Shown: positions 1-64,000 of the stretch, piece by piece
Position numbering within the stretch: the first letter of the stretch is position 1
How the letters are laid out: each line of letters opens with the position of its first letter
From: Thermoplasmatota archaeon
GTDB lineage: Archaea; Thermoplasmatota; SW-10-69-26; JACQPN01; JAJPHT01
Direction of reading: 5' to 3'
NCBI GenBank assembly: GCA_035540375.1
Contig: DATLGO010000048.1
Span: forward strand, 27,772 to 91,771
Length of the DNA stretch: 64,000 nt
The notes under the pieces: generated by a model
What the model saw: the letters and a program-made list of their open reading frames with translations, nothing else
Database searches by the model: none
Told to the model about the DNA's origin: nothing
Translations under genes and position numbers: made by a program

Positions 1-202
1 CGACGTAATCCGCGGGCTTCCACTTCCGCCAATGCGTCAGCTCGAGCTTCATCGCGTCCGGCGTCGTGCCGACGAACGCGATCTCCGCGTCCGTCTCCGG
101 AATTTCGCGCCGGGAGAGGAGCTTGAGGCCGAAGTGCTTCGTGTAGAACGCGATCGCGCGGTCGAGATCCCGCACGTTGAGGCAGCAGTGGTCGAGCCTC
201 AC
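1..202 (-). CDS. VOC/glyoxalase-family protein (methylmalonyl-CoA epimerase/glyoxalase I-like), 3'-truncated by window edge
   Basis: The reverse complement translates as VRLDHCCLNVRDLDRAIAFYTKHFGLKLLSRREIPETDAEIAFVGTT..., a typical VOC N-terminal beta-alpha-beta-beta-beta module. A GTG start overlaps the stop of the downstream usp gene (GTGA). Confidence 0.55.
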   Translation of the reverse strand, partial: MRLDHCCLNVRDLDRAIAFYTKHFGLKLLSRREIPETDAEIAFVGTTPDAMKLELTHWRKWKPADYV

Positions 203-645
203 GGCCGGACCACCGTGACGGTGACCGGCGCGTGGCGCACGACCTTGTCTGCGACGTTCCCGATCGGGAAGTTCGCGAGCTGCTCGTACGACTTGTGCCC
301 GAGGATGATCTCGTGCGCGCCGAGCTCGCGCGCCGCCACGAGGATCATCTCCGCGGACTCGCCCGCACGGACCTCGACCGAGACCTTGATCTTCTTCTCC
401 TTGAGCGGCGCCGCCGCGGCCTCGAGCCGCTTCCGGGCATTCTCCGCGAACGACCCCGCCCCGACGACCTTCGAGAGATCGACCCCGGGAAGGAGCATCT
501 TGCTCAGGAAGCTTTCCTGGAGCGAGGACGGGACGACGGTCACGAGGACCACCTCGTCGCCCGCCACGGCCGCGCGGCGGGCGGCGTAGGCGAGGGCGGC
601 TTCCGAGGGCCCCGAACCATCGAAGGCGACAAGCAGGCGAGACAT
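199..645 (-). CDS. universal stress protein (UspA family)
   Basis: MSRLLVAFDGSGPSEAALAYAARRA...VLVTVV...HEIILGHKS...VTVTVVRP is the Usp fold with its ATP-binding-type motifs. The start is taken at the internal Met of the 199..738 ORF. Confidence 0.7.
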   Translation of the reverse strand: MSRLLVAFDGSGPSEAALAYAARRAAVAGDEVVLVTVVPSSLQESFLSKMLLPGVDLSKVVGAGSFAENARKRLEAAAAPLKEKKIKVSVEVRAGESAEMILVAARELGAHEIILGHKSYEQLANFPIGNVADKVVRHAPVTVTVVRP

Positions 646-829
646 CAGCTTCGCGCACGCTTCGCGCGACCATAAAACGACGGGTCGCCCGCGTCGAGGA
701 AAGCGTCGCCCACCTGGGATGACGGCCGCGGGTCCCAAACGCCGGGTGTCGGGACCAGGCTTCGGGTCCCGGACCGGGACCGCGCCCGTTGCGCGCTCCG
801 GGTTCGGAATCCCGCTGAAAAGATCCGAA

Positions 830-1510
830 CTACATCACGCTCTTGATCTTCGACGCCACGAACCCGGCGCCCTTGCGCAGGCTCACCTCGAAGACCGGGA
901 CCTCCTCGGCTTCGAGGAGGGAGACGAGGCCGCGGGCTTTGGGCATCCAGAGATGACGTCGGCGGACGGTCCCCGCGTCGCGCCAGCGCAGGACGGCGAG
1001 CGCGTCGGCCGCGTCGGCGAGGCGCGCGTGCGCGGCGCCGTCGAGCGTGCCCGCCGCGTGCACGAGGATTGCGAGGAAGCCGACGTCGGCCGCCTGGTCG
1101 CCGAGGGCGCGCGCGAGGGCGTCGACGCCCTTCGGGTCGCCGAGCGTCGCCGTCGTCTCGGCGACGAGCACGTCCCCCCGCCCGAGCGTCCCGGCGAGGG
1201 CGAGGAGGGCGCCCGCGCGGTCCCGCTCGGCGAGCGTCAAGGGCTTCGCCTTGAACGCCTCCTTGCGGCCTGGAAAGAGCTCGTTGCGCTCGCGCACGAG
1301 CCTCGCCTCGCTCCGGGCCGCCGAGGCGTAGACGAGCTCGCGTCCCATGTTCTCGCTCGCGGCGGCGGCGAGAACGGTCCACGCGAGTTCGGGCGCGCCC
1401 GCGCCAGGCTCGCCGTCGAGCACGACGAGGGCGCCGACGGGGAAGCCCCCGTCGAGCGCCTGGTCGAGGACGACCGAGCCTGTGCCGAGCCGCGCGGCCG
1501 CATGGGCCAT
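830..1510 (-). CDS. RecA-superfamily (KaiC/RadB-like) ATPase-domain protein with a degenerate Walker A
   Basis: LDQALDGGFPVGALVVLDGEPGAGAPELAWTVLA resembles the KaiC/RadA P-loop region but lacks the G-K-T/S residues. The large opposite-strand Arg-rich ORFs here are treated as artefacts. Confidence 0.45.
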   Translation of the reverse strand: MAHAAARLGTGSVVLDQALDGGFPVGALVVLDGEPGAGAPELAWTVLAAAASENMGRELVYASAARSEARLVRERNELFPGRKEAFKAKPLTLAERDRAGALLALAGTLGRGDVLVAETTATLGDPKGVDALARALGDQAADVGFLAILVHAAGTLDGAAHARLADAADALAVLRWRDAGTVRRRHLWMPKARGLVSLLEAEEVPVFEVSLRKGAGFVASKIKSVM

Positions 1511-1567
1511 ACGACAACGCGGCCGCCCGCGCGGAAGAAGATTCGCGATCGCGGGTCGAACCCGCGA

Positions 1568-2284
1568 TCAGATGCAGCCCATGCGCTCCGCGCCGAGGAT
1601 CTCGCCGCGCGCGCTGTCGGACCACAACGGATCGACGAAGGGGTTCGCGTGGAAGCGCACGACGCCGGAAGGGTAGCGGGCCGCGACGCCCGCGACGTGC
1701 CGCGCGGCGTCGGTCGCGAAGAGACCCTGGTCCTCCGGCACGACGAGCAGTCGACCCATCGGGAGGAGATTCACGGTCTCGAGGTAGCTCGTCCATCCGC
1801 GCGCGCGGGCGGCGGCGAGCGCCGGCGAGTCGGCCCGGGGCATGGGCTCGCGGGGCGGGAACCAGGTCGGGGCTCCGTAGAGCCAGTGCAGCACCTGCAC
1901 CTCCGCGACCTTCGTCGCGCCGTAATCGACGCCGAGCGCGACCGGCGTGCGGTCGCCAGGGGGCGCGACCCGCGCGAGCGCCGCGGCGAGGTCGCCGCGG
2001 CCGACGGGCGGGCGGGGGGCGACTTCGAAGGCGAGGTCCCCCCGGTCGTCGCGCACCGTGAAGCGGGGCTCGGCAAGGGAGAAGGCCCGGTCGAACGCCA
2101 CCCGCTTGTAGGCGCGCGCGAACGCGGTCGCGAGACGGAGCGCCGCGAGACCCGAGGGCGCCCCGAGCACCTCCGGGACGTCGCGCGGGAGGTCGCGCGC
2201 GCGGGCGGTCGCGAGCTCCGCAAGGAGCCGCTGGGCCTCCGCCGCGCCGTTCGTCATGGGCCCCGCTTCGCGCTCGTCGGTCAT
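1568..2284 (-). CDS. hypothetical protein
   Basis: 238-aa ORF with an ATG start and GC3-rich codon use consistent with the genome. A hairpin (1541-1563) lies immediately downstream. No family recognised. Confidence 0.4.
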   Translation of the reverse strand: MTDEREAGPMTNGAAEAQRLLAELATARARDLPRDVPEVLGAPSGLAALRLATAFARAYKRVAFDRAFSLAEPRFTVRDDRGDLAFEVAPRPPVGRGDLAAALARVAPPGDRTPVALGVDYGATKVAEVQVLHWLYGAPTWFPPREPMPRADSPALAAARARGWTSYLETVNLLPMGRLLVVPEDQGLFATDAARHVAGVAARYPSGVVRFHANPFVDPLWSDSARGEILGAERMGCI

Positions 2285-2358
2285 GAACCTTGCCGAGGCG
2301 CCCCGGGGGACGGAACGCTCTTAAACCGTGTCGGGTTTGCCGCCGCGAGGTTGTTCCC

Positions 2359-3255
2359 TTGACGACGAAGGTCGGCTTCGTGGGCGCGGGCAAGATCGGC
2401 TCGAACGCCGTGTACTCGACGCTCCACCGCGTGGACGTGGACGAGATCGCGATCGTGGACATCGTGGAGAACCTCGCGGTCGGCGAGGCGATGGACCTCA
2501 ACACGGCGGCCGCGGGCCTCGGCAAGCGCACGCGCGTCGTGGGCGGCACGGACTACGCGCTCCTCAAGGGCGCGAAGGTCGTCGTCGTCTCCGCGGGCCT
2601 CGCGCGCAAGCCCGGCATGACGCGCGAAGACCTCCTCGCGAAGAACGCGGGCATCGTCAAGGACATCACGGCGAAGGTCCTCGCCGTCGCGCCCGAGGCG
2701 CAGATCAACTTCGTCACGAACCCCGTCGACCCCCTCGTGTACGCCGCGTGGAAGTCGAGCGGCAAGCCCCGCTCCCAGATCTACGGCATGGGCGCGCTCC
2801 ACGACTCGATGCGCCTCTGGGACGTCCTCCGCGACTCCGTGAAGGCGCCCGTGTGGAACGACGCGTGGATCCTCGGCAACCACGGCGAGCAGATGTTCCC
2901 CGCGGCGGGCCTCGCGCGCACGGGCGGCGCGAAGGTCGACTGGGCTCAGGCCAAGGAAGCGGTCCGGGGCCGCGCGGCGAGCATCATCGAGAAGAAGGGC
3001 GCGACCTACTACGCGCCCGGGATCGCCATCTCGCAGATGGTCCAGGCCGCACTCGGCCAGGGCCCGAAGCAGTTCATCCCCGTCGTGTGCGTCCTCGACG
3101 GAGAGTACGGCCAGCAGGACGTCGCCCTCGGCGTCCCCGCGATCCTCTCCGAGCGCGGCGTCGAGAAGGTCATCGACCTCCCCCTCAAGGGCGAGGATGC
3201 CGACTGGATGGCCTCCGCGGCGAAGGCCGTGAAGGACCAGATCGGGCAGATCTAG
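2359..3255 (+). CDS. mdh: malate/L-lactate dehydrogenase (LDH/MDH family)
   Basis: KVGFVGAGKIGS (NAD-binding GxGxxG), VVVSAGLARKPGMTREDLL and ILGNHGE catalytic-His region. The probable TTG start is at 2359; the track ORF from 2290 carries an unlikely Arg-rich leader. Confidence 0.85.
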   Translation: MTTKVGFVGAGKIGSNAVYSTLHRVDVDEIAIVDIVENLAVGEAMDLNTAAAGLGKRTRVVGGTDYALLKGAKVVVVSAGLARKPGMTREDLLAKNAGIVKDITAKVLAVAPEAQINFVTNPVDPLVYAAWKSSGKPRSQIYGMGALHDSMRLWDVLRDSVKAPVWNDAWILGNHGEQMFPAAGLARTGGAKVDWAQAKEAVRGRAASIIEKKGATYYAPGIAISQMVQAALGQGPKQFIPVVCVLDGEYGQQDVALGVPAILSERGVEKVIDLPLKGEDADWMASAAKAVKDQIGQI

Positions 3256-3290
3256 CACCATTGAGTTCGGGGCCTTCAGCGGGCACTCCG

Positions 3291-3318
3291 TCGCACAGCG
3301 CTGCGGCGCTGTGCGACT
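3291..3318 (+). terminator. perfect 12-bp stem hairpin (gtcgcacagcgc-tgcg-gcgctgtgcgac) just after the mdh stop
   Basis: The inverted repeat was read directly from the sequence. It is intergenic between convergent genes. Confidence 0.45.
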
Positions 3319-3433
3319 GCGTGCCAAGGGAGGGTGCTATCCGCCCCCTCCCTTGACCCTCCCGTGGACCAGGGGGCTCGCGCCCCCTGGACCCCCGACC
3401 CAAACCCGCGTTTTCCTGACGAACGAGGCCCGG

Positions 3434-3522
3434 GTTTTGCGGCCCCCCTTCCGCCATGCTCGGGTTCTACGGCCCCCTTCCGCCATGCTCGGGTTCTGTG
3501 GCCCCCTTCTACGCCTGCTCGA
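3434..3522. repeat. three contiguous ~29-nt tandem repeats (gggttctNNggccccc(c)ttccgccatgctc), the third degenerate
   Basis: Read directly from the sequence. It lies in the convergent intergenic region between mdh and the e2b2-family gene. Confidence 0.6.
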
Positions 3523-3624
3523 GGTGCGGCCCCCTCTGAAGGACGACGGCGTGTTACATTTGCGCATCGTCGAGGGTGAGCACCTTGCTCGTCCGACGAA
3601 TCGGCTCGACGGAGGGGTCCGGGC

Positions 3625-4533
3625 TCAGAGTTCCCAGGTCTTCCGCGCGAGGTCGCCGACGGTCGCGGGCGCGGCGGGGCCGAGCTCCGTGAGCGTCTCC
3701 GCGATCCAGGCCGCGGGGGTGACGTCGAAGACGGGGTTCAGGATGCGCACGCCCGGCGCGAGTTCGCCCTCCCGCGCGACCTCCGCGCTTTCGCGCTCCT
3801 CGATCGGGACGTCGCGCCCCGCGCGCGAGGCGAGGTCGACCTTGTACGTCTCCGCGCAGACGCGGAAGGGCTTCCCGTGCGCGCGGGCCGCGAGGGCGAC
3901 CGCGCTCGTGCCGACCTTGTTCACGACGTCGCCGTTCATCGCGACGGTGTCCGCGCCCACGAACACGCCGTCGAGCGTCGGCATGAGGTGCAAGACCGCG
4001 CTGTCGACGACGTACGTCGTCGCGATGCCCGCCTCGACAAGCTCCTTCGTCGTGAGGAGCCCCTGCCGCCACGGCCGCGTCTCGGTCGCGAAGACCTCGA
4101 ACGCGAGGCCCCGCCGCGCGCCTTCGCGGAAGACCGCGAGGGCGGCCTGGCTGTTGCAGTGCGTGAGGTAGCGACCGCCCTCGCGCAGCCGGTCGGCGCC
4201 GTGCGCGCCGATTGCGGCGACGGCCTTCTCGCTGCGGTCCGAGAATTCCTTCGCGGCCACGCGGAGCGCCTGCCGGGCCGCCTCCTCGCCGCGCGGGAGC
4301 GCGCCGCGCGCGCGACGGACCACGAACGCGACGGCATTCATGAGGGACACGGCCGAGGGGCGGGTCGCCATGAGCGTCGCGGCGGCGCGCTCGAGTTCGC
4401 GCGCGAAGTTCTCGCCGCGGAAATCGGATTCCCACACGGCGAGGGCTTCGGCGGCGTAGCGGCCGATCTTCCCCGCGCCGCGCACGCGCATGCTGCGGAT
4501 GTCTTCGGCCATGGAGGCGAGCGAACGGTCCAT
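3625..4533 (-). CDS. ribose-1,5-bisphosphate isomerase (eIF-2B alpha/beta/delta-like, e2b2 family)
   Basis: MDRSLASMAEDIRSMRVRGAGKIGRYAAEAL...THCNSQAALAVF...VGADTVAMNGDVVNKVGT is the eIF2B-like isomerase family. The start is set at the internal Met; the upstream Pro/Gly-rich extension of the track ORF is a translated simple repeat. Confidence 0.8.
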   Translation of the reverse strand: MDRSLASMAEDIRSMRVRGAGKIGRYAAEALAVWESDFRGENFARELERAAATLMATRPSAVSLMNAVAFVVRRARGALPRGEEAARQALRVAAKEFSDRSEKAVAAIGAHGADRLREGGRYLTHCNSQAALAVFREGARRGLAFEVFATETRPWRQGLLTTKELVEAGIATTYVVDSAVLHLMPTLDGVFVGADTVAMNGDVVNKVGTSAVALAARAHGKPFRVCAETYKVDLASRAGRDVPIEERESAEVAREGELAPGVRILNPVFDVTPAAWIAETLTELGPAAPATVGDLARKTWEL

Positions 4534-4589
4534 GATGCGGAATCCTTCGGCGTCCGCGCCGAATAACCTTGCGGCTTCGTCCGCGCGGA

Positions 4590-4800
4590 TCGGTCCCGGA
4601 CCCGGACCCGGGCCCGACGCCCGGCGCCCGGACCCGACGCCCGAGCCCGGTCCCGACGCCCGACACCCGACGCCCGGACCCGGTCCCGAATCCCGGACCC
4701 GGTCCCGAATCCCGGCGCCCGGCTCCCGGGCCCGGTTCCCGAATCCCGGGCCCGGCCCCCGGCGCCCGGCACCTGACGCCCGGTCCCGGGACCCGATCCC
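4590..4800. repeat. about 210 bp of low-complexity cccgg(a/c)/cccgacg hexamer-like repeats
   Basis: Runs of ggacccggacccgggcccgacgcccggcgcccggacccgacgcccgagcccggtcccgacgcc... lie directly upstream of the e2b2-family start. Confidence 0.6.
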
Positions 4801-5451
4801 GGCAAGCACTTTCAGCCCACCCCCTCCCTCGAAGCTATCGCGGCGGCGCGCCTCGTCGGGGTTGGAGATGCACCCCTTGGACCTCCTCCTCTGCGAAACC
4901 GGGTCCCGTTGCTCCGACTGTCACTGGTGGACCGCGCGCGGCTGCTCGCTCTTGGCGCGCCTCGACGCGGCCACCGAACAGCTCACCGCCGCCGCGCGCC
5001 CGACCCGCGCGGCGCCCATCCCTGTCATGCCGGCGGCCACGGCCGTCGCCTGACCCGCATCCCCGACACGAACCCGGAAGGCGCGCTCCGCCCCCGTCCG
5101 TACGATGGATGGGAGGGCATCCCTAAGGCTGTGCTTCCAACCGCGCCTTCCGGGGTTCGTCGTGTCGACGCGCGGCTCGTTCGTCACACCCCCTCGAGCA
5201 GAGGCGGCGAGCCGGATATGCGTCCGACGCCGTTCGAGACGATCTTCCATCTGGGGCTTTGCAAAGCACATGGGGACGTGGACGTCGATGGAAACGAAAG
5301 AGCCATCTCTGAAATCCCATGAAACAGCGTTTACGCTCCCGCGGGGAGAGGACGAACCAGAGATCGTATGGCCGATCATCAGTCCACAGGCGTCGTTTCC
5401 ATCACGTGTCGCCGAGGAGCGGTCGCTAGAACAACCAAGGATGCCAATCCA

Positions 5452-6864
5452 TCAACGACAGTAGGGATGATCTCGATAACTTGGGAAGTCAGGTTGGGAT
5501 CTTCGTTGATTCGTGGACCAAATATCCTTAGGAACATCCAAGAATACGAATGAGCCGTCCCGGAGGTCCAGGATGACGATTCTTGCGCGAAGCGACCGGT
5601 TGTCGAGGAAAAACAGGGCGTACTCGTAATGATCCATGTAGACCTTTGGCTGCCGGCCGAAGGTCGTAATATTGGTGATCTGGGCGTCCCGCAAGTTCAT
5701 CATGATGGCGACGCGCTCTCGCGCGGCATCCAATGGGAGAATGAGGGAGTTGTCGGTGTCGCGGGGAGGCGCGCGCACCATGGGAGTCTTCGAGATAACC
5801 TTGAGCGTTTCGCGTTCACCCACGAGCGGGAGTGGGTTGTTTAGGATATCCTTCTGAACCTTGAATTCAAGGGCGGCCGTGGAGGCGGTCGACTGCAGCA
5901 AGATCGTCATGGTATAGGTCTCTCTGTCGACGTTTCCAACGACGCGGGAGCATCCCGCGTAAGCAAAGCGAGCCGATTGAATCGCCGCAGAGGGGTGCGC
6001 CCGCAGGAATCGCTCGACATCGCCGTCATGTTCGCGAGCCCATTCCAGGGCCTCCGCGATCCCGATCGGGCCCGGTTCTCCTTCGGGCAATTCTCGACCT
6101 CGCATGCGCGCCAGTTCTACTGGCGGCACCGCCCGGTGTTCATGGGCCGTGGAAATGATTCCGCCCTGCCCCCGCGCGTATTGTTGAAGCGTAAATTTGT
6201 AGGGGCCGCTTCGGATCGCGGTCGGAAATGGAACGCCATCACACAGGGTTACCGCGCCCTCTCGAATCAACCACGGAGAGATGCCGCTCGACCAGGTGGA
6301 TCCACCGCCCGTGGCCGGCGCCGAAACTTCGATCAACCGACAGCCGTGAGAACTCCCTGCAGGGGCCGGGATAGAACGATACCGAGGATCGAGGGCATTC
6401 AGAGCGGGCCCTGCGTCGCCGCGGAGGCGCCCGAAGAGGGGACCTACGCCGAGGAAGCTCGGCGTTCCCCGCATGCCGTAGTTTATGACCGTCCGCCCCG
6501 CTTCACACGTTTCCATGCTCTCTTCGTCGTATCGGCAGCCATAATCAACGGCGATGAGATTGCCTTCGCCATCGAGATATTCCGTGTGGTGAGGCGGAAA
6601 TCCGTGACCCTCAATTTCACCGTCGAACCCCACGTCGAGGCGATGCGCTTCCGCCTCCCGCCCAAACCGATCGAGGAAAGGCGACCTCGGGCCTACGGCC
6701 AACTTCAAGCTACCTTCAACAGGCCCGGTCACATTGAAAACTGCCCAGGATCCTTCCTCGAGAGCAGGCAGCGTCCACGCATCGGTCGCGGTGAAACAAC
6801 CGATGAAGGAAGGCGCGAGGACAACGATGGCCCACGCCGACCGTTGCTTCAACAGGCCCCCCAC
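5452..6864 (-). CDS. secreted hypothetical protein (N-terminal signal peptide)
   Basis: 470-aa ORF with an N-terminal hydrophobic signal (MGGLLKQRSAWAIVVLAPSFIGCFTA). It lies in a GC-poor (~50%) island and overlaps the upstream gene by 16 nt. Confidence 0.5.
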   Translation of the reverse strand: MGGLLKQRSAWAIVVLAPSFIGCFTATDAWTLPALEEGSWAVFNVTGPVEGSLKLAVGPRSPFLDRFGREAEAHRLDVGFDGEIEGHGFPPHHTEYLDGEGNLIAVDYGCRYDEESMETCEAGRTVINYGMRGTPSFLGVGPLFGRLRGDAGPALNALDPRYRSIPAPAGSSHGCRLIEVSAPATGGGSTWSSGISPWLIREGAVTLCDGVPFPTAIRSGPYKFTLQQYARGQGGIISTAHEHRAVPPVELARMRGRELPEGEPGPIGIAEALEWAREHDGDVERFLRAHPSAAIQSARFAYAGCSRVVGNVDRETYTMTILLQSTASTAALEFKVQKDILNNPLPLVGERETLKVISKTPMVRAPPRDTDNSLILPLDAARERVAIMMNLRDAQITNITTFGRQPKVYMDHYEYALFFLDNRSLRARIVILDLRDGSFVFLDVPKDIWSTNQRRSQPDFPSYRDHPYCR

Positions 6865-7382
6865 TCGGCAGGTTGGGAAACGGACTCCAGATCACCCCAC
6901 GAGGAGGCCGTTGCCTCCGCCATGGCGCACACCCATTCGATGTCCGGGGCGCCAATATACCCAACGAGAAGGCCGGCGCCGCAGGGATCTGCGCTTGCCG
7001 GCATGTTCGAACATGTGTCGGTGCGCGTCACCTCGGAAACCACGCCTCCCGTCATCTTGAACGTGGCCGTCAACACGGCACTCTCAACCGGCCCGGTCAC
7101 GGAAGCTGCGGCCTCGATTCGCCGCGACCCCCAGATGTTGATCCAGGTCTCTACGCAGATGGATAGGCCGCAGGAGGGCGGATTCGAGAAGCACTCCGTC
7201 GTCGGAACGTTCTCGGCGTTGCACCCGTAGCACGAGGGTCCCGTCTCATCCGCCGCGCAGGGTCCGCATCCGACCATGGCTTCGTTCTCGTCCACGTAGC
7301 AACTGTCGACGCCGGTCTCCGCACCTGTGGAAGGGAGATTGACCGCAAGTAGAACGAAGGCGATGAGCATCGGGGCTTTCAT
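6849..7382 (-). CDS. small Cys-rich secreted protein
   Basis: Signal peptide MKAPMLIAFVLLAVNLPSTGA, then about 16 Cys in ~165 aa (CYVDENEAMVGCGPCAADETGPSCYGCNAENVPTTECFSNPPSCGLSIC). Confidence 0.45.
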   Translation of the reverse strand: MKAPMLIAFVLLAVNLPSTGAETGVDSCYVDENEAMVGCGPCAADETGPSCYGCNAENVPTTECFSNPPSCGLSICVETWINIWGSRRIEAAASVTGPVESAVLTATFKMTGGVVSEVTRTDTCSNMPASADPCGAGLLVGYIGAPDIEWVCAMAEATASSWGDLESVSQPAEWGAC

Positions 7383-7437
7383 CACATCCGACAAGACCCC
7401 CCCCGCATCAATGTTGCGCGGGCCCGATCATGTCAGG

Positions 7438-8556
7438 TCACAATCGGAATCTTTCGAAGAACCCCTTCCGCCGCTCGGTTCCGTCGAGCTCCGCGAGCGC
7501 CTCGAGGAGCTTGCGCTGTTCGCTCGAGAGCTTCGTGGGCGTGTACACCTTCGCGTGCACGAGGAGGTCGCCGCGCGCGGGGCGGCCGAGCGTCGGGAGG
7601 CCCCTGCCGCGGATCGTGAACACCTCGCCGGCCTGCGTGCCGGCGGGAATCGCGAGCGTCTCGCGGCCGCCGCCGAGGAGCGGCACGTCGAGCGTGTCGC
7701 CGAGGGCGGCCTGGCTGAACGTGAGCGGGACGACGACGTGCAGGTTCTCGCGCTCGCGCGTGAACGTCGCGTGCTCCCTCACGCGGATCGTCGCGTAGAG
7801 GTCGCCCGAGGGCGCGCCGCGCGGGCCCGCGTCGCCTTCGCCGCGCAATCGGAGGTTCATGCCCGACTCGACGCCGGGCGGGATGCGGACCGTGAGGCGG
7901 CGGCGTTCGCGCGCGAGGCCCGCGCCCTGGCACGTCGCGCAGGGGTCGCGCACGAGCACGCCGCGGCCGCGGCAGTCGGGGCACGCGCCGACCTGCGTCA
8001 TGACGCCGAACGGCGTGCGCGCCATGCGGCGGATCTCGCCCGTCGCGTCGCACGTCGGGCAGCGGACCGCGCCGCGGCCGCCCTTCCGGGCGCCGGACCC
8101 GTCGCAGGCGGCGCAGGATTCGAGGCGGGCGACCTCCACCGTCTTCTCGGCGCCCTCGAGGACGTCCTCGAGCGTGACCTCGAGCGGAACCTGGAGGTCC
8201 GCGCCGCCCGCGGGGCCGCGGCCCGCGAAGCCGCCGCGGCCGCCGAAGAAGGCGCGGAGGATCGAGTCGAGGTCGAAGCCGAACTCGCCGAAGTCGGCGC
8301 CGCGGAAGATGTCCTCCTCCGAGTAGCGCTGGTCGAAACCCGCGTGACCGTGGCGGTCGTACACCTGGCGCTTCTCGTCGTCCGAGAGCACGGCGTACGC
8401 TTCCGAGACCTCCTTGAAGCGCTCCTCGGCGCCGGCCTCTTTGTTGCGGTCCGGGTGGAGCTTCAGCGCGAGCTGGCGGTACGCCTTCTTGATCTCGTCC
8501 TTCGAGGCGCCCTTCGCGAGGCCGAGGATCTCATAGTAGTCGCGCTTCGACGGCAT
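7438..8556 (-). CDS. dnaJ: chaperone DnaJ
   Basis: J domain (DYYEILGLAKGASKDEIKKAYRQLALKLHPDRN), a G/F region, four CxxCxGxG zinc-finger repeats and a C-terminal domain. The start is at the internal Met of the track ORF. Confidence 0.95.
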   Translation of the reverse strand: MPSKRDYYEILGLAKGASKDEIKKAYRQLALKLHPDRNKEAGAEERFKEVSEAYAVLSDDEKRQVYDRHGHAGFDQRYSEEDIFRGADFGEFGFDLDSILRAFFGGRGGFAGRGPAGGADLQVPLEVTLEDVLEGAEKTVEVARLESCAACDGSGARKGGRGAVRCPTCDATGEIRRMARTPFGVMTQVGACPDCRGRGVLVRDPCATCQGAGLARERRRLTVRIPPGVESGMNLRLRGEGDAGPRGAPSGDLYATIRVREHATFTRERENLHVVVPLTFSQAALGDTLDVPLLGGGRETLAIPAGTQAGEVFTIRGRGLPTLGRPARGDLLVHAKVYTPTKLSSEQRKLLEALAELDGTERRKGFFERFRL

Positions 8557-8678
8557 CCGCAGGTCGGGATGATGGCGAGGACGGCTTGAACCTGACGGAC
8601 GCGCGACCGTTGTTCGAGGTCCCGCATTGGAAAAAAGAGGATCCGCGGCGCGCCTCCGCGGCGCGCCGTGGAGCTGAA

Positions 8679-9560
8679 TCAGGCGTGCCACGCCGTCATG
8701 GCGCCGCCAGCCCACACTTCGACGAGCGGCGTGCAGGAGAGCGGCTCGAACACGGTGACGTGCAGCGCGTTCACGAATTCGCGGGAGTAGGGATTCGCGC
8801 CCGGCGCCCCCTCGTGGATGACCTCGTGCAGGACGATGCGGGCCGCGGGGCACGTCGTGACGACGCTTGGAACGTCGATGACCTGATTCGGGGCCGTCGT
8901 GATCGGCACGTTGATTGAATTCACCGTCAGCGTCGCGACGTGCGAATTCTCCGTGTACCCGACGGACCAGGGCTCGAGCTTCGATTCAGCCCGCAGGACG
9001 CTTGCGCGGATGACGGTCGCGCCGAAACTGATCGTCAGGTCCTCGACTTCGCCGACGCCGCGGAAGGGAATAGGCGCGGCCGAACCGAATTGGGCCTCGC
9101 CGTAACCGTTGAGCGTCGAGGCGTCGATGGTCACCCCAAGGGGCGCAAGGTAGACTCCGAGGACGGTCTCGTCCTCGATCTGGGGCCCTTCGGGCGCGTG
9201 CGCGCGGGCGGGGGCGAAAATCGTCGAGAGCGGCAACCAGGGCGCTGCGACGGCGAGGCCGAAGCCGGCGGCTTCGAAGCCCCGGGCGTAGGTGAAGCAA
9301 TCGACGACATTCCTGTACAGGGGATAACCCTGTGCCTTTTCGTCCTCGCTCGGTCGGACGTGACAGCACGTGTCGCTCTGCAGCAGGCCGAGTTGCCCGA
9401 CGAAGCCTTCGGCACAGGGCGGGGCGCTGCACAGGTGCGCGTGGCCGAGGATGGGCCCGTTGATGTCGTTGCACCGGCCGTGTTCCGCCGCGGCGGGGAC
9501 CGCGACGGGCGCGACGAAAGCGATTGCGAGCAAGCTGATCCAGATGGGTTTTCCGTTCAT
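8679..9560 (-). CDS. secreted hypothetical protein inserted between dnaK and dnaJ
   Basis: Signal peptide MNGKPIWISLLAIAFVAPVAVPAAA. Cys-containing mature protein with no recognised family. Confidence 0.5.
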   Translation of the reverse strand: MNGKPIWISLLAIAFVAPVAVPAAAEHGRCNDINGPILGHAHLCSAPPCAEGFVGQLGLLQSDTCCHVRPSEDEKAQGYPLYRNVVDCFTYARGFEAAGFGLAVAAPWLPLSTIFAPARAHAPEGPQIEDETVLGVYLAPLGVTIDASTLNGYGEAQFGSAAPIPFRGVGEVEDLTISFGATVIRASVLRAESKLEPWSVGYTENSHVATLTVNSINVPITTAPNQVIDVPSVVTTCPAARIVLHEVIHEGAPGANPYSREFVNALHVTVFEPLSCTPLVEVWAGGAMTAWHA

Positions 9561-9673
9561 GGAAGCCTCCCGATGGATCCAACGGGAGCCATCTATGTAA
9601 GGTTGATTGCGCAGACCGGCTTACCCGCGAGCGCCGTCCCCCCGCTCGACGCGCCATCGGAGAACGCTCGTCG

Positions 9674-11617
9674 TTACTTCTTCTCCACGTCGTAGTCGAC
9701 GTCGATCGCGTCGGGGCCCTCGCCCTTCGCGGTGCGCGTCGTGGTCTCGGCGTGCGCGTCGGGCCCCGCGGCGCCCGGCGGGGGCGCGTTCGCGGCGGCC
9801 GCGGCCGCGGCGGCCTGCTGGTAAAGCGCCGCGCCGACCGCCTGGATCGCCTCGGCGAGCTCCTTGGAGCGGTCGCGGATCTCCGAAACGTTCCCGCCCG
9901 CAAGGGCCGCCTTGAGCGCGTCGAGCGCGCCCTGCACCTTGCCCTTCGCGGCGGCGTCGGCCTTGTCGCCGGCCTCGGCGAGCGTGCGCTCCGCGAGGTA
10001 CGCCATCGAGTCGGCTTCGTTCCTGACCTCGATCTCCTCGGCGCGCGCCTTGTCCTCGGCCGCGAAGCGCTCGGCGTCGGCGCGCATGCGCTCGACTTCC
10101 TTCTCGTCGAGGCGCGTCGAGCCCGTGATCGTGATCTGCTGCGCCTTGCCCGTGCCGAGCTCCTTCGCGCTCACGTTGAGGATGCCGTTCGCGTCGATGT
10201 CGAAGCTGACCTCGATCTGAGGGATGCCGCGCGGCGCGGGCGGGATGCCGTCGAGCCGGAAGCGGCCGAGGGACTTGTTGTCCTTCGCGAGCGGCCGCTC
10301 GCCCTGGAGGACGTGGATCTCGACCGTGGTCTGCATGTCGGCCGCGGTCGAGAAGACCTTGCTCCGCTTGGCGGGAATCGTGGTATTGCGCTCGATGAGC
10401 GCCGTCGTGACCCCGCCGAGCGTCTCGATCCCGAGGGTCAGGGGCGTGACGTCGAGGAGCAGGAGGTCCATGACCTCGCCCGTGAGGACCCCGGCCTGGA
10501 TGGCGGCGCCGAGGGCGACGGCCTCGTCGGGGTTCACCGACTTGTTCGGCTCCTTGCCCGTGACGCGCTTCACGAGCTCCTGGACCGCGGGAATGCGGGT
10601 GGATCCGCCGACGAGGATGACCTCGCTGAGGTCCGTGCCCTTGAGGCCCGCGTCGCGCAGCGCCTGCTCGGTGGGTCCGCGGCAGCGCTCGAGGAGATCG
10701 CGGACGAGGTCCTCGAACTTGGCGCGGGTGAGATCGACGTCGACGTGGCGGGGCTGCCCGTCCTTGCCGATCACGATGTAGGGAAGGTTGATGTTCGTCT
10801 TCTGGACCGTCGAGAGCTCCTTCTTCGCCTTCTCGGCGGCTTCGCGCAGGCGCTCGCGGGCGGAGCGGTCCTGGAGGAGGTCGATGCCGTTCTTCGCCTC
10901 AAAGTCCGCGGCGAGGTGGCGCACGATGCGGTCGTCGAAGTCGTCGCCGCCGAGGTGGTTGTCGCCCGCCGTCGCCTTGACCTCGAAGACGCCTTCGCCG
11001 AACTCGAGCACCGACACGTCGAACGTGCCGCCGCCGAGGTCGAAGACGAGCACCGTCTCGCCTTTCTTCTTGTCGAGCCCGTAGGCGAGCGCGCTCGCGG
11101 TGGGCTCGTTCACGATGCGGAGGACCTCGAGGCCCGCGATGCGGCCCGCGTCCTTCGTCGCCTGGCGCTGCGAGTCGTTGAAGTAGGCGGGGACCGTGAT
11201 GACGGCCTTCTCGACCGTCTGGCCGAGGTACGCCTCGGCGTCGCGCTTGAGCTTCTGGAGCACGAACGCGCTGATCTCCTCGGGGCTGAACGCGCGGCCC
11301 TTCGCGGGGATCTGGATCGCGACCTTGCCGGCGTCGCCGCGCGTCGCCTTGTAGGAGACGCGGGCGGCCTCGTCGCGGGTCTCGTCGAACGTGCGGCCCA
11401 TGAAGCGCTTGACGGACGCGACCGTGTTCTCCGGGTTCGCGACCGCCTGGCGCTTCGCGACCTCGCCGACGACGAGCTCGCCTTCCTTGGTGAACGCGAC
11501 GACGGACGGGGTCGTGCGGGCGCCTTCCGCGTTGGGGATGATCTCCGCGTGGCCGCCCTCGATGACGGCGACGGCCGAGTACGTGGTCCCGAGGTCGATG
11601 CCGATGACCTTGCTCAA
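9674..11617 (-). CDS. dnaK: chaperone DnaK (Hsp70)
   Basis: [18 protein letters not shown]..., [12 protein letters not shown] and the full-length 647-aa Hsp70 architecture. Confidence 0.97.
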
Positions 11618-11669
11618 GGTTCAGGGCCTCCTGGCGGTCGCCGCATAAGTCGGAGCTTCAATATAAACG

Positions 11670-12254
11670 TCACGGCTCGCCCGCGGGCTCGTCGGCCGTT
11701 TCGTCGGGCGCGGGCCGCGCCGCGGCGACCTTCACCTTCGCGGGACGCAGGACGCGGCCGCGCAGGCGGTATCCGCGCTCGAGCTCCTTGATGACCACGC
11801 CGGGGGCATAGGCGTCCGTCTCCTCGCGCATGACGGCCTCGTGCACGTTCGCGTCGAAGGGATGCCCTTCGGTGTCGATGCGCTCGATGCCCTCCTTCTC
11901 GAGGAGCGCGCGCATGTCGCGGAAGATGAGGCGCACGCCCTCGTAGAGCGCCTCCTCGGACCCGGACTGCTCGAGGGCCCGGTCCACGTTGTCGAGGATG
12001 GCGAGGAACGGGAGGAGCATCGCCTCGCGGCCCTTCTCGCGCGCTTCGTCGACGTCCTTCCGCGCGCGGCGGCGGAAGTTGTCGAAGTCGGCCTGGAGGC
12101 GGCGCAGCCGGTCCAGGTGCTCGGCGGCCTCGGCGCGGGCCTTCTCGACCTCGGCGCGCGCCGCCGCGAGGTCCGTTTCGAAGCGGGCGCGGGCCTCGTC
12201 CGGGCCCGCGGCCGGGGCGGCGGGGTCGCCCGCGGCTTCCGTCGTGTCCGTCAT
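11670..12254 (-). CDS. grpE: nucleotide exchange factor GrpE
   Basis: The coiled-coil region plus the LLPFLAILDNVDRAL and GHPFDANVHEAV motifs are typical of GrpE. It sits directly upstream of dnaK. Confidence 0.9.
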   Translation of the reverse strand: MTDTTEAAGDPAAPAAGPDEARARFETDLAAARAEVEKARAEAAEHLDRLRRLQADFDNFRRRARKDVDEAREKGREAMLLPFLAILDNVDRALEQSGSEEALYEGVRLIFRDMRALLEKEGIERIDTEGHPFDANVHEAVMREETDAYAPGVVIKELERGYRLRGRVLRPAKVKVAAARPAPDETADEPAGEP

Positions 12255-12313
12255 GACGCCCCGATGAAGGGCCGGCGCGACAAAAGCGTTTCGCGCCGCG
12301 GCGAAAGCTCATC

Positions 12314-13039
12314 GTGCCGCGACGCCTCCCCGCCCGCGTGCGCCTCGCGCTCCTCGCCGGCGTCCACGCGAACCTGCCCGCCTTCGAGGCCGTCCTCGCC
12401 GCCCTCCGGCGCGAGACGCTGGACGAGACCTTCGACCTCGGGAACCTCGTGGGGTTCGGGCCGCACCCCACCGAATGCGCCGGACTCTCCGGGAAACGCC
12501 GTCTCGAAGGGCTCCTCGGATCCTTCGAGGCCGCGGCCTTCGGCGAGGCCCGCGTGCCGCGCGACGCCTTCCCGCTCGCGGCCGACCGCGCGGCGTTCGA
12601 GGCCGTCGTCGAGCGCCTCCGCGCGACGCTTCCCGCCGCGGACCAGCGCCGACTCGGGGCGCGGCCGCCCACGCGCCGTCTCGTCGCGGACGGCCGCCGC
12701 GTCGTCCTCGCGCACGGTTCCTCGGCCTCGCCGTTCGAGCGCGTCCCGCTCGACTCGGACGACACGCTCCTTGCCCGCCATCTCGACGCGGCGCGCGCCG
12801 ACGTGCTCGTCCTCGGCCACGCGCCGCGCGTCGCGACGCGCCGCGTGGGCGAGCGTCTCGTCGTCTGGTGCGGGTCCGTCGGGCGGGCGCGCGATCCGCG
12901 GGGCCGACGCGTCGCGGAAGCGGCGTGGTGCATCCTCGACACGGCCGGGCCCTCGGTGGAACCCCGCGCGACGGCCTTCGACCTCGCTTCGGTCGAACGC
13001 GACACGCTTAAGAGCGCGACCCCGGATTCCTCGCTGTAG
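12314..13039 (+). CDS. metallophosphoesterase-family protein (YfcE/calcineurin-like, some motif substitutions)
   Basis: GVHANLPAFEAVL, LGNLVGFGPHP, VLAHGS and LVLGHAP follow the phosphoesterase motif order. The first metal-binding Asp appears substituted. Confidence 0.55.
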   Translation: MPRRLPARVRLALLAGVHANLPAFEAVLAALRRETLDETFDLGNLVGFGPHPTECAGLSGKRRLEGLLGSFEAAAFGEARVPRDAFPLAADRAAFEAVVERLRATLPAADQRRLGARPPTRRLVADGRRVVLAHGSSASPFERVPLDSDDTLLARHLDAARADVLVLGHAPRVATRRVGERLVVWCGSVGRARDPRGRRVAEAAWCILDTAGPSVEPRATAFDLASVERDTLKSATPDSSL

Positions 13040-13043
13040 CGCT

Positions 13044-14675
13044 GTGCCGTCCACCGCGAGCCACGATCCCGAAGTCTCCCTGGCCCGCCGGCCCCAGGAC
13101 CTCGCCGGACGGGAGTTCGACCTCGTCGTCATCGGCGGCGGCATCAACGGCACGGGCGTCGCGCGCGACGCGGCCCGCCGCGGCCTCAAGGTGGCGCTTC
13201 TCGAGAAGGAGGACTTCGGCTACGGAACGACCGGCCGCTCCACGCGCCTCATCCACGGCGGCCTCAGGTACCTCGCGATGCTCGACTTCGGGCTCGTGCG
13301 GGAGTCGCTGCGCGAACGCGAGATGCTCCTCAGGAACGCGCCGCACCTCGTCGAGCCGCTCGCGTTTCTCGTTCCGCTCTACAAGGGCATCTCGCCGGGC
13401 AAGACGAAGCTCAAGGCGGGCCTCACGCTCTACGACGCGCTCTCCTACGACAAGCGGATGCCCGCGCACCGTTTCCTCTCGAAGGACGAGACGCTCGCCG
13501 AAGAGCCTTCGCTCAACCCCGAGGGGCTCGACGGCGCGCTCCTCTACTACGACGCGCAGGTGCCGCTCGTCGAGCGGCTGTGCCTCGAGAACGCTCTCGA
13601 CGCGGCCGCGCACGGCGCGGTCGTCGTGAACCACCTTCTTGTGCTCGACTTCGTGCGCGAGGGCACGTCGATCGCGGGCGTGCGCGTGAAGGACCGCCTC
13701 TCGGGCCGCGAGGACGTCGTGCGCGCGAAGACCGTCGTGAATGCGACGGGGCCGTGGCTGAACGTCCTCGACGTGCACGTGGAGGACAAGCGCCTGCGCA
13801 TGACGAAGGGCATCCACATCGTCGTGCCGCCCGTCGTGAGGCACGCGGTCGTGCTCTTTGCCGAGGACGGGCGCCTCTTCTTCGCCATCCCTTGGCTCGG
13901 GCGCACGCTCGTCGGCACGACCGACACGGACTACGCCGGCGACCTCGACAAGGTCGCGGCGACCCGCGAGGAGGTCGACTACCTCGTCGAAAGCGCGCGC
14001 CGCATCATTCCGGGCGCCGACGTCTCGGGCGTCCAGTTCACGTGGGCGGGCGTCCGCAGCCTTCTCAACGTGGAAGGGGTGAAGGAGGGCGCGGTGACGC
14101 GCAAGCATTTCGTGATCGACCACGCGAAGGAGGGCGTCCACGGCCTCTTCTCGATCGTCGGCGGCAAGATCACGCCGTACCGCGGCGTCGCCGAGGAGGT
14201 CGTCGACAAGGTCGCGAAGGCGCTCAAGGTGCGCGCCGCGTGCGACACCGGGAAAGCGCCCCTGCCCGGCGCGCTCGACCCGGACGGCCAGGCCGCGTGG
14301 GTCGCCGAGGCCGCGGCGAAGCGACCCGGGTTCCCGGTCGCCTCCCTCGAGCACCTCGCGAGGGTCTACGGGCGGCGCGCGGGCGCCGTGCTCGCCCTCG
14401 CCGACCAGGACCCGACGCTCTCGTCGACCGTGTGCGCGCATTCGCCGACCCTCAAGGCGGAGGCCGTCTTCGCGGCCCGCCACGAGGCGGCCCATACGCT
14501 TGCGGACGTGATCCTGCGCCGCACGCTCCTCGGCCACGCGCCCTGCGAAGGACGCCACGTCGCGCCCGACGTCGCCGCGCTCATCGCCCCCGTCCTCGGC
14601 TGGGACGACGCGCGCCTGTCCGAGGAGGTCGCCGCCTTCGAGGCGGCGGTCGACCTGCGCCACCTGCACGAGTGA
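13044..14675 (+). CDS. glpA: FAD-dependent glycerol-3-phosphate dehydrogenase (GlpA/GlpD family)
   Basis: FDLVVIGGGINGTGVARDAARRGLKVALLEKEDFGYGTTGRSTRLIHGGLRYL is the N-terminal FAD fold, with full-length similarity across the protein. A GTG start follows the upstream gene's stop; the long 11841..14675 track ORF is a frame read-through artefact. Confidence 0.85.
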   Translation: MPSTASHDPEVSLARRPQDLAGREFDLVVIGGGINGTGVARDAARRGLKVALLEKEDFGYGTTGRSTRLIHGGLRYLAMLDFGLVRESLREREMLLRNAPHLVEPLAFLVPLYKGISPGKTKLKAGLTLYDALSYDKRMPAHRFLSKDETLAEEPSLNPEGLDGALLYYDAQVPLVERLCLENALDAAAHGAVVVNHLLVLDFVREGTSIAGVRVKDRLSGREDVVRAKTVVNATGPWLNVLDVHVEDKRLRMTKGIHIVVPPVVRHAVVLFAEDGRLFFAIPWLGRTLVGTTDTDYAGDLDKVAATREEVDYLVESARRIIPGADVSGVQFTWAGVRSLLNVEGVKEGAVTRKHFVIDHAKEGVHGLFSIVGGKITPYRGVAEEVVDKVAKALKVRAACDTGKAPLPGALDPDGQAAWVAEAAAKRPGFPVASLEHLARVYGRRAGAVLALADQDPTLSSTVCAHSPTLKAEAVFAARHEAAHTLADVILRRTLLGHAPCEGRHVAPDVAALIAPVLGWDDARLSEEVAAFEAAVDLRHLHE

Positions 14676-14692
14676 GCCGGGGAAGGAGTTAA

Positions 14693-16339
<1,647 letters not shown>

Positions 16340-16343
16340 CGCG

Positions 16344-16952
16344 ATGCTCGTCGCGCTTACCGGAACGCCCGGCGTCGGCAAGACCACGGTCTCGGACCTC
16401 GCGGGCCGCCTGAGGCCGGGCGCGCGCGTCGTGCACCTCGGCGACTGGCTCGCCGAAGCGGGCCTTCTTGCGGAGCGCGACCCCGCGCGCGGATCGTTCG
16501 AGGTGGACACGCGGCGCATGCGGCGCGCGTTCCGCCTCGCGCACGCGGACGTGCCGGCCGGAACGACGGTCCTCGTGGAAAGCCACCTCGCGCACCACCT
16601 CGACGTCGACGCTTGCCTCCTCCTGCGCGTCGATCCCGCGACGCTCCACCGGCGCCTCTCGGCGCGCGGCTGGAGCGAGGCGAAGGTGCGCGAGAACGTG
16701 GAGGCGGAGGCGCTCGACGTCCTTGCCGCCGAGGTGCGCGACCATTTCGGGGGCGACGCGTGCGACGGCCCGCTTGCGCCGGACGAGAAGCCCTGGGCGC
16801 TCGAGCTCGACGCGACGACGATGCCGCCCGAGGCCGTCGCGGCGGCCGTGTGGGAGGCCGTGGACGCGGGCGGGCGCGCAAGCGGCGAAGGCTTCAAATG
16901 GCGCGCGGTGGGTTCCGTCGCCTGGCCCCTCGACGCGCTTCCGTGGCTTTGA
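16344..16952 (+). CDS. putative adenylate kinase / NTPase Fap7 (AK6) homologue
   Basis: P-loop MLVALTGTPGVGKTTV at the N-terminus, 202 aa, immediately downstream of pyrG. Confidence 0.7.
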   Translation: MLVALTGTPGVGKTTVSDLAGRLRPGARVVHLGDWLAEAGLLAERDPARGSFEVDTRRMRRAFRLAHADVPAGTTVLVESHLAHHLDVDACLLLRVDPATLHRRLSARGWSEAKVRENVEAEALDVLAAEVRDHFGGDACDGPLAPDEKPWALELDATTMPPEAVAAAVWEAVDAGGRASGEGFKWRAVGSVAWPLDALPWL

Positions 16953-17034
16953 GGGCCGCCGTCCGCCGGAGAGAGTTTCCCTGGTCCTCGATCAGTACCG
17001 CAAGAACCTGGACTGGTTCATCTCGCCGATCGCG

Positions 17035-17616
17035 ATGGGATTCCACCGCGTCGGCATCACCCCGAACGCGCTTTCGGTCGTTTCGCTCGTTTTCGCGGCG
17101 CTTGCGGGCGGCGTCTTCTTCGTCGCGACGCGCGAACGGCCCGAGCTCATGCTCGTTGCTGGCGCGCTCGTCGCGGCGAACGCGCTCCTCGACGCCCTCG
17201 ACGGGAAGCTCGCGCGCCTCACGAAACAGGAGACGCGCCGCGGCGACTACCTCGACCACGTCATCGACCGCTACGCGGACGTCTTCATCCTCGGCGGCCT
17301 CGCGCTTTCGCCCGTGGGCAACGTGTACTGGGGCCTCGGCGCCGTGAGCGGCGTCCTCCTCACGAGCTACATGGGAACGCAGGCGCAGGCGCTCGGCCTC
17401 GGCCGCGACTACGGCGGCCTCCTCGGCCGCGCCGACCGGCTCGTCCTCCTCATGGCGATGCCGTTCGTCGCGTGGTACGTGTTCGTGTCCGACATCCACC
17501 TTCCGTGGGACGCGAGCCCGATGACGCTCCTGCTCGCCTGGTTCGCCCTCGTGGGGAACGTCACCGCGATCCAGCGCTTCGCGAAGGGTTGGAAGGAACT
17601 CGGCGCCGGGAAGTGA
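17035..17616 (+). CDS. CDP-alcohol phosphatidyltransferase (archaeal phospholipid synthase family)
   Basis: Signature DALDGKLARLTKQETRRGDYLDHVIDRYAD (D-x2-D-G-x2-A-R...G-x3-D-x3-D) with multiple TM helices. The ATG at 17035 is the first canonical start. Family-typical N-terminal residues (LDQYRKNLDWFISPIA) lie upstream in frame without an ATG/GTG/TTG. Confidence 0.65.
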   Translation: MGFHRVGITPNALSVVSLVFAALAGGVFFVATRERPELMLVAGALVAANALLDALDGKLARLTKQETRRGDYLDHVIDRYADVFILGGLALSPVGNVYWGLGAVSGVLLTSYMGTQAQALGLGRDYGGLLGRADRLVLLMAMPFVAWYVFVSDIHLPWDASPMTLLLAWFALVGNVTAIQRFAKGWKELGAGK

Positions 17617-18300
17617 TCACTCGGGAAAGAGTCCCGAGCCGTCCTCCCACGCCGCGAGGACCTCGGTCATCACGGTCCAGATGCTCAGGCTCTCGGGGTG
17701 GAGACTCACCGTCTCCGTCGCGAGCTTCCGCACGTCCGTCCGGAAATCGCCCTTCGGGAAGCCGCCGAGCACGAGCGTGAGGTCGCCCGCGCGCGCCTTC
17801 TCCGAGAAGTAGCGGTGCGGATTCACGCGCCTCGCCTCCTCGGAGAGCGCGACGACGGGCCCCTTCGCCTCCTCGCGGATGACGCGCTCGAGCGTCCACC
17901 CGCGTTCAAGCCGGAAGAGCGGCGGGTCCTGCGGGACGACGCCGAAGCGGTAGAGCTGCTCCATGAGCCCGATGAACCTCGGCTGGTTGCGCATGATGCG
18001 CGTTTCCGGCGAGACGCGGATGAGCTCGTCGTTCCGCGTGTGCACGAGCAGTCGCAGGCCGCCGGCCTTGTTGAGCACCGAGTCGAGGCCGAGGAGCAGG
18101 AAGAAGTGGACCATGTCCGGCCGGCCGCGCCGCATCCCGTCGGGGAACCCGCGCAGCGCGTCGTGATGGACGGACGCGTCCAGGATCGTGCGGCCCGCGC
18201 GCTCGCCGCGCCGGCCCGCCGCCTTCTGCATCGCGGGGTGGTGCTTGAGCCGCTCGGGCACGAGCTCGAGTTCGCTCTCCGCGAGGACGACCGTGAGCAC
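17617..18300 (-). CDS. nep1: ribosome biogenesis protein Nep1 (EMG1; SSU rRNA pseudouridine N1-methyltransferase, SPOUT)
   Basis: MLTVVLAESELELVP...PDMVHFFLLLGLDSVLNKAGGLRLLVHTRNDELIRVSPETRIMRNQPRFIGLMEQL matches Nep1 family features. Confidence 0.8.
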   Translation of the reverse strand: MLTVVLAESELELVPERLKHHPAMQKAAGRRGERAGRTILDASVHHDALRGFPDGMRRGRPDMVHFFLLLGLDSVLNKAGGLRLLVHTRNDELIRVSPETRIMRNQPRFIGLMEQLYRFGVVPQDPPLFRLERGWTLERVIREEAKGPVVALSEEARRVNPHRYFSEKARAGDLTLVLGGFPKGDFRTDVRKLATETVSLHPESLSIWTVMTEVLAAWEDGSGLFPE

Positions 18301-18376
18301 GCGCGGCCAATCCTCGCGCCCGCCATGAGGGTTTCGGACCGCGCCGGGTCGTTTCGCCGCGCTCGCCCCGCCCCTT

Positions 18377-18838
18377 ATGTGCCCCCTCGCCTGTCCGCCG
18401 GGCGTGAGCGCGTTCCGCCCCCGCTTCGAGTCGGGCCTCCTCGCGCCCGTCCTCGCCCATTTCGCGGCCGAAGGCTACACGCTCGCGACGGAGGTGCCCG
18501 TGAACGGCCGGCTCGCGGACGTCGTCGCGGCGCGCGCGGACGAGGTGGTGGCGGTCGAGCTCAAGCTCGACGACTGGCGCGGCGCCTTCCGGCAGGCGAC
18601 CGCCTACCAGGTGGGCGCCGACCGGGCCTTCGTCGCCCTTCCGCTGCTCGTCGCGGCGGGCGTCATGCACGCCCCCGTCTTCGACCAGGCGGGCGTCGGG
18701 CTTCTCGGCGTCAACCACCCGAAGGGCGACGTGCGCGTGCTCCTGCCCGCGCGACGCTCGGGCCGCCACCTGCCCTTCATGGCGGCGGCCCTGCGCGACG
18801 CGATCCTCGCGGGCGCGCCGCCGTCAGCGGACGCCTGA
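18377..18838 (+). CDS. hypothetical protein, possible PD-(D/E)xK nuclease-like fold
   Basis: RLADVVAARADEVVAVELKLDDW gives a D...E-x-K arrangement. The call is weak and the start is uncertain. Confidence 0.35.
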   Translation: MCPLACPPGVSAFRPRFESGLLAPVLAHFAAEGYTLATEVPVNGRLADVVAARADEVVAVELKLDDWRGAFRQATAYQVGADRAFVALPLLVAAGVMHAPVFDQAGVGLLGVNHPKGDVRVLLPARRSGRHLPFMAAALRDAILAGAPPSADA

Positions 18839-19252
18839 CGGCGATTCCGCGAGGCGGCGGAAGGCTTCGAGGTCGCGCTCGACGAGACGCTCGTCGACGC
18901 CGAGCGCGTCGACCACGGCCTGCTTCACGCCGGAGGGAAGCGCCCAGTCGATCTTGACGCTCACGCGCGTCTTCCCCGCGCCGACGGGCTCGAAGCGGAC
19001 CTCGCCGGACTGCCCGGAACCGCCGACGGCCTGCCATGCGACGCGTCGGTTCGGCTCGAGCGCGGTCGTCCGCGCGTCCCATTCGACCGTCTGGCCCGCC
19101 GCCTCGACGCGCCAGTGCGTCGCATCGGGTCCCGTGCGGCGCACCTCCTCGACGTTCTCCATGAAGCTCGGGAAGCGCTCGAAGTCGGTCCAGAGGTTGT
19201 AGACGCGATCGACGGGCGCCGCGACCTCGATGCTCTTGTCCACGGTCGGCAT
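18824..19252 (-). CDS. SRPBCC-superfamily protein (polyketide cyclase/dehydrase-like, START/Bet v1 fold)
   Basis: MPTVDKSIEVAAPVDRVYNLWTDFERFPSFMENVEEV...WRVEAAGQTVEWDARTTALEPNRRVAWQ is the typical SRPBCC pattern. Confidence 0.6.
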   Translation of the reverse strand: MPTVDKSIEVAAPVDRVYNLWTDFERFPSFMENVEEVRRTGPDATHWRVEAAGQTVEWDARTTALEPNRRVAWQAVGGSGQSGEVRFEPVGAGKTRVSVKIDWALPSGVKQAVVDALGVDERLVERDLEAFRRLAESPSGVR

Positions 19253-19285
19253 GATAGGCCCGGTCCACGCCCGGCGGGTTGAGGG

Positions 19286-19657
19286 TTGCGGCCGCCTCGT
19301 CGCTGGGCTTTTCTGGCCGTCCGCCTTCCCGCCTGCGTGAAGCGCGTCCTTGCCTACGTTCCCGACCTGCTCTTCCGATCGCGCGTGCGCGGCACGGCCT
19401 CGGCCGCGGGCGTCGAGGTCGTGTTCGCGTCGAACGGGCCGGACCTCGCCGCGAAGGCGGCCTCGGGCGGCTTCGACCTCGCGCTCGTGGACCTCCACGC
19501 GCCCGGCGCCCTCGCGCATCTGCCGCGCGGCGTGCGCGTCGTCGGCTTCCACAGCCACGTGGACGTCGCGACGCGACGCGCGGCCGAGGCTGCGGGCGCG
19601 GAAGCGTACACGAACTCCGCCTTCGTCGAGGCCCTGCCGAAGATCCTTCAGGCGTGA
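19286..19657 (+). CDS. stand-alone CheY-like receiver (REC) domain protein, atypical
   Basis: RVLAYVPDLL...GVEVVFASNGPDLAAKAASGGFDLALVDLHAPGALAHL...VRVVGFHSHVD...AGAEAYTNSAFVEALPKIL follows REC topology. The phospho-acceptor Asp context (LALVDL) is present, but the N-terminal acidic pair and the conserved Lys are degenerate. The likely start is GTG near 19340. Confidence 0.4.
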   Translation: MRPPRRWAFLAVRLPACVKRVLAYVPDLLFRSRVRGTASAAGVEVVFASNGPDLAAKAASGGFDLALVDLHAPGALAHLPRGVRVVGFHSHVDVATRRAAEAAGAEAYTNSAFVEALPKILQA

Positions 19658-19724
19658 GCGCGGAAACCCCGTTCGGGGGCCGTCAATCCTTTATGGGGCG
19701 GCGCGCTCAGGAGGAGCGGTCATC

Positions 19725-21167
19725 ATGCCCAAGGTCCGACTCCCCACGCCCCTTCGCCCGTACGCCGGCCACCAGGCCGTCGTCGAGGTCGAAGGCGCGA
19801 ACGTCGGCGAGGTCCTCCGCCGCCTCGTCGCGAAGCACGAAGGCCTGCGCGGGCACCTCTTCGACGAGCGTGGACGGCTGCGTCCGTTCGTGAACGTGTA
19901 CGTCAACCAGGAGGACGTGCGCACGCGCCAGAACGACGCGACCCCCGTCGCCGACGGGGACGTCGTCATGATCGTGCCCGCGGTCGCGGGCGGCGCAGTC
20001 CCCGCGAAGGGCGCGGGCGGCGTCGGGATCCTCGGCCGCGACGAGACGGCCTACTACGCGCGTCACCTCATCCTCCCCGAGGTCGGCCTCAAGGGACAGG
20101 AGAAGCTCAAGCGCGCGAAGGTGCTCCTCGTCGGCACGGGCGGCCTCGGCGCGCCGGCCGCGCTCTACCTCGCGGCCGCGGGCGTGGGCCGCATCGGCCT
20201 CGTCGACTTCGACCGCGTCGAGGCCTCGAACCTGCACCGGCAGGTGCTCTTCTCGGCCTCGGACGTCGGACGACCGAAGGCGGAGGCGGCGGCCGCGCGC
20301 CTGCGCTCGCTCAACCCCCACATCGAGGTGGACGTCCACGACACGACCTTCACGAGCGCGAACGCGCTCGACCTCCTCGCCGGCTACGACATCCTCGTGG
20401 ACGGCACGGACAATTTCCCGACGCGCTACCTCGCGAACGATGCCGCGGTCCTCTCGGGCAAGCCGAACGTCTACGCGAGCATCTTCCGCTTCGAAGGCCA
20501 GGCGTCCGTGTTCGCGACGCGAGACGGACCCTGCTACCGGTGCCTCTACCCCGCGCCGCCGCCGCCCGGCCTCGTGCCGAGCTGCGCCGAAGGCGGCGTC
20601 CTCGGTCTCCTCCCCGGCGTCATGGGCACGATCCAGGGCGTCGAGACCGTGAAGCAGATCCTCGGCATCGGCGAGTCGCTCGCGGGGCGCCTCCTGCTCT
20701 TCGACGCGCTCGGGATGGAATTCACGACGCTCTCGCTGCGCAAGAACCCCGACTGCCCCGCGTGCGGCGCGAAGCCCACGCTCACGGGCCTCATCGACTA
20801 CGAGGAATTCTGCGGCGTCCGCGCCCACGAGGACGCGATTCCCTCGGGCGTGCCCGCGATCGCGCCGCGCGACGTCCACGCGCGCCGCGAGGCGAAGGCC
20901 GACCTCACGCTCGTGGACGTCCGCGAGCCGCACGAATGGGAGATCGGGCGCATCGCGGGCGCGATGCACGTGCCGCTCGGCGAGGTCGTCGCCCGCGCTT
21001 CCGAGATCCCGCAGACGGGCGAGGTCGTGGTCTACTGCCGCTCGGGCGCGCGCAGCGCCCGCGCGACGGAGACGCTGCGGGGCCTCGGCTTCCGCAACGT
21101 CAAGAACCTCGAAGGCGGCATCCTCGCCTGGGCCCGCGACGTCGACCCCACCGTCGCGACGATCTGA
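19725..21167 (+). CDS. fused MoaD/ThiS-like Ubl (ending in GG) + MoeB/ThiF-type E1 adenylyltransferase + C-terminal rhodanese domain
   Basis: Residues 1-90 (MPKVRLPTPLRPYAGHQAVVEVEGANVGEVLRRL...VNVYVNQEDVRTRQNDATPVADGDVVMIVPAVAGG) are the MoaD/SAMP beta-grasp with a terminal Gly-Gly. They continue in frame into the E1 (KVLLVGTGGLGAPAALYLAAAGVGRIGLVDFDRVEASNLHRQ, CxxC...CxxC) and a rhodanese domain (VVVYCRSGARSA active-site Cys). A GGAGG RBS precedes the ATG. Confidence 0.85.
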   Translation: MPKVRLPTPLRPYAGHQAVVEVEGANVGEVLRRLVAKHEGLRGHLFDERGRLRPFVNVYVNQEDVRTRQNDATPVADGDVVMIVPAVAGGAVPAKGAGGVGILGRDETAYYARHLILPEVGLKGQEKLKRAKVLLVGTGGLGAPAALYLAAAGVGRIGLVDFDRVEASNLHRQVLFSASDVGRPKAEAAAARLRSLNPHIEVDVHDTTFTSANALDLLAGYDILVDGTDNFPTRYLANDAAVLSGKPNVYASIFRFEGQASVFATRDGPCYRCLYPAPPPPGLVPSCAEGGVLGLLPGVMGTIQGVETVKQILGIGESLAGRLLLFDALGMEFTTLSLRKNPDCPACGAKPTLTGLIDYEEFCGVRAHEDAIPSGVPAIAPRDVHARREAKADLTLVDVREPHEWEIGRIAGAMHVPLGEVVARASEIPQTGEVVVYCRSGARSARATETLRGLGFRNVKNLEGGILAWARDVDPTVATI

Positions 21168-21174
21168 GGCGCGC

Positions 21175-21534
21175 ATGGCCGATTGGGTGCGCATCCCGGA
21201 CGGCGCGCGGCTCGGGGAAGGCGACCGCCTCGTCGCCGAGGCCGCGGGACGCCGTCTCGCCCTCGCGCGGGCGGGCGGGAAGCTCCGCGCCTTCGACGAG
21301 CGGTGCCCCCACCGGGGCGGCCCTCTTTCGGAAGGGACGCTCGCGGGGCGCCTCCTCACGTGCCCCTGGCACGCGTGGACCTTCGATCTCGAGACGGGCG
21401 CGCACGTCGTCAACCCCGACGCCGGGGTCGGCCTCCACGCGGTGCGCGAGGACGGTCCCGACGCCCTCGTCGCGCTCGAGGCCTCGCCGCCCCCCCACGG
21501 GCCGTATTATCGCGGGACCCTGCCGGGCCCATGA
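21175..21534 (+). CDS. Rieske [2Fe-2S] domain protein (NirD-like small subunit type)
   Basis: CPHRGGPLSEGTL...CPWHAWTFDLETG carries the CxH...CxxH Rieske ligands. It starts 8 nt after the E1-fusion stop. Confidence 0.75.
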   Translation: MADWVRIPDGARLGEGDRLVAEAAGRRLALARAGGKLRAFDERCPHRGGPLSEGTLAGRLLTCPWHAWTFDLETGAHVVNPDAGVGLHAVREDGPDALVALEASPPPHGPYYRGTLPGP

Positions 21535-21618
21535 CGTTCGCTGGGACGGGTTCATGAAGGGAAATCCACCCGGGACGCATGCGTTCTTATAGCAGGCCTT
21601 GAAGAATCGCCTGCAAGG

Positions 21619-21939
21619 ATGCCCGCTCCCGACGTGCTCTTTCCCGTCATGGATCTCGTCCTGGCCGGCGCCTACGCGGCCTGGTTCACGTCGTTCGCCA
21701 CCAAGGCGCGCGCGGAGGACTCGCTCCGCAGAATGGTCTCGCGGCACGGCGAGGTCCGCCGCTCGGCGCTTGCGGCCGCGGCCGGCCTCGCGGCGCTCGT
21801 CGCGAGCTATCTCCTCGCGGCCCTCGGGGGCCTCGATCCCGCGTCGTGGCTCAAGCTCGCGGCGTATCCGTTCTTCGTCTACGGCGTCTTCTGCCTCGCC
21901 CGCGCGACGTTCGCCGACGCCCGGGGGGCTCCCGCGTGA
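21619..21939 (+). CDS. small membrane protein (hypothetical)
   Basis: 106 aa with two or three predicted TM helices and a TATA-like ttatagc about 30 nt upstream. Weak support. Confidence 0.3.
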   Translation: MPAPDVLFPVMDLVLAGAYAAWFTSFATKARAEDSLRRMVSRHGEVRRSALAAAAGLAALVASYLLAALGGLDPASWLKLAAYPFFVYGVFCLARATFADARGAPA

Positions 21940-22277
21940 CGGCCCAGGACGCCCTCCTCGCGCAGGCCTTCATCGCGGCCGCGCTCCTCGGCCTCGTCGT
22001 CCTCTTCGCCGCGCGCTTTGCGACGCCCGCGCGGACGCAGGCCGCCCTCGAGCGCCTCCTCCGGAAAAGACTCGTGTTCCAGATGGGCGCCTTCCTGCTC
22101 GTGGCGGGCATCGCCGTCTCCGCGATCGCGGATGCGACGCGCTGGCTCACCGCGCTTCCCGAGAACGACCTCACGGTGGCCGCGCCCACCGCGGCCGGCT
22201 ACCTGCTCGTGGTCCTCGGCGTCGGAGCCTTCGTCCACGCCGCCCGTCACGACGGGGACCGCCCGCGCCAAGGTTGA
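21936..22277 (+). CDS. small membrane protein (hypothetical)
   Basis: The GTG start overlaps the previous stop (GTGA). Hydrophobic helices AFIAAALLGLVVLFA and GAFLLVAGIAVSAI. Weak support. Confidence 0.3.
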   Translation: MTAQDALLAQAFIAAALLGLVVLFAARFATPARTQAALERLLRKRLVFQMGAFLLVAGIAVSAIADATRWLTALPENDLTVAAPTAAGYLLVVLGVGAFVHAARHDGDRPRQG

Positions 22278-22304
22278 AATACCCCCACGGGGGATCGGCC
22301 GCCC

Positions 22305-23666
<1,362 letters not shown>

Positions 23667-23859
23667 TTGCGCCTTCGCTCAACCGCGCGGGCCGCGGAAG
23701 ACGGAGCCGCGCTCGACCTCGCCCATGTCGAGAATCGCTGTGACGCGCGCCGTCGCCCGTCGCCATCCGACGATCCCGCGAGGGCCCTCAAGGGCCAGCG
23801 ACGCCGGGAGCCGGGCGAACCCGGAAGGAGCGCAGGCGCGCGATGGACCGGGGCCCTTG

Positions 23860-24129
23860 TCAGGCGACGGGGCCGGATTCCTCGCTCGCGAGGATGGCGG
23901 AGACCTCCTCGCGCGCGACCTCGCGGACCATCTCGACACCCTTCGCGAACCGGCTCGTGAGCACGAAGGCCTGCACGGCCCGGTGGTCCGGCGCGCGGAT
24001 CTTGACCAGGATCTCGAAATGGCCGTAATGGACGTGATGCCGCTCGAGCACGGTCGGATCGCGACCGAGCCGTTCGAGCACGGCGTCCACCTGGCCGGGC
24101 AAGGCGTCGACGAGCACGTAGGCTTCCAA
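23860..24129 (-). CDS. stand-alone Lrp/AsnC C-terminal (RAM) ligand-binding domain protein
   Basis: MEAYVLVDALPGQVDAVLERL...VHYGHFEILVKIRAPDHRAVQAFV is the RAM-domain pattern. 89 aa. Confidence 0.6.
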   Translation of the reverse strand: MEAYVLVDALPGQVDAVLERLGRDPTVLERHHVHYGHFEILVKIRAPDHRAVQAFVLTSRFAKGVEMVREVAREEVSAILASEESGPVA

Positions 24130-24356
24130 GTCCTCTCCCCCATCTTCACGAGGGACGGGAGGGTCCTAAGGCTTCCCGGGCCTGCAATGGGAATCTTCAA
24201 ATACGGGCGGGGGGTTCCAGCGGCCGATACCGCGCGGCTGCGAGGGCCTGCGGCCGGGAATTCTCCCGGGCGCTGCGTGTCCGAGCCTACCCCGCGCGGC
24301 TTCAGCCGGCGTGGCGCCTGAAGTCGGGAATCACGTCGAGATAGGAGGAATCCACC

Positions 24357-25628
24357 ATGGCCGAGAAGCCGCACATGAACATCGTGTTCATCGGGCACGT
24401 CGACGCCGGCAAGTCCACGACTGTCGGCCGCGTCCTGCTCGACACGGGCACCATCGAAGCGCACATCATCGAGAAGCTCCGCAAGGAAGCGGAGGAGAAG
24501 GGCAAGGGCGGGTTCGAATTCGCCTACGTCATGGACAACCTCAAGGAGGAGCGCGAGCGCGGCGTCACCATCGACATCGCGCACAAGAAGTTCGTGACGA
24601 ACAAGTACTACTTCACGATCATCGACGCCCCCGGCCACCGCGACTTCGTCAAGAACATGATCACGGGCGCGTCGCAGGCTGACGCGGCCGTGCTCGTCAT
24701 CTCCGCAGTCTCGGGCATCGAGGCCCAGACGAAGGAGCACATCTTCCTCGCGAGGACCCTCGGCGTCGAGCAGCTCATCGTGTACGTCAACAAGATGGAC
24801 GCGCTGCAGCCCGCCTTCGACCAGAAGAAGTTCGACGCGCTCAAGGAGCAGATCGAGACGCTCATCCGGACGGTCGGCTACAAGAAGGAGAACGTTCCGA
24901 TCATCCCCGGCTCCTCGTACAAGGGCATCAACATCACGAAGGCCCCGGCCGAGATGGGCTGGTTCAAGGGCCCGACGCTCCTCGACGCCATGAACGGCCT
25001 CAAGGAGCCCTCGAAGCCCACGAACCTCCCGCTCCGCCTCCCGGTGCAGGACGTCTACTCGATCACGGGTATCGGCACGGTGCCGGTCGGCCGCGTCGAG
25101 ACGGGCATCCTCAAGATCGGCGACACCATCATCTTCAACCCCTCGGGCGCGACGGGTGAGGTCAAGTCGATCGAGATGCACCACGAGCAGCACCAGCAGG
25201 CCGTCCCCGGCGACAACGTCGGCTTCAACGTCCGCGGCATCGACAAGAAGTCGATCCGCCGCGGCGACGTCGCCGGCAAGGCGGACAACCCCCCGAAGGT
25301 CGCGAAGGCCTTCGTCGCCCAGATCGCCGTCCTGCAGCACCCCTCGGTCATCGCCGCCGGCTACACGCCCGTGTTCCACATCCACACGGCCCAGCTCGCG
25401 TGCACGTTCGAGGAGCTCCAGAAGAAGATGGACCCGAAGACGGGCCAGGTCAAGGAGGAGAACCCCCAGTTCCTCAAGACCGGCGACATCGCGATCGTGA
25501 AGATCCGGCCCTCGCGCCCCCTCGCGATCGAGCGCTCCAAGGACATCCCCCACATGTCCCGCTTCGCGGTCCGCGACATGGGCACGACGGTCGCCGCCGG
25601 CCTGTGCCTGGACCTCGAAGAGCGCTGA
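24357..25628 (+). CDS. tuf: translation elongation factor aEF-1 alpha
   Basis: [27 protein letters not shown]...[20 protein letters not shown], archaeal-type. A GGAGG RBS lies 7 nt upstream. Confidence 0.97.
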
Positions 25629-25660
25629 GCGCAGCGAAGCGCGAAGCGAGGTCCAGGCGA

Positions 25661-25682
25661 GCACGAACCCGCAGGTTCGTGC
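25661..25682 (+). terminator. hairpin gcacgaac-ccgcag-gttcgtgc downstream of tuf, flanked by a 25-nt direct repeat of the tuf 3' end
   Basis: The inverted repeat was read from the sequence. The same core recurs at about 49605. Confidence 0.4.
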
Positions 25683-25816
25683 GGTGCCTCGACCTCGAAG
25701 AGCGCTGAACGCTCGATTCGCCGGCCTCGGCCGGGACCCGCGCCGCAGGGGATCTGCGGCAGTCCTTTCTTTTCACCCTCGATGGACGAGCCGCGGCCGC
25801 GTCGCGTCAGCGGAGC

Positions 25817-27109
25817 CTACAGGGTGTCCGCGAGCCAGGCGAAACACGCGGGCTCCGGCACGCCCCGGGCAATGGGTGGCGCAAGAAGCAGCGACGGGCA
25901 CCCCGTCGCCTCGCGCTCGAGCGTCACATCGTACACGCCTTCGGTCTCCCCGCGCCAGAGCGTGATCATGAAGTTCGCACCCGCTTCCCCGAGGAGGCGC
26001 CAGCGGACGGCGCAGGGATCGTCGCTCGAGTATCCGACCACGAGGGCGCCTTCGGATTCGACGTTCGCGGCGATCGGTCGGCAATCCCGCGTCCGGATCG
26101 TGAGGATCGCGTGCTCGCCCGCGTCCAGCGTCGCCACGTAGGCGTCCTCGTGGTCGACGTCGTCGATGCATCCCGTCGTCCCGCCGAAGCCGAGGGGGTG
26201 GACGCGGCCGTAGCGGGACGTGTCCCATGACGTGCCGCCATCGCCGATCCCGAGGCAGGCCCGGGGCGCGAGGGGATGGAGCGCGATCGCGAAGCGATAC
26301 GCCGTGCCGATCTCGTCGGTGGTCCGCGCCGTAACATGGTATGTGCCATGGACCCGGCCGAGGTCGATCTCGTGCGGGCCGCAACCGTAGACGAAGATTC
26401 CCGTGTAGGTCTCGAGGCCGGCGTGGAAGCGCACGCGGCAATCGTCGCTCTCGAACCGCACGACGAGGCGGTGATCCTTGGGAACATCGATCCGGTAATC
26501 GTCCTCGTCGTCGTAGCGGTCGAGGCAACCCGTGAACGCACCGGCCGCGAGCCACGGACCGGTATAGGAGGCCGCGTCCTGACCCGTACCCCCGTCGTCC
26601 TGGGGGGTCGGGCAGAATCGGGGCTCCGGCGAGTCCTTGGCAAGGGTCAACCGGTAGGCGCCGTTCCCTTCGATGCGCCACAGGTGGACCGTGTGCGTGC
26701 CGGTGCCCTTCGCGACGTAGGCCACCCGCAGGGCCCCGCATCCGTCGCCGCCATTCTGGTCTTCGGCCGCATATGCGTTCGATATCCACACGAGGAATCG
26801 GCCGCACCCGGTCCGGTCGACGGTGAGGTCGTAGCGGTGGCCCGCCACCGCCCCGAACGTGTAGAAATCGGACGCAGATCCCGCGAACGGTGGTGATTCC
26901 TCGTTGCCGATGCAGCCCTCGTAGGTGCCTTCCGCGATGGCCACAGGGCTCGACTCGGTCGCGTCGCGACCGCTCCCGGCGTCGTCGGAGGCGCTCTCGA
27001 ACGGCGCGCACCAGGGCGAGGCCGCGACGGGACCGGCGGTTCCCGCGGGGGCCGCAAAAAGGAACGCGACGGAGACCAGGAAGGCGAGGCTTCGGAAGAC
27101 GGCCGTCAC
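25817..27109 (-). CDS. secreted protein with 3-4 tandem PPC-like (pre-peptidase C-terminal-type) beta-sandwich repeats
   Basis: Signal peptide MTAVFRSLAFLVSVAFLFAAPAGTAG. Repeated modules containing D-x-Y-x-F/I...G-x-x-Y/H-x-L/V-V...C (for example DFYTFGAVAGHRYDLTVDRTGC and DDYRIDVPKDHRLVVRFESDDC). Confidence 0.55.
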   Translation of the reverse strand: MTAVFRSLAFLVSVAFLFAAPAGTAGPVAASPWCAPFESASDDAGSGRDATESSPVAIAEGTYEGCIGNEESPPFAGSASDFYTFGAVAGHRYDLTVDRTGCGRFLVWISNAYAAEDQNGGDGCGALRVAYVAKGTGTHTVHLWRIEGNGAYRLTLAKDSPEPRFCPTPQDDGGTGQDAASYTGPWLAAGAFTGCLDRYDDEDDYRIDVPKDHRLVVRFESDDCRVRFHAGLETYTGIFVYGCGPHEIDLGRVHGTYHVTARTTDEIGTAYRFAIALHPLAPRACLGIGDGGTSWDTSRYGRVHPLGFGGTTGCIDDVDHEDAYVATLDAGEHAILTIRTRDCRPIAANVESEGALVVGYSSDDPCAVRWRLLGEAGANFMITLWRGETEGVYDVTLEREATGCPSLLLAPPIARGVPEPACFAWLADTL

Positions 27110-27497
27110 GGGACCTCAGCCCGGGGCCGTCGACATGAACTTTGTCGTGTCCTCGCGCGCGTGACAGCCGTCGCGCCCGCCCTGCGGCCGCGCGCCCTTC
27201 GCGGGCGCGGCCACACCTGTTCGAGGAGCGTGGGGACCACGAACACGACCGTGTCGCGCGCGATCTTCCCGGCCTCGTTCGTCGTGAGGACGTCCGCGAC
27301 GCGCTCGTCGACGTCCTCCCCGTCGCCTCGATACGGCCCGCCTCGGTCTCGATGGGGCCCGTGGGCCGGCCCTTGAAACGGAAGAGCACAGGGGGTGGCC
27401 TCGGGAGCCGACGACGCGCTCCTCGGCCCACCGCACGTTCTCGCCTTCCCCGCACGCGCCTCGCGCGGGCGGCGAGGATGAGGGTCGTGGCCGGCCT

Positions 27498-29222
27498 TCA
27501 GAGGCTCCGGATCACGTCGCAGTCGAACACCGTGTCGACCACGATTCCGTCCGGACTGTTGTATTTCACGCCCACGATCTCGGTGCACGCGCGGACGCCG
27601 GATTCGAGGGTTCCGGTCGGGAACACGAGGTGGCGGGCCGACGTGTAGACCCCCACGGTGCCCTGCGACGGGCTCGCCGTGCTCGCGAGGTGGATCGTGA
27701 TGGGATCCGTCCCCGAATAGAGGATGCGACGGGGCTCGCCGACGCAGTTGTCCAGGGTGGGGTTCGCCTTGCACGCCGCGCCGAGAACCGCCGGCGGATC
27801 CACGAGGAGGACGCCGGGCGTGGGCCAGACGGTGAGCGGCGTGATCGTGAGGGTGAGGTTCGAGTTGTGGCCCCCTTGGGGCGTCGAGATGCCGATCGGG
27901 TTGAACTCGCCCGCGGAATCATCGTACTGATCGGGAAGCGGTCGGCTCCCGCCCTCGTAGGGGTCGGCGGCCGCGATGCCGATGAAGCCGTCGCCATTGT
28001 AGTCGCGCCAGATGCCCGTGCGCACCTCGAACGCGAGGATGCCGGGCGCGGACGCGCCGTCGGGGGTGCCGACGCGCTCCATGCTCGAAGCGCCGAGGCC
28101 GGTGCGGGGCAGGAGGTCGAGCCAGCCGCGGGCTTCGGCCGCGAACTCGGCGTGGCGGCCGGCGGCGCTGTTGCCGCTCCCGAGGTCCGTTTCGCGCTCG
28201 TAGCGGGGGAAGAGGGCTCCCATGGCGGGCCCGAGGGTCGCGCCGAGGGGCGTGTCGCCGAGCGGGACGGGTCCGGGCCGGCACCGATTGGGGCAAAGCC
28301 CGAGGCTCGGGCTGCTCACGGCGTTCGTGAACGGCGCCGCGACGGCCCCGTACAGGGCCGCGACGGGGCCGGGGGCCACCGCCGAGTACAGGTCCACGTC
28401 GACGAGCGTGGTGTCGCGCGGGATGAAGGGGAAGCGGGGATCCTCGCCGGGGAGGAGAATGATGTCGTTCGCGGTGACGACCGTGATCCGCTGGAGGAGC
28501 GACCCCTCCGTGAAGACCATCACGTCCTGGTTCGAGCCGGTGTCCCAGAAAGCGTTCTGTCCGATGAGCTTGTAGGTGAAGTCCGGCTGGGTCTCGCGCG
28601 GACGCGAGTAGGACGCCAGGTTGGGGTGGCTGCCGGGTTCCACGAAGCTCGCGAGGGCGGCGCCCACGACGCCGCTCGCGGTCGCGCTCTTGATGATGAC
28701 CCATTCGTTGCCGTCCCCGCCGGACCAGGGGGCCCCCACGGAGCGGGACGACGTCTGCGAGGATCGAATGACGTTGTCCTCGTTCGCGTCGTTCCACAAG
28801 CCGAACCAGGCGTGGAACTTCGCCGCGCCCGGCAGAATCGTGGGGGGAAGGCCCAGGCGGCGCGTGAGGCTGTCGCCGCGGTGCGCGTCCTTGTACGCCC
28901 CGTCCACCGACGTCGCCGTATTCGGGGGCCCGACGAGCGCGGGATCCGCGTAGCGCAGCGCCTCGAAGTAGCCGAAGCTCGCATGGTAGCTGTCCAGGAT
29001 GCGCACGCCGACCGGCGGGTGCGAAAGCTGGGTCGGGGTCAGAGGGCAGCTCTCGCTGCCACTCGTATGCACCGCCTTCACGCAGTTCGACTGTCCGAGG
29101 TCGGCTTCGAACGATGGAGGCTCGGCGAGCTCGACGGACACGTCCGTCGCAGCTTCGAGGCGGTAGGGGTCCTGCGCGAGGACCGACGGGACGACCAGGG
29201 ACAGGACGAGAAGCAGCGCCAT
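27498..29222 (-). CDS. secreted hypothetical protein (574 aa)
   Basis: Internal Met start with signal peptide MALLLVLSLVVPSVLAQ. The upstream part of the track ORF overlaps the divergent hydrolase gene and is rejected. Confidence 0.5.
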   Translation of the reverse strand: MALLLVLSLVVPSVLAQDPYRLEAATDVSVELAEPPSFEADLGQSNCVKAVHTSGSESCPLTPTQLSHPPVGVRILDSYHASFGYFEALRYADPALVGPPNTATSVDGAYKDAHRGDSLTRRLGLPPTILPGAAKFHAWFGLWNDANEDNVIRSSQTSSRSVGAPWSGGDGNEWVIIKSATASGVVGAALASFVEPGSHPNLASYSRPRETQPDFTYKLIGQNAFWDTGSNQDVMVFTEGSLLQRITVVTANDIILLPGEDPRFPFIPRDTTLVDVDLYSAVAPGPVAALYGAVAAPFTNAVSSPSLGLCPNRCRPGPVPLGDTPLGATLGPAMGALFPRYERETDLGSGNSAAGRHAEFAAEARGWLDLLPRTGLGASSMERVGTPDGASAPGILAFEVRTGIWRDYNGDGFIGIAAADPYEGGSRPLPDQYDDSAGEFNPIGISTPQGGHNSNLTLTITPLTVWPTPGVLLVDPPAVLGAACKANPTLDNCVGEPRRILYSGTDPITIHLASTASPSQGTVGVYTSARHLVFPTGTLESGVRACTEIVGVKYNSPDGIVVDTVFDCDVIRSL

Positions 29223-29346
29223 CGATGCGATACGCACAGGCAGGCCTCGGTCCCGAGGTCGGCCAACGGGAGATATAGATACCGGCCCCACGTCGGGGCG
29301 AGGTCGCCCACAATCTACTTCTACGCCCGAGCGGGATCGGCGCGGG

Positions 29347-31404
29347 ATGACCCGCGCCATCGTCCTCGCCCTTCTCCTCGCGCTTCCCGCCGCCCTCGCC
29401 GGGTGCTTCGCGCCCGCCGATGAGGACCTGCGCCCCGGAAGCGTCGACCTGCTCGAGGGACTCGTCGTCGAGGGCGCGAAGGCGACACGTCTCGAAAACG
29501 GCGACCTGAACCTCGTGTGGGAGGGCGTGATCGAGGGCAAGAGCGTCCCCGTCGTGTTCCCGGTCCCGGAGGGCGTCACGTACGTCGAGGCGACCGCGAC
29601 GGTTCCTGCCGGACGCTCGCTCGACCTGCGCGTCGTCGGCAACTCGACGGGGCGGCTCCTTTGCAACACCCACAAGACGGCGAGCTTCCTCGTCGACGCG
29701 AAGGGCCGCGTCTCGTGCTCGGGCCTCGGCGTCGCGTCGCCGGGCGAGGACTGGAAGGCGATGCTCGGCGCGTCGAATTCGCTCTCGGCGCCCGCACCGT
29801 TCGTGCTCTCGGTGAACCTCAGCACCGCGCCCCTCGACGGGTCCGCCGCGCTCATCCGCTGGGACCGGCTCTCGCGCCCGATCCACAAGGCGCTCGAGAC
29901 GGAGACGGTGAAGGTGCCCGCAAGCGTCGACGGGGCGAAGCTCCACGTCGAGGTCACGCGCCCCGCTATCGAGGAGAAGGTTCCGACCATCCTCGTGTCG
30001 AGCCCGTACAACTACAATGCGCGCGCGGCGGGCAACCGCCCGTCGGATTCGCTCATCCTCGCGATGGTGCCGCGCGGGTATGCCGTCGTCGTCGCGGACG
30101 TGCGCGGCTTCGGCAACTCGGAAGGGTGCGTCGAGGTATGGGGTCCGAAGGAGCAGAAGGACCAGTACGACCTCGTGGAGTGGGTCGCCGCGCAGCCGTG
30201 GAGCGACGGCAAGGTCGCGTTCTACGGGCAGAGCTACGTGGCGACGACCCCCGTCGAGGCGGCCGTCCAGCGCCCGCCCCACCTCACGACGATCGCGATC
30301 GTCGCGCCCGTCATGAACACGTGGGCCGACTGGCACTTCGGCGGCGTCCCGAACGGCGAAAACGTCGGGTCTCCGCGCAGCTACCAGCAGGGCGGCACGG
30401 AGACGACGCCCGAGGACGGGAACCCGCTCGCGACGGTCGCGCACACGGCGAACGGCTTCTGCGACGTCACGCTCGCGGCGCGCGCGAACGACCCGCGCGC
30501 GCTTTACGACGCGTTCTACAAGGAGCGCAACTTCACGGCGCGCGCGAAGGAGATCAACGTCCCCGTGTTCTACACGCAGGGCTTCTGGGACGAGAACGTG
30601 AAGGGCGAGATGATCGTCGGCTTCTTCGACGCGCTCGACGTCCCGAAGCGCGCCTTCTACGGCCCCTGGCACCACCAGCACGCGGTGCGCGCGGACATGG
30701 AGCTCACGCTGCGCGCCTGGTTCGACCACTGGCTCAAGGGCATCGAGACGGGCGTCATGGACGGACCCCTCGTCGAGGTCCGCACGCCGCAGGGCCTCGC
30801 GCGCGAGGCCGAATCGTGGCCGCCGGCCCACGCGACGCCGCGCGCGTTCCACCTCGCGTCCGGGAAGCTCCAGGACGCGTCCGGGGCGGGCGAATCCACG
30901 TATCTCGCCTTCCCCGCGAAGACGGTCCTCGCGAACCTCCTCCCGATGGCGCCGACGCCGACCGCGGTCCGCTTCGCGTCGGAGCCGCTCGCCGAGCCTC
31001 TCTACGTGTCGGGCAAGGGCGTGTTCCGCTTCAACGCGAAGCTCGCGGGCGCGGACAACTCCTACTTCGCGGCGTACCTCCGCGACGTCGCGCCCGACGG
31101 AACCTCGACGCTCCTCACGTTCGGGTGGCTGAACGCGGCCCATCGCTTCGGGCACGAGCGGTACGAGCCGGTGCCGCCGAACGCCCCCGTCGCGTACGCG
31201 CTTTCGCTCCTTCCCGCGGACCACGTCGTCCTCGCGGGCCACAAGCTCGTCCTCGAAGTCCGCTCGGCGGACCTCGCGGACTGGTCGCAGGCCGGCGGCG
31301 CGACGGAACCCGGTCTCGTGACGCTCGACCACGCGCGAAGCGCGCTCGAGCTGCCGACGCTCCCGCTCGAATCGCTCGCGCCCGCGCCGCGGTCGGCCGC
31401 GTGA
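29347..31404 (+). CDS. CocE/NonD-family alpha/beta hydrolase (X-Pro dipeptidyl-peptidase S15-like), lipoprotein-type signal
   Basis: MTRAIVLALLLALPAALAGC (lipobox-like). ...VADVRGFGNSEGCVEVWGPKEQKDQYDLVEWVAAQPWSDGKVAFYGQSYVATT matches the S15 family nucleophile region, with a C-terminal beta-sandwich. Confidence 0.8.
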   Translation: MTRAIVLALLLALPAALAGCFAPADEDLRPGSVDLLEGLVVEGAKATRLENGDLNLVWEGVIEGKSVPVVFPVPEGVTYVEATATVPAGRSLDLRVVGNSTGRLLCNTHKTASFLVDAKGRVSCSGLGVASPGEDWKAMLGASNSLSAPAPFVLSVNLSTAPLDGSAALIRWDRLSRPIHKALETETVKVPASVDGAKLHVEVTRPAIEEKVPTILVSSPYNYNARAAGNRPSDSLILAMVPRGYAVVVADVRGFGNSEGCVEVWGPKEQKDQYDLVEWVAAQPWSDGKVAFYGQSYVATTPVEAAVQRPPHLTTIAIVAPVMNTWADWHFGGVPNGENVGSPRSYQQGGTETTPEDGNPLATVAHTANGFCDVTLAARANDPRALYDAFYKERNFTARAKEINVPVFYTQGFWDENVKGEMIVGFFDALDVPKRAFYGPWHHQHAVRADMELTLRAWFDHWLKGIETGVMDGPLVEVRTPQGLAREAESWPPAHATPRAFHLASGKLQDASGAGESTYLAFPAKTVLANLLPMAPTPTAVRFASEPLAEPLYVSGKGVFRFNAKLAGADNSYFAAYLRDVAPDGTSTLLTFGWLNAAHRFGHERYEPVPPNAPVAYALSLLPADHVVLAGHKLVLEVRSADLADWSQAGGATEPGLVTLDHARSALELPTLPLESLAPAPRSAA

Positions 31405-31722
31405 TCACGCAAGCGGCGTCGGCGCGAATCCGGCCGCAAGGCGCGCGAGGAGGTCGCGCGCCGCGTCCCACTCCTCGCGTCCCTCGGACGTGGCCTCGAA
31501 GCCGCGCGCCGTTTCGATGGCGCGCGCGTCCCGCAGGAGCCGGTCGAGGCTGTCCTCGGCGACGTCGCGGTCGAGCGCGGGGTCGAACGCGGAAAGGCGC
31601 GCAAGGAGGTCCTCCCGGCGTCGCGGGGCCGCCGCGACCTCTGAAAGGATGAGCGACTCAGCGACCGTCCGTCGGGCGCGGTCCAGGTACTTTTCTCCCA
31701 AGGTGCCCAAGGTCCCTTTCAC
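31405..31722 (-). CDS. hypothetical protein
   Basis: 105-aa ORF with an ATG start and genome-typical codon use. No family recognised. Confidence 0.3.
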   Translation of the reverse strand: MKGTLGTLGEKYLDRARRTVAESLILSEVAAAPRRREDLLARLSAFDPALDRDVAEDSLDRLLRDARAIETARGFEATSEGREEWDAARDLLARLAAGFAPTPLA

Positions 31723-31866
31723 CCGACGTCGCAGGCGGGCGGGCGAGCAAGAACGTGGCGCCTTGGAGAAGGGCTGTACAACAATCCTTGACCGGATTCC
31801 CGCGCGAGCCCGGGCGGGCTCCTATCGAGGCGAATCTTCATCATCGAGGCCGCGCGTGGGCGCGGC

Positions 31867-32394
31867 ATGCGGTTCTCGTTCGAGGCGGCGGGGTTCGACC
31901 TCGCGCCGGGCGCCCTTTTCGGCGGCGAGATCCTCGCGGAGCCCGGCCCCGGCGGCCTGCGCGCGGAGCCCGCGGGAACCCCGGACCGCCTCCACCTCGT
32001 GGACGGCCGCATCCGCGCGACGGGCCGCGTGCTCTACGCGGCCCGGGAGACGTGGACGCGGAGCGACCTCGGCGCCGAGCCGCGGCGCCGCGTCGTCGCC
32101 TCGCTCTTCGCGGGAGGGCTCACGGTCCTCGTCATCGCGGATGCCGGCGACGAGCCCCGCGAGGGCGTCCCCGCGACGGTCGAGGGCCCGTTCCGCATGG
32201 TCCTCGCCCCGGGGGACGAGCGCGCTCCGCCCCGGCCGCGCGCGGACAGCCTCGTCACGTGCCCGCTGACCTTGCGCACGGCGCACGTCGCGCCGGGAAG
32301 GACGCCGGTCGTCGAGGCCGACGTCGTCCGCGTGTGGCCGGTGGAGGTCCTCATGCCGGGGGAAGGCGGGCGCGCCGAGCGCCTGCGCCTGTGA
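31867..32394 (+). CDS. hypothetical protein
   Basis: 175-aa ORF with very high GC3 in this frame. No family recognised. Confidence 0.35.
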   Translation: MRFSFEAAGFDLAPGALFGGEILAEPGPGGLRAEPAGTPDRLHLVDGRIRATGRVLYAARETWTRSDLGAEPRRRVVASLFAGGLTVLVIADAGDEPREGVPATVEGPFRMVLAPGDERAPPRPRADSLVTCPLTLRTAHVAPGRTPVVEADVVRVWPVEVLMPGEGGRAERLRL

Positions 32395-32512
32395 AGCAAA
32401 GGTATAAGACGGACCACGGATTCCAGCGGTTGCTCCCGAGGTTGTTCCGGGCCCGAAGAGCCGGGATCCGGAAGGAATTCGGGGCCTTCAGCAACCCCTC
32501 GAGGTCGAAACC

Positions 32513-32824
32513 ATGGCTCACACGGCCCGCATCTCCCTTGCCGGCACCGACCCCAAGAAGGTCGACAGCGTCTGCATCCAGATCAAGACCATCGCCGAGC
32601 GCACGGGCGTCCGCATGTCCGGCCCCGTCCCGCTCCCGACGAAGCGCCTCGTCGTCCCCGCCCGCAAGTCGCCCGACGGCGAGGGCTCGGAGACGTACGA
32701 CCACTGGCAGCTGCGCGTCCACAAGCGCCTCATCGACATCGACGCCGACGAGCGCGCCCTCCGCCAGCTCATGCGCATCCAGGTCCCGGACTCGGTCAAC
32801 ATCGAGATCGTCCTCCGCACGTGA
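32513..32824 (+). CDS. rpsJ: 30S ribosomal protein S10 (uS10)
   Basis: [76 protein letters not shown], archaeal uS10. Confidence 0.95.
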
Positions 32825-32906
32825 GGACCCGACCGGTCCACAGGGGCGGTCCGCCACAGGGGAACGCGCGATGCGTTCAAGAGGGTGGAGGAGAGACGAC
32901 AGCACC

Positions 32907-33122
32907 ATGTCGGACCTTCGCTCGTTCATCGGCAGCCGCTGCCCCCACTGCGCCCAGGACATCCTGCAGCCCGCTCCGGAGACCGCGCGGATGCCGATCA
33001 AGGACCGCCTCTCCTGCCTCGCGTGCGGCACCGTCTTCCGGCTCGCGGACCTCGAGGAGCGCGTCGCGCGCGGCGGATTCCTCGCGCGCCTCTTCGCGCG
33101 CCCCGACCGGCGCTCGGCCTGA
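32907..33122 (+). CDS. small zinc-ribbon protein (71 aa; CPHC...CLAC)
   Basis: MSDLRSFIGSRCPHCAQDIL...LSCLACGTVF has two CxxC pairs. A GGAGG RBS is upstream, with a hairpin downstream. Confidence 0.5.
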   Translation: MSDLRSFIGSRCPHCAQDILQPAPETARMPIKDRLSCLACGTVFRLADLEERVARGGFLARLFARPDRRSA

Positions 33123-33135
33123 GCCAAGATTTTAG

Positions 33136-33161
33136 GCGCGCCGCGGACCTTCGCGGCGCGT
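33136..33161 (+). terminator. hairpin gcgcgccgcg-gacctt-cgcggcgcg after the zinc-ribbon ORF
   Basis: The inverted repeat was read from the sequence. It abuts the GTG start of the next gene. Confidence 0.35.
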
Positions 33162-33726
33162 GCGCCTTCTCTCCATTCTCCTTCCCGAGGGCTTCGACGA
33201 GGCCGACGCCGCCCTCGCGTTCCACACCCTGCGCGCGGCGCGGGCCCTTGGCGCCTCCTTCGAGACGGAGCTGCTCGCCGCCGACCCCGTGGTGCTCGGC
33301 GCGCACGGGCTGCGCGTCCTTCCTTCCCGCCTCGGGTGGGACCTCGCGCGAAGCGAGGCCATCGTTATCCCGGCCGTCGACCCCGCGCGCCTTCCCGCGA
33401 CGCTCGAGGACGCGACCCTCCTGCGCGCCCTCGCCCGCTTCGACACGGGACGTCGCCGGGTCTGCGCGCTCGGGAACGGAGCGCAGCTCGTCGCGCGCGC
33501 GGGACACGTCCGCGACCGGCGCGTCGCGGGCGCGGGCCCCCCGGGCGAGGTCCTTCGCGCCTCCGGGGCGACCGTGGAGCCGGGCCCGGTCGTCGTCGAC
33601 GGCCACGTGATCACCACCCTTCCCGGCGCGCGCGCCCGCCGGGAGGGCCTCCTCGCGCTCGTCGCGGCCCTCGAGGGGGAAGCGTTCGCCGCGCGGCTTG
33701 CGGCCGAGGGCGCCGCAAGGGCTTAG
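33160..33726 (+). CDS. DJ-1/PfpI-family protein (class I glutamine amidotransferase-like)
   Basis: RRRVCALGNGAQLVARAG is the nucleophile-elbow Cys and VVDGHVITTLPGA follows. GTG start. Confidence 0.65.
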   Translation: MRLLSILLPEGFDEADAALAFHTLRAARALGASFETELLAADPVVLGAHGLRVLPSRLGWDLARSEAIVIPAVDPARLPATLEDATLLRALARFDTGRRRVCALGNGAQLVARAGHVRDRRVAGAGPPGEVLRASGATVEPGPVVVDGHVITTLPGARARREGLLALVAALEGEAFAARLAAEGAARA

Positions 33727-33750
33727 CCCTCGCCCGCCCGTCGCGGAGCC

Positions 33751-34224
33751 GTGCCCGTCGACGAGCAGGTCCGCAAGACGCTCAGGGTCCCCGCCGAACT
33801 CCCGCCCGTCGCGAAGCTCCTCGGGATGGACCTCGCGAGCGTCGGGGCCGGCATCGCGACCTTCACGCTCGTCGCGGACGAGCGCCACCACAACCCGATG
33901 GGTTCGGTCCACGGAGGGATCCTCGCGGACCTCGCGGACGCCGCGATGGGCTTCGCGGTCATCAGCACCCTCGCCAAGGACGAGACGTTCACGACCGTGG
34001 AGATGAAGGTCGACTTCATCCGCCCGGTCTTCTCCGGGAAGCTGAGATGCCTCGCGCGCGTCGTGAACCGCGGCCGGACGCTCGCGTTCGCGGAGGCGGA
34101 GATCGAGAACAAGGAGGGGAAGATCGTCGCGAAGGCGACGAGCACGAACATGGTCCTCAAGCGCGCGGGCGACGCCGACCCGTTCCACCACCGCCTCCGC
34201 CACCGCGAGGGCCACGACGGGTGA
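33751..34224 (+). CDS. PaaI/4HBT-family hotdog thioesterase
   Basis: NPMGSVHGGILADLADAAMGFAV...TVEMKVDFIRPV...LRCLARVVNRGRTLAFAEAEI is the canonical PaaI motif order. Confidence 0.75.
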   Translation: MPVDEQVRKTLRVPAELPPVAKLLGMDLASVGAGIATFTLVADERHHNPMGSVHGGILADLADAAMGFAVISTLAKDETFTTVEMKVDFIRPVFSGKLRCLARVVNRGRTLAFAEAEIENKEGKIVAKATSTNMVLKRAGDADPFHHRLRHREGHDG

Positions 34225-34284
34225 GCCGCGGAGCGATTCGCAACGGTTAGATAGGCTCACGCGCAGTCGAGCACGGGTATCGGG

Positions 34285-35025
34285 ATGCCTCTCGACTTGA
34301 TCAGCATCGGCGTCGGCGCGGCCGCGGGCGGGATCGCCACCGCGATCGCCCTGAATCTCGGAGTCCGCAAGGTGAGGAGCGCGCCCCTGCGCGTATCGCC
34401 CCTCTGGGGCGTCGACGACGTCCGCTCGCCGGGCGCCGCGCCCCCGCGCATCATGACCGAGTACATCGGCGAGGGCGTCGCCATCCCGGACGGCGCGCGC
34501 ATCCTCGTCCCGAAGACCTCGCTTGCCACGGTGCCTCCCGACGTGCTCGCGCGCGCCGAGGTCCGCACGCACGCGGAAGTGCACACGAACGTCGTCATCG
34601 GCGACGACCGCGTGCTCGTCGTCTCGGGGGCGCTCCGCCCGAAGACCTGGGCCGCCTCCACGCTCGACGAAGCCGCCGTCGCGCGCCTCAAGGCCGAATT
34701 CCAGCGCCTCTGGGAATCCGCCGAGCCCTACTTCGAACGCGTCACGGTCGCGGAGGCCGGGGAGTTCGCGGGCCGCATGGTCGAGATCACGGGCACCGCG
34801 GGCGACCTCGTCGACTACCAGTCCCGCAAGATGCTCAAGGTCACCGACCGCGAAGGTCGTTCCGTGAGCGTGGTCACGAAGGACGCGGGCGCTGCCGGCT
34901 TCCAGGGCGCGACCGTCCGCGTGACGGGCCGCGTGAAGGGCGACGGCGCCCACCCCTTCATCGAGGCCCGGTCGATCGAGCGCGTCGCGACCGAGGAGCG
35001 CCGCGCCGCGGTCCCGGTCCGATAG
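34285..35025 (+). CDS. membrane-anchored hypothetical protein
   Basis: N-terminal TM helix (LISIGVGAAAGGIATAIALNL) followed by a soluble domain. No family recognised. Confidence 0.4.
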   Translation: MPLDLISIGVGAAAGGIATAIALNLGVRKVRSAPLRVSPLWGVDDVRSPGAAPPRIMTEYIGEGVAIPDGARILVPKTSLATVPPDVLARAEVRTHAEVHTNVVIGDDRVLVVSGALRPKTWAASTLDEAAVARLKAEFQRLWESAEPYFERVTVAEAGEFAGRMVEITGTAGDLVDYQSRKMLKVTDREGRSVSVVTKDAGAAGFQGATVRVTGRVKGDGAHPFIEARSIERVATEERRAAVPVR

Positions 35026-35065
35026 GCCCGATCGTTTTTTCTCCCCCGCGGGGCCTTGCGGCCCC

Positions 35066-36370
35066 GTGGGTTCCCTTCTCGTCCGGAACGCCGTGATCCT
35101 CACCCAGGATGCCGCGCGCCGCGTCGTGCGCGGGGACGTCCTCGTCGAGGACGGCGTCATCGCCGCCGTCGGCGAGGTCCGCGCGACCCGCCCCGACCGC
35201 GTCGTGGACGCCGCGGGCGGCCTCGTCACGCCCGGCCTCGTGAATGCGCACACGCACGTCCCGATGACCCTCTTCCGAGGGCTCGGCGACGACCTCGTGC
35301 TCGAGCGGTGGCTCGAGGACCGCATCTGGCCGGCCGAGCGCAGGCTCGACGAGCGCGCGGTGCGCGCGGGAATGCGGCTCGGCCTCGCCGAGATGATCCG
35401 CACGGGCACCACGCTCTTCGCGGACATGTACTTCTTCCCCGAGGCCCTCGCGGAGGAGACGCGTCGCGCGGGCCTTTACGCGGTCGAGGCGCACACGTTC
35501 CTCGACTTCCCCACGCCCGACGCCAAGGTGGAGGAGATGGAGTCGAAGGCCCGCGCGTTCGTGAAGCGCTTCGCGGACGATGCTCTCGTGACGCCCGCGC
35601 TCGGGCCGCACTCGACCTACGCCTGCTCGGAGGCGACGCTTGCGAAGGTCTCCGGGCTCGCGGACGAGCTGGGCGGCGCGCGACCCCTGCGCGTCCTCAC
35701 GCACTGCGCGGAGACGAGGCGCGAAGTGCTCGACGTCGAGGCGAGGAACGGGCGACGTCCCGTCGGGGTCTTCGAGAGGGCGGGCCTCTTGCGCGACGGC
35801 GTCGTCCTCGCCCACTGCGGCTGGGTGACGAAGGAGGAGGCGCGCCGCATCGGGGCCGCCGGCGCGTCCGTCGCCCACTGCCCCGTCTCGAACATGAAGC
35901 TCGCGACGGGCGGCGTCATGCCGCTTCCGGAGCTCGACGCCGCGGGCGTCGCGGTCGGCCTCGGGACGGACGGCGCGGCCTCGAACAACACGCTCGACGT
36001 CCTCGAGAGCGCGAAGTTCGCGGCGCTCGCGCAGAAGAACCACCGGTGGGACCCGACCGTCGTGCCGGCTGAGCGCGCGCTCGACCTCGCGACCCGCGAC
36101 GGCGCGCGGGCGCTCGGCTTCGGGGACGTGACGGGCTCGATCGAGCCCGGCAAGCGCGCGGACCTCGTCCTCTGGTCGACGGACGCGCCGCGGATGGCGC
36201 CGATCCACGATCCCGTGAGCGCGCTCGTCTACGCCGGGCGCGGCGACGACGCGCGCCTCGTCGTCGCGGGCGGCCGCGTGCTCTACGAGGACGGTCGGTT
36301 CGCGACGCTCGACGTGCCGCGGGTCGTGCGCGAGGCGCGGTCGGAGGCCGAGCGCGTCACGCGGCCGTGA
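35066..36370 (+). CDS. mtaD: amidohydrolase, 5'-methylthioadenosine/S-adenosylhomocysteine deaminase (MtaD/guanine deaminase family)
   Basis: GLVNAHTHVPMTLFRGLGDDL..., HCAET, and HCPVSNMKLATG...GLGTDGAASNN follow metal-dependent amidohydrolase motif order. Confidence 0.85.
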   Translation: MGSLLVRNAVILTQDAARRVVRGDVLVEDGVIAAVGEVRATRPDRVVDAAGGLVTPGLVNAHTHVPMTLFRGLGDDLVLERWLEDRIWPAERRLDERAVRAGMRLGLAEMIRTGTTLFADMYFFPEALAEETRRAGLYAVEAHTFLDFPTPDAKVEEMESKARAFVKRFADDALVTPALGPHSTYACSEATLAKVSGLADELGGARPLRVLTHCAETRREVLDVEARNGRRPVGVFERAGLLRDGVVLAHCGWVTKEEARRIGAAGASVAHCPVSNMKLATGGVMPLPELDAAGVAVGLGTDGAASNNTLDVLESAKFAALAQKNHRWDPTVVPAERALDLATRDGARALGFGDVTGSIEPGKRADLVLWSTDAPRMAPIHDPVSALVYAGRGDDARLVVAGGRVLYEDGRFATLDVPRVVREARSEAERVTRP

Positions 36371-37040
36371 CCTTCTCGACGAGGCGCGTCTCCTCGATGC
36401 GCCAGACGCCGCGGTCGCGCCGCCATTCGGGCGTCGCGCGCGTGACCTCGACGCGGGAACGGAAGAGCGGTCCGTCGAGGACGATGGTCTCGTATTCGCC
36501 GCCTTCCCCGGCTGGGTTGATGCCCTTCGACCGCGCGAGCGCCTCGAGCGCGTCGCGCGACTCCTTCGTGAGACGGCGTCCGAGCCACTCGGGGCCGAGG
36601 CCGTCGGCGCTGGCCGCGACGAACCTCACGTCGAAGGCCCCCGCGATGAGCGTGTCGAGGATCTCGAGCGGCGGCTTGTGCCAGAGCGGCGTGAAGGTCT
36701 TGAGGCCGAGCCGCTCCCCGACGCGCTCGACCCGGACGCGCTGGTATTCGCTCGCGACGGCGCCCGCGACGAGGCCGTCCACGTCGAGGCCTTCGAGGCC
36801 GCGCGCGAGGTCGTCCACCTCGCGCTCGGCTTCGCCACCGCTCTCGATCGTCACGAGCGGGAGGCCGATCGCCTCGGCGAGGACGGGCGCGACGTGGAGG
36901 TTCGGGACGTGGAACATCCACGAGTCGTCGCGGGCGGGAACGACCGTGACGAGGTGGGTGACGTCCCAGCCCTGCGAGCGCGCGACCCATGCCGCGAGCG
37001 TCGAGTCCTTGCCGCCCGAGAACAGCGCGGCGACGCGCAC
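36357..37040 (-). CDS. PP-loop ATP pyrophosphatase, MJ0570/diphthine-ammonia ligase (Dph6)-like
   Basis: VRVAALFSGGKDSTLAAW carries the SGGxDS PP-loop. The GTG start overlaps the TAG stop of the upstream CN-hydrolase gene by 1 nt. Confidence 0.65.
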   Translation of the reverse strand: MRVAALFSGGKDSTLAAWVARSQGWDVTHLVTVVPARDDSWMFHVPNLHVAPVLAEAIGLPLVTIESGGEAEREVDDLARGLEGLDVDGLVAGAVASEYQRVRVERVGERLGLKTFTPLWHKPPLEILDTLIAGAFDVRFVAASADGLGPEWLGRRLTKESRDALEALARSKGINPAGEGGEYETIVLDGPLFRSRVEVTRATPEWRRDRGVWRIEETRLVEKVTAA

Positions 37041-37837
37041 TATCGGCCCGCCTCGAGCAGCGCGCGGAGGATCTCGGGCCGGGTGTCGCGCAGCGCCGGA
37101 CGCTTCGCGCGCGCCTCGCGGACCTCGGCGAGGTCGATCTCGAGGCGCAGGATACCGGGCTCGTCGTCGGGAAGCCTCGCCTTGAGGTCGCCTTTCGGAC
37201 CCCACGCCTGGGCGCCGCCCCAGAACGGGATGGTGTCCTGGAAGCCCGCGATGTTCGTGTAGAGGAGGAAGGCGGTCGTTTCAATCGCCCGGGCGGGCAT
37301 CACGGCCTCGAAGTAGCGCTTCGACGTGACGGGGGACGCGCTGATGCAGACGATGATGTCGGCGCCCGACATCGCGAGCGTCTTCGTCACCTCCGGGAAG
37401 AAGAGGTCGTAGCAGATCGCGAGGCCGACGCGGCCGTGCGGGGTTTCGAAGACGGGAAGCGTCGAGCCTTCGCGGAACCAATGCCCCTCCTCGAACACGC
37501 TGAACGTGGGGAGGTACACCTTGTCGTAGGCGCCCTCGAGCCCGGGACCGATGATGTAGGCCGCGTTGTGCACGACGCCCCGCGCGCGGCCTTCCCGAGG
37601 CCCTCCCACGACGACGGTCATGTCCTTCGCGCGCGCGGCGTCGCGGATCGCGCGGACGGCCTCGGCCGTCTCGGCCGCGGCGAGCGGGATGCCGTCGCGC
37701 AGGCCGTAGCCCGAGAGGTACATCTCGGGAAAGGCGACGAGGTCCGCGTCCTCGCGCCGCACGACGTCGAGGACGTGGGCGAGATTGTCCTTGACGCTGC
37801 CGAGCACGGGTCGGTGGGCGACGAGCGCGACGCGCAT
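37040..37837 (-). CDS. carbon-nitrogen hydrolase (nitrilase-superfamily) protein
   Basis: MRVALVAHRP...LVAFPEMYLSGY (Glu), ...KVYLPTF (Lys), ...GLAICYDLFFPE (catalytic Cys). The start is at the internal Met of the track ORF. Confidence 0.75.
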   Translation of the reverse strand: MRVALVAHRPVLGSVKDNLAHVLDVVRREDADLVAFPEMYLSGYGLRDGIPLAAAETAEAVRAIRDAARAKDMTVVVGGPREGRARGVVHNAAYIIGPGLEGAYDKVYLPTFSVFEEGHWFREGSTLPVFETPHGRVGLAICYDLFFPEVTKTLAMSGADIIVCISASPVTSKRYFEAVMPARAIETTAFLLYTNIAGFQDTIPFWGGAQAWGPKGDLKARLPDDEPGILRLEIDLAEVREARAKRPALRDTRPEILRALLEAGR

Positions 37838-37874
37838 GCGGGGGCATCGCGCGGCCCCCCCATTGAACCTTTTT

Positions 37875-38744
37875 ATGCGGAGGGGGCGTTCCTGCCGCGT
37901 GGACCTCGCCCCGAACGCGGACATCCCGGCCGCGCGCCGCATCCTCGTCCGCTTCCTTGGCGACGCCGTCGAGCGGGCCCGCGCGGAGGGCGTCGTGCTC
38001 GGGGTCTCGGGCGGCGTCGATTCGGCCGTCGTCCTCGGGCTTGCGGTCGAGGCCCTCGGCTGCGCGCGCGTCGCGGCCTTCGCGATGCCGCACGCGACCT
38101 CGGACCCGACGGACGAGGCGCACGCGCGGCTCGTCGCGGAGCGCTTCGGGGTCGGCCTCGCGCGCGCGGAGGTGACGCCCATCACCGACGCGGTGGAGGC
38201 CGCGCTCCCCGACACGCCCTTCGATGCGCGCTCGCGCGGAAACGCGAAGTCCCGCGCGCGCATGATCCTGCTCTACGCGCACGCGAACGCGACGAACCGT
38301 CTCGTGCTCGGCACGGGCAACAAGAGCGAGCTCCTGACCGGCTACTTCACGAAATACGGCGACGGCGCGGCGGACCTCTACCCGCTCGGCGACCTCCTCA
38401 AGACGGAGGTGTTCGCGCTCGCGCGCCTTCTCGGCGTCCCGGAACCCGTCGTCGCGAAGCCCCCGAGCGCGGGCCTCGCGCCGGGGCAGACGGACGAGAG
38501 CGACCTCGGCATCGCGTACGCGGACCTCGACCGCGTCCTCGTCGGCCTCGAGGCGGGCCACGACGCCGCGACGATCGCGCGCGTCGCGCGCCTATCGCCA
38601 GCCCTCGTCGAGCGCGTCGTTCGGAGGATGCGCGATTCCGAGCACAAGCGATCGAGCCTCGTCGTGCCGAAGCTGAGCTTCCGGACCCCGGGCCTCGACT
38701 GGAGACAGCCCCGCGAGGGCGCGGCGGCGGAGGGAACACGATGA
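37875..38744 (+). CDS. nadE: NH3-dependent NAD+ synthetase
   Basis: VVLGVSGGVDSAVVLGLAVEALG (PP-loop SGGxDS), ...NRLVLGTGNKSELLTGYFTKYGDG. The start is at an internal Met (track ORF 37785). Confidence 0.85.
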   Translation: MRRGRSCRVDLAPNADIPAARRILVRFLGDAVERARAEGVVLGVSGGVDSAVVLGLAVEALGCARVAAFAMPHATSDPTDEAHARLVAERFGVGLARAEVTPITDAVEAALPDTPFDARSRGNAKSRARMILLYAHANATNRLVLGTGNKSELLTGYFTKYGDGAADLYPLGDLLKTEVFALARLLGVPEPVVAKPPSAGLAPGQTDESDLGIAYADLDRVLVGLEAGHDAATIARVARLSPALVERVVRRMRDSEHKRSSLVVPKLSFRTPGLDWRQPREGAAAEGTR

Positions 38745-39250
38745 CGCGGATCCTCGGCGTGAGCGGCACGCTCCGGAAGGGCGGGAACACGACCATCCTC
38801 CTCGAGGAGGCCCTCAAGGCCGTCGCGGGCCGCGCGGAGACGGACCTCGTCGCGCTCGCGGACGCGGCGAACGGCGAGCAGCCGCCGAAGGCCGCGCTCG
38901 CGGATCTCGCGCGCCGGTTCGAGGCCGCCGACGCGGTCCTCATTGCGACCCCGAGCCACTTCGGCGCGCCGAGCGCCGCTCTCAAGGCGCTCCTCGACGA
39001 GACGTGGGAGGCCGCGAAGGCGCACCGTCTCGAGGGCAAGCTCGCGGCGGCGCTCGTCGTCGAGGCCGAAACGGGCGGGGAGCTCGCGGCGCAGGCCCTC
39101 GCGCACTGGGCGCACGTCCACCGCATGGATTTCCTCGGCTACGTCGTGGGCCGCGGGCTCAAGGAGCGCGAGGTGCTCTTCGACATCAAGGCCGTGCGCG
39201 GGGCGCGCGGGCTCGCAACTCGGGTCGCGGACCGCCTCGAGAGGCGCTAG
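38741..39250 (+). CDS. NADPH-dependent FMN reductase / flavodoxin-like fold oxidoreductase
   Basis: MTRILGVSGTLRKGGNTTILLEEALKAV...AVLIATPSHFGAPSAALKALLD. The start overlaps the nadE stop (ATGA). Confidence 0.7.
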   Translation: MTRILGVSGTLRKGGNTTILLEEALKAVAGRAETDLVALADAANGEQPPKAALADLARRFEAADAVLIATPSHFGAPSAALKALLDETWEAAKAHRLEGKLAAALVVEAETGGELAAQALAHWAHVHRMDFLGYVVGRGLKEREVLFDIKAVRGARGLATRVADRLERR

Positions 39251-40176
39251 CCTTTCGCGAGGTCCAGCTCGAACTCGCCCCCCGCGCACCGCACGGTGGA
39301 CTTTTCGCGCGCGAGCGCGTGGCCTGAAGGGCATCGGGCCTTGCGGACGAGCTTCTCGACCCACGCGTCCCTGAACGTGGCGTCGTCCGCGGCCGTGCCC
39401 GTGAACGTCTCGATCTTTGCGAGGATCTCCTTCGTCTCGGGCGTGGTCGCAAGCGCGGCAAGCGCGGCGTCGGTGGCAAGCGGCGTCGTCGGCGCCCGGA
39501 GCCGGTTCTGGAAAGCGAAGGCGGCCGCGAGCCCCACGAGGAAGCCCGAGAAGTGGCCCCACCACGCGATGCCGGTCTGGGCGAACATGTAGGCGACGTT
39601 GAAGCCGAGATAGATGAGGAGCACCCCGAAGCTCGGGAACCAGAACACCATGATCCCGAGAAGGATCGGGAGGTTCTTCCTCGGGAAGAGGACGGCGTAC
39701 GTCGTGAGCACGCCGAAGATCGCGCCCGAGGCGCCGACCGCAAGCGAGAACGGCGAAACGATCCGCGGGAGGATCTCGGCCATGCCGAGGTGGCCGAGCG
39801 CGGCCGCGAAGCCCGCCGCGAAGTAGACCACGAAGAACGTCCGCTCGCCCAGACGATCCTCGAGCGCGGCGCCCGCCGTGAGCAGGATGAAGAGGTTTCC
39901 GACGAGGTGGAACGGGTCCGCGTGCACGAACATGTAGGTGAGCGGAGCCCACCAGGTCGCGCCCGAGAGGAAGGCTTCGCTCCTCAATCCGAGCTGGAGC
40001 GTGACGAAGGGGTCCGCAAGCTGCAGCGCGAAGACGGCCATGCTGAGCACCCCGAGGCCATAGGCCTTGGGGAACGCCCGCAGGCGGACGATGACGACGG
40101 TGCCCACGAGGATCAGGGCGAGGCCGGCGATCGCGAGTCCCGTCGGGAGCAGGGCCACGCCCGCGTCATGGCGCAA
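39247..40176 (-). CDS. rhomboid-family intramembrane serine protease with C-terminal zinc-ribbon-like tail
   Basis: AVGASGAIFGVL (GxSG) and FHLVGNLF (His region), with six or more TM helices. C-terminal CPSGH...RCAGG. The probable TTG start is at 40176; the upstream part of the track ORF is Arg/Pro-rich junk. Confidence 0.65.
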   Translation of the reverse strand: MRHDAGVALLPTGLAIAGLALILVGTVVIVRLRAFPKAYGLGVLSMAVFALQLADPFVTLQLGLRSEAFLSGATWWAPLTYMFVHADPFHLVGNLFILLTAGAALEDRLGERTFFVVYFAAGFAAALGHLGMAEILPRIVSPFSLAVGASGAIFGVLTTYAVLFPRKNLPILLGIMVFWFPSFGVLLIYLGFNVAYMFAQTGIAWWGHFSGFLVGLAAAFAFQNRLRAPTTPLATDAALAALATTPETKEILAKIETFTGTAADDATFRDAWVEKLVRKARCPSGHALAREKSTVRCAGGEFELDLAKG

Positions 40177-40531
40177 GCGGCGGAAAAGCCCGTCGGAGCC
40201 CCGCCTCGCGCTCGGCCTCGCGCTTGAGGTCGACGAGGTGCCGCTCCACCCCGGTCGCGAGACGGGCGCGGCGAAGGCGCGCCGCGAGGTTCTCGGCCAG
40301 GTTCGCGGGCGCGAGCGCCACGCCGTGGACGACTTCGGTGCCTTGGGGCGTGGCCCGCAGCACGTACCAGGCCTCGCGTCGGGCGTCGAGCGGCCCGCGC
40401 GGGCCCCCGCCAGGCCCTTCGTACCGCGCGATGCCGGCGCGACGCGCGCCGCGGGCCTCGAGGACGCGGGCGACGGCGTCGGCGGGAGCATCGACGACGA
40501 CCGTGGAGGCCTCGCGGATGAAAACGGGCAT
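40166..40531 (-). CDS. hypothetical protein (121 aa)
   Basis: Internal Met (MPVFIREASTVVVDAP...) of the 40166..40909 ORF; the upstream part is Arg/Gly-rich and implausible. Confidence 0.35.
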   Translation of the reverse strand: MPVFIREASTVVVDAPADAVARVLEARGARRAGIARYEGPGGGPRGPLDARREAWYVLRATPQGTEVVHGVALAPANLAENLAARLRRARLATGVERHLVDLKREAEREAGLRRAFPPLAP

Positions 40532-40557
40532 GCGCGCGCGAGCCCGCGGCGCCCGCA

Positions 40558-41178
40558 TCAATCTTTTCCCTGGCGGGCCCGGAGGGCCGCGACCACGCCG
40601 TCGAAACGGGCGACGTCCAGCACGAGGACCGCGCGCCGGCGCTCGGCGTGCTTCAGGGAACGCTCGGCGATCGCGGACTCGCGGGCGGCCTCCACGGCGG
40701 CGAGGCCCTTGATGCGGCGGAGGGAGCGGTCCCACGCGCGGGCGAAGGCCTCGGGCGTCGAGGCCTCCGGGGGTCGCTTCACCATGCGTCGGACGAGGCG
40801 GCCGTACCTCAGGAGCGACCACGTTCCGACCTCGCTCGTGAAGGTGTCCTCGTACTCCTCCTCGGTGAGGTCGACGGCCTCGACGGGAACGCCCTTCTCC
40901 TTCGCCCACGCGAGGGCGGCCACGAGGTCGGGCGGCGGAAGCGCGACCTCGCCGAATCGTTCGAGCGCGACCGCGTAGGCGGCCTCCGCGTCGGCGAGGG
41001 AGTCCGGGTCGACCTCGCTCGATCCCCGCTCGAGCGCCGCGAGCGACTCGACGCTCAACGCGAGAAGGAGGACGTCGGGCGGCTCGCGTTCGAGGGCGGC
41101 GAGGAGAACTCTCGCCTCGTTCGCGAGCCCGTGGACGCAGCCGAGGACGACGAGGTTGCGGACGCGCTCGGTCTCCAC
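40558..41178 (-). CDS. TraB/GumN-family protein (putative)
   Basis: LVVLGCVHGLANEARVLLAALEREPPDVLLLALSVESL resembles the TraB N-terminal motif (GTAHVS...PDVVAVEL). Confidence 0.4.
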   Translation of the reverse strand: METERVRNLVVLGCVHGLANEARVLLAALEREPPDVLLLALSVESLAALERGSSEVDPDSLADAEAAYAVALERFGEVALPPPDLVAALAWAKEKGVPVEAVDLTEEEYEDTFTSEVGTWSLLRYGRLVRRMVKRPPEASTPEAFARAWDRSLRRIKGLAAVEAARESAIAERSLKHAERRRAVLVLDVARFDGVVAALRARQGKD

Positions 41179-41182
41179 GTCG

Positions 41183-41389
41183 TCACCGGAACTTCTCGAC
41201 CTGGTGGTTCTTCGTCTCGACGGAGACGATCGCGCGGTTCGCGAGCGCGACGACGGCCTCCATCCCGACCTCGGCGGCGACGGCCCCGGGGAACGTCACG
41301 AGGACCGTCAGCTTGCGGCCGTCCACCTTGAAGCTCTGCTCGATCGTGACGGGGCCTTCGAAGCGCTTCGTGGCCTCGGCGTCGGACAT
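41183..41389 (-). CDS. small hypothetical protein (68 aa)
   Basis: ATG start and intergenic spacing consistent with a gene. No family recognised. Confidence 0.3.
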   Translation of the reverse strand: MSDAEATKRFEGPVTIEQSFKVDGRKLTVLVTFPGAVAAEVGMEAVVALANRAIVSVETKNHQVEKFR

Positions 41390-41414
41390 GGGTCCCGGGA
41401 GCCCAAGGGGGGGC

Positions 41415-42188
41415 CTAAAGGCTTCGCCCGCCGCTCGCGGTGACGGCCCTGAGGAGGCTCACGGGGCTCGCCATGCCGACGAGGCGTCCCTCGCCATCGA
41501 CGACAGGCGCGTCGCCCCAGTCCTCGAGGGCCTCGAGGAGGACCCCGCCGGGGGCGCCCGCGCGGACGCCTTCCCACGCGTCCGTCGCGAAGTCGCGCAC
41601 GGGGCCCGAGAGGACGCCGGGGGGGTTGCCCGGCATCGCGCGACCGTCGGCGCGGTCCCGGTTCAACCCGGCCTCGAAGAGCGCGCGGCGTCGCAGGATC
41701 GACCGCACGCGGCCGCGGGCGTCGACCACGGGAAGCGCGTCGACGCTCACCTCGTGGAAGTGGTGGAGCGCCTCGCCCATCGACTGGTCCTCGGCGAGCG
41801 CGGGCACCTCGACGAGGGCGTCCGAGGCCGCGATGCCGTCGACCCCGAGCGCGCGCGCGACGTCGAGGGCGGACACGTAGCCCGCCGCGCGCCGCTGGTC
41901 GCCGACCGGCATGTGGTCGACCGCGTGGTCGGTGAGCGCGCGCGCGACTTCCTCGAGCGTCGCGTCCTCGGCGACGACGCCCGTGCCGATCGCGAGGCGT
42001 TCGAGACGCTCGCGGGCCGGGAGGGCGCTCTTCGTGAGCCTGCGAAGATTGAGGATGCCCCACGGGCGGCCGCGGTCCGCGACGAGGGGTCGGTCTCGGG
42101 CCTCCCCCTTGAGCCACCCCGCAACGCTCGACACGGGCTCGCGCTTGTCCACCAGGGCGAAGTCGGTGCGGATGAGGCCCTCGATCAT
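41415..42188 (-). CDS. CBS-domain protein (tandem CBS pairs)
   Basis: Repeated CBS-like units (DHMPVGDQRRAAGYVSALDVARAL and LPVVDARGRVRSILRRRALFEA). Confidence 0.55.
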   Translation of the reverse strand: MIEGLIRTDFALVDKREPVSSVAGWLKGEARDRPLVADRGRPWGILNLRRLTKSALPARERLERLAIGTGVVAEDATLEEVARALTDHAVDHMPVGDQRRAAGYVSALDVARALGVDGIAASDALVEVPALAEDQSMGEALHHFHEVSVDALPVVDARGRVRSILRRRALFEAGLNRDRADGRAMPGNPPGVLSGPVRDFATDAWEGVRAGAPGGVLLEALEDWGDAPVVDGEGRLVGMASPVSLLRAVTASGGRSL

Positions 42189-42337
42189 GCGTCCCCCTCT
42201 CCCCTGGAGACTCGTCAAGGGTTGTGGCCGCTTCCTGGGAAAGGTTCGGACTCGGAACGCTTATGGCCGACCCCCCGCGATACCGTCGACGTGCACGGCA
42301 CGCCGGAGTCCGTTCCCGGTCGACCGGGGGCGCGCTG

Positions 42338-43627
42338 ATGGAGCCCTCCTTCTGGGTCGGTTTCGCCCTCTCCGTCGGCCTCGGGGGGCTCATCGGGCTC
42401 GAGCGCGAGCATCACGCGGACGCGAGGAAGGAGGTCATCGCGGGCGTCCGTACGTTCCCGCTCGTGTCGCTTTCCGGCTACATGATGGCGGTCGTCGGCA
42501 TCACGGCGGGCGAACCCCTCGTCCTCGCCGCGGGCGTCCTGTTCATCACGCTCCTCGCGATCGCGTTCCTCATCGTGCGCCACCGGCTTGGCGTGACGGG
42601 CCTCACCTCGCCCGTCGCCCTCGTGGTCACGTTCCTCCTCGGCTTCCTCGTCGCGTACAATTTCATCCAGGAGGCGCTCGTCATCGGTGTCGCGACGACC
42701 TTCCTCCTCCTCACGAAGGAGCGCCTCCACGGCTTCGCCTTCGGCCTTGACGACGAGGAGATGCTCGGCGCGCTCCAGTTCATCGCGGTCGCGTTCATCG
42801 CGCTCCCCCTCGCCTCCAACCTTCCCCCGGAGGTCGACGCGCTCCCCTTCGTGGGACGCGGTCAGGTCGTCGACCCCTACCGCATCCTCATCATTGCCGT
42901 GCTCGTCTCCGCCGTCTCGTTCGCGGGGTTCATCGCGATGCGGGCGCTCGGGAACGCGCGTGGCACGGAGGTCATGGGCCTCCTCGGGGGCCTCGTGAAC
43001 TCCGAAGCGACGACCGCGAGCCTCGCGACGACGGTGCGCGACCACCCGGCCCTCGCGGGGGCGGCCGCCACGGCCGTGCTCCTCGCGATCGGCACGATGC
43101 TCGCGCGCATCCTCGTGATCGCGGGCCTCGCGGACCCCACCTTCGGCGTTCTCCTCGCGATGGCCCCCGCGATCATCGCGATGATGCTCGTCGCGGCCAT
43201 CTACGCCTACCTTCGGTGGCGCACGAGCGAGGACGCGGCGCCCGAGGGCCCGATCCGTCTCAAGAACCCGTTCGCCGTCGCGCCCGCGCTGCGCTTCGCG
43301 GCCCTCTTCGCGCTCCTGGCCGGACTTTCGGAGGCGATCGCCCTCCGCTTCGGGGAGGTCGGCGTCTACGTGACGGCCCTCTCCGGTTTCTTCACGGCGG
43401 GGGCGAACGTCGCGAGCCTCGCGACGCTCTACGCGACGGGCAAGATCAGCCTGCAGGTGGCCGCGACGACCGCGATCGCGACCTCCGTCTTCGGGGTCGT
43501 GAACAAGTTCGTCGTGCTCCGCACGATGAGCCTCGACCTCCTGAAGCGCGTCGGGACCGCGCTCGCCGCGACGACGGCCGCGGGCGTCGCCGCCCTTGCG
43601 GCGCTCGTCGTCCTCGGCGTGTTCTGA
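42338..43627 (+). CDS. MgtC/SapB-family membrane protein with DUF4010-like C-terminal domain
   Basis: MEPSFWVGFALSVGLGGLIGLEREHH is the MgtC N-terminal signature, followed by about 10 TM helices. Confidence 0.65.
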   Translation: MEPSFWVGFALSVGLGGLIGLEREHHADARKEVIAGVRTFPLVSLSGYMMAVVGITAGEPLVLAAGVLFITLLAIAFLIVRHRLGVTGLTSPVALVVTFLLGFLVAYNFIQEALVIGVATTFLLLTKERLHGFAFGLDDEEMLGALQFIAVAFIALPLASNLPPEVDALPFVGRGQVVDPYRILIIAVLVSAVSFAGFIAMRALGNARGTEVMGLLGGLVNSEATTASLATTVRDHPALAGAAATAVLLAIGTMLARILVIAGLADPTFGVLLAMAPAIIAMMLVAAIYAYLRWRTSEDAAPEGPIRLKNPFAVAPALRFAALFALLAGLSEAIALRFGEVGVYVTALSGFFTAGANVASLATLYATGKISLQVAATTAIATSVFGVVNKFVVLRTMSLDLLKRVGTALAATTAAGVAALAALVVLGVF

Positions 43628-43630
43628 GCC

Positions 43631-45157
43631 TCAGATCTCGCGGATGTCGTGGAGACGCTGGAGGAGCATGCCCTCGAGCCGCACGGGCGGCGTCTTCTTC
43701 GCGAGGGCGACGGCCTCGCGGAGCTTGTACTCGCTTTCCGCGTAGATGGTGAGAAGGGGCTCGCCCTGGTCAACCTTGTCGCCGCGCTTGTGGTGCACGA
43801 AAAGGCCCGCGCCCTTGTCGCGCGGAGACCCGGTCGCGCGCGCAAGCGCCACGATGGCCTTGTTGTTGATGCCCGCGACGTAGCCGTCGTCGGTCGCGTT
43901 GATCGTCTCCTGGAACTTGCCGACGGGAATGTCGCCCTTCGGGACCTTGCCGCCCTGCGCCTCCACGATCTCCGTGAACTTCGCGAGGGCGCGGCCCGAC
44001 CTCAGGACCTCCTCCGCCCGCGCGTGGCCGAGCCCCCGGCCCACGACGCCGCCCATCTCGAGCGCGATGCCCGCGATTGCGACGGATTTCTCAATGAGCG
44101 AGCGGGGCGCGTGATCGAGACCGCGCAGGGCCGCAAGGGCCTCGTTCGCCTCGAGCGCGCAGCCGATGGTCTTGCCGACGGGCTGGCCGCCGTACGTGAT
44201 CGCGCACTCGACCTCCATGTCGAGGCGGTCGCCGAGCTCCATGAACATGCGGCCGAGCTTCCGCGCGTCGTCGACGGTCGGGAGCTTCGTGCCCTCCCCG
44301 GTGGGAAGGTCCATCACGAGCTTGTTCGCGCCGACAGCCTTCTTCTTCGCCATGACGGAGGCGAGAAGCTGCGCCGGGGGATCGAGCGAAAGCGGATGCT
44401 CGACGCGGATGATGATGTCGTCCGCGGGCGCGAGGTTCACGCCGCCGCCCCAGCACATGACGCCGCCCGTCTTCTTCGTGATGCGGTAGATCTCCTCCGC
44501 GTTCAGGTTCACGGGACCGAAGACCTCCATGACGTCCGCGGTACCGGCGGCGCCCGTGACGGCGCGGCTCGACGTCTTCGGGATGAGCAGCCCCTCGGCC
44601 GCGATGATCGGGACGACGAGGAGCGTGATCTTGTTCCCGGGCACGCCGCCGATCGAGTGCTTGTCGAAGACGACCTCGCCGCCGAAATCGATCGTCTCGC
44701 CGTATTTCACCATGGACCGCGTGAGGTGCTCGATCTCCTCCATGTCCATGTCGTTGATCTCGAGGGCCGTGACCCATGCGGAGAGCTCGACGTCGGAGAG
44801 CGTGCCGTCGACCACGTCGACGATGATCTTGTCGATCTCCTCCTTCGAAAGCTTCGCCTTGTGCATCTTCTTCTTGATCGCGGCGATGGACTGCGGCTTC
44901 TCGGCCGGGTAGAGCCGAAGGACGGCGCCGTCCCCGACGTCGAAGCGCGTCTTGAGCTCGAGGAAGACTCCGACCTCGCCGGGTTGCACGACCGAATCCG
45001 TGGTGTCGACGAGCGCGGTCACGGTCTCGTCGTTCTGGACGCGCACGCGGTCCCCGGGGTGGACCCCGAGCGCCTCGGCGTCCTCCTTGTGCAGGAGAAC
45101 CTGATACTTGCCGAGGTCGATGTCGAAGATGCGCGTCTTGAGCTCTCGTCCCATCAT
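43631..45157 (-). CDS. deoA: AMP phosphorylase (archaeal thymidine-phosphorylase-family DeoA)
   Basis: Archaeal-type N-terminal extension (MMGRELKTRIFDIDLGKYQVLLHKEDAEALG...) plus pyrimidine-nucleoside phosphorylase core (HSIGGVPGNKITLLVVPI, TSSRAVTGAAGTAD). Confidence 0.9.
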   Translation of the reverse strand: MMGRELKTRIFDIDLGKYQVLLHKEDAEALGVHPGDRVRVQNDETVTALVDTTDSVVQPGEVGVFLELKTRFDVGDGAVLRLYPAEKPQSIAAIKKKMHKAKLSKEEIDKIIVDVVDGTLSDVELSAWVTALEINDMDMEEIEHLTRSMVKYGETIDFGGEVVFDKHSIGGVPGNKITLLVVPIIAAEGLLIPKTSSRAVTGAAGTADVMEVFGPVNLNAEEIYRITKKTGGVMCWGGGVNLAPADDIIIRVEHPLSLDPPAQLLASVMAKKKAVGANKLVMDLPTGEGTKLPTVDDARKLGRMFMELGDRLDMEVECAITYGGQPVGKTIGCALEANEALAALRGLDHAPRSLIEKSVAIAGIALEMGGVVGRGLGHARAEEVLRSGRALAKFTEIVEAQGGKVPKGDIPVGKFQETINATDDGYVAGINNKAIVALARATGSPRDKGAGLFVHHKRGDKVDQGEPLLTIYAESEYKLREAVALAKKTPPVRLEGMLLQRLHDIREI

Positions 45158-45760
45158 GTCAGGCGTTCCTCCGCGATTCGGCGTGCTGATCTGGATGCGT
45201 GATGCGGTTCATGGAGAAGTCTCCAAAGGGCGCGCGACGTCCGCGCGCGGTCACGGTTTTCTCGATTGCCATATTCCTGGGTCGTCGAAGGAGATAAACT
45301 TTCCACCAACGGGACTCCGTCGGGCCTCGCTCGCGCCGCTCGGCTCCGGCGGCGCAGGCGGTCCCCCGGGGACCTCCCCGCGCCACGCGGCGTCCTCGAT
45401 CGCCTGCCTCGCGGCGCCCGCGCCCGCGGGAGCGTTGCGCCCGCCGAGCCGGGCGGCGCCGCGCGCGGGGCATCCGTCGGGACCGCGGGGCCCGCGCTCG
45501 CCAGGACCGGTGCCGTCGGCGGCGCCGCGGCGCGCCGCTTGCTGACGGTCGGGGTCGCCGCGGTCATGCCGCCGCGGCGTGGCCGCGGGCGTCCATAAGC
45601 GTGGTGCCTGGGCGGCGCGCGGCAGGGCGGACGACCGCGCGCCCGGGGGCGGATCCACCGGGCCCGGGACCTCGCGCGCCCGGCGGCGCCGTGCGGGCGG
45701 GCCGCGCGAGGCGCAAGGCCCGCGGGGTCGCGGCCCGTCCTTGGGCCAAGGAGCGCAACC

Positions 45761-45768
45761 CTATATAC
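45761..45768 (+). promoter_or_regulatory. archaeal TATA-box candidate (ctatatac) about 36 nt upstream of the PAC2-family ATG
   Basis: It is the only AT-rich octamer in a 640-bp, >75% GC intergenic region. The spacing fits a leaderless or short-leader transcript. Confidence 0.4.
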
Positions 45769-45800
45769 TCTGGGCGGTCTAACCGCCGCCGAGGACGATC

Positions 45801-46553
45801 ATGGACAACGAGCGCGATCTGACGGTCCACGAGTTCCAGGAGGTCGACCTCCGCGGCGCGACGATCATCGACGGGTTCCCGAGCGTCGGCCTCGTGAGCA
45901 CGATCACCGCGAACTACCTCATCGACGTGCTCGAGCTCGAGCAGATCGGGATCATGGATTCGAAGTGGTTCCCGACGGTCTCCATCGTCCGCAATGGCGT
46001 TCCCCTGTACCCCGTGCGCATCTACGCGGGGAAGGGCGTGTGCGTCTTCATCTCCGAGTTCCAGCCGGCCCCCAAGCTCATCCGGCCCATCGCCGAGGCC
46101 ATCATGCAGTTCGCGCTCGCGAAGGGCGCGAAGACCGTCATCTCGCCCGAGGGGCTCGTCATCGATTCCGAAGGCGAGAAGGCGGAGGACGAAGTCGGGG
46201 TCTACGCGCTCGGGTCCACCGAGGAGACGCGGGCGATGCTGCAGAAGCACGGTCTCGAGCAGTTCGGCAACGGCATCATCACGGGCGTCTCGGGCGTCCT
46301 GCTGAACCTCGGGAAGAAGGAGGGCTTCAACGCCATCTCCATCCTCGCCGAAGCGAACCCGAACTACCCCGACGCGCGCGCCGCCGCGAAGGTGATCGAG
46401 GTCATCAACGGCCTCCTCGACCAGGTCGACATCGACGTGAAGCCGCTCTACAGCGAGGCGGAGAATATCGAGCGGACCCTCCGCATGATGCAGAAGCAGG
46501 CCGCCCCCGCCGCCGCGCCGGACCGCGACTCGGTCCCGCCGATGTACGGCTGA
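45801..46553 (+). CDS. proteasome assembly chaperone PAC2-family protein (archaeal)
   Basis: ATIIDGFPSVGLVSTITANYLIDVLELEQIGIMDSKWFP is the PAC2 N-terminal signature. Confidence 0.7.
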   Translation: MDNERDLTVHEFQEVDLRGATIIDGFPSVGLVSTITANYLIDVLELEQIGIMDSKWFPTVSIVRNGVPLYPVRIYAGKGVCVFISEFQPAPKLIRPIAEAIMQFALAKGAKTVISPEGLVIDSEGEKAEDEVGVYALGSTEETRAMLQKHGLEQFGNGIITGVSGVLLNLGKKEGFNAISILAEANPNYPDARAAAKVIEVINGLLDQVDIDVKPLYSEAENIERTLRMMQKQAAPAAAPDRDSVPPMYG

Positions 46554-46593
46554 CCCGGGAGACGCTTAAGCCGCAAGGCTGCGTTCCCGCCGC

Positions 46594-48447
46594 GTGGACT
46601 ACGCGCGCCTCTGCTCGTACTACGACCGGCTCTCCGCGACGCGCGCCCGCCTCGAGCTCACGGGCATCCTCGTCGAGCTCGTGAAGGAGGCCGACGCCGA
46701 GGACCTGCCGCGCATCGTGTACCTCACGCAGGGCAAGCTCTACCCCGATTTCGTCGGCGTCGAGCTCGGACTCGCGGAGAAGCTCGTGATCCGGGCGCTC
46801 GTCTTCGCGACCGGCCACACGGAGGAGGCCGTCGTCGCGGCCTACCACGCGGCGGGCGACCTCGGGGACGCCGCCGAGAAGCTCCTCGGGGGCGAAGTGA
46901 AGGCCGGCAGGAAGACCGCCGCCGCGAAGCGCCAGTCCACGCTCTTCGGATTCTCGGGCCCCGAGGAGGAGACGAGCCGCGAGCCGCTCACCGTCGCGCG
47001 CGCCTACGCGGCCTTCGAATCGATCGCGCAATCGACGGGGCCGGGGTCCCAGGAGCGCAAGCTCGCGACCCTCCAGGATCTCCTTCTCGGAACGGAGCCG
47101 CGCCAGGCGCGATACCTCGTGCGCACCGTCACCGGCAAGCTCCGGCTCGGCATCGCCGACATGACCCTCCTCGACGCCCTCGCGCAGGCCTACGCGACGA
47201 AGGAGGACAAGGCCGCGCTCGAGCGCGCCTACAACGTCTCGAGCGATCTCGGCCTCGTCGCGCGGCGCGTCCGCGAAGGCGGCCTCGACGCCCTCTCGAA
47301 GCTCCAGGTCAGGGTGGGGGTGCCGCTTCGCGCCATGCTCGCCGAGCGCCTTCCGACCGCCGAGGAGATCCTCGCGAAGCTCGGGGGAAAGGCCGCGGTC
47401 GAGTACAAGTACGATGGGCTCCGCGTGCAGGCGCACATCCCGGAATCGGGCCCGATCAGCTTCTTCTCGCGCCGCCTCGAGAACCTCACCGTGCAGTTTC
47501 CCGACGTCGCGCAGGCGCTCAGGGCCTCCATGAGGGGCCGCGAAGCCGTCGTCGAGGGCGAGGTCGTCGCGGTCGACAAGACGACCGGCGAGATGCTGCC
47601 GTTCCAGGAGACGAGCCAGCGCCGCGGGCGGAAGCGCGACCTCGACCAGGTCGTCGAGGACGTGCCGGTCGCGATCTATCTCTTCGACTGTCTCCTCGCG
47701 GACGGCGAGGACCTCACGGGCCGGACGCTTCCCGAGCGCCGCGCCGCGCTCACGCGGCTCTTCCCGGGCGACGAGTCCGTCCGCCTCAGCCACTACCGGG
47801 TCGTCGAAACGAGCGACGAGCTCGTGCGCATCTTCGACGAATCCGTCGCGGACGGCGCGGAAGGCATCATGTGCAAATCGATCGCCGAGGACTCGACCTA
47901 CCGCGCGGGCGCCCGCGGCTGGCAGTGGATCAAGTTCAAGCGCGACTACCGGGCCGAGCTTTCCGACAGCCTCGACCTCGTGGTCGTCGGGGCCTTCACG
48001 GGCCGGGGTCGCCGCAAGGGGTGGCACGGCGCGCTCCTCATGGCCGCCTACAATCGCGAGGAGGACGTCTTCGAGACGGTGTGCAAGCTCGGCACCGGCT
48101 TCGACGACGCGACGCTCGCCGCCCTCGTCGAGGAGCTCGCCCCCACGACCGTCGAAGCGCGGCATCCCCGCGTGCGCTCCCGCCTCGCGGCCGACACGTG
48201 GTTCGTCCCCACGCTCGTCGCGGAGGTGCGCGGCGCGGAGCTCACCCTCTCGCCCATCCACACCGCGCTCGCGGACGTCCTGAAGAGCGGGTCGGGGGTC
48301 GCCGTCCGCTTCCCGCGCTTCACGGGGACCTGGCGGCGCGACAAGGCCCCCGAGGACGCGACCTCCACGGCCGAGGTTCTCGCCATGTACCAGGGGCAGC
48401 GTCGGGGGGCCGCCGAGGACGCCCCCGGGGAAGGCACAGACATATAA
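46594..48447 (+). CDS. lig: ATP-dependent DNA ligase
   Basis: AVEYKYDGLRVQAHI contains motif I KxDG. The adenylation and OB domains are in conserved order, with an archaeal/eukaryotic-type N-terminal DNA-binding domain. Confidence 0.93.
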   Translation: MDYARLCSYYDRLSATRARLELTGILVELVKEADAEDLPRIVYLTQGKLYPDFVGVELGLAEKLVIRALVFATGHTEEAVVAAYHAAGDLGDAAEKLLGGEVKAGRKTAAAKRQSTLFGFSGPEEETSREPLTVARAYAAFESIAQSTGPGSQERKLATLQDLLLGTEPRQARYLVRTVTGKLRLGIADMTLLDALAQAYATKEDKAALERAYNVSSDLGLVARRVREGGLDALSKLQVRVGVPLRAMLAERLPTAEEILAKLGGKAAVEYKYDGLRVQAHIPESGPISFFSRRLENLTVQFPDVAQALRASMRGREAVVEGEVVAVDKTTGEMLPFQETSQRRGRKRDLDQVVEDVPVAIYLFDCLLADGEDLTGRTLPERRAALTRLFPGDESVRLSHYRVVETSDELVRIFDESVADGAEGIMCKSIAEDSTYRAGARGWQWIKFKRDYRAELSDSLDLVVVGAFTGRGRRKGWHGALLMAAYNREEDVFETVCKLGTGFDDATLAALVEELAPTTVEARHPRVRSRLAADTWFVPTLVAEVRGAELTLSPIHTALADVLKSGSGVAVRFPRFTGTWRRDKAPEDATSTAEVLAMYQGQRRGAAEDAPGEGTDI

Positions 48448-48641
48448 ACCCACCCGGCCACGGGAAGCCCGTTGCCGCCTGTCGCGGAGACGCGCCCCAG
48501 CTTCGGATCGGTCCATCCAATCGTGAGAAAAGCTCAGGAGGCCCGACGAATTTCCGGGAGCCACGGCCAGCCTAGCTCGGGTCAGTCAGGACCCCCTCTC
48601 CACAGTGCACCCTCTCCCGCCCCCGTGGAGGCAACGCCCGC

Positions 48642-49487
48642 GTGAATGACTTCCGCGCGGGACCCCTCAGCGTGGACAAGGCCTTCTACGCAGCGTTGAA
48701 GCTGCACGTCTACAATTCGATCAACGACTCGCTCCTGAACGCCCTCCTCGGGGGGCGCTCCATCACCATCACGGACGACGTGAAGCTCGAGATCGCCCGC
48801 TTCACGGCCCGCCGGATCAACCACATCTTCGTCTCCGAGAACGGGAACCGCCCGAACTCGTCCTGCGAGTTCTACGGCTTCACGAGCCACAAGGTCCGCG
48901 AGAAGCTCATGGACTTCGAGGAGCGCGGCATCATCGAGCTCACGGGCAAGGGCCTGCGGGACGCCTTCACGTACCGCTGGCGCGCGCCGATCAAGCACTG
49001 GGAGATCTGCTCGTACATGCGCTTCAGGCGCCTCACGGGCGACGACCTGACGCTGAATCTCGAGCTCACGCGGGTGTTCCAGAACGTGGGCCTCGAGACG
49101 TTCACCCTCCAGGATTTCATGGGCTTCTACCACGAGGCCCACGGCGAGGAATACGGCAACACGCGCTGGGGCAAGCGCAAGTTCGAGAGCCTCGTGAACT
49201 CCTACGCCTACCAGTCCTTCCTGAAAAGCCGCCTCGAGAAGCTCGTCTCCCGCAAGCTCGTCGTCGCGACCGAGAAGGACCAGTTCGCCCTCAATCCCGT
49301 CGCGCAGGACGCGGTGAACCATTTCGACCTCTTCGTGAACGAGGTCGCCTACCACCCGTCCCGCGAGATGTGCCGCGCGTGCCCCATGGACGCGCTCTGC
49401 CGCGCGGGCTCCACGCAGCTCGTCGTCATCACGCTGAACAAGAATCAGGACCCCCTTCCGACGCCGCCGACGCTGAAGATCGAGTAG
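48642..49487 (+). CDS. hypothetical protein (281 aa), possible winged-helix segment
   Basis: GTG start. The amino-acid composition (N, F, Y, K-rich) is atypical for this genome. SHKVREKLMDFEERGIIELTGKGLRDAFTYRW resembles a wHTH. C-terminal CRACPMDALC. Confidence 0.45.
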   Translation: MNDFRAGPLSVDKAFYAALKLHVYNSINDSLLNALLGGRSITITDDVKLEIARFTARRINHIFVSENGNRPNSSCEFYGFTSHKVREKLMDFEERGIIELTGKGLRDAFTYRWRAPIKHWEICSYMRFRRLTGDDLTLNLELTRVFQNVGLETFTLQDFMGFYHEAHGEEYGNTRWGKRKFESLVNSYAYQSFLKSRLEKLVSRKLVVATEKDQFALNPVAQDAVNHFDLFVNEVAYHPSREMCRACPMDALCRAGSTQLVVITLNKNQDPLPTPPTLKIE

Positions 49488-49491
49488 GCTG

Positions 49492-49514
49492 GCCGCCCTC
49501 CTTCTCAGGGCGGC
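49492..49514 (+). terminator. hairpin gccgccct-ccttctc-agggcggc immediately after the stop of the 48642..49487 gene
   Basis: The inverted repeat was read from the sequence. Confidence 0.4.
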
Positions 49515-49604
49515 GTCGGAAGCGACGGGGTCACCCCGAACCAGCCCGCATCAGGACCCCCTTCCGACGCCGGCGAAGGCGGCGCCAAAGCGCCGCCAAG
49601 CCGC

Positions 49605-49625
49605 CAACGAACCCGCAGTTCGTTG
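49605..49625. repeat. hairpin caacgaac-ccgca-gttcgttg, sharing its core with the tuf-downstream hairpin and flanked by 28-31-nt direct repeats
   Basis: Read from the sequence. The direct repeat ggcggcgcc(aa/gc)agcgccgccaagccgcc lies at about 49578 and 49634. Confidence 0.5.
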
Positions 49626-49712
49626 AGCGCGAAGGCGGCGCCGCAGCGCCGCCAAGCCGCCGCCGAGCCCACAGGCTCGGCGAGCGCCGACGCTGAGGAC
49701 GGATCGCCGAAC

Positions 49713-50387
49713 CTACGCCGCGCGCCGCGTCTTCAAGGCGAGGTACCCGAGCGACGCGAGCGTCGTGAGGCCGACGAGGACGGCGGCCCCGTGGAGGCTG
49801 CGGGCCTCGACGCTCGCCCCGAGGACGGGGTGGAGGAGGCCGAAGATCGTCGGTCCCATGAGGACCGCGACGAGCACGATCGCGGCCGCGATCGCAAGAA
49901 GCCTCAGCTGACCCGCCCGGACCGCGGAAGCCGCGGCATCGAGGCGCGCGATCGTGCCGGGGGGCGCGGCCGCGGCGACGTGGAGGAACTTCGCGGCGAG
50001 GGTCGCGTTCTCGACGAAGACGACGAACCCGAGCCCGCCGGCGAGCGCGATCACCCATTCGAGGAGGGACGGAAACGCGGTCGCGACGGGGAGCGCGACG
50101 AGGATCGCGAGAAGGCCTCCCGCGGCCGTCTGGAGGTAGGCGAGGCGTTCGCCGCGACCCTCCGGGTCGTTCTCGACGTTGAAGCGCGAGGCCCGCACGA
50201 GCCCGTGCCGCGCGATCGCGGTGGCCGCGAGGCCCGCGGCGAGGGTGAGCGCCGGAATCTCGACGACGCCGAGGAACGGACGGTCGCCGAGGAGGGCGAG
50301 GCCGCCCGTCGCGAGGGCCGTCGTCGCGAGGCCCGCGGTCGCCATCGCGATGCTCGATCGGGCGCCGCGGCCGATGTCGCGCGTCAA
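49713..50387 (-). CDS. polytopic membrane protein, last gene of the MoxR operon
   Basis: 224 aa with at least five hydrophobic helices. The start overlaps the DUF58 stop by 4 nt (ATGA). Confidence 0.5.
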   Translation of the reverse strand: MTRDIGRGARSSIAMATAGLATTALATGGLALLGDRPFLGVVEIPALTLAAGLAATAIARHGLVRASRFNVENDPEGRGERLAYLQTAAGGLLAILVALPVATAFPSLLEWVIALAGGLGFVVFVENATLAAKFLHVAAAAPPGTIARLDAAASAVRAGQLRLLAIAAAIVLVAVLMGPTIFGLLHPVLGASVEARSLHGAAVLVGLTTLASLGYLALKTRRAA

Positions 50388-51640
50388 AGCAGCGCCTCCC
50401 GGGCGAAGGTGACGGTGATCGGCTCGGCGGTGTCCCAGTCGACGACCACGGCGCCGTAGGACTTCATCTGGGCGATGGCCGTCTCGCGCTCGAGCATCGC
50501 GGTCTCGTACTCGGCCGTGCCGGGCGCGATGCCCGCCTTCTCGAGGAAGGCGCCCGCGCGCGGGGTGACCACGAGGACGCGCATCTCGTAGGCGCGCAGG
50601 GCGCGAACGGCCTCGCTCGCGGTGCCGTCGTCGAGGAGGTTCGAGATGAGGATGATGGGGCTTCGCGGCTTCAGCATCGGGAGGATCTGTCCCACGGCCT
50701 CGAGGGCCTTCATCGCGCCCTTGCCGTCGGCGTCCGCGAGGGCCTCCGAGAGCGGGATGATGGGCTTCTCGGTGCCGGTGAGGCGGACCTCGCGGATCGC
50801 GTCCTCGTAGAAGATGAGCCGCATCTTGTCCCGGCGCTTGAGGAGGAAGCCCGCGAGCGAGACCGCGGCGCGCGATCCGTACACGATGGCGTTGTCGCGC
50901 ACGGTGCCGAGGCGCGCGATCTCGCGGTTGTCGAAGAGGATCGTGACGCGGGCCTGCGTCTCGCGCTCCGTCTGGTTGACGATGAAGTTCTTGCTGCGCG
51001 CGCTCGCCTTCCAGTTGATCGATCGGTAAGGGTCGCCCGTCATGTATTCGCGCAACGCGAAGAACGACGAGCCGTAGCCGGGTTGGCCGACGATGTAGTC
51101 GCCCGCGACGACGAGCGGGAACTTGCTCTTCGTGAGCGCGTCCCGCAGGTCGAATTGGCGCGGGTAGATCGTGAGGAACGTCACGCGGTCCACGTCGTTG
51201 TCCTCGTGGAAGAGCCCGAACGCGTCCTGCACGCGGAGCCGCACCGGCCCGAGCGAGAACTTCCCCTTGATGGGCGCGCGGAGCACGTAGTCCATCTCAA
51301 GCGGCTCCGCCGAGAGCGCGGTGAGGACGTAGTTCGAGCCGCCCGCGATCTCGAGACCGGGCGGGAGGGTGTCGCGGATCTCCGCGAACACCCTTCCGCG
51401 AAGGCCCTTGGCCTCGACGCGGAGCCGCGTCTTGACCTCGGCGCCCTCGTGGCCGACCTGGCTCGAGGTCTCGCGCGTGGCGCGGATGTCGACGGACTTC
51501 ACCGTGAAGGCTGCGGCGGCGAGGAGGGCGAGGCCCGCGAGGCCCGCCGATCCGACGACCGGCGCGTCGAACACGAGGCCGACCGAGACGAGCAGTCCCG
51601 ATCCGGCCGCGGTGAGCGCGCCCTTCAGGGTGAGCTTCAT
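50384..51640 (-). CDS. DUF58-family protein (MoxR partner), two N-terminal TM helices
   Basis: GDYIVGQPGYGSSFFALREYMTGDPYRSINWKASARS is the hallmark DUF58 motif. Confidence 0.85.
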   Translation of the reverse strand: MKLTLKGALTAAGSGLLVSVGLVFDAPVVGSAGLAGLALLAAAAFTVKSVDIRATRETSSQVGHEGAEVKTRLRVEAKGLRGRVFAEIRDTLPPGLEIAGGSNYVLTALSAEPLEMDYVLRAPIKGKFSLGPVRLRVQDAFGLFHEDNDVDRVTFLTIYPRQFDLRDALTKSKFPLVVAGDYIVGQPGYGSSFFALREYMTGDPYRSINWKASARSKNFIVNQTERETQARVTILFDNREIARLGTVRDNAIVYGSRAAVSLAGFLLKRRDKMRLIFYEDAIREVRLTGTEKPIIPLSEALADADGKGAMKALEAVGQILPMLKPRSPIILISNLLDDGTASEAVRALRAYEMRVLVVTPRAGAFLEKAGIAPGTAEYETAMLERETAIAQMKSYGAVVVDWDTAEPITVTFAREALL

Positions 51641-51647
51641 CGACGTC

Positions 51648-52667
51648 TCACACGGTGGGAACCGGCGCCTCGCGGACGATCTCGTTCACGACGTCGTGGT
51701 TCTTGACGCCCCGGATCTTCGATTCGGGCCGCAGGATGATGCGGTGGGCGAGGATGTGGGGCGCGACGAACTTGACATCGTCGGGGACGACGAAGTCGCG
51801 GCCCGACATGGCGGCCTTGCTGCGGCAGGCCTTGAGGAGCGCCTGCGAGCCGCGCGGCGAGGAGCCGACGTAGATGTCGGGGTGGCCGCGCGTGCGGACG
51901 ACGAGGTCGGCGATGTAGTCGATCATCTCGTCCGAGATGTAGATCGTCTCGATCGTCTGCTGCATCGCGATGACCTGCTGGGGGTTCGTGACGGCGGACA
52001 CGTCGACGTCGTCCTTCGCCCGACGGATGCGGCGGCGCAGGATCTCGGCCTCGTCGGCCTTCGCGGGGTACCCGACGCTGAGCTTCATGAGGAAGCGGTC
52101 CATCTGGGCTTCGGGCAGCGGGTAGGTACCTTCCTGCTCGACCGGGTTCTGCGTCGCCATGACGAGGTACGGCTTGTCGAGCTTGAGCGTCGCGCCTTCG
52201 ACCGTGACCTGGCGCTCCTGCATGGCCTCGAGGAGAGCCGATTGGGTCTTGGGCGGGGCGCGGTTGATCTCGTCCGCGAGCAGGATGTTGGTGAAGACCG
52301 GGCCCGGGCGGAAGTTGAACTCGCTCGACTGCTGGTTGTAGACGTACGTGCCCGTGATGTCGCCGGGAAGCACGTCGGGCGTGAACTGGATGCGGCGGAA
52401 GTCGCAGCCGGCCGCGCGCGCGAACGTGTTCGCCATGAGCGTCTTCGCCATGCCGGGAAAGTCCTCGAAGAGGATGTTGCCCGACGAGAGGATGTTGATC
52501 GTGACGAGCTCCAGCACCTCGCGCTTGCCGACGATGACCTTCGCCACCTCGTCGATGAGGCGCTTCGTCGTGTCGGCGAGCCGGACGACGTTCGGGTTCG
52601 GGGGGCGCTGCGGGCGCGCCTGGGCGAACGTCTTCGCTGCCTGGGGTTTCGTGGCCATGATTATCAC
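51648..52667 (-). CDS. MoxR-family AAA+ ATPase
   Basis: ILFEDFPGMAKTLMANTFARA (Walker A variant, AAA_3), LLADEINRAPPKTQSALLEAMQERQVT (Walker B and sensor), 339 aa. Confidence 0.93.
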   Translation of the reverse strand: MIIMATKPQAAKTFAQARPQRPPNPNVVRLADTTKRLIDEVAKVIVGKREVLELVTINILSSGNILFEDFPGMAKTLMANTFARAAGCDFRRIQFTPDVLPGDITGTYVYNQQSSEFNFRPGPVFTNILLADEINRAPPKTQSALLEAMQERQVTVEGATLKLDKPYLVMATQNPVEQEGTYPLPEAQMDRFLMKLSVGYPAKADEAEILRRRIRRAKDDVDVSAVTNPQQVIAMQQTIETIYISDEMIDYIADLVVRTRGHPDIYVGSSPRGSQALLKACRSKAAMSGRDFVVPDDVKFVAPHILAHRIILRPESKIRGVKNHDVVNEIVREAPVPTV

Positions 52668-53890
52668 CTGCTGCCTTTGCCGTAGTTCCGGATCCTTGTC
52701 AGGAGATCCTTGAGGGTATCGTCATCGCTTGCGCCGTTTTCGCCGCGCACGACGCGACGCAACCGGTCGTCGGTCGCGAGGACCGCGAGCGTTTCGGGGG
52801 CGGGCGACTCCTCGCGCACGCCGTGGACGGCCCGCACGCGCTCGCGCGCGAGGCGCGTAATGCGCTCGATCGGGCTCGCCATGGGGGAGGTCCGGACGCG
52901 GGCGAGGCCGCTCCGGTGGTGCGTGAGCCGCTCCTCGGGTTTGACGAGGGCGAGGAGCACCGCGATCGCGAGGCCGAGGGAACCGAGGAAGATCCACTGC
53001 CAGAACGGGTCCTTCGTCGGCACGACGAGCGACGCGAGGCCCGCCGCGGCGAGCCGGGCCTGGGGCGCGGGCGCGTGACGCGATTCGTCGAAGAGGATGG
53101 TTCCGGCGTTCGACCCGCGGGCGAGCGCGTCGGGGAGGGCGAGGGCAAACTTGCGGTTGTCGCTCCCTGCGGCGTCGAGCATCTCGTTCGTGAAGAGGGC
53201 GGGGTCCGCGATGAACATGACGGTGCCGCGGCCGTGCGCGACGACGACCATCTGGGGGAAGGGACCCTTCGTGTCCGTGTCGTCCTTGCGGCGGTTCCCG
53301 TCGTTGTCGAGGTACGAGTCCGGCGAGCTCGTCGCGACGATCCGGGCCGAGGGGTTCGCGCCGGAAAGAAGGCTCGGGCTCACGGTGAGGGCCGTGGGCT
53401 CGTTGAGAAGGAGGTCGAAGGTCAGGTCCTCGCCCTTGCTCGTCGTGAGGAGCGCGCGGGCGCGGGCGAGCGAGACGTTCTTCTGGAAGTTGGAGTCGAG
53501 GAGCGGCACCTTGTCGAAGGTGACGCCGAACTTGACGGCGAGCGTGTTCGCGAAGCCGAAGTCGTCCGCGACCACGAGGACGCCGCCGCGCGTCACGAAG
53601 TCGTCGAACGCCTCGATCTCGGAGGCCGAGTACGGCCGGCTCACGCCGACCGCGAACACGATGTGGGCCGCGGGATCGGAGACGCCGCGCAGCACGAGCG
53701 GCGTCGAGGCGATGGTGTCCGTGTTGTACCCGAGGCCCCCCGCGAGGCTCGCGCGGTACGCGCCGAGATCCGCGCGGCCCGAGCTGTAGGATCCGAGCTC
53801 CGGGGGCGGGGAATAGAGGATCGCGACGACGGCGCCCCCGACAATGAGGGCGGCAAGGAGGACGGCCGCGAGGCCGAGCGCGCGCTTCAC
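52664..53890 (-). CDS. DUF4350-like protein (N-terminal and C-terminal TM helices flanking a large extracytoplasmic domain)
   Basis: The GTG start (VKRALGLAAVLLAALIVGG) overlaps the stop of the giant upstream gene (GTGA). C-terminal TM FWQWIFLGSLGLAIAVLLALV. The stop overlaps the MoxR start (GTGA). The 5' 2.4 kb of the track ORF 52664..56311 overlaps the giant gene out of frame and is rejected. Confidence 0.6.
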   Translation of the reverse strand: MKRALGLAAVLLAALIVGGAVVAILYSPPPELGSYSSGRADLGAYRASLAGGLGYNTDTIASTPLVLRGVSDPAAHIVFAVGVSRPYSASEIEAFDDFVTRGGVLVVADDFGFANTLAVKFGVTFDKVPLLDSNFQKNVSLARARALLTTSKGEDLTFDLLLNEPTALTVSPSLLSGANPSARIVATSSPDSYLDNDGNRRKDDTDTKGPFPQMVVVAHGRGTVMFIADPALFTNEMLDAAGSDNRKFALALPDALARGSNAGTILFDESRHAPAPQARLAAAGLASLVVPTKDPFWQWIFLGSLGLAIAVLLALVKPEERLTHHRSGLARVRTSPMASPIERITRLARERVRAVHGVREESPAPETLAVLATDDRLRRVVRGENGASDDDTLKDLLTRIRNYGKGSR

Positions 53891-56800
53891 GCGCCCGCCT
53901 CCTTCGCGCCGCCCTTCGTGCGCCGGATGCGCGCGAGGTCGGCGTTGAGCGCGGCGAGCGCGCTCAGGGCGCGGTCGCGCTCGGCGGGCCCGACGCCGTG
54001 GGCGGAGTACCGCGCCTCCTCGAAGAGCGAGACGAGCGCGTCGAGCGGCGCCGCGCGCACCGGGAGAGCCGCCTTGACGGCGGCGCCGAACTCCTGCGCC
54101 GTGACGTCCGGCGTCGTCGTGTACCCGAATTTCACGAGGTAGTCGCGCAGGCGCCGGTAGGCCATGAGAATGGTGGCCGAGTACTCGTCGCCCGCGACGA
54201 GCGCGGCCTGCGTGTCGAGGAGGATGCGCTCGGCCTCGGTGACGCGGCTCTTCCTGTACCAGGCGACGAGGAGGCTCACGATGGCCGCGACCGCGAGAGC
54301 GCCGATGAGCGCGAGGACCCACGAGTTGCCGGCGCCGCCGAAGGCGCCCGTGGAGATCTGGATGCGGGTCGCCTCGTTCGTGGGCAGCAGGTCGTCGGTC
54401 CCGCCGAAGCGCACGTCGAGGTCCGAGGCGCCCGCTCCGGTGACCTTCCCCGGGAAGGAGGCGTGGCCGGTCGCGTTCGTCTTCAGCGTGAACGGGTAGT
54501 ACGAGCCGCTGAAGTGGACGCGGAGCACGGCGTTCGGGACGCCGAGCCCCTCGTCGTCGAGGAGCTGGACGGTGCCCGTGAAGCTGTCGCCCACCGCGAG
54601 CTTGCGGGGGACCACGACCTCGAGCCGGGTCATGCTGATGACCTCGACGAGCGCGATCGCCGAGGCGGGCGTGTGGCTCTGGTCGCCCGCGTAACGGACC
54701 TCGATCGGGACCCGGGCGCGCTCGAAGTCGGCCGGGATGAGGGCCGCGACGTGGAAGCTCCCGTTCGGGGCCGTGCTCGCGCGCGCGAGGAAGGAGCCGT
54801 TGAAGATGAGCTCCACGGAGGCGCCGGGGACGCCGAGGCCGTTCTCCTGCTTGAGGCGGCCGTCGAACTCGAAGACCTGGCCGCGCACGGCGCGCGGGGG
54901 CGGGTGGATCTCGAGCACGGTGCGCGAGAGCAGGCGCAGCGACCCGGTCGCCCCCGAGGGCGCGTAGAGCGTGGAGCCCTCGTAGCGCGCCTCGATCGGG
55001 TAGACCTTCGCGGCGACCCCGGAGGTGTCGAAGCCGGCCTCGGCCTCGCCGCGGAAGTCGGTCGGAGTGACCGTCACGGGCGATCCGAGGAAGGTGACGC
55101 CGACGATCTCGCCGCCGATGGGCCGGCCGGCGTCGTCGTGGAGCGTGAAGTTGTACACGACCTCGCCGATCGCGGCGGTGAGGTGGGGCATGCGAATCGA
55201 GGTCGCGCTCAGGACGCGCACCGTCGAGACGAGCTCCGGCGCCCCGCGCAGGAGGCCGTCCGCGCTCCCGTCGTAGCGGGCGCGCGCGAGGACGGGGCCG
55301 AGGCTCGCGTTCGCGGGGAGCGTGAGGGGCGCGCGGAATCCTCCGGTCGCGTTCGTCACGAAGACGCCGAGATGGCGCTCGCCGAGCGTCACGTTCACGC
55401 TTTCGCCGCGGACGGGCCGCTCGTAGGCGTCGACGACGACCCCGACGAGCGCCTGCGGAACGCCGCGCACGAGGGCCTTCGTCTCGAGGCTCACGCGCGT
55501 CGCGGACGTCGCCGGAACGCGGATCGAGGTCGAGGCGGGCCCGTAGAAGTCGGATCCCGCGAATCCGAGCGCGAACGTCACGCTCCCGACCTTGGGATAG
55601 ACGTTCCTCGGGATGGTGAGCGAGAAGGTTCCCGTCGCGTTGTCCACGCGCGCCTGGGTCGCGTAACCCTCCGTCGAGATGCGGATGACGAGCGCGTCGC
55701 GCGAGGTGGGGTCGCGCGCGGGGCCGCCGCCCACGTCCCGGAGGGTCCCCTGGATGACCGCGTCCTTCGCGATGTCGAGCGCCGTGACGCGGATGAGGTC
55801 GGCCCCGAGGGGCTGGAGGATCTGCGCCTCGAGGACGGGCCGGGCCCGGATGGTGACGAAGCTGAGCTTCTGCGAGGAGGCCTGGTAGAGGTCGGATCCC
55901 TCGAAGACGAGGGAAACGGGCTGGTTGCCAGGACTCGAGTCCTCGGGGATGAGGATCTTGAAGGACGCGACACCCTGCGCGTTTGTAACCGCCGTGTGGA
56001 GCGCTCCGAGGAAATGGAGACCGACGGTCTCGTTGCCGACGACCGCCCCCCGGAAGTTCCTGAGGGTCGCCTCGGCGACGAGATCGCCTCCCGCAACCGC
56101 GATGAGACGATCGTTCAGCACGCGGCCGGAGATCTTCGTGGGGAACGCGATCGCGACGCGGGCCTTCCCCGTCGAGGCGCCGTAGAGCTCCGATGGCGTG
56201 GTCTCGAGCGGGAGGTCGAAGTAGCCCGGCTCCTGGGCGGCGCCGGTCGGGAAGCTGATGTTGAACCGCCCCTCCGCGTCCGTGGTCGCGCTCTTGCGGA
56301 CGCCGTTCCACGTCATGAGCACCGGCCTCCGCGGCGCGGGGTCACCCGACCCGTCGAGGAGGCGCGCGGTGCCCCCGATCTCGCCGTTCGGCGTCGTGCG
56401 GAGCGTGGGTCCGGCGTCGAACGTGGTCGGCGTGCGCAGGCGGAGCGTCTGTGTTGCCACCACGGGCGTCTCGAACGTGCCGCGGATGCCCCGGGCCCGG
56501 TAGACGGTGGAGCCCGCGCCGTCGACGACGTCGGCGGCGGTCCACTCCGCGTGGGCGCCGATGCCGTAGCTCCAGAGAAGGACGCGGTAGCTCGTGATCG
56601 CTGGATCGAGCGCGACGGAGGCCGTGTCGAGGGTCCAGCTCACCGTGGATCCCGGAGCGTGGACCTTGCCGAAGAGCACCACCGGGCCGCAGCTCGAGGG
56701 AATGGTGACGGATTGCGCGCGCACGAGCGAAAGCGTGAGCGAGAAGCGGCCGGCGGCGTCCGTGAACGCCACGCCCGCGACGCGGGACGGGTCGCTGCGG

Positions 56801-59800
56801 GCCCTCAGGTTGTCCTTCGAGGCGTCGTTCCAGGCGAGGTTCGCGAGGATGGGGACGCAGGCGCGGTTGACCCAGTTGCGCGTCGAGGCCGCCGGGGCGA
56901 GCGTCCCGTCGACCGCAAGCGAGCCCCCCTTGAGCAGGATGTCGTCCTGACCGGAGTGGTGCGTCACGACGAGGTCCTGGATCACGACGTCCGCAAGCGC
57001 TTCCCAGATCGGGCACGTGTCGCCGGGAAGTCGGGTCGAGGCCACGCTGAGGCGGCCTTCGCGCATCACCCAGGCGTTCCGGAAGGCGGGGTCCGCGGGG
57101 TCCGCCTCGCCCGTGTTCATCTGGTCGTAGAACGGGTGCGGATCCTCGCCGACGAAGTCGTTCAGCCCGTCCTTGTCGTAGTCGAAGTTGTTGCCGAGGA
57201 TCTTGCCCGTGATCGGGTCGATGAAGCCGTCCTTGAAGGGCGGTCCCGCCTTGCACGAGCGCGTCGCGATGTTCGTGTCCGTGCGGTTGCCCGCGGCGCC
57301 GAACCACCAGGTGCCGGTCCACGACGGCGGGCGGCCGATGTCGTACCGCTGGCCTTCGGACAGGTCGCCGAAGCGCGAGACCGTGCGGGTGTCCTGGAGC
57401 GGGTCGTACCCGTAGAGCTGCTCCCACCCGTCGGGGATCCCGTCGTCGTCCGAATCCTCGTCCGTGGGGGAGGTTCCGACGGCGCACGTTCCCCCGTCGG
57501 GGCATCGCTCGCCGTAGAAGATGTATCCGCCCGGAATGCGCGTGTGCACGATGCCCGCGGCGATGAGCGCTTCGACGTGCTCCGCAAGGTCCGGCTTCGA
57601 GAGCGTCGCTTCGCACGTCGCGGGGAGGGCGCCGCCCGCAAGCTGCGCCTGCCAGTTCGGGCCGTCGAGGAGGCCGTCGCCGTCGGTGTCGAAGGCGACG
57701 ACGCTCGTCGGGGGATTGAGCGCGAGCTCGTCGGCGGCGCTGAGGCCGTCGCAGTCCGCGTCGGAGGCGCCGAGGTCGTCGAGCGGGTTCAGCGGATTGG
57801 ATCCCGCGAGCTTCCCTTCCTCGGTGACCTCCTTGCCGTCGCCGAGGCCGCCGAAGTCGCTGTCGGGATTGAGGGGATCGGTCGGGCCCGGCATGCCGGG
57901 CTCGAAGGAGACCTTCCACTCGTTGACGTTCGAAAGCCCGTCGCCGTCGCAGTCCGATTTCCCGCCGAGGGGGTTGCGCGGCTCGAAGAGGCTCACGCAG
58001 GAGACGTAGGCGGGGCTCGCCGAGGCGAGCCGGCGCGTGCGCGCCTCCCACCAGTCCGGCATCCCGTCGCCGTCGGTGTCCGGCACGAGCGGGTCCGTGC
58101 GGTTCTCGTACATCTCGCGCCAGGTCCAGCGGAACGGGCCCTGGATGATGTAGACCGTGAATTCCTCGGCGCGGCCCTGGGCCTTCACGCGGTGGTACCC
58201 GTTCGTCGGGGCGAGGAGGGTCTCCGAGGGCGCAAGCGTCGCGGGCGTGCCCTCGGGGACGCCGAGGGTGCGCACGTACGTGGTCTCGAACCCGGTGGCG
58301 TTCACGTCGCCGGGCTTGAGCGGGTCCATGCAGCCGCACGGCGACGCGACGCCGGGGGCGTGCGAGCCGACGCGGGAGAAGTAGTATTCCCACCCGTCGG
58401 GAACGCCGTCGCCGTCCGAGTCCGCGCGGTGGGGATCGGTCTTGAGCGCGTACTCGTCGAGGTTCGTGAACGCGAACTGGAACGGGAACAGGGTGCCGAC
58501 GCGGTGGTCCACGCCGTCGCCGTCGAGGTCGCGCGTCGTGTCGGAGAGCCCGTCCTTGAGGCACGACCCGAGGCTGTCGACCCGCGTCGGATCGAGGTCC
58601 CACGCGAAGCACGCGTGGACGTACCAGGCGTGGCGGATCTCCCAGCCGTCGTCGAGCGAGTCCCCGTCCGTGTCGAAGAGGGCGGGATCGGAGGCGGGGA
58701 AGGGGTACGCGTCGAGCGCCCCCGGGGCCGCGAGGCGGCGCTCGGGCTTGAGCTCGGCCCCGTCGTTCACGCCGTCGCCGTCGGCATCCGCGTTCACGAC
58801 GTTCGGGGCGTCCTGCCAGCGGCCGCAGCCTTCGCCGAGGCGTCCCTGGGGCAGGAGCGCCTCGCGGGCCTGCTGGAGCGACCACGTCTCGCCCTTGCAG
58901 CGGCGGTGCTGGTCGATGATGCGGTTCAGCTCCTCGGGCGTCGCCTGCTGGGAGCGGGTCGTCCAGTACTCGACCTCGGCGCCGTCGAGGATCCCGTCGC
59001 GATCCGTGTCGGACTCGACGGGGCTGAGCGGCGGGGACACGGCGAAGGCGACCTCGTCGAGATCGTCGATGCCGTCGAGGTCCGTGTCGGGCGTGAGGGG
59101 ATCGAGCGCGCACGGGACGCCCGCCTTGGCGGCCGTGTCGTAGCAGAAGTCGACGCGGCGGCCCGCGATGACCGAGAAACCCTGACGCTTCTCGAAGTCG
59201 GTGAAACCCGAGTTGGCGCTGTCCGCGCGGGCGGGATTGCTCCACACGTGCGTCGTGCGACCGTCGACCGTGACCGACCAACCGAGGACGACCTCCTCGA
59301 AGTCGTTGAGGCCGTCGCCGTCCGTGTCGCGCCGCCGCGGATCGGCGCCCGAGAGCGCCTCCTCGAGGTTCGTGAGGCCGTCGCCGTCGGGGTCCGTGAG
59401 CGGCCCCACGACGAAGGCGGGAAGCGAGGCGCGCGAGAGCCACGCGGGGAGCGAGATGTGGGTGAGGAGCGCCGCGCGCACGCCGCCGCCGTCCGCCGCC
59501 GAGAGCGGGTCGAGCCCGTGCGCGACCTCCCACGCGTCCGACATGCCGTCGCCGTCGGAGTCCGCCCGCGTCGGGGAAAGCCCGCGCGCGAAGAGGGGCG
59601 CGAGCTCGTCGCCCGAGAGGTTCGCGTAATTGAAGCGGGCCGCGGTCCAGCGGAACTTCTCGAGCACCGTCATGCCGGTCCCGTCGAGGCTCCGGTAGGC
59701 GAGGCCCGGGTCGAGGGCGTCGAGCTTCCAGTGGAGGAGCCAGCCGTCCGCGATGCCCGCGCCGCTCGTCGAGTATCGCGTCGCGTTCGTGCGCGTCTCC

Positions 59801-60465
59801 GTCATCTCCTTGAGATCCTCGAGACCGTCGCCGTCGGAGTCGAGGCGCGAAGGATCGAGGCCGAGCGCGAAGTTCTCGAGGTTCGTGAGACCCTTGCCCG
59901 AGCAGTCCCGCGTCGCATCGGGAACGAGCGGGTCCGGGCACGCGGTCCCGTTGTCGGGGCCGCGCTTCGCGTAACGGGCCTCCCAGGCGTCCGGGAGCCC
60001 GTCGCGGTCCGTGTCCGCGTGGTTCGGGTCCGTTCCGTGCCGCTCCTCGTCGCGGTTCGAGAGGCCGTCGCGATCGCAGTCGCCGTCCGCGTCGGGAACC
60101 ACGGGGTCGGGACAGTACGTTCCGGAGACGAAGTCGTAGCTTCGCTTCAGCGCCTCCCACGCGTCGGGAAGGCCGTCGCCGTCCGTGTCCGCGGAGTCGC
60201 GCGCCGTGCCGTAGGAGAACGTCTCGTCGAGGTCGGAGAGCCCGTCGCCGTCCGTGTCGATGAAGGCGAGATTGCCGTCCGGCGTCGCGGTCGCGAACTC
60301 GATCTGTCCCGTGCCCGCGGTCTGCGTGAGGCTCGGAAGGACGGCGGCGCCGACGAGGAGGTTCGCGAGGAGGACGAGCGCGAGGACCGCGGGAGCCACC
60401 TTCGCCTTCTGCGCCCAGGCCCACCGCGCCATGCGGGTCGCGGCTTCGCTTCCCGGAAGCGTCAC
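53887..60465 (-). CDS. giant (2192 aa) surface protein with a TSP3-like repeat region, a beta-sandwich domain array, a TM helix and a DUF4129-like cytoplasmic tail
   Basis: N-terminal signal/anchor (VAPAVLALVLLANLLVGAAVL). About 19 D-x-D-x-D-G-x-x-D-x-x-E repeats (for example DTDGDGLSDLDE, DSDGDGMSDAWE, DTDGDGMPDWWE). Repeated roughly 100-aa beta-sandwich modules. TM helix NSWVLALIGALAVAAIVSLLVAWY. C-terminal tail with ...TPDVTAQEF...LFEEARYSAHG... resembling DUF4129. Confidence 0.8.
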   Translation of the reverse strand: MTLPGSEAATRMARWAWAQKAKVAPAVLALVLLANLLVGAAVLPSLTQTAGTGQIEFATATPDGNLAFIDTDGDGLSDLDETFSYGTARDSADTDGDGLPDAWEALKRSYDFVSGTYCPDPVVPDADGDCDRDGLSNRDEERHGTDPNHADTDRDGLPDAWEARYAKRGPDNGTACPDPLVPDATRDCSGKGLTNLENFALGLDPSRLDSDGDGLEDLKEMTETRTNATRYSTSGAGIADGWLLHWKLDALDPGLAYRSLDGTGMTVLEKFRWTAARFNYANLSGDELAPLFARGLSPTRADSDGDGMSDAWEVAHGLDPLSAADGGGVRAALLTHISLPAWLSRASLPAFVVGPLTDPDGDGLTNLEEALSGADPRRRDTDGDGLNDFEEVVLGWSVTVDGRTTHVWSNPARADSANSGFTDFEKRQGFSVIAGRRVDFCYDTAAKAGVPCALDPLTPDTDLDGIDDLDEVAFAVSPPLSPVESDTDRDGILDGAEVEYWTTRSQQATPEELNRIIDQHRRCKGETWSLQQAREALLPQGRLGEGCGRWQDAPNVVNADADGDGVNDGAELKPERRLAAPGALDAYPFPASDPALFDTDGDSLDDGWEIRHAWYVHACFAWDLDPTRVDSLGSCLKDGLSDTTRDLDGDGVDHRVGTLFPFQFAFTNLDEYALKTDPHRADSDGDGVPDGWEYYFSRVGSHAPGVASPCGCMDPLKPGDVNATGFETTYVRTLGVPEGTPATLAPSETLLAPTNGYHRVKAQGRAEEFTVYIIQGPFRWTWREMYENRTDPLVPDTDGDGMPDWWEARTRRLASASPAYVSCVSLFEPRNPLGGKSDCDGDGLSNVNEWKVSFEPGMPGPTDPLNPDSDFGGLGDGKEVTEEGKLAGSNPLNPLDDLGASDADCDGLSAADELALNPPTSVVAFDTDGDGLLDGPNWQAQLAGGALPATCEATLSKPDLAEHVEALIAAGIVHTRIPGGYIFYGERCPDGGTCAVGTSPTDEDSDDDGIPDGWEQLYGYDPLQDTRTVSRFGDLSEGQRYDIGRPPSWTGTWWFGAAGNRTDTNIATRSCKAGPPFKDGFIDPITGKILGNNFDYDKDGLNDFVGEDPHPFYDQMNTGEADPADPAFRNAWVMREGRLSVASTRLPGDTCPIWEALADVVIQDLVVTHHSGQDDILLKGGSLAVDGTLAPAASTRNWVNRACVPILANLAWNDASKDNLRARSDPSRVAGVAFTDAAGRFSLTLSLVRAQSVTIPSSCGPVVLFGKVHAPGSTVSWTLDTASVALDPAITSYRVLLWSYGIGAHAEWTAADVVDGAGSTVYRARGIRGTFETPVVATQTLRLRTPTTFDAGPTLRTTPNGEIGGTARLLDGSGDPAPRRPVLMTWNGVRKSATTDAEGRFNISFPTGAAQEPGYFDLPLETTPSELYGASTGKARVAIAFPTKISGRVLNDRLIAVAGGDLVAEATLRNFRGAVVGNETVGLHFLGALHTAVTNAQGVASFKILIPEDSSPGNQPVSLVFEGSDLYQASSQKLSFVTIRARPVLEAQILQPLGADLIRVTALDIAKDAVIQGTLRDVGGGPARDPTSRDALVIRISTEGYATQARVDNATGTFSLTIPRNVYPKVGSVTFALGFAGSDFYGPASTSIRVPATSATRVSLETKALVRGVPQALVGVVVDAYERPVRGESVNVTLGERHLGVFVTNATGGFRAPLTLPANASLGPVLARARYDGSADGLLRGAPELVSTVRVLSATSIRMPHLTAAIGEVVYNFTLHDDAGRPIGGEIVGVTFLGSPVTVTPTDFRGEAEAGFDTSGVAAKVYPIEARYEGSTLYAPSGATGSLRLLSRTVLEIHPPPRAVRGQVFEFDGRLKQENGLGVPGASVELIFNGSFLARASTAPNGSFHVAALIPADFERARVPIEVRYAGDQSHTPASAIALVEVISMTRLEVVVPRKLAVGDSFTGTVQLLDDEGLGVPNAVLRVHFSGSYYPFTLKTNATGHASFPGKVTGAGASDLDVRFGGTDDLLPTNEATRIQISTGAFGGAGNSWVLALIGALAVAAIVSLLVAWYRKSRVTEAERILLDTQAALVAGDEYSATILMAYRRLRDYLVKFGYTTTPDVTAQEFGAAVKAALPVRAAPLDALVSLFEEARYSAHGVGPAERDRALSALAALNADLARIRRTKGGAKEAGA

Positions 60466-63400
60466 GGGGCGACCCTCCGCCTAAGGAGCAGGGCCGCGCC
60501 GAGCGCCGCGACGACGATCGCGAAGGCCGGAACGGGCGTGAAGGCGCCGCTTGATCGGGCCGAAAGGTCGTATTTGAGGGCGTTGTTCGCGCGGTTCTCC
60601 TCGTGGAAGCGGTTCGAGGGATCGATCGCGATCTCGAACGTCGAGGCCCGGATGACGTTCCACGGGAGCTGGATCTTGCGGGCCTCGTTTGGGGCGAGGC
60701 TCTCGAGCGTCGCGTTCTTCACGACCTGCCCGTCCGCGACGAGCGCGACCTCGACGCGGCTCGCGGGCACGGTGCCGTTGTTGAGGACGGTGATCTCGAA
60801 GAGGACGGTCTCGCCGACCGCGAAGCGGTTGGCCTTCGCGTCGACCTTCACGACGCTGAGGTCGAGGCGCTCGATCACGAGGTCGATCGGCGTCACGCGC
60901 TCGCGCTCCTGGTTGATGACGCCGCGGACCTCGAGCCGCGCGCTGTCGCTTGTGGCGTTGCGCGGCGCGGTGACCTCGAAGGCCACGCGCGTGGATTGGC
61001 CGGGCTCGAGCCTGACGATGCGGTCATCGGGCCGCTCGAACCGCATCGTCCAACCCGGGGGCGGGACGGTCTCGAGGACGATCTCCTCGGGACCGTTGCC
61101 GGTGTTCGTGACCGCGAGCGCGACGCGCGTCTTTCCGCCGGGACGGACGAACCCGTCGGACTCCACGATGGCCTCGTAGTCGAAGAATCGCTTCACGCGG
61201 GCCGCGACGACCTTCTCGAACAGGTGGCGCGAGCCTTCCGCGTCCGAGAGGAGGAAGCCGACGCCGATCGCGAATTCGCCCGGATCCTCGTTGGGCTTCG
61301 CGGCGACGACGACCGAGACGGCGCGCGCCTCGCCCGGCAGCAGGTCGAAGGTGCCCGGCGGATTGACCTCTGCGAAGGACCAGCCGGGCGGGAGCGCGGA
61401 GGGCACGAGAGAGACCCGCATCGCGCCGTTCGCGCGGCTTGCGATCTCGAAATCGAAGCTCACCTTGGCGCCCGGGTCGAGACTGCGGGGGAGCGGGGTC
61501 GGAACGACGAGTGTGAAGTTGTTGACGACGATGGCGGTCACGCGCGTCGCGTTCTCCTTGAGGCCGCCGTCGGCTTCCTCGGTGAGCGCGGTCGCCTTCA
61601 CCTGGAAGGGAAGCACCTGACCGACGCGCGCGCTCGGTCCCGGCAGCACCGAGAGGTTCACGACCCGGCTGTCGCCCTGGCCGCGGAGCGTCACGCGCGA
61701 AGGCTCGATCGCGTACGTCCAGTCGGGGGCCGCGGGGGAGACGACGCCGAGGACGACCTCCGTGTCGCTTCCCAGGTTCGTGACCTTGATCGGGAGGTGC
61801 GTCGTCGTTCCGGGCGTGACGCGGAAGGTCGAGTTCTCGGCGTCGACCCGAAGGTCCGTGCGGATGTTGATGCTCACCGTGGCCGTGACCTGGTCCTGGG
61901 TCGAGGCGTCCGCGACCGAGGCGCCCTGGACGACGAACTCCCATTGGAGGGGGAGGTCGTTGCGCGGCGCGCGCACGCGGAGCTTGACCTCCGTTTCGCC
62001 CTTCTCGGGGAGCGCGACGCGACCCTTGAGACCCGAGGAATCCGCGATGCGGCGGCCCGCCGCGTCGACGATCTCGGCCGTGAACGGGAAGCCGCCGGGA
62101 CCGCCGGGGCTCACGGAGAGCGTGACGTTGTCCGCGCCCGTGCCCGTGTTCTTCACGAGGACCGTGAACTCGTGCGTGCCCGCGGACTGGAGGCTCGCGA
62201 ACGAGGTCTTGGCCTGCGCGACGCGGCCGACGAACGACATCTGGAAGTCGTAACGCGTCTGCACGCTCACCGTGACGCGCGCGGTATCCTGGATGCGCGG
62301 GTTGGCTCCGCTCGTGAGCGTGAGGTTGAAGGTGATCTGCTCGCCGGTCTTCACCGAGGGGTCGATGCGGATCGCCACGGTGACGTCGCGCGTTCCGCCC
62401 GTCGGGATCGAGCGCTCGATCGCGGTCGAGACCGTGACGCGCCATTTCTGGGTCGAGCCCTGGAAGTCCTGGTCGATCTCGAAGTCGTCCGTGATGCTCG
62501 TGTTGCCGAGGCCGCGGCCGAGGTTCACCGCGGTGAGCGTGAACTTGGCCGTGTCGCCCGGCTTGAACGTCCCCGAAAGCGTTCGCTCCTTCCACGCGAC
62601 GAGGTTTCCGTAGAAGTTGACGATGCCGACCTCGATCTTCACGGGCGCGAGCGTGCCCTGGTAGAACGTCCCGTAGAGCTGGCTCCCCGGCGTGTACACG
62701 TTCACGAGCACGGGCTTCGACGCTTCCACGCGGAAGAAGGCGTCCTTCGCGCCCGACCGGAAGATGGGCTGGTTGTTCTGGCGCCACACGTAGTCGTTCT
62801 GGTTGAGCGTCCGCGTGAGGCGCGTCGTGAACTGGGTCGTGCCGTTCGCGAGGAGGGTTTCCTCCTTGACGGTCACGACGGTGTTGTTGTGGACGGGAAA
62901 GATGTTCATCCATCCCGGGAGGCTGTTCGACCCGGTGGAGGGGATGCGGACCTCGAAGACGCGGCCGCCGTCGAGACCGCCCGCGGCCATGTATCCTCGT
63001 CGGCCCGAGGCGACCGAGATGGGTCCTCCTTCGACCGCGTAGAAGGTCCAGGGCTCGGCGCGGTCGTTGTGCGTGTTCTGGCTCTGGACGTTCGAGCGGA
63101 CGGCGTGCGGCTTGATCGTGAGGGTTCCGTCGCAGTACGGGATGCGGCCGAGCTGCGGGGGCGTCGTGAGCTGGTCGCAGGTCGGCGAGACCATGCGCGT
63201 TCCGATGAACTCGGTGGGCGCGTAGGCTGTCGTCACGAAGGACCGCGCGAAGGCGCCGTAGACCTGGGTTCCCGCCGGTGCGCCGTGCTTCGACGGCATC
63301 TGGTAGAGATAGTTGTCGTTGGCCCCGGTCGTGAACACCATGATGCGGCCTTCGGCTTCGATCCGCATCGGCGATCCGTCCGACCCGACGAGGGTCGCGC

Positions 63401-64000
63401 TCGGGATGTTCACGGGCGTTTCCTTCGGAACGCGGTTCGACCACCTCGGGCCGCTCTGCGATACTCGAGCGTCGAAGATGCGCACCTCCGTGGGGCCGTC
63501 GAGCGCGACGATGTACATGGGGGTCGGCGACGTGTCGCTCTGGGGCGCGGACGCGGGAAGGAAGTGGAAGCGGCGACCGACGATGCCCCCGTCGACGGCG
63601 GGGACGACCGTCGCGGTGGGATAGAACGTCCCGACCGTCTCGGGCGGGTTGGGCCGGTAGAGGTAGTCCTGCCTCAGCGAGACCGTGACGGGCTTCGACG
63701 CGACGACCTTGAAGTAGAAATCCTGGTCGCCGTTCACGACGGTGACGGTGAGGGGCGTCGCCTGGAAATGGTCGCCCTCGATCACGATCCCGCCGTCGCG
63801 CATCTTCGTCTTCTCGTTGCCGGGGATGCAGGGCGGATTGTTCCGCGCCTCGCCGCAAAGCGGGATCGGATCGGGCTCGAAGTTCTCGAGCCGGTAGCGA
63901 TAGAGCCTGACGGTCGTGTTCGGGAAGTGCGGCATGACGTCGAGCACGGCCGGCGCGCCGGCTTCCGCGCCGTTCGCGGGAGCCCACCCGTAGAAGGTGG
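60462..64000 (-). CDS. giant surface protein with a CARDB/DUF11-type domain array and PGF-CTERM-like C-terminal anchor, 5'-truncated by the window edge
   Basis: Repeated CARDB-like units (FTVLVKNTGTGADNVTLSV; VKVDAKANRFAVGETVLFEITVLNNGTVPASRVEVALVADGQV). C-terminus ...GAFTPVPAFAIVVAALGAALLLRRRVAP. The stop overlaps the next start (ATGA). The reading frame stays open upstream to the window edge (no in-frame stop 63948-64000). Confidence 0.75.
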   Translation of the reverse strand, partial: TFYGWAPANGAEAGAPAVLDVMPHFPNTTVRLYRYRLENFEPDPIPLCGEARNNPPCIPGNEKTKMRDGGIVIEGDHFQATPLTVTVVNGDQDFYFKVVASKPVTVSLRQDYLYRPNPPETVGTFYPTATVVPAVDGGIVGRRFHFLPASAPQSDTSPTPMYIVALDGPTEVRIFDARVSQSGPRWSNRVPKETPVNIPSATLVGSDGSPMRIEAEGRIMVFTTGANDNYLYQMPSKHGAPAGTQVYGAFARSFVTTAYAPTEFIGTRMVSPTCDQLTTPPQLGRIPYCDGTLTIKPHAVRSNVQSQNTHNDRAEPWTFYAVEGGPISVASGRRGYMAAGGLDGGRVFEVRIPSTGSNSLPGWMNIFPVHNNTVVTVKEETLLANGTTQFTTRLTRTLNQNDYVWRQNNQPIFRSGAKDAFFRVEASKPVLVNVYTPGSQLYGTFYQGTLAPVKIEVGIVNFYGNLVAWKERTLSGTFKPGDTAKFTLTAVNLGRGLGNTSITDDFEIDQDFQGSTQKWRVTVSTAIERSIPTGGTRDVTVAIRIDPSVKTGEQITFNLTLTSGANPRIQDTARVTVSVQTRYDFQMSFVGRVAQAKTSFASLQSAGTHEFTVLVKNTGTGADNVTLSVSPGGPGGFPFTAEIVDAAGRRIADSSGLKGRVALPEKGETEVKLRVRAPRNDLPLQWEFVVQGASVADASTQDQVTATVSINIRTDLRVDAENSTFRVTPGTTTHLPIKVTNLGSDTEVVLGVVSPAAPDWTYAIEPSRVTLRGQGDSRVVNLSVLPGPSARVGQVLPFQVKATALTEEADGGLKENATRVTAIVVNNFTLVVPTPLPRSLDPGAKVSFDFEIASRANGAMRVSLVPSALPPGWSFAEVNPPGTFDLLPGEARAVSVVVAAKPNEDPGEFAIGVGFLLSDAEGSRHLFEKVVAARVKRFFDYEAIVESDGFVRPGGKTRVALAVTNTGNGPEEIVLETVPPPGWTMRFERPDDRIVRLEPGQSTRVAFEVTAPRNATSDSARLEVRGVINQERERVTPIDLVIERLDLSVVKVDAKANRFAVGETVLFEITVLNNGTVPASRVEVALVADGQVVKNATLESLAPNEARKIQLPWNVIRASTFEIAIDPSNRFHEENRANNALKYDLSARSSGAFTPVPAFAIVVAALGAALLLRRRVAP

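Follow-up and report, generated by a model that had tools for sequence, protein, structure and literature searches.

We asked whether a 2.2-kb AT-rich stretch located just after dnaJ in an uncultured soil archaeon (a Thermoplasmatota MAG) is of foreign origin, and what the two genes that it carries might do. The window, i.e., the whole stretch of DNA that was analyzed, is 64 kb long and has a GC content of 70.6%. A first-pass annotation had described positions 4810 to 7437 as a GC-poor island (about 50% versus about 70% GC) encoding two overlapping secreted proteins. Windowed GC was not uniform: 500-nt windows had a mean of 0.707 (SD 0.037), the lowest of them (5201 to 5700) fell to 0.544, 4.4 SD under the mean, and the minimum for 300-nt windows was 0.52. 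The dip is thus real in substance, but a value of about 50% fits only positions 5250 to 5700, approximately; 4810 to 7437 averages 62.3%, and the two genes stand at 60.0% and 63.2%. The limits first given had to be moved as well, since the atypical segment delimited by maximum likelihood is 5216 to 7461. This is the maximum-LLR low-GC segment of the 64 kb (LLR 55.7; runner-up, 13.7) and its lowest-GC stretch. The features of the region are as follows.

5216 to 7461, no strand assigned: compositionally atypical islet, GC 0.602 versus 0.706 for the window
7438 to 8556, minus strand: dnaJ, the host gene directly upstream (Pfam DnaJ, DnaJ_CXXCXGXG, and DnaJ_C)
6849 to 7382, minus strand: gene for a small Cys-rich, putatively secreted protein precursor of 177 aa, an ORF starting at ATG 7382
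5452 to 6852, minus strand: putative lipoprotein gene of 466 aa, an ORF starting at a TTG that shares the sequence TTGA with the stop of the small gene
5216 to 5451, minus strand: AT-rich 3' flank, part of the islet, in frame with the large gene past its TGA stop
4601 to 4796, minus strand: repeat array of G tracts, GGGNNN(N), outside the islet (TRF periods 7, 19, 20, and 33)
3625 to 4533, minus strand: eIF-2B-like gene of the IF-2B family, first host gene on the downstream side (Pfam IF-2B, E 1.4e-72)

Tested as a genomic islet, the segment departs from its host in base composition, codon usage, and oligonucleotide signature alike. GC3 is 0.67 in the large gene and 0.76 in the small one, versus 0.91 to 0.97 in host genes, and on a CAI-like index both genes lie far under 32 host genes (-6.0 SD for the large gene and -4.7 SD for the small one). 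The dinucleotide distance delta* of the islet is 0.171 versus a background of 0.065 ± 0.021, a value reached by 0 of 115 windows. The fall in GC3 (from about 0.95 to 0.67), accompanied by this distinct dinucleotide signature, far exceeds that of every other gene of the window. The islet is AT-richer than its host, as is usually reported for DNA acquired by transfer. The second-lowest GC segment (24.3 to 24.9 kb) did not prove to be another islet, as it corresponds to the 5' end of aEF-1alpha, with a GC3 of 0.97. Nor is low GC3 a general trait of secreted proteins here. Two very large surface-type proteins encoded at 53.9 to 64 kb, whose matches are gliding-lipoprotein CglD-like and choice-of-anchor T, have a GC3 of 0.93 to 0.94, indicating that surface location alone does not account for the bias of the islet.

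The islet sits at the 3' end of a grpE-dnaK-dnaJ cluster, and its right edge (7461) falls within approximately 25 nt of the dnaJ stop (7438 to 7440). dnaJ itself, called as 372 aa, has a GC3 of 0.95, and its stop precedes the ATG of the small gene by 55 nt. On the other side, gene callers place the start of the eIF-2B-like gene at ATG 4533 on long contigs (302 aa; GC3, 0.94). The intergenic array upstream of it contains 31 C3+ runs with a spacing of 6 to 7 nt, while elsewhere such runs average 3.9 per 216 nt. The island had been said to be bracketed by this repeat and the dnaJ stop; the latter does mark the right edge, but the repeat does not abut the islet. Approximately 420 nt separate it from the left edge, and this interval (4797 to 5215) is host-like, with 66 to 79% GC. 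Within the cluster, p293, between dnaK and dnaJ, is somewhat atypical (GC3, 0.85; CAI-like z, -2.5).

The sequence scanned showed none of the hallmarks of mobility, namely an integrase or transposase, a target tRNA, and direct repeats. The scanned neighboring ORFs, which are part of those within 10 kb, encode no mobility domains, as had been noted before. The 64 kb hold no tRNA gene, Rfam gave no match at E<=1 over 3000 to 10000, and the only flanking direct repeats were short ones at chance level, none of them convincing. These absences are compatible with a reading that we consider unlikely, namely that the two genes are native and lineage specific, fast evolving and weakly expressed, their low GC3 reflecting relaxed selection or a local mutational bias. 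The mild atypicality of p293 would also fit such a reading. The size of the GC3 drop and the dinucleotide signature argue against it, as does a compositional edge located so close to the dnaJ stop.

The relatives bear on the same alternative from both sides. At six Thermoplasmatota loci (DnaJ 58 to 62% identical), no homologue of either islet protein was found near dnaJ. Instead, unrelated lineage-specific secreted ORFans occupy equivalent positions in the dnaK-dnaJ neighborhood, which suggests a generally variable slot and could accommodate native genes. However, the positional ORFans of one relative (L096) keep a host-typical GC3 of 0.92 to 0.94. The secreted pair found after dnaJ in that relative (652 and 138 aa) was considered as a diverged equivalent of the islet pair and rejected (hhalign probability, 0.8%; no HMM match). 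No empty site was seen in the six distant relatives, in which synteny 3' of dnaJ is not kept. Because the nearest relatives are this distant, gain here is inseparable from loss elsewhere. A scan of GTDB genomes with DnaJ yielded no close relative (best, 47%), and a scan of JGI metagenomes returned identical copies only.

We also considered whether the locus could be a chimera produced by assembly or binning, or else a noncoding or decayed AT-rich spacer with fortuitous ORFs. Gene callers handled the segment poorly: on long contigs (ENA and JGI sources), they missed the small gene, called the large one only as a 152-aa tail, and added an antisense ORF of 75 aa. Moreover, several short contigs end between 4640 and 5052. 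Such miscalls are nevertheless expected of composition-trained gene finders on foreign DNA. Both junctions were 100% identical in several short contigs and in at least 3 long ones, the latter obtained from different samples, and this identity across several independent assemblies indicates that the locus is not a chimera. We calculated the chance of a 470-codon ORF in 60%-GC DNA to be about 2e-7, and the large protein has homologues with conserved motifs. An artifact of either kind is therefore barely credible.

Two co-oriented ORFs are thus present, as first described, and the smaller is Cys rich. Its maximal form starts at TTG 7394 (181 aa), while the 177-aa form starting at ATG is that recorded for P0129 (HVL47960.1; NCBI sourced) and called on short contigs. 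The protein contains 12 Cys (6.8%), the final residue being one of them, and its N terminus, judged by eye, resembles a signal peptide (MKAPMLIAFVLLAVNLPSTGA, followed by ETG). It had no match in Pfam or NCBIfam at E<=1, none among PHROGs, and none among PDB sequences at E<=10. The sole PADLOC match (9.3 bits; E 0.13) does not assign it to a defense system, and a word-index homology search found only the protein itself.

The large gene had been described as encoding 470 aa and overlapping the small gene by 16 nt. Both values hold for the maximal ORFs (GTG 6864 start), but translation from TTG 6852, the start recorded for HVL47959.1, gives 466 aa, and the likely overlap is then the 4 nt of the TTGA. 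This shorter form is present in P0001 and P0126 (HVL47959.1; NCBI sourced). The N terminus of the large protein, read by eye as (M)KQRSAWAIVVLAPSFIG directly preceding a Cys, has a positive n-region and a hydrophobic core and fits a lipobox of the PROSITE PS51257 type, for which we used the regular expression [LIVMFWSTAG](2)-[LIVMFYSTAGCQ]-[AGS]-C near the N terminus, at the end of the signal peptide. The match, IVVLAPSFIG-C, has its last residue at position 19 of the 466-aa protein. The earlier proposal that both proteins are secreted is consistent with these N termini; export was called by inspection, and lipidation by inspection and the regular expression. As in lipoproteins of the PS51257 type, [SF][I][G]-C occupies residues 15 to 19, but the host is an archaeon and one homologue (P0124) lacks this Cys. 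The lipidation machinery is less well defined in archaea than in bacteria. An NVT sequon lies at residue 40 and is also found in two of three homologues. No Pfam or NCBIfam match was obtained for the large protein at E<=1, and a word-index search found only the protein itself. AlphaFold2 models reached a pLDDT of 34 (single sequence) and 36.5 (four-sequence alignment), which is too low for a reading of the fold, including a PepSY-like alpha+beta one. A Foldseek comparison of these low-pLDDT models with the PDB gave nothing at E<=0.001 and TM scores of at most 0.12, so that the matches listed are meaningless. An internal duplication of N- and C-terminal halves in the family was rejected, since hhalign (probability, 0.3%) detected no repeat.

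An exhaustive HMMER search of 1.84 billion representatives retrieved only three distant homologues of the large protein, P0123 (E 2.6e-8), P0124 (6.3e-6), and P0125 (5.4e-5), aligned over approximately 250 to 300 residues. The large protein thus belongs to a very rare uncharacterized family, which has four members when these representatives are clustered at 50%. The members are approximately 430 to 480 aa long and have in common the signal/lipobox region and two motifs, W-A-x-E-H-D...H-P-S-A and, at the C terminus, D-A-T-T-G-x-L. P0125 matches the lipobox expression, while P0123 carries FAG-C, which is not a strict match. The contig of P0123 also encodes a SufB approximately 69% identical to proteobacterial SufB and a TIGR02944 regulator, i.e., a proteobacterial-type suf operon, suggesting that the host is bacterial. 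It is from this single 4-kb contig that the taxonomy of the MAG containing P0123 and P0124, and with them two paralogous copies of the family, is read. The homologues, of which there are no others, are all located in unrelated contexts, including a bacterial one, which is a further argument against the two genes being native, and module GC3 is under that of the neighbors at all three foreign loci. Together with GC3, the CAI-like index, and dinucleotide distance, this sparse family with one bacterial-type contig supports the horizontal acquisition proposed in the first-pass annotation.

The family also retains a gene order. In L090, a co-oriented small Cys-rich ORF lies directly upstream; it is N-terminally truncated, has 7 Cys, one of them terminal, and overlaps with its stop codon the start of the large gene. 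In L091/L092, a complete small ORF of 125 to 135 aa with a predicted signal peptide and 7 Cys is found in the same position and orientation. The contig of L089 is cut off upstream, and the paired ORF is seen in L090 and L091/L092. Pairwise BLASTP detected no similarity among the three small proteins (E 0.9 to 7), and it is therefore the architecture alone that defines a conserved module. What had been left as a cassette of unknown function can be refined to this extent, to a conserved pair of a small Cys-rich, putatively secreted protein and a putative lipoprotein.

Overall, the islet is real but a fairly ordinary small gene-transfer islet, and we consider it probable that it represents a horizontally acquired two-gene cell-surface module whose products act together at the surface. 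The soil archaeon would have acquired the 2.2-kb segment horizontally, at a site now 3' of grpE-dnaK-dnaJ. Inspection by eye of the 55 nt between dnaJ and the small gene revealed no archaeal TATA-like element, from which we infer that the islet genes are co-transcribed with dnaJ. The small precursor would be exported, probably by Sec, and its signal peptide cut off, leaving a protein of approximately 156 aa with 12 Cys, enough for up to six disulfides. The large gene, translationally coupled to the small one via the TTGA stop/start overlap, would yield a protein lipid anchored at Cys19 on the outer face of the membrane and probably N-glycosylated. The two would then most likely work jointly, the small one as a soluble Cys-rich partner and the large one as a tethered putative binding protein.

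Like other small genomic islets, this one has a sharp compositional boundary at a gene end and ORFan cargo missing from the available relatives; its GC3 and codon adaptation are low, and its dinucleotide signature is deviant. Unlike them, it is only 2.2 kb long, lacks an integrase, a tRNA target, and direct repeats, and has its insertion site at the end of a chaperone operon, a position that varies within the clade. It thus offers a clean example of a very small gene-transfer islet without mobility genes at the end of an Hsp70 chaperone cluster. It also illustrates an annotation problem, in that calls on long contigs drop one gene and shorten the other, presumably through foreign composition.

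A functional refinement of the preferred reading, compatible with horizontal transfer, is that the pair consists of a secreted antimicrobial or effector and a cognate surface-anchored immunity or binding lipoprotein, mobile between lineages. By analogy, candidate counterparts are halocin C8-type archaeocins and LanI-type immunity lipoproteins, i.e., Cys-rich antimicrobials with adjacent immunity genes. As in such systems, a small secreted Cys-rich product would be followed by a co-transcribed membrane-associated partner, and the distribution is patchy; the composition is atypical in every host. The tight coupling, with the small gene first, the small partner diverged past recognition while the large one is still detectable, and the two paralogous copies in one MAG could all be accommodated. 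We nevertheless consider this refinement improbable, the case for it being wholly circumstantial. No bacteriocin, halocin, or immunity family was matched in Pfam or NCBIfam, PADLOC gave no match for the large protein or its homologues, the sizes differ from those of known systems (at 466 aa, the putative lipoprotein would be a large immunity protein), and maturation, processing, and export genes are absent from the window. An ABC-exporter ATPase fragment does adjoin the L091 copy, but it is partial and divergently oriented.

Weak matches to PepSY (PF03413), described by Pfam as a peptidase-propeptide domain, would also fit the effector reading. They come from P0123 and P0124, at different positions in the two, and with 18.9 and 22.3 bits stay under the gathering score of 24 bits; the large protein of the window has no match even at E<=10. 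An extracytoplasmic location and the C-terminal 'xDATTGxLL' beta-hairpin-like motif of the family are reminiscent of PepSY proteins, but the large protein of the window has no attached peptidase or transmembrane domain. The family profile matched only LolB among PDB sequences (E 0.7). With the large protein and its three homologues as queries, tblastn searches of phages and plasmids gave no match; three scans of viral contigs and PHROGs gave none either, and the literature on PepSY, lipoprotein, and cysteine-rich yielded nothing usable. That the pair might be a copy of an undescribed mobile bacteria-archaea module, made of a hypervariable disulfide-rich secreted effector (an antimicrobial protein, for instance) and a cognate surface-tethered PepSY-like immunity or receptor lipoprotein, is a long shot. 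The cargo does define a very rare family with a recurring order, a small Cys-rich, putatively secreted protein and then a putative lipoprotein, and if a true effector/immunity or ligand/receptor exchange between bacteria and archaea were behind it, it would provide a handle on inter-domain surface biology.

Finally, we considered the AT-rich 3' flank. The possibility that it is a duplicated C terminus of the large gene was dismissed, as the 15-residue match was not significant (E 0.6; family HMM E 5.4). The flank holds a PKD-like 'SWDFRDGS' motif at approximately 5281 to 5379, fits the 'WDFGDG' motif of PKD just as weakly (Pfam PKD_4, E 0.027, below threshold), and may be a gene remnant.

The GC-poor island proposed in the first-pass annotation is real once its coordinates, GC value, and gene overlap are corrected. 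The window has a GC content of 70.6% (500-nt windows: mean 0.707, standard deviation 0.037), and the only stretch far below this mean was found around 5.1 to 7.5 kb, where the lowest 500-nt window reached 0.544, that is, 4.4 standard deviations under the mean. In 300-nt windows, GC fell to a minimum of 0.52 at 5251-5700 and then ranged from 0.58 to 0.65 up to about 7500. A maximum-scoring-segment analysis delimited an islet of 2,246 nt at 5216-7461 (GC 0.602, LLR 55.7), while the runner-up low-GC segment of the entire window had an LLR of 13.7. The GC content of about 50% initially ascribed to the island therefore holds only locally, the segment average being 60%. Its left boundary had been placed at 4810, but 4797-5215 is host-like (66 to 79% GC) and the segment analysis gives an edge at about 5216. 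The repeat array thought to bracket the island on this side (TRF 4601-4796) thus ends about 420 nt short of it. The dnaJ stop codon (7438-7440) does mark the other side, the right edge falling within about 25 nt of it.

From grpE to the IF-2B-family gene, all genes are on the minus strand, in the following order:

11670-12254, minus strand: grpE
9674-11617, minus strand: dnaK
8679-9560, minus strand: choice-of-anchor P secreted protein, 293 aa, between dnaK and dnaJ
7438-8556, minus strand: dnaJ
6849-7394, minus strand: small gene of the islet, maximal ORF 181 aa
5452-6864, minus strand: large gene of the islet, maximal ORF 470 aa
about 920 nt between the large gene and the IF-2B-family gene: no convincing gene
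3625-4533, minus strand: IF-2B-family (eIF-2B-like) gene

The 16-nt overlap reported between the two islet ORFs is true of the maximal ORFs. However, the junction reads ...GCC TGT TGA AGC..., and a start at the TTG at 6852 would reduce the overlap to 4 nt (TTGA, stop/start) and make the large product 466 aa long, beginning (M)KQRSAW..., the form found in the NCBI-sourced record P0126 (HVL47959.1). We consider this 4-nt overlap more likely. The small protein is recorded as 177 aa from the ATG at 7382 (P0129, HVL47960.1).

Codon usage and genomic signature also set the islet apart. GC3 was 0.91 to 0.97 in host genes, compared to 0.67 in the large gene, 0.76 in the small gene, and 0.85 in the adjacent 293-aa gene. 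On a CAI-like index, computed leave-one-out over 32 host genes (0.715 ± 0.072), the large gene scored 0.286 (z = -6.0), the small gene 0.375 (z = -4.7), and the 293-aa gene 0.539 (z = -2.5). Normalised for base composition, the dinucleotide relative-abundance distance of the islet was 0.171, versus 0.065 ± 0.021 (maximum, 0.136) for a background of 115 equal-sized windows. Since the two very large cell-surface-type proteins encoded at 53.9-64 kb have a GC3 of 0.93 to 0.94, surface location alone is insufficient to explain the bias of the islet.

About 3.2% of codons are expected to be stops at 60% GC, and we calculated on this basis that an open frame of 470 codons would arise by chance with a probability near 2e-7. 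The locus was 100% identical across contigs of several independent assemblies, which for practical purposes rules out a chimera, and three long contigs cross both junctions (ERZ27256751, 70 kb; ERZ27256757, 69.7 kb; JGI 3300028006, 19 kb). In the gene calls of the long contigs (L097, L098, and L099), the small 177-aa gene was missed, the 466-aa gene was cut to a 152-aa tail, and an extra 75-aa ORF was placed on the opposite strand; both genes are complete in the short-contig calls and in the NCBI protein records. Composition-trained gene finders are expected to miscall foreign DNA in this way, and the long-contig calls look like an annotation artefact of foreign composition.

By inspection and pattern match, the small protein was called secreted and the large one a lipoprotein. 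The small protein begins with MKAPMLIAFVLLAVNLPSTGA/ETG and has 12 cysteines, including CGPC and CYGC pairs and the last residue. The N terminus of the large protein, KQRSAWAIVVLAPSFIG/C, matches a PROSITE-type lipobox pattern, and an NVT sequon at residue 40 is shared by two of the three homologues. Neither protein matched Pfam, NCBIfam, PHROGs, or PADLOC, word-index searches with both recovered the queries alone, and a PDB sequence search with the small protein and the profile of the large-protein family alignment (A1) gave no useful match. Structure models had pLDDT values of 34 and 36.5, and their Foldseek matches were noise. In an exhaustive HMMER search of 1.84 billion representatives, the large protein had only three homologues: P0123 (427 aa, E = 2.6e-8), P0124 (463 aa, E = 6.3e-6), and P0125 (478 aa, E = 5.4e-5). 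In A1, the N-terminal signal region is common to the family and its cysteine falls in the same column for the window protein, P0123, and P0125, the strict lipobox pattern fitting the window protein and P0125 only. Further conserved elements are a cysteine within VT(L/F)CDG, a mid-protein W-A-x-E-H-D...F-L-x-x-H-P-S-A motif, and a C-terminal x-D-A-T-T-G-x-L-L motif, which is reminiscent of the terminal part of PepSY domains. The Pfam model of PepSY scored 18.9 and 22.3 bits in two homologues, below the cut-off of 24 and at differing positions, and did not match the window protein; membership is therefore not established.

The pairing of a small with a large gene recurs at the homologous loci. 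The P0124 gene (locus L090) is preceded by a co-oriented ORF, partial at the contig end, that has 7 cysteines, ends in Cys, and overlaps with its TGA the ATG of the P0124 gene; this ...G-x-C-stop/start arrangement is common to L090 and the window. Similarly, a 125- to 135-aa ORF with 7 cysteines and a signal peptide (MACLMVGALIAVPAAHA/TSC...) lies 65 nt upstream of the P0125 gene (L091/L092). Upstream of P0123, the contig (L089) is cut after 69 nt. The small proteins of the window, L090, and L091/L092 showed no detectable similarity to each other by BLASTP (E = 0.9 to 7), and what recurs is architecture, not sequence. This defines a rare two-gene module. At each homologue locus, GC3 of the module was below that of its neighbours: 0.72 for P0123 versus 0.91 for SufB; 0.75 for P0124 and 0.64 for its small partner versus 0.83 to 0.86 nearby; and 0.79 for P0125 and 0.82 for its small partner versus 0.94 nearby. 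The SufB of L089 is about 69% identical to those of Cupriavidus, Azospirillum, Paraburkholderia, and Legionella, and the locus encodes, besides SufB, a TIGR02944 "suf_reg_Xantho" regulator with a score over the cut-off, as in a proteobacterial-type Rrf2/SufB operon, indicating that at least this copy resides in a bacterial genome. P0123 and P0124 are diverged paralogues from a single MAG, GCA_041600295.1, in which each lies on a short contig of its own. Judging from the P0123 contig, the large-protein family appears to be present in bacteria and not only in the archaeal window.

The window DnaJ is nearest to Thermoplasmatota archaeon proteins (58 to 62% identity), and NCBI records both island proteins under "MAG TPA: Candidatus Thermoplasmatota archaeon". 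GTDB representatives offered no closer genome (top DnaJ match, 47%). We compared the dnaJ neighbourhoods of six relatives (L084-L086 and L094-L096). Far-side synteny was recognisable (grpE, dnaK, CTP synthase), and the 3' side of dnaJ was different in all six. In L086 and L096, the order is dnaJ, variable genes, a 143/145-aa gene, methyltransferase, Csl4, RpoL, and TruD; in the window, dnaJ is followed by the islet and then the IF-2B-like gene. Conservation of the island in relatives was looked for and is absent at these six loci, all too distant, by the same DnaJ identities, to reveal an empty site: HMM and phmmer searches of their six-frame translations found no relatives of the island proteins. 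The 8679-9560 protein, which has a signal peptide, an NCBIfam "choice-of-anchor P" match (1.8e-14), and an intermediate composition, has no sequence counterpart in the relatives; L086 and L096 hold unrelated secreted proteins of 286 to 305 aa at that place. In L084, the variable slot 3' of dnaJ (14539-15422) harbors a mechanosensitive channel gene together with a toxin-antitoxin pair (RES toxin, Xre-family antitoxin), which supports this region being an accessory-gene hotspot in the clade.

As previously noted from the sequence, no integrase or transposase is visible, and the neighbouring ORFs that were scanned lack mobility domains. Nor did we find tRNA genes or convincing flanking repeats, and phage, plasmid, and viral-contig searches returned no relative. 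The proposal that the island is a horizontally acquired cassette finds support in four independent compositional measures, its absence from the distant relatives, and homologues that are cross-domain and always atypical. Because the family is sparse, occurs both in an archaeon and in a bacterium, and is compositionally foreign in each host, its distribution is best explained by horizontal mobility. The locus is a small genomic islet that carries ORFan genes for surface proteins. By eye, the 55-nt gap after dnaJ has no AT-rich TATA-like element; read-through from dnaJ would be the simplest route of transcription, and the TTGA overlap points to coupled translation of the two genes. Both products are predicted to be exported: the small one would be soluble and disulfide-rich, the large one presumably tethered at the outer face of the membrane, and the two probably work together at the cell surface. 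A more specific reading, in which a secreted effector or antimicrobial protein is paired with an immunity or receptor lipoprotein and the pair is mobile between bacteria and archaea, would fit the extreme divergence of the small partner, the presence of paralogues within one MAG, and the patchy distribution, but we regard it as improbable.

The islet with its surface-protein cargo runs 236 nt past the TGA of the large gene at the same low GC. In frame after this stop, 176 codons are open (4924-5451, minus strand; open to 4924) and encode "...SVNAVSWDFRDGSFVSIDV...", including a PKD-like "SWDFRDGS" motif. The match to the PKD "WDFGDG" signature is weak (PKD_4, E = 0.027, below threshold), and that to the C-terminal motif of the large protein is not significant (E = 0.6 and 5.4). 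This flank may be the remnant of a third gene brought in with the insert or of a longer ancestral protein.

The array at 4590-4805, G-rich on the minus strand, contains 31 C3+ runs with a 6- to 7-nt spacing, compared to a mean of 3.9 per 216 nt elsewhere, and is unique within the window. Since most of its TRF periods (7, 19, 20, and 33) are not divisible by three and the call for the eIF-2B-like gene starts at the ATG at 4533, the array is intergenic, 60 to 270 nt upstream on the coding strand of this gene. It is predicted to be strongly G-quadruplex-prone. Several short contigs end between 4640 and 5052, inside or just past it.

Elsewhere in the window, a 430-aa ORF without a Pfam match (25817-27109, minus strand) has the lowest CAI-like value of the reference genes (0.565), and the 25-28 kb region shows the highest dinucleotide-signature distance of the background (0.11 to 0.136); another, milder atypical gene may be present there. 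The two giant proteins (about 2,197 and 1,178 aa) are encoded by adjoining minus-strand genes (53887-60480 and 60462-63998, 19-nt overlap) and weakly match the gliding-motility lipoprotein CglD, MtsD thrombospondin-like repeats, and "choice-of-anchor T". Finally, a single 605-aa ORF (19350-21167, plus strand) combines ThiS, ThiF, and rhodanese domains and, from this domain content, is a predicted fusion of a ubiquitin-like sulfur carrier to its own E1-like activating enzyme.

Follow-up and report, generated by a model that had tools for sequence, protein, structure and literature searches.

A CysO-type sulfur carrier fused to a MoeZ-type E1–rhodanese: a probable precursor protein in a Thermoplasmatota archaeon

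The gene at positions 19725..21167 (+ strand) of a 64-kb stretch of DNA from a Thermoplasmatota archaeon, referred to here as the window, encodes a 480-aa protein in which a CysO-type ubiquitin-like (Ubl) domain, a MoeZ-type E1 and a rhodanese form a single polypeptide. We think it likely that this protein is a precursor, in which a sulfur carrier (aa 1–90) is made in frame with its own activating and sulfur-transferring enzyme. Its architecture, conservation and gene context and the existence of naturally split variants are observed; that it is cleaved, forms a thiocarboxylate and serves a particular acceptor is inferred.

The reading frame runs uninterrupted from an ATG at 19725, with a GGAGG approximately 12 nt 5′ of it, to a stop codon at 21165–21167. 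An earlier note, made from the sequence alone, had described a fusion in one chain with no stop between Ubl and E1, and this description is borne out by the open reading frame and by the Pfam domains it encodes: ThiS (PF02597; aa 4–90, E = 8.7e-16), ThiF (PF00899; aa 111–346, E = 7.9e-82) and Rhodanese (PF00581; aa 383–471, E = 7.8e-20), the same three that the note had expected domain parsing to return. As indels are possible in high-GC metagenome assemblies, and as a few relatives are genuinely split, the fusion could be suspected of being an assembly or sequencing artefact, in which a stop codon was lost or a frameshift introduced between ordinary moaD and moeB genes. Frameshift and mis-assembly are ruled out by the recurrence of an identical reading frame in independent assemblies: the 480-aa protein is called with the same sequence throughout on at least five contigs from ENA and Logan assemblies, to which a 350-aa fragment from JGI (P0001), 100% identical to the window protein, can be added. 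The three-domain architecture is moreover common to all of the best 120 database matches, which come from many assemblies, and the in-frame fusion is found in 76 of 80 genome loci, with natural split versions in the other four. The probability of an artefact is therefore vanishingly small.

The Ubl domain (aa 1–90; 19725..19994, + strand) is a ThiS/MoaD-type beta-grasp that resembles CysO, as judged from Pfam, a match to CysO and the AlphaFold2 model. In this model (mean pLDDT 88.3, pTM 0.78), residues 1–85 show beta-grasp secondary structure at pLDDT 90–95, and the fold proposed earlier is thus also present in structure prediction. The domain ends in VMIVPAVAGG and continues into the E1 with no intervening stop codon; A88, G89 and G90 are invariant across 118 homolog sequences. 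JAMM is predicted to cut immediately C-terminal of Gly90 (Gly89–Gly90 codons, 19989..19994, + strand), a residue beyond which the translation product extends for another 390. The linker that follows (aa 91–102, AVPAKGAGGVGI; 19995..20030, + strand) is unconserved and predicted to be disordered, residues 88–100 being so classed because their AlphaFold2 pLDDT is below 50. Family members have linkers of 1–55 residues (median 12) with a high content of A, P, G and T. The figure of 20 residues given in the earlier note takes in everything up to the E1 domain as Pfam delimits it; the stretch that is both unconserved and disordered spans only some 12 residues.

The E1 adenylation domain (aa 103–366; 20031..20822, + strand) comprises an N-terminal helix bearing R113, a GxGxxG nucleotide site, two Zn CxxC pairs (C270/C273 and C344/C347) and Cys287 (codon at nt 20583–20585), the conserved crossover-loop cysteine of E1. 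These cysteines are invariant in the 118 homologs, as are G137, G139, G140, R113, D163, R172 and K185, and the domain superposes on ThiF and MoeB with Foldseek TM scores of 0.94–0.95 (normalised to target). The rhodanese (aa 383–471; 20871..21137, + strand) carries the active-site loop C438-R-S-G-A-R443 within the sequence YCRSGARS, with Cys438 encoded at nt 21036–21038; C438, G441, R443 and S444 are likewise invariant. The two CxxC pairs and the active rhodanese cysteine pointed out from the window sequence are accordingly present in all 118 homologs.

Turning to the identity of the carrier, the best solved relative of the Ubl is CysO of M. tuberculosis (3dwg_C, E = 2.5e-18), to which it aligns end to end; it is also close to an Amycolatopsis sulfur carrier, and matches MoaD structures at E = 1e-10 or weaker and SAMP1 structures, much more distant, at approximately 6e-5. 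Of the earlier description as ‘MoaD/SAMP-like’, the beta-grasp fold and the Pfam ThiS assignment stand, but the closest relative is CysO instead of MoaD or SAMP. Against NCBIfam models, the protein scores below the equivalog cut-off for MoeZ (PRK07878; 464.6 vs 647) and for one MoeB family (PRK07411; 483 vs 633), and the best solved full-length structural match is Uba4 (6yub_A, Foldseek E = 3.7e-36). Database labels follow other lines: relatives are called ‘molybdopterin-synthase adenylyltransferase MoeB’ and archaeal ones, in NCBI, ‘ubiquitin-like small modifier protein 1’. The evidence of gene context points to the family being a CysO–MoeZ precursor rather than MoeB or SAMP1, as databases name its members.

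That context is the cysM–JAMM–Ubl–E1 operon type known since 2006, to which the fusion family belongs. In 73 of 76 assessable species genomes, the orthologous fusion is immediately preceded on the same strand by a JAMM gene, and in 69 of the 76 both JAMM and a gene for a CysM-type cysteine synthase are linked to it; in L083, which is archaeal, the fusion gene begins inside the JAMM gene. The partner JAMM proteins have the motif HSHPDHPxxPSxxD, and a reciprocal search starting from JAMM homologs led back to PALP–JAB–fusion operons, one of them directly 3′ of Suf and cysteine-desulfurase genes. The partner CysM scores 315.8 bits against TIGR01138 and matches E. coli CysM at 1.7e-65. It is nearer to this enzyme than to the O-phosphoserine-specific mycobacterial CysM, which leaves the exact chemistry of the acceptor step uncertain. 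No thiamine genes were found among the conserved neighbours of the fusion loci.

These neighbours bear on two other assignments of the carrier. The first is a MoaD–MoeB pair for molybdenum-cofactor (Moco) biosynthesis, a protein that would still be cleaved but would serve MoaE instead of CysM. The second MoeB model (PRK08762) is passed, if barely (450.6 vs 449), relatives bear the MoeB name in their sources, passages of PMC11237513 file the fusion under Moco biosynthesis, mycobacterial MoeZR serves MoaD as well as CysO, and cysM is unlinked in the window lineage. Against this, the Ubl is far nearer to CysO than to the MoaD structures, the conserved partners are CysM and JAMM, and moaA, moaC, moaE and moeA are absent both among the conserved neighbours of 81 loci and among the Pfam-scanned genes of the window; we regard a Moco function as unlikely. 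The second is that the released Ubl is a SAMP-like protein modifier and/or a sulfur donor for tRNA thiolation, with the fused E1 acting like UbaA. A Thermoplasmatota host, the loss of cysM linkage in its subclade, the SAMP1 name given by NCBI to archaeal relatives and a marginal pass of the SAMP1 model (NF041918; 61 vs cut-off 60) would fit such a role, which is nevertheless quite improbable: the UbaA equivalog score (NF047750; 318.5) is well under its cut-off of 450, SAMP1 structures match the Ubl far more weakly than CysO does, the gene is apparently bacterial in origin, and the genes beside it, scanned against Pfam, give no link to NcsA, MoaE or the proteasome.

The earlier note had offered two readings of the fusion, namely a pro-protein from which a JAMM protease releases the Ubl and a Ubl that acts in cis, and the comparative evidence favours the first. 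JAMM adjacency, an invariant AGG followed by a variable linker, the existence of split variants and the scarcity of free Ubl genes together support the pro-protein. In the four split loci, the Ubl ends in GG plus 1–2 residues (33 in L046) and is followed by a separate E1 gene. Among the best 150 Ubl relatives, 21 are standalone proteins with 1–5 residues past GG and nine stop exactly at GG, counts that are qualitative and give no fused-to-free ratio, as the tails of 75 of the 150 are unclassifiable in a library dominated by contig-truncated fragments. An additional free Ubl occurs in only one of 84 loci (L077), and the fused Ubl must therefore be the carrier.

If the Ubl were never released, it would serve the E1 as a module for docking, dimerisation or autoinhibition, alongside a free carrier as in the Campylobacter-type Ubl–ThiF fusions. 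Adenylation by E1 enzymes requires a free carboxylate, an internal docking domain has no need for an invariant AGG, and the split orthologs show the Ubl working as a free protein; the near absence of a separate free Ubl and the adjacency of JAMM also speak against a role in cis. In its favour are linkers of just 1–2 residues in some homologs, the lack of a JAMM gene in the 64-kb window and near the two closest relatives, and the account of the Campylobacter-type fusions in the relevant passages of Iyer et al. 2006 (PMC1779556), where Ubl–ThiF proteins occur alongside solo ThiS and a different role was deduced for the fused Ubl. Those proteins belong to a different family that keeps its solo ThiS; here the extra Ubl is confined to L077, the neighbours include no thiamine genes, and the Ubl is a genuine domain of the ThiS/CysO type. 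We consider action in cis to be very unlikely. Self-cleavage, whether intein-like or by an N-to-S acyl shift at GG-X, was rejected, as the position following GG varies and offers no conserved nucleophile (S in 48, A in 35, V in 9 and R in 7 of 118 sequences, with others including T and N).

The pro-protein reading suggests the following sequence of events. A small JAMM/MPN+ metalloprotease, encoded upstream in nearly all relatives and absent from the window, would cut after Gly90. The freed carrier, now ending in Gly-Gly, would be adenylated by the E1 domain with ATP, and the resulting acyl-adenylate would be attacked by the persulfide of Cys438 and resolved to a C-terminal thiocarboxylate, probably with the help of Cys287. 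The thiocarboxylate could then donate sulfide to an acceptor, which in most genomes would be the CysM-type PLP cysteine synthase encoded alongside, after which the same JAMM may release cysteine from the carrier, as it does in M. tuberculosis.

The closest characterised parallel is the CysO/CysM/Mec+ pathway of M. tuberculosis with MoeZR (Rv1335, Rv1336, Rv1334 and Rv3206c), in which sulfuration of CysO by MoeZR has been demonstrated experimentally (PMC3227635). The carriers are of the same type and both end in PAVAGG, the window E1 shares with MoeZR the combination of adenylation domain and rhodanese, and most relatives of the window gene hold a CysM-type synthase and a small JAMM in one operon. 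The systems differ in that carrier and E1 are one polypeptide here, whereas in M. tuberculosis they are encoded by separate, unlinked genes and CysO ends at GG; in addition, the CysM of the present family is nearer to E. coli CysM, and cysM and JAMM are absent from the window. Uba4/MOCS3, the eukaryotic E1–rhodanese for Urm1 and MOCS2A, has the same layout of adenylation domain and rhodanese and the conserved crossover-loop cysteine, but its carriers, Urm1 and MOCS2A, are separate proteins and no Ubl is fused to it.

Several systems have an internal Gly-Gly followed by further residues or an entire enzyme, namely MoaX of M. tuberculosis, the MoaD–MoaE of D. radiodurans with DRJAMM, QbsE/QbsD and CxnE/CxnF, and GG has to be exposed by proteolysis before such a precursor is active. 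In the MoaX fusion, a cut after Gly82 is needed (PMC4326299), DRJAMM cleaves MoaD–MoaE (PMC8832034), and QbsD and CxnF have been proposed to remove the residues that follow GG (PMC5925218). There, the carrier is joined to its sulfur acceptor (MoaE) or to a short tail; here, it is joined to the activating E1.

In gene set and phyla, including the acidobacterium Solibacter, the family resembles operon type 4c (ThiS/MoaD, E1–rhodanese, JAB and cysteine synthase) as set out by Iyer, Burroughs and Aravind in 2006; the parts of that paper that were searched predict release of fused ThiS/MoaD by JAB (PMC1779556) and do not name the covalent Ubl–E1–rhodanese fusion. The architecture is exactly that of the moaD–moeBR fusion clusters 356.2 and 356.3 in a survey of archaeal fusion and fission families (PMC11237513, mSystems 2024), whose relevant passages place them mainly in unclassified Euryarchaeota and Poseidoniales, report more than 55% identity to Acidobacteria and propose gene transfer. 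The passages searched in that survey do not tie moaD–moeBR to CysO, CysM or JAMM and discuss the need for cleavage for MoaD–MoaE only. The fusion is not rare and was catalogued in 2024, both the operon type and the idea of cleavage go back to 2006, and current understanding is unchanged. Relatives occur in at least 596 species genomes, mostly of soil phyla such as Acidobacteriota and Gemmatimonadota. The window protein is 57–62% identical to Acidobacteriota proteins and, going by such sequence comparison, the fusion gene appears to have been acquired by archaea from bacteria.

Within the window itself, the fusion gene stands apart from its usual partners. As the earlier note had stated, no JAMM is present: neither Mec-type JAMM nor CysM was found in the 64 kb by tblastn, a strict scan of its six frames for the JAMM motif returned nothing, and the one match from a relaxed scan was rejected, lying in DnaJ. 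The window also holds no second Ubl, no RNA genes by Rfam and tRNA scans and, by Pfam annotation of its remaining genes, nothing for Moco, tRNA thiolation or cysteine; these genes are ordinary archaeal housekeeping genes. Likewise, JAMM and CysM are not found within 8–10 kb of the fusion in L081 and L082, the closest relatives, which together with the window make up a Thermoplasmatota subclade that has lost the cysM linkage. Since the fusion gene is apart from cysM and JAMM in this lineage, both must be encoded elsewhere or the carrier must serve another acceptor. A repurposed system, in which another protease frees the Ubl or the Ubl remains bound across the dimer of E1 subunits until cleavage is triggered in a regulated way, and which feeds a redox-linked or SAMP-like pathway instead of CysM-dependent cysteine synthesis, is an improbable variant for this subclade.

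Two genes adjoin the fusion, both described in the earlier note. Seven nucleotides past its stop codon begins a gene for a 119-aa small Rieske [2Fe-2S] ferredoxin (21175..21534, + strand; PF00355, E = 5.9e-18), which is probably co-transcribed with the fusion gene and matches generic dioxygenase-type Rieske ferredoxins only. As a conserved partner it was rejected, a downstream homolog being present in only two of 84 other loci (L015 and L027). Small 2Fe-2S proteins, either Rieske or CDGSH, are encoded downstream of the fusion in approximately 7 of 85 loci. Such recurring genes hint, weakly, at a redox partner for the fusion protein. On the other side, 67 nt upstream, lies an orphan gene for a 106-aa CheY-like receiver-fold protein (19337..19657, + strand; best start GTG at 19337). 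The earlier note had called it degenerate. Response_reg matches in Pfam are sub-threshold only; AlphaFold2 models the fold at pLDDT 95.6 and the top Foldseek matches are the CheY4 and PmrA receivers (TM approximately 0.8). Receiver-fold homologs also occur near the operon in L082 and in L002–L004.

In the fused family, the protein-thiocarboxylate route to cysteine takes a form that is very common and uncharacterised. Whether its members are named MoeB or SAMP1, or CysO–MoeZ precursor, matters for the reconstruction of sulfur assimilation in uncultured groups. A carrier translated within its own E1 provides a clean natural test case for JAMM processing as a gate on Ubl activation, and the fusion bears on how Ubl, E1 and deubiquitinase-like modules came to be connected before there was ubiquitin in eukaryotes.

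The fusion gene (19725–21167, + strand) is a single ORF encoding 480 aa, with an ATG start preceded ~12 nt upstream by GGAGG. Pfam assigns three domains in the order ThiS (aa 4–90, E 8.7e-16), ThiF (aa 111–346, E 7.9e-82) and Rhodanese (aa 383–471, E 7.8e-20). The beta-grasp domain ends in PAVAGG (G89–G90) and reads through to the E1 with no stop codon; both CxxC pairs of the E1 are retained, as are Cys287 and the active-site cysteine of the rhodanese, Cys438 (YCRSGARS). An AlphaFold2 model built on a 118-sequence alignment (mean pLDDT 88.3, pTM 0.78) shows the beta-grasp with confidence (pLDDT 90–95), and the GG and linker are predicted to be disordered (pLDDT <50 at residues 88–100). Structural matches of the model in Foldseek were Uba4, ThiF and MoeB. 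The same protein, 100% identical and with unchanged neighbors, occurs on five contigs of independent ENA and Logan assemblies. The earlier note's description of an in-frame, single-polypeptide Ubl(GG)–E1–rhodanese therefore holds, as the independent assemblies carry neither frameshift nor stop and the beta-grasp fold is recovered in the model.

The three-domain architecture is common to the best 120 protein-database matches (57–66% identity over ~99% of the length), except for the JGI fragment P0001, which is 100% identical, spans 350 aa and lacks the rhodanese domain. A scan of species genomes confirmed at least 596 relatives; among the matches listed, the 80 retained loci belong mostly to Acidobacteriota and Gemmatimonadota, with further representatives in Eisenbacteria, Chloroflexota, Bacteroidota, Thermoplasmata and Nitrososphaerales. 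The fused architecture is not new: a survey of fusion proteins in archaea published in 2024 lists moaD fused with moeB–rhodanese, mainly in unclassified Euryarchaeota and Poseidoniales, places the fusion under Moco biosynthesis, and proposes gene transfer for archaeal proteins >55% identical to those of Acidobacteria (PMC11237513).

The best solved relative of the Ubl domain is M. tuberculosis CysO (3dwg_C, E 2.5e-18), which aligns with it end to end, PAVAGG closing both, whereas SAMP1 structures match only at ~6e-5. Clustering of neighboring ORFs around the 81 loci then fetched, with the window checked separately, identified two main neighbors directly upstream on the same strand: a CysM-type PLP enzyme (PALP) and a ~145-aa JAMM (JAB) metalloprotease with the motif HSHPDHPxxPSxxD, both identities being upheld by profile and PDB searches. 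A separate count covered 76 loci with enough upstream sequence: a JAMM gene lay upstream of the fusion in 73, JAMM and cysM together in 69, and neither in three. The link is reciprocal, with JAMM homologs pointing back to PALP–JAB–fusion operons. These loci represent the same operon as type 4c of Iyer, Burroughs and Aravind 2006, to which both the operon type and the idea of JAB proteins releasing fused Ubls go back (PMC1779556). Their gene set also matches the mycobacterial CysO/CysM/Mec+ pathway, in which CysO is charged by MoeZR (PMC3227635).

Several further arrangements were observed around these operons. In a Thermoplasmata MAG (GCA_036395115.1; L089/L090, 1–8055), the PALP–JAB–fusion operon lies directly 3' of SufBD–NifU–SufBD–cysteine desulfurase–NifU genes, which ties the system to Fe–S and sulfur mobilization. 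An Rrf2/IscR-like regulator directly follows the fusion gene in 13 loci (e.g., L067 11591–12043). At L087 (6001–6788) and L088 (1343–2130), no E1 lies nearby, and a JAB gene overlaps a ThiS gene that stands on its own; the 102-aa length of this ThiS suggests extra residues after GG.

The earlier note had offered two readings, a pro-protein cut by a JAMM protease or a Ubl acting in cis. A88–G89–G90 is invariant across the 118 sequences, followed by an unconserved, A/P/G/T-rich linker of 1–55 residues (median 12). Orthologous genes are naturally split in four loci (L037 10001–11575, L028 10001–11563, L070 9282–10889 and L046 10001–11578), the result of two or more independent fissions; there the Ubl ORF ends in AGGR*, AGGV* or AGGAA*, 1–2 residues past GG (33 in L046), and a separate E1–rhodanese gene begins ~100–180 nt later. 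Among the nearest 150 Ubl representatives, nine free proteins end exactly at GG and 21 carry 1–5 residues beyond it; such forms are classic for precursors trimmed by a JAMM protease, as has been proposed for QbsE and CxnE (PMC5925218). An extra, free Ubl was found at just one of the 84 loci; the working carrier must therefore be the fused one. Self-cleavage at GG is disfavored because the next position holds no conserved nucleophile. These five observations favor cleavage. There is experimental precedent: the fused carrier MoaX must be cut after Gly82 (PMC4326299), and MoaD–MoaE is cut by DRJAMM (PMC8832034). On these grounds we read the fusion gene as encoding a CysO–MoeZ pro-protein, the Ubl of which would be released by cleavage, converted to a thiocarboxylate and passed to an acceptor step. 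Separately, the 190-aa protein P0246, retrieved in the Ubl search, contains two CysO-like domains in tandem, with AGG ends at residues 91 and 188, and looks like a poly-Ubl precursor; a second AGG motif is also present in P0251 and P0352.

Turning to the genes flanking the fusion, a generic small Rieske ferredoxin is encoded downstream (21175–21534, +). Beyond the window, a Rieske homolog follows the fusion gene at just two loci, at a distance of ~170 nt in L015 and ~1.6 kb in L027; four more have a CDGSH 2Fe-2S protein directly after it (e.g., L003 11543–11776). Small 2Fe-2S proteins thus occur there in ~7 of 85 loci, the window's own Rieske protein included, which hints weakly at a redox partner but does not make it a conserved one. 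Upstream, a 106-aa ORF (19337–19657, +) gave only sub-threshold Response_reg matches in Pfam; its model (pLDDT 95.6) is a CheY-like receiver, with TM ~0.8 to the CheY4 and PmrA receivers. Its small family has few database homologs, with D10 and D52 invariant. Members are encoded near the operon, no more than a few kb away, in archaea and Acidobacteriota alike, namely in L082 (3808–4116) and in three acidobacterial loci (L002, L003 and L004; 2.4–4 kb upstream, opposite strand). An unannotated 153-aa ORF (18377–18838) has a homolog in L082 (3258–3641), again paired with the CheY-fold protein.

Elsewhere, the window carries archaeal marker genes, including EMG1/Nep1, EF-1alpha and PAC2. Together with a protein encoded near the fusion that is 100% identical to VM889_05410 of NCBI, these assign the window to the MAG of a Candidatus Thermoplasmatota archaeon. 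The PAC2 proteasome-assembly chaperone gene (45783–46553, +) lies ~25 kb from the Ubl–E1 gene, not adjacent; ThiS–PAC2 adjacency was reportedly noted in Thermoplasma by Makarova and Koonin in 2010. Genes for a MoxR AAA ATPase (51648–52721, −) and a DUF58 protein (50384–51685, −) adjoin two giant surface-type protein genes (together 50384–63998, −), one encoding 2197 aa with TSP3, Big and DUF4129 domains (53887–60480, −), the other >1178 aa with CARDB and NPCBM_assoc domains and extending past the window end. A stretch of lower GC (4921–7427; ~0.66–0.67), whose ORFs are also lower in GC3 and match no Pfam family, is flanked by an IF-2B-family gene and DnaJ–DnaK–GrpE genes.

No JAMM, CysM or second Ubl was found anywhere within the 64-kb window. 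In a rough neighbor-joining tree, the window forms a group with L082 and L081, the two loci closest to it; neither has a linked JAMM or cysM gene. The sister group comprises L079, with cysM and JAMM, and L083/84, with JAMM only, its gene overlapping the fusion-gene start. Because the partners are present in the sister group, loss of linkage looks derived in this archaeal subclade, which retains the invariant GG despite it. The present analysis newly assigns the fusion to the CysO/CysM/JAMM system, adds quantitative gene-context and junction evidence for cleavage, and reveals the loss of linked partners in the window's archaeal subclade. Possible acceptor pathways in this organism include synthesis of cysteine via unlinked genes or of Moco, thiolation of tRNA, and SAMP-like conjugation.

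Follow-up and report, generated by a model that had tools for sequence, protein, structure and literature searches.

For integrated genetic elements of archaea, the 3'-distal part of a protein-coding gene is a frequent target, with the open reading frame being rebuilt, and thaumarchaeal casposons target the gene for EF-2 (PMC6563490). We here describe a partial duplication of the end of the EF-1alpha gene (tuf) in a 64,000-nt stretch of DNA, called the window in the following; a search of the literature did not return EF-1alpha as a reported integration target. The window stems from a Thermoplasmatota genome with a G+C content of 72%. Like the attL and attR sites of archaeal elements, the duplication is a direct repeat of a gene 3' end including the stop codon, the reading frame is rebuilt with an unchanged protein, and the target is a translation elongation factor gene. 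Related genomes likewise have an empty site, a comparison made at the level of the family rather than the genus, given that the nearest database relative of the window EF-1alpha shows 87% identity. In the window and its relatives the repeats are 25-84 nt long, a range that overlaps with the 29-69 bp reported for att sites of crenarchaea. Unlike such sites, however, the locus contains no integrase, no Cas1 and no element body, only 55 nt separate the repeats, the repeat boundary varies by species, and a palindrome is conserved at the junction.

Further known systems are close to this locus. Decayed or cis-mobilisable integrative elements (CIMEs) and their tandem accretion are known from streptococcal ICEs; known CIMEs are kilobases long and their element genes are recognisable. 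The tuf locus shares with them the att-like repeats around a recombinase-free remnant, and in one relative (L091) several tuf ends stand in series as from successive events, but the remnants found here measure 45-130 nt. In homology-facilitated illegitimate recombination, a process of naturally transformable bacteria, a conserved gene serves as the one anchor and the other end is joined illegitimately; we know of no demonstration in archaea of this group. It matches the present case in the conserved gene beside variable DNA, in the varied lengths of repeats and inserts and in the foreign gene-proximal copy of one relative (L092, see below), but alone it leaves unexplained why the joint carries one and the same palindrome in two species. 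Tandem integration has also been described in archaea (PMC8371274).

The tuf gene of the window (24357-25628, + strand) encodes an archaeal EF-1alpha of 423 amino acids with the Pfam domains GTP_EFTU, GTP_EFTU_D2, GTP_EFTU_D3 and GTP-eEF1A_C; its GC3 is 0.97 and its C-terminus reads ...GLCLDLEER-stop. The last 25 nt, GTGCCTGGACCTCGAAGAGCGCTGA (25604-25628), contain the TGA stop codon and recur 80 nt downstream at 25684-25708 with 24 of 25 positions identical. This 25-nt duplication with one mismatch had been claimed in an earlier note on the same DNA and is borne out; none of 100 dinucleotide-preserving shuffles contained two matches at three or fewer mismatches. With four more nucleotides of similarity the repeat extends to 29 nt (27/29 identical), so that copy 1 spans 25604-25632 and copy 2 25684-25712, both on the + strand. 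The mismatch in the 25-mer, CTG to CTC, is synonymous; both copies encode CLDLEER-stop, copy 2 with a frame offset of +2 from tuf, and the EF-1alpha protein itself is unchanged by the duplication. No third copy of the 25-mer was found within the 64-kb window. The 55-nt intercopy segment (25629-25683, + strand) is not repeated after copy 2, where the sequence is unrelated to it; it has no other copy elsewhere in the window and is absent from the relatives. A simple tandem duplication was rejected, with TRF detecting no array of 80-nt period in the window and none in the relatives L091 or L096. Six public contigs encode the identical EF-1alpha protein. Across the repeat region, four contigs, each from a different metagenome sample (ENA assemblies ERZ27256751 and ERZ27256749, JGI metagenomes 3300028006 and 3300028007), are 100% identical, which makes an error limited to one assembly, and with it an assembly artefact, unlikely.

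Between the copies lies an imperfect inverted copy of the repeat (X', 25638-25659, + strand), recognised both as the inverted repeats I1 and I2 and in the MFE fold. Over 25638-25658 it is complementary to copy 1 at 81% and to copy 2 at 76%. The earlier note does not mention this inverted copy. According to the MFE fold, X' would form the 3' arm of a long hairpin (25605-25659) in which it pairs with copy 1 through a 13-bp outer and a 5-bp inner stem, placing the tuf stop codon in the apical loop; X' thereby pairs with the copy-1 G at the sole position where copy 2 differs. The shorter hairpin that had been noticed between the copies at 25661-25682 (+ strand) is real and better drawn as nine uninterrupted base pairs that close a CGCA loop, GCACGAACC-CGCA-GGTTCGTGC. 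Its full sequence is GCACGAACCCGCAGGTTCGTGC, with the 16-nt core CGAACCCGCAGGTTCG, and it ends 1 nt 5' of copy 2. X', this junction hairpin and copy 2 together make up a 69-nt imperfect palindrome whose centre is the CGCA loop. Further downstream, the stop codon of copy 2 is predicted to lie in the loop of a small hairpin, GAGCG-CTGAA-CGCTC (25700-25714, + strand). The sole terminator-like site, both in the predicted fold and in a scan of 25300-26100, lies after copy 2 and not after copy 1. It consists of the hairpin GCCGCAGG-GGA-TCTGCGGC followed by the T-rich run CCTTTCTTTTC (25742-25775, + strand) and is the probable tuf terminator; on this model, tuf transcription most likely ends at 25742-25775. 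Because a terminator-like site follows copy 2 only, the arrangement fits copy 2 as the original gene end. Rfam and tRNA scans of the window gave no matches, and a bulge-helix-bulge intron was considered, but the predicted fold shows no apparent motif of this kind.

The distribution of the duplication among relatives was surveyed in 93 loci from about 85 archaeal genomes by asking whether the last 24 nt of tuf are repeated within 500 nt, which held for the window species and L091 only. L096 was found by a clade-specific metagenome scan and L092 by a peptide scan; a second tuf end is hence present in three (L091, L092 and L096) of about 17 clade relatives with a readable tuf 3' end. L091 carries three tuf ends with about 70 nt of intercopy DNA, twice. 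L096 has a 60-nt distal copy with about 130 nt between the copies, and L092 an 84-nt distal copy with about 780 nt between, holding a gene for a 182-aa protein with a signal peptide. The distal copy starts 25 nt before the stop codon in the window, about 30 nt in L091, 60 nt in L096 and 84 nt in L092. A single tuf end followed by a terminator was found in 13 relatives (L085, L087, L089, L090, L095, L097, L098, L099, L100, L101, L102, L103 and L122); in relatives the tuf stop codon leads directly into a hairpin and then a T-run terminator of the TTTTCAT type. A further candidate, the 527-aa EF-1alpha match P0011, was rejected as a related case; its internal duplication is unrelated to the 3' end. 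The C-terminal 200 amino acids of L096 are 95-96% identical to those of the single-copy relatives L087, L097, L098, L100 and L101, and only 88% identical to those of the window; by this measure, the duplication carriers are non-sister lineages.

Two of the carriers, the window and L096, nevertheless share the junction hairpin. In L096 the core CGAACCCGCAGGTTCG precedes the distal tuf copy by 2 nt, similar to the window junction (1 nt), and it has no further occurrence in 1.46 Mb of the loci of archaeal relatives. Comparison of the 55-nt insert with those of L096 and L091 revealed no significant similarity outside the hairpin, which itself is significantly similar to that of L096. Neither of the two findings that the earlier note had named as speaking against a scar was made: the duplication is not a conserved UTR feature or terminator, and the DNA between the copies is variable.

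The copies were then compared codon by codon. All differences are synonymous between the two copies of the window (1/1), between those of L096 (5/5, P ~1e-3) and between copies 1 and 2 of L091 (5/5, P ~4e-4). Copy 3 of L091 shows three synonymous and two non-synonymous differences, and the distal copy of L092 11 and three. The copies differ like alleles of a functional gene. In L092, GC3 of tuf is 1.0 across 360 codons, and of its 12 codons that end in A or T, seven belong to the final 21 codons, the duplicated segment (Fisher p = 1.2e-6); GC3 of the distal copy is 0.93, and identity to the near relative L087 declines from 97% to 84% in the duplicated segment. Because of these drops in GC3 and identity, the gene-proximal copy of L092 is, as judged from sequence, the foreign one. 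A foreign copy attached to the gene and a cargo gene between the repeats are also what attL and attR sites of archaeal elements show. In L096 the sequence 3' of the proximal copy is similar to the flank in L087, a near relative, and polarity may accordingly differ from case to case. For the window, the one mismatch cannot tell the foreign from the native copy.

We give about an even chance to the reading that foreign DNA with a tuf end of its own entered the resident gene by recombination and pushed the old end aside. Recombination into the 3' end of tuf is suggested because the carriers are patchy and non-sister, repeat lengths and spacers vary, and L092 has a foreign copy. The incoming DNA would derive from the tuf locus of a related archaeon, or from a small element bearing a copy of the tuf end, and would have joined the resident EF-1alpha gene at its 3' end by recombination. 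Copy 1 would then be the incoming tuf end, which now finishes the gene and brings the matched arm X' that folds over the stop codon, and copy 2 the former gene end, pushed 80 nt downstream together with its own stop-codon hairpin and its hairpin and T-run terminator. What is left of the inserted DNA would be 55 nt, with the 9-bp palindrome as its right edge at the junction with the displaced end. Two enzymatic routes can be envisaged, namely integration by a site-specific integrase with later loss of nearly the whole element, or recombination anchored by homology whose right-hand joint formed illegitimately at the hairpin. We infer the polarity in the window (copy 1 incoming, copy 2 native), the foreignness of the DNA and the enzymology; formally, the structure is like attL-remnant-attR. 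Today the scar is probably inert save for lengthening and structuring the tuf 3' UTR.

The earlier note had read the repeat as a scar of site-specific recombination. The patchy, non-sister distribution and the variable inserts agree with this, but no integrase and no fixed boundary were found and only 55 nt are left. Pfam searches and inspection of the neighbouring ORFs yielded no recombinase, transposase or element body between or beside the copies, and a single integrase with fixed crossover is disfavoured because the left boundary of the repeat varies (25, ~30, 60 and 84 nt). A search of IMG/VR gave no match to the repeat, to the 22-nt hairpin or to the clade tuf-end pattern, the 18 matches to the 16-nt core having unrelated contexts, and BLAST against plasmids and phages (PLSDB, INPHARED) returned nothing relevant; in these collections neither a donor locus nor a free element combining the hairpin with a tuf fragment was found. 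Sliding-window identity showed no breakpoint inside the window's own tuf; in L092 it showed one. It also counts against a scar that three independent lineages keep just 45-130 nt, which is odd for decayed large elements. Casposons are characterised by Cas1 and PolB genes, terminal inverted repeats and target duplications of 14-15 bp; a casposon was rejected here, since no Cas1 or PolB genes lie beside tuf and the repeat length and end anatomy differ.

An alternative that we consider unlikely, but that survives better than those that follow, is a local replication or repair error without foreign DNA. In this case, template switching or fold-back at the end of tuf would have produced the direct-inverted-direct order as a miniature duplication with inverted triplication, which would then have been inherited vertically and mostly lost via recombination between the direct repeats. 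Inverted-triplication and quasi-palindrome rearrangements by template switching are known to leave a segment in direct, inverted and direct order around a palindromic centre, and the tuf end shows this same arrangement: the series copy 1, X', palindrome, copy 2 is the outcome expected of two template switches, X', hairpin and copy 2 form the 69-nt imperfect palindrome, and an alignment by eye suggests a loose resemblance between the hairpin's right arm and the tuf codons some 60-72 nt ahead of the stop codon. The ease of loss through direct-repeat recombination would allow for a patchy distribution, too. However, the inverted copy is far more diverged (76-81% complementarity) than the direct copies (96% identity), and no long inverted copy is seen by eye in L096. 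The identity of the 16-nt core in non-sister species would demand an ancient origin and random decay of the distal copies, while the differences between copies are allele-like, with 11 of 11 codon differences synonymous across the window, L096 and L091 copy 2, and do not look like random decay. Moreover, no local event can give the proximal copy of L092 its foreign GC3. Both the hairpin shared across species and the allele-like differences speak against a purely local event.

Structure in the RNA raises a second alternative, namely that the region is a functional 3'-UTR element of the tuf mRNA whose hairpins stabilise the 3' end. X' could pair with either copy, being complementary to both, and a ribosome arriving at the stop codon might unwind the first helix and let the RNA refold downstream. 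In support, a 191-nt region folds at -97.6 kcal/mol compared to -84.5 kcal/mol in shuffles (z = -2.7), and a hairpin of the last codons and the stop codon is predicted in about 12 of 21 folded tuf ends of the clade (16 resident gene ends and five distal copies), with arms that vary while complementarity is kept. Between the window and L096, two outer pairs of the junction hairpin are changed on both sides with pairing retained, a comparison of two species only, and the sequence is identical in the four contigs. Against this stand the lack of duplication and junction hairpin in most relatives and the lack of an Rfam family match. Nothing lies downstream to be regulated, as the terminator is followed by a convergent gene, and a full terminator between the two tuf copies of L096 means that they would seldom share one transcript. 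A conserved UTR feature was rejected, because the 93 surveyed loci and the clade loci added later are mostly without the duplication, and we regard a functional 3'-UTR element as improbable.

At a similarly low probability, a tiny palindrome-bearing module may circulate in uncultivated soil Thermoplasmatota and insert specifically at the 3' end of EF-1alpha genes. Each insertion would supply a replacement gene end and push the old one downstream, so that ends stack up as in L091 with its three. The hairpin with its 9-bp stem and CGCA loop would be the functional core, and spread would proceed via a recombinase that recognises the hairpin or via homologous recombination with tuf ends as homing arms. 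Slightly less probable still is an active miniature hairpin element or cassette that specifically targets the tuf end and duplicates it on insertion, with an integrase or HUH-type enzyme from a gene elsewhere moving it in trans. The same palindrome at the same junction in two non-sister species is in line with such an element, as are the small inserts in three lineages and the array of three tuf ends in L091. In addition, the palindrome can be seen as two arms of 7 bp that flank a spacer of 8 bp, a layout similar to the core sites of tyrosine recombinases. Yet the element would lack terminal inverted repeats (as judged by eye, inverted similarity between the two ends of the 55-nt insert amounts to 4-5 nt at most), and at 25-84 nt the duplication far exceeds all known target-site duplications in length and also varies more. 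Neither the 64 kb nor the 1.46 Mb of loci from relatives contains a second copy, significant similarity among the inserts of the window, L096 and L091 is confined to the hairpin, and synonymous differences are unexpected from a duplication made at insertion. The miniature inserted element that the earlier note had offered as its other option is thus not supported in its classical form, that of a miniature transposon, for want of terminal inverted repeats and of another copy in the 64 kb.

Translation of the distal copies, as small ORFs whose C-termini mimic the EF-1alpha tail or by readthrough or frameshifting, is very improbable: L091 does have ATG-initiated ORFs of 27 and 25 amino acids that end in LDIEERTGA and LDIEERTST, the lengths of these two being a multiple of three apart, translation of the hairpin in the frame of the distal copy gives RTRRF in the window and likewise in L096, and the differences between copies are synonymous, but in the window the sole in-frame start, a GTG, would yield a peptide of 9 aa, the frame of the distal copies relative to that of tuf varies (+2 in the window, +2 and then 0 in L091, 0 in L096), no Shine-Dalgarno-like motif is seen by eye, no peptide conservation extends past the tuf-derived residues, and the distal copy of L092 shows non-synonymous decay. 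Readthrough, frameshifting and ribosome bypass, for which T4 gene 60 is the case for comparison, were rejected as the frame relation differs per species and the product would be the same peptide.

Returning to foreign DNA at the tuf end, the wider neighbourhood was considered as well. The ancestral downstream neighbour of tuf, rpsJ (ribosomal protein S10, Pfam Ribosomal_S10), is located at 32513-32824 (+ strand). The interval between the tuf terminator and rpsJ (25817-32394, ~6.6 kb) lies outside the repeat pair and comprises five ORFs, encoding proteins of 430 (- strand), 579 (-), 685 (+, an S15 peptidase), 105 (-) and 175 (+) amino acids, of which the three large ones have signal-peptide-like N-termini. 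From tuf to rpsJ the gap measures 6.9 kb in the window compared to about 660 nt in L103, and the two genes are adjacent in L094. The 6.9 kb are therefore a real insertion relative to L103 and L094. To this extent the earlier placement of the repeat at the left boundary of a region of about 7 kb stands, but the repeat does not bracket that region: no copy was found near rpsJ, and local alignment of the last 120 nt of tuf with the rest of the window scored no higher than shuffles. A tblastx comparison of the 6.9-kb region with the tuf-downstream regions of relatives gave about 9,000 low-complexity matches in all frames and was uninformative.

In conclusion, the duplication itself is real, and its features suggest an origin as a recombination scar; the kind of event, foreign DNA arriving at a gene end, is known. 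If this reading is true, foreign DNA would repeatedly enter at the end of the EF-1alpha gene in this uncultivated clade of Thermoplasmatota, and EF-1alpha would join EF-2 and tRNA genes as archaeal gene-end targets. It would also help to explain the broken tuf-rpsJ linkage and the presence of variable secreted-protein genes beside a highly conserved gene. The palindrome together with the displaced tuf end would then provide a compact marker for tracing such events in metagenomes.

The tuf gene of the window (24357-25628) encodes an archaeal EF-1alpha with the Pfam domains GTP_EFTU, D2, D3 and GTP-eEF1A_C; a protein identical to it is labelled 'Candidatus Thermoplasmatota archaeon' in the source annotations. 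The duplication of its 3' end, as described in the earlier note, is real. The last 25 nt of the gene, including the TGA stop codon (25604-25628), occur again at 25684-25708 with one mismatch, and the similarity reaches 27 of 29 nt when extended. The window, which has a G+C content of about 72%, contains no third copy, and none of the window shuffles gave two such matches to the 25-mer. Since four contigs of this species, two from ENA and two from JGI samples, agree at 100% identity over the repeat region, an error restricted to one assembly is unlikely to be its source. The mismatch is a synonymous change of CTG to CTC, so that both copies read CLDLEER-stop, copy 2 lying in frame +2 relative to tuf.

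Between the copies stands the hairpin that had likewise been described (25661-25682), a perfect 9-bp stem with a CGCA loop. Other perfect GC-rich hairpins with this loop are found in the window at 3290-3317 (minus strand, 12-bp stem) and 49634-49653 (plus strand, 8-bp stem), their stems being unrelated in sequence to the junction palindrome. Positions 25638-25658 match the repeat imperfectly in inverted orientation, with a complementarity of 81% for copy 1 and 76% for copy 2. The minimum-free-energy fold pairs this segment with copy 1 by an outer stem of 13 bp and an inner stem of 5 bp, the tuf stop codon lying in the apical loop; the stop codon of copy 2 is found in the loop of a separate small hairpin (GAGCG-CTGAA-CGCTC). 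The sole hairpin followed by a T-rich run (25742-25775) lies 3' of copy 2. A simple tandem duplication was rejected, because the 55-nt spacer is not repeated 3' of copy 2 and TRF detects no 80-nt array at the repeat; the structure is a repeat-flanked insertion.

EF-1alpha proteins of GTDB representative genomes are at most 71% identical to that of the window; a clade at 79-87% identity is present in a large protein collection. We fetched the contigs of this clade and scanned metagenomes with a clade-specific tuf-end pattern. The earlier note had named a conserved terminator or 3'-UTR as the finding that would speak against a scar; the duplication is absent from most relatives, both in a scan of 93 loci and in the clade contigs. 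A second tuf end is lacking in the relatives' loci L085, L087/L088, L089, L090, L095, L097, L098, L099, L100, L101, L102, L103 and L122, none of whose contigs contains the 55-nt spacer; in such single-copy relatives a GC hairpin and a TTTTCAT-like run come after the stop codon, in most cases no more than tens of bases away. A short motif 3' of the tuf terminator (GAGCGCGAGCsCTsTCCCGCGTCGC in L096, 742-766 and 939-963; GAGCCGCGGCCGCGTCGCG in the window, 25787-25808) seems, by eye, to recur at this position in clade members. P0011, an EF-1alpha homologue of 527 aa from a 2.5-kb ENA contig, has an internal duplication of about 100 aa over domain 2, which is probably an assembly or strain-collapse artefact; it was set aside as unrelated to the 3'-end repeat.

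In the systematic scan of the 93 loci, the last 24 nt of tuf are repeated downstream nowhere but in the window species and L091 (ENA ERZ27254861 k141_382234, 3264-3515; protein 84% identical), which has three tuf ends in series, spaced by about 100 nt and reading LDIEERTGA-stop, LDIEERTGA-stop and LDIEERTST-stop. As the contig stops after the third copy, the array may be longer. In units 1 and 2, the only ones folded, the stop codon lies in a hairpin loop, and the stem sequence differs between the two with complementarity kept. Each of the two spacers carries a different 9-10-bp hairpin; two ATG-initiated small ORFs, MAKHRQRARAEGERTLGCLDIEERTGA and MGRHAPGRVRCPVQEALDIEERTST, each preceded by CGACGAGATGG, likewise contain a different hairpin each. 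L096, a 160-kb contig, has a 60-nt second copy 189 nt downstream, encoding 19 residues and then a stop, with a separate terminator for each copy. In L092 (ENA ERZ1758434 NM_forest_Scaff0625138, 3757-4696), the second copy measures 84 nt and lies about 780 nt downstream; a terminator and a gene stand between the two tuf ends, the 182-aa product having a signal peptide, a C-terminal anchor and no Pfam match.

The hairpin core, for which the earlier note had proposed a search, recurs in one relative: L096 carries GGCCGAACC-CGCA-GGTTCGGCC 2 nt upstream of its distal copy. A 16-nt core is identical to that of the window, while two of the outer base pairs differ in both partners and can still pair. 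The core has no other occurrence in the 1.46 Mb of fetched archaeal loci, and its 18 matches in IMG/VR are all in unrelated contexts. Apart from the hairpin, there is no significant similarity among the three inserts (window, L096 and L091). Over the C-terminal 200 aa, L096 is 95-96% identical to several single-copy genomes and 88% to the window, and L091 is 78-88% identical to other clade members; the carriers are not sister lineages.

Codon differences between copies are synonymous in the window (1/1), in L096 (5/5, P about 1e-3) and between copies 1 and 2 of L091 (5/5, P about 4e-4); in copy 3 of L091, 3 are synonymous and 2 non-synonymous, and in the distal copy of L092 the numbers are 11 and 3. 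The differences between copies resemble those between alleles of a working gene, and the mixture in the latter two is the addition expected from decay after displacement. In L092, the GC3 of tuf is 1.0 over 360 consecutive codons and falls to about 0.7 in the last 21 or so; 7 of its 12 A/T-ending codons lie in the last 21 codons, which are the duplicated segment (Fisher p = 1.2e-6). For the distal copy GC3 is 0.93, and identity to L087, a near relative, falls from 97% to 84% across these last ~21 codons. Composition and identity together therefore indicate that the gene-attached end is foreign and the displaced distal end native, and L092 is the clearest case of a gene end replaced together with cargo. 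The polarity of L096, where the flank 3' of the proximal copy aligns with that of L087, is less clear.

The best-supported account is that DNA with a tuf end of its own entered the end of the resident gene by recombination. Hereby, the incoming end would restore the reading frame and the old end would be pushed downstream, leaving repeat, remnant and repeat, following the logic of attL and attR. Integrated elements of archaea are known to use 3'-distal parts of protein-coding genes as sites, with the reading frame rebuilt and tandem integration (PMC6563490; PMC8371274), and thaumarchaeal casposons use EF-2 (PMC6563490). The scar read in the earlier note is thus partly supported, whereas an integrase or a miniature element as its specific mechanism is undemonstrated: in contrast to a classical integrase site, the window locus is without recombinase and element body, repeat boundaries vary among carriers, and IMG/VR, plasmid and phage collections yielded no attP partner. 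Nor does the locus qualify as a MITE or a casposon. Alternatively, the conserved tuf gene could serve as the anchor of recombination, the right-hand joint being illegitimate and perhaps set by the stable hairpin. Such a mechanism agrees with the varying boundaries and with a proximal copy that resembles an allele, but by itself leaves the common palindrome unexplained, unless repeat-spacer-repeat spreads among relatives by homologous recombination.

In L094 rpsJ directly follows tuf, and in L103 about 660 nt separate tuf from rpsJ, after which come a 240-aa ORF and an amidohydrolase gene; the window has the same order of rpsJ (S10; 32513-32824), a 246-aa ORF and an amidohydrolase gene. Gene order thus indicates that the 6.9 kb between tuf and rpsJ in the window is an insertion into an ancestral linkage, as had been supposed. 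The region absent from L103 and L094 (25817-32394, about 6.6 kb) comprises five ORFs, two small and three (430, 579 and 685 aa) with signal-peptide-like N-termini; the 685-aa ORF is an S15 X-Pro dipeptidyl-peptidase, and the 430- and 579-aa ORFs are without Pfam match. The repeat pair, which the earlier note had placed at the left boundary of this region, does not delimit it: the inserted region is situated 3' of both copy 2 and the terminator, and a search of the window gave no copy of the repeat at its right edge. Any link between the two is therefore circumstantial. Elsewhere, the window holds an ORF with a ThiS-ThiF-Rhodanese fusion (19350-21167, plus strand; 605 aa from the first start versus 480 aa in the public gene call) and two very large high-GC3 ORFs on the minus strand (53887-60480, 2198 aa; 60462-63998, at least 1179 aa) that run past the window end.

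Compared to recombination with a foreign tuf end, a purely local template switch would match the direct-inverted-direct order, but is at odds with the hairpin found in two species, the synonymous bias between copies and the composition of L092. A functional UTR element would match the good folding of the region (z = -2.7) and the recurrence of stop-codon hairpins in the clade; however, most relatives do without the duplication, and downstream there is nothing that it could regulate. The two in-frame ATG small ORFs of L091 point to translation of the distal copies, but the window has only a 9-codon GTG ORF and the frames do not agree between species.

Stop-codon hairpins were predicted at about 12 of the 21 clade tuf ends folded (16 resident gene ends and 5 distal copies), among them those in the window (25605-25659 and 25700-25714), in L091 (3275-3305) and also in L101, L103, L098, L092 and copy 2 of L096. 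Here the final codons (GAG CGC) together with the stop make up the 5' arm or the loop, while the sequence and spacing of the 3' arm vary between species. From these predicted folds, the stop-codon hairpin looks like a selected feature of the clade, independent of the duplication.

Follow-up and report, generated by a model that had tools for sequence, protein, structure and literature searches.

In the 64,000-nt window, by which we mean the whole stretch of DNA analysed here, the genes for aEF-1alpha (tuf) and uS10 (rpsJ) are separated by 6,884 bp that carry five genes. Cultured archaea are known for a 'streptomycin operon' arrangement, of which this gene pair is the distal portion. We consider it probable that the window contains an old, lineage-specific break of the tuf-rpsJ linkage, whose spacer was filled, probably stepwise, with native genes, and no recent genomic island. 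The original prediction had interpreted the interval as acquired accessory DNA, possibly a secreted peptidase/adhesin cassette. Its core observation, an adjacency broken by about 6.9 kb with three genes for exported proteins, holds, but the acquisition and the cassette are not supported.

Organization of the tuf-rpsJ locus

The window encodes a 423-aa aEF-1alpha (24357-25628, + strand; Pfam GTP_EFTU, 4e-61, and domains D2, D3 and eEF1A_C) and a 103-aa uS10 (32513-32824, + strand; PF00338 Ribosomal_S10, 6e-29). Both genes are intact and strongly codon-biased (GC3 of 0.97). The interval extends exactly from the tuf stop codon to the rpsJ start codon (25629-32512), in agreement with the predicted size. 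All five of its genes have gene-like GC3 values of 0.85-0.95, three are encoded on the strand opposite to tuf and rpsJ, and public gene calls list the same five-gene set. Three interval genes encode proteins with signal sequences, including a PPC-fold repeat protein and an S15-family hydrolase with a lipobox. Overlapping contigs that were assembled independently from several samples show the same arrangement, which is thus not an assembly artefact.

Conservation of the gene pair in archaea

A literature search on the archaeal streptomycin operon yielded nothing directly usable, and the frequency of the adjacency was measured instead. The tuf-rpsJ gap is shorter than 300 nt in 150 of the 157 archaeal loci that were informative, which agrees with the expectation that rpsJ normally follows tuf directly in archaea and identifies the split described here as derived. 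Defined as rpsJ located on the same strand at most about 300 nt downstream of tuf, the conserved dicistron does not include the locus in the window, with its gap of 6,884 bp. Other broken loci in the survey are L140/L073, L014, L151, L107, L099 and L178. The idea that high GC content in Thermoplasmatota goes along with a broken linkage was rejected, as many loci with a GC content of 0.69-0.73 retain adjacent genes.

In the closest tuf relative, L099 (81% EF-1alpha identity), tuf is followed by a convergent GNAT gene, and rpsJ is absent from the 529 nt downstream of tuf. As the available L099 sequence ends there, rpsJ could still be located a few kb further downstream. L099 also contains a hairpin and T-run after tuf comparable to those in the window, and together with the GNAT gene this suggests that the uncoupling of tuf and rpsJ probably predates the divergence of the L099 and window lineages. 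Apart from contigs of the same population, which are identical at this site, no genome with an EF-1alpha identity above 81% was found, and same-site comparison beyond that population draws on the 529 nt downstream of L099 tuf.

As tuf and rpsJ are located on the same strand, 6,884 bp apart, the locus is consistent with insertion in situ. Alternatively, the two genes might have been separated by rearrangement, either through transposition of tuf or rpsJ or through nested inversions in a lineage with scrambled gene order. Such a history would be in line with the neighbours on both sides: neither the genes upstream of tuf (icd, AsnC-like) nor those downstream of rpsJ (encoding a Zn-ribbon protein, a DJ-1/PfpI family protein, a thioesterase and an amidohydrolase) adjoin the gene pair in any of the ~160 loci, both flanks of tuf in L099 are unlike those in the window, and in L014 and L151 rpsJ is not located within 10 kb of tuf. 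However, flank conservation is weak throughout, because the sampled relatives share only 60-71% EF-1alpha identity, and none of 16 flanking and interval proteins was identified near tuf-rpsJ in these too distant relatives. Since ancestral gene order and strand are both retained over 6.9 kb, insertion requires fewer events, and we regard rearrangement as unlikely.

Gene content of the interval

The first gene downstream of tuf (25817-27109, - strand) encodes a 430-aa putatively secreted protein with three PPC-fold repeats, an assignment derived from a predicted signal peptide, the repeats themselves, remote homologues and a fold model. Its translated N-terminus (MTAVFRSLAFLVSVAFLFAAPAGTAG, with an AGTAG cleavage region) reads as a signal peptide, and the three internal repeats are real and contain conserved Cys pairs. 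Neither the whole protein nor any single repeat matched PF04151 directly, even at E<=10, and transitive and fold evidence was therefore used. An all-against-all search recovered 39 remote homologues, PF04151 was detected in seven of the ten that were scanned, and in P0132, P0148 and P0155 the stretch aligned with the 430-aa protein overlaps the best-scoring PPC domain. The model of repeat 1 (pLDDT 70.6) has its best Foldseek matches in 5SV5, 3JQW and 1NQD (E values of 4e-5 to 1e-4), with a TM-score of ~0.7 on target for 5SV5 and 3JQW. In this model, the repeat forms the eight-stranded beta-sandwich common to PPC (pre-peptidase C-terminal, PF04151) and clostridial collagen-binding domains. Contrastingly, the 430-aa protein is too divergent for the Pfam model and consists of three tandem copies without an attached catalytic domain. 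The predicted PPC-repeat secreted protein is hence supported by repeats, fold and PF04151-bearing remote homologues, but not by a direct Pfam match. A 388-nt non-coding gap upstream of this gene (27110-27497) presumably contains its promoter; interpretation of this gap as a pseudogene was rejected based on a GC3 of at most 0.78 in every frame and the lack of blastx similarity.

The second gene (27498-29237, - strand) encodes a putatively secreted protein without a known domain, which belongs to a multi-copy family specific to the lineage. It was originally described as a 574-aa secreted hypothetical protein; the exported-type N-terminus was corroborated (MRIASMALLLVLSLVVPSVLA|QD in the translation, with predicted cleavage at VLA|QD), and the length of 574 aa applies to the ATG start codon used at that time, compared with 579 aa from a GTG start. 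Only eight database matches were obtained, five of which (the query and four paralogues) carry locus tags of the same metagenome-assembled genome (MAG). The paralogues share 31-42% identity, are encoded on other contigs of this MAG, partly in tandem arrays, and conserved motifs are present across the family. An AlphaFold model based on eight family members (pLDDT 47.5) was unusable. One pair of paralogues is located directly after rplA-rplJ-P1. The intergenic region between this gene and the divergently transcribed hydrolase gene (29238-29346) contains a central TATA-like motif (GATATAGATA, 29272-29281), a candidate promoter element.

The hydrolase gene (29347-31404, + strand) encodes a 685-aa CocE/NonD-type serine hydrolase of the peptidase S15 family (PF02129, PF08530, TIGR00976), with the N-terminus MTRAIVLALLLALPAALAGC and the lipobox LAGC at residues 17-20 of the translation. 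All three family models were matched far above their cutoffs: Peptidase_S15 (PF02129) with 5.6e-56 and 190.6 bits (cutoff 23), PepX_C (PF08530) with 5.9e-25 and 88.9 bits (cutoff 22.5) and TIGR00976 CocE_NonD with 247 bits (cutoff 66.3). These matches and the lipobox corroborate the predicted divergent, lipoprotein-type CocE/NonD hydrolase of the S15 family. Equivalence to Xaa-Pro dipeptidyl-peptidase (PepX) was not supported, with scores of 31-170 bits far below the NCBIfam cutoffs of 642-988. The motifs GQSYVA, GFWDE and GPWHH align with GVSYLG, GWYDG and GPWSH of CocE (1JU3), whose aligned Ser, Asp and His we take to be the catalytic residues. Like the Rhodococcus cocaine esterase (1JU3) and the alpha-amino acid ester hydrolases (1MPX, 2B4K), the hydrolase combines Peptidase_S15 and PepX_C domains; unlike these enzymes, it has an additional N-terminal region of ~170 aa, which is uncharacterised, and its signal peptide carries a lipobox. 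Nearly all of its named homologues (37-58% identity) stem from MAGs of Thermoplasmatota or Euryarchaeota, and the three closest homologues examined are located in other genomic contexts. Judged by these affinities, the hydrolase family is native to Thermoplasmatota.

The remaining two genes are the two small hypotheticals that had been noted before. A 105-aa protein without a signal peptide (31405-31722, - strand; GC3 of 0.85) is encoded convergently to the hydrolase gene and abuts its stop codon; it has only a sub-threshold wHTH-like match (E value of 0.18). A 175-aa protein without a signal peptide (31867-32394, + strand; GC3 of 0.95) showed no family match in Pfam, NCBIfam or PHROGs. A candidate origin of either ORF as a remnant of the HTH protein encoded after the closest hydrolase orthologue was dismissed, as no similarity was detected.

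Composition, mobility and co-occurrence

The interval has a GC content of 0.69-0.73, like its flanks, and the codon usage of its five genes yields z values of -1.25 to +0.62 relative to the 43 other genes of the window. Its tetranucleotide L1 distance of 0.130 ranks 45th among 58 windows of equal size and the TETRA correlation (r of 0.761) is mid-range, such that the anticipated deviation in codon usage and tetranucleotides did not materialize. The region at ~5.0-7.4 kb of the same window does deviate in composition, which indicates that the test has power.

Searches of the five products against Pfam, NCBIfam and PHROGs identified no integrase, transposase, conjugation or phage genes, tRNA and Rfam scans of the interval returned nothing, and neither flanking direct repeats (att) nor a tRNA/tmRNA target are present at the interval borders. 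Furthermore, no homologue of the hydrolase or the 430-aa protein is encoded beside the 579-aa paralogues P0002, P0004 and P0005, and no homologue of the 579-aa or the 430-aa protein beside the three hydrolase homologues. In the contexts examined, homologues of the secreted-protein genes are thus not neighbours, contrary to the proposed peptidase/adhesin cassette. The secreted proteins probably act independently of each other outside the cell or at its surface (in binding or in the hydrolysis of peptides or esters) and do not represent a co-inherited module.

These results bear directly on whether a horizontally acquired island, or a secreted peptidase/adhesin cassette, was inserted between tuf and rpsJ as one unit. 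Such an event would account for a split that is derived relative to the 150 adjacent loci, for the three of five genes that encode predicted exported proteins, for a 430-aa protein without a close homologue in a word-index search and for the duplicated tuf 3' end at the left edge. It is, however, at odds with the native composition, the lack of an integrase, a transposase or a tRNA, the repeat copies that lie 80 nt apart instead of flanking the interval, the Thermoplasmatota-type hydrolase homologues in other contexts, the several 579-aa paralogues within the genome and the lack of co-occurrence of these genes elsewhere. Although amelioration could mask an old horizontal origin, we consider acquisition as a unit improbable. 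On the same grounds (native composition, no mobility signature, a hydrolase family of native type and in-genome paralogues), the earlier assignment to acquired accessory DNA was not upheld.

Duplicated 3' end of tuf

The last 25 nt of tuf, including the stop codon, and the following 4 nt (25604-25632, + strand) are repeated directly at 25684-25712 (+ strand). The copies are identical at 27 of 29 positions, and two copies did not occur in any of 100 shuffles. None of 160 related loci has this duplication, and it is unique in this set. The claim that a duplicated tuf 3' end bounds the interval on the left was correct as to its existence and position, but the copies lie only 80 nt apart and enclose 51 nt, not the 6.9 kb, and no further copy is located near 32.4-32.5 kb. 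The enclosed unique spacer (25633-25683, + strand) contains an arm that is complementary to the end of tuf and forms a 13-bp stem with it, as well as a hairpin of 9 perfectly matched bp (GCACGAACC-CGCA-GGTTCGTGC). Its predicted RNA fold (z of -3.39) was equalled in stability by 0 of 200 shuffles. A MITE/REP-type repeat was rejected for this spacer and hairpin, of which the window and all fetched loci contain a single copy. In an alignment with the L099 tuf 3' end, copy 2 has the L099 state at both sites where the copies differ and is therefore probably the ancestral tuf terminus, although this argument involves two sites only. A hairpin with a T-rich tail (25742-25773, + strand), identified by a terminator scan, is a putative terminator of the tuf transcript.

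The repeats might represent an attL/attR-like scar of a site-specific element that integrated at the tuf 3' end, restored the reading frame, was subsequently lost or reduced to 51 nt and thereby opened the spacer to insertions. In agreement with such a scar, the direct repeat takes in the last codons and stop of tuf, the spacer is strongly structured, copy 2 with its L099 state precedes the terminator-like hairpin, as would be expected of an original terminus that had been displaced, and the duplication is absent from all related loci (0/160). Contrastingly, the copies enclose a mere 51 nt with no integrase nearby, and neither the spacer nor the repeat recurs elsewhere in the 64 kb or in the other fetched contigs of this organism. 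Moreover, the spacer itself holds an inverted copy of the repeat, which a replication template-switch or fold-back duplication explains at least as well. We therefore judge a site-specific scar to be very unlikely. More speculative still, and in our estimation a long shot, is a scenario in which the duplicated terminus and the folded spacer are the scar of an archaeal integrative element using the EF-1alpha 3' end as its attachment site, whose repeated integration and decay opened the spacer and seeded gene accretion. If true, this would indicate that archaeal mobile elements use an additional, new attachment site. In a related scenario, genes for secreted proteins in this lineage might insert preferentially next to strongly expressed translation operons, as with the 579-aa family pair following rplA-rplJ-P1. 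The explanation we favour, gradual filling of the spacer by native genes, does not account for the 29-nt duplication.

Proposed history and transcription of the locus

According to this explanation, the short tuf-rpsJ spacer of an ancestor would have been filled over time, probably in several steps, by genes of the Thermoplasmatota lineage: a divergent exoprotein with PPC repeats, one member of a secreted-protein family that has expanded locally, a lipoprotein-type CocE/NonD hydrolase and two small cytoplasmic ORFs. With a spacer of 6,884 bp whose five genes include three on the opposite strand, co-transcription of tuf and rpsJ is implausible, and the two genes are likely separate transcription units by now. 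The tuf transcript would end in strong stem-loops and the hairpin/T-run, toward which the convergent 430-aa gene is oriented with its 3' end. Transcription of rpsJ would start from its own TATA-like promoter ~110 nt upstream, just past the stop codon of the 175-aa ORF. The presumed promoter and leader region (32395-32512, + strand) contains the TATA-like motif AAAGGTATAAGA (32398-32409), the 9-mer TTCCAGCGG (32421-32429) and a GAGGT Shine-Dalgarno-like element. TTCCAGCGG is common to the upstream regions of tuf and rpsJ, at similar spacing from the TATA-like boxes. Promoter and terminator assignments alike are based on motifs. Whether the rpsJ promoter and leader are a copy of those of tuf was considered and rejected, as the local alignment score was equalled in 117 of 2000 shuffles.

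The implications reach little beyond annotation. The locus shows that a break between tuf and rpsJ need not signal foreign DNA. It also draws attention to two families of uncharacterised secreted proteins in a high-GC lineage of Thermoplasmatota that is poorly sampled, and to a small, so far unexplained duplication of the tuf 3' end.

Comparison with known systems

Islands and integrative elements located at gene 3' ends share with the window the site after a conserved gene and a short duplication of its 3' end. Unlike in such islands, the interval has no integrase, flanking repeats, composition deviation or foreign phylogenetic signal. Compared with the conserved tuf-rpsJ pair, the genes, their order and their strand are the same, but a spacer of ~10-100 nt (150/157 loci) is replaced in the window by 6,884 bp with five genes. 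The other broken loci resemble the window as rare, independent departures from adjacency, but their gene contents are unrelated. L140/L073 (Nanoarchaeia) have a 2.25-kb spacer with three ORFs, and in L140 membrane-protein genes are placed between tuf and rpsJ on the same strand. The window is a further well-documented example of the uncoupling of the otherwise very stable tuf-rpsJ pair, which affects ~4% of the sampled archaeal loci, and, among the surveyed broken loci, has the largest in-situ spacer with rpsJ still downstream.

Structure of the tuf-rpsJ locus

The source MAG is a member of the Thermoplasmatota with a GC content of roughly 70%, and NCBI lists the products of this DNA under 'Candidatus Thermoplasmatota archaeon' (locus tags VM889_). 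As originally predicted, secreted-protein genes separate tuf (24357-25628, +) from rpsJ (32513-32824, +), both identified by Pfam. The gap spans 6,884 bp (25629-32512) and contains five ORFs, namely p430 (25817-27109, -), p579 (27498-29237, -; 574 aa if an internal ATG is used), an S15 hydrolase (29347-31404, +), p105 (31405-31722, -) and p175 (31867-32394, +). Public gene calls match this set, and third-position GC is 0.85-0.95 in all five, the level of real genes in this DNA. JGI samples 3300028006 and 3300028007 contain the window DNA as well, as do ENA assemblies and one Logan assembly. Overlapping contigs of these independent assemblies tile the arrangement from tuf to rpsJ, which therefore is not a chimera. 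A stretch of 388 nt between the p430 start and the p579 stop (27110-27497) is unusually long for this compact genome; it has a coding signature in no frame and resembles nothing among the fetched sequences.

Genes of the interval

A word-index search retrieved no close homologue of p430, and an exhaustive HMMER search yielded 39 remote relatives. PF04151 (PPC) was present in seven of ten relatives scanned, and in three database matches (P0132, P0148 and P0155) the segment aligned to p430 overlaps the PPC domain at its listed position. The protein contains three genuine internal repeats, and the model of repeat 1 (pLDDT 70.6) best matches solved PPC/collagen-binding domains (5SV5, 3JQW and 1NQD). 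Fold and transitive homology thus bear out the earlier designation of p430 as a PPC-repeat protein, even though p430 itself has no direct match in Pfam.

The p579 protein has only eight database matches, five of which are tagged to the same MAG (the query and four paralogues), and additional copies are arrayed in tandem on further contigs from these samples. Its family, whose members are secreted or carry a lipobox, is specific to this lineage and has expanded in it: contigs of the samples encode at least nine copies, and 5.8 billion clusters contain almost no others. The family shares many invariant motifs but no known domain, and the structure model of p579 was too poor for use. On another contig of the same MAG (L096, 5742-11481), two tandem paralogues of 565 and 573 aa lie directly 3' of the rplA-rplJ-P1 ribosomal operon, a second case of p579-type secreted-protein genes beside translation genes. 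A contig from the same samples (L094, 4797-12049) carries a tandem array of three family members (564, 564 and 552 aa), and a further 546-aa ORF extending to the end of the contig was not matched to the family.

The hydrolase belongs to the CocE/NonD (peptidase S15) family (PF02129, 5.6e-56; PF08530, 5.9e-25; TIGR00976, 247 bits). The Ser, Asp and His motifs of cocaine esterase (1JU3) have aligned counterparts in it, and a typical signal sequence precedes a lipobox (LAGC). Its scores fall well short of the PepX equivalog cutoffs. Named homologues (37-58% identity) derive almost exclusively from Thermoplasmatota or Euryarchaeota MAGs, and the three closest ones examined (58, 50 and 46% identity) reside in unrelated contexts away from tuf and rpsJ. 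Neither p105 nor p175 has a signal peptide, and Pfam, NCBIfam and PHROGs scans gave no informative match for either.

These genes had been proposed to form a secreted peptidase/adhesin cassette. However, no hydrolase or p430 relative was found in the p579 paralogue loci checked, nor any p579 or p430 relative in the hydrolase homologue loci checked; as the genes never co-occur there, the cassette is not supported.

Compositional signatures

The compositional tests proposed alongside the original prediction of acquired DNA (codon usage and tetranucleotides) were negative. Interval GC (0.69-0.73) is similar to that of the flanks, and synonymous-codon likelihoods, referenced to 43 other window genes, gave z-scores of -1.25 to +0.62 for the five genes. 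The tetranucleotide L1 distance to the rest of the window was 0.130, ranking 45th among 58 equal-sized sliding windows, and the TETRA correlation was 0.761 compared with a mean of 0.778. The same analysis flagged a deviant region at approximately 3-12 kb of the window, around a low-GC centre (about 5.0-7.4 kb), and is therefore able to detect deviation in this DNA. No tRNA, Rfam family or PHROG match was found in the interval, and no integrase or transposase domain in its products.

The low-GC stretch (~5000-7400; GC 0.60-0.63 versus about 0.70 elsewhere) contains two minus-strand ORFs, one for a lipobox protein of 470 aa (5452-6864) and one for a Cys-rich secreted product of 181 aa (6849-7394). 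Sliding windows that include it are among the most tetranucleotide-deviant (L1 reaching 0.21 and TETRA r falling to 0.67). As a candidate for acquired DNA, this stretch ranks ahead of the tuf-rpsJ interval. TETRA r is similarly low at the right end of the window. Two adjacent, very large ORFs (2,192 and 1,161 aa; 53887-63947, -) show native codon usage.

The tuf terminus and probable uncoupling of transcription

The last tuf codons, the stop and 4 nt (25604-25632) are repeated at 25684-25712 with 27 of 29 positions identical. The duplication regarded earlier as the left border of the insertion is thus real, but the repeat pair encloses only 51 nt rather than the 6.9-kb interval and does not mark an island; no further copy was found in the window or the other fetched contigs, and no comparable duplication in 160 related loci. 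The spacer pairs with the end of tuf through a 13-bp stem and also forms a perfect 9-bp hairpin, and the region folds far better than shuffled sequences (z = -3.39). Copy 2 has the base of L099, the locus with the nearest EF-1alpha found outside the window's own population (81% identity), at both differing sites and is followed by a terminator-like hairpin, for which reasons it may be the original terminus. The duplication may represent a template-switch duplication or an integration scar.

L099 shares the tuf C-terminus (...GLCLDLEER), and its tuf is followed by a hairpin and T-run, then a convergent GNAT gene; a comparable hairpin with a T-rich tail occurs in the window at 25742-25773. This common terminator-like end suggests that the uncoupling predates the divergence of the two, as far as the 529 nt available after tuf in L099, in which rpsJ is absent, allow.

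Judged from gene layout, co-transcription of tuf and rpsJ appears implausible, because three of the five intervening genes run in the opposite direction and tuf is followed by a terminator-like site. A TATA-like box (32398-32409) lies about 110 nt upstream of rpsJ, and a GAGGT element precedes the ATG. The 9-mer TTCCAGCGG has only two copies in the 64 kb (24215-24223 and 32421-32429), each about 15-17 nt downstream of the TATA-like boxes preceding tuf and rpsJ. The overall similarity of both upstream regions was not significant by a shuffle test.

Conservation of tuf-rpsJ linkage

Distances were surveyed in 160 loci with relatives of the window EF-1alpha (one genome per GTDB species plus JGI metagenomes), 157 of which had enough sequence downstream of tuf. 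The premise that tuf normally adjoins rpsJ holds, with rpsJ within 300 nt in 150 of these 157 loci (typically 10-100 nt); the window departs from a rule that is seldom broken. A general loss of linkage in high-GC Thermoplasmata was rejected, as many loci with a GC of 0.69-0.73 retain the pair.

DNA appears to have been added between normally adjacent genes, as the original prediction held, but the evidence favours native genes that accumulated long ago over an acquired secreted-protein cassette. The split amounts to an ordinary lineage-specific rearrangement, with only the small duplication at the tuf terminus left unaccounted for. The pair is broken in seven of the 157 loci, representing six distinct cases (L014, L151, L107, L178, L099 and the Nanoarchaeia pair L140 and L073); in L014 and L151 rpsJ was not found within 10 kb of tuf. 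The Nanoarchaeia pair (L140, 11298-13438, and L073) has a 2.25-kb spacer with three ORFs on the same strand, two of them with membrane-spanning segments, and is an independent case of comparable tuf-rpsJ spacer expansion.
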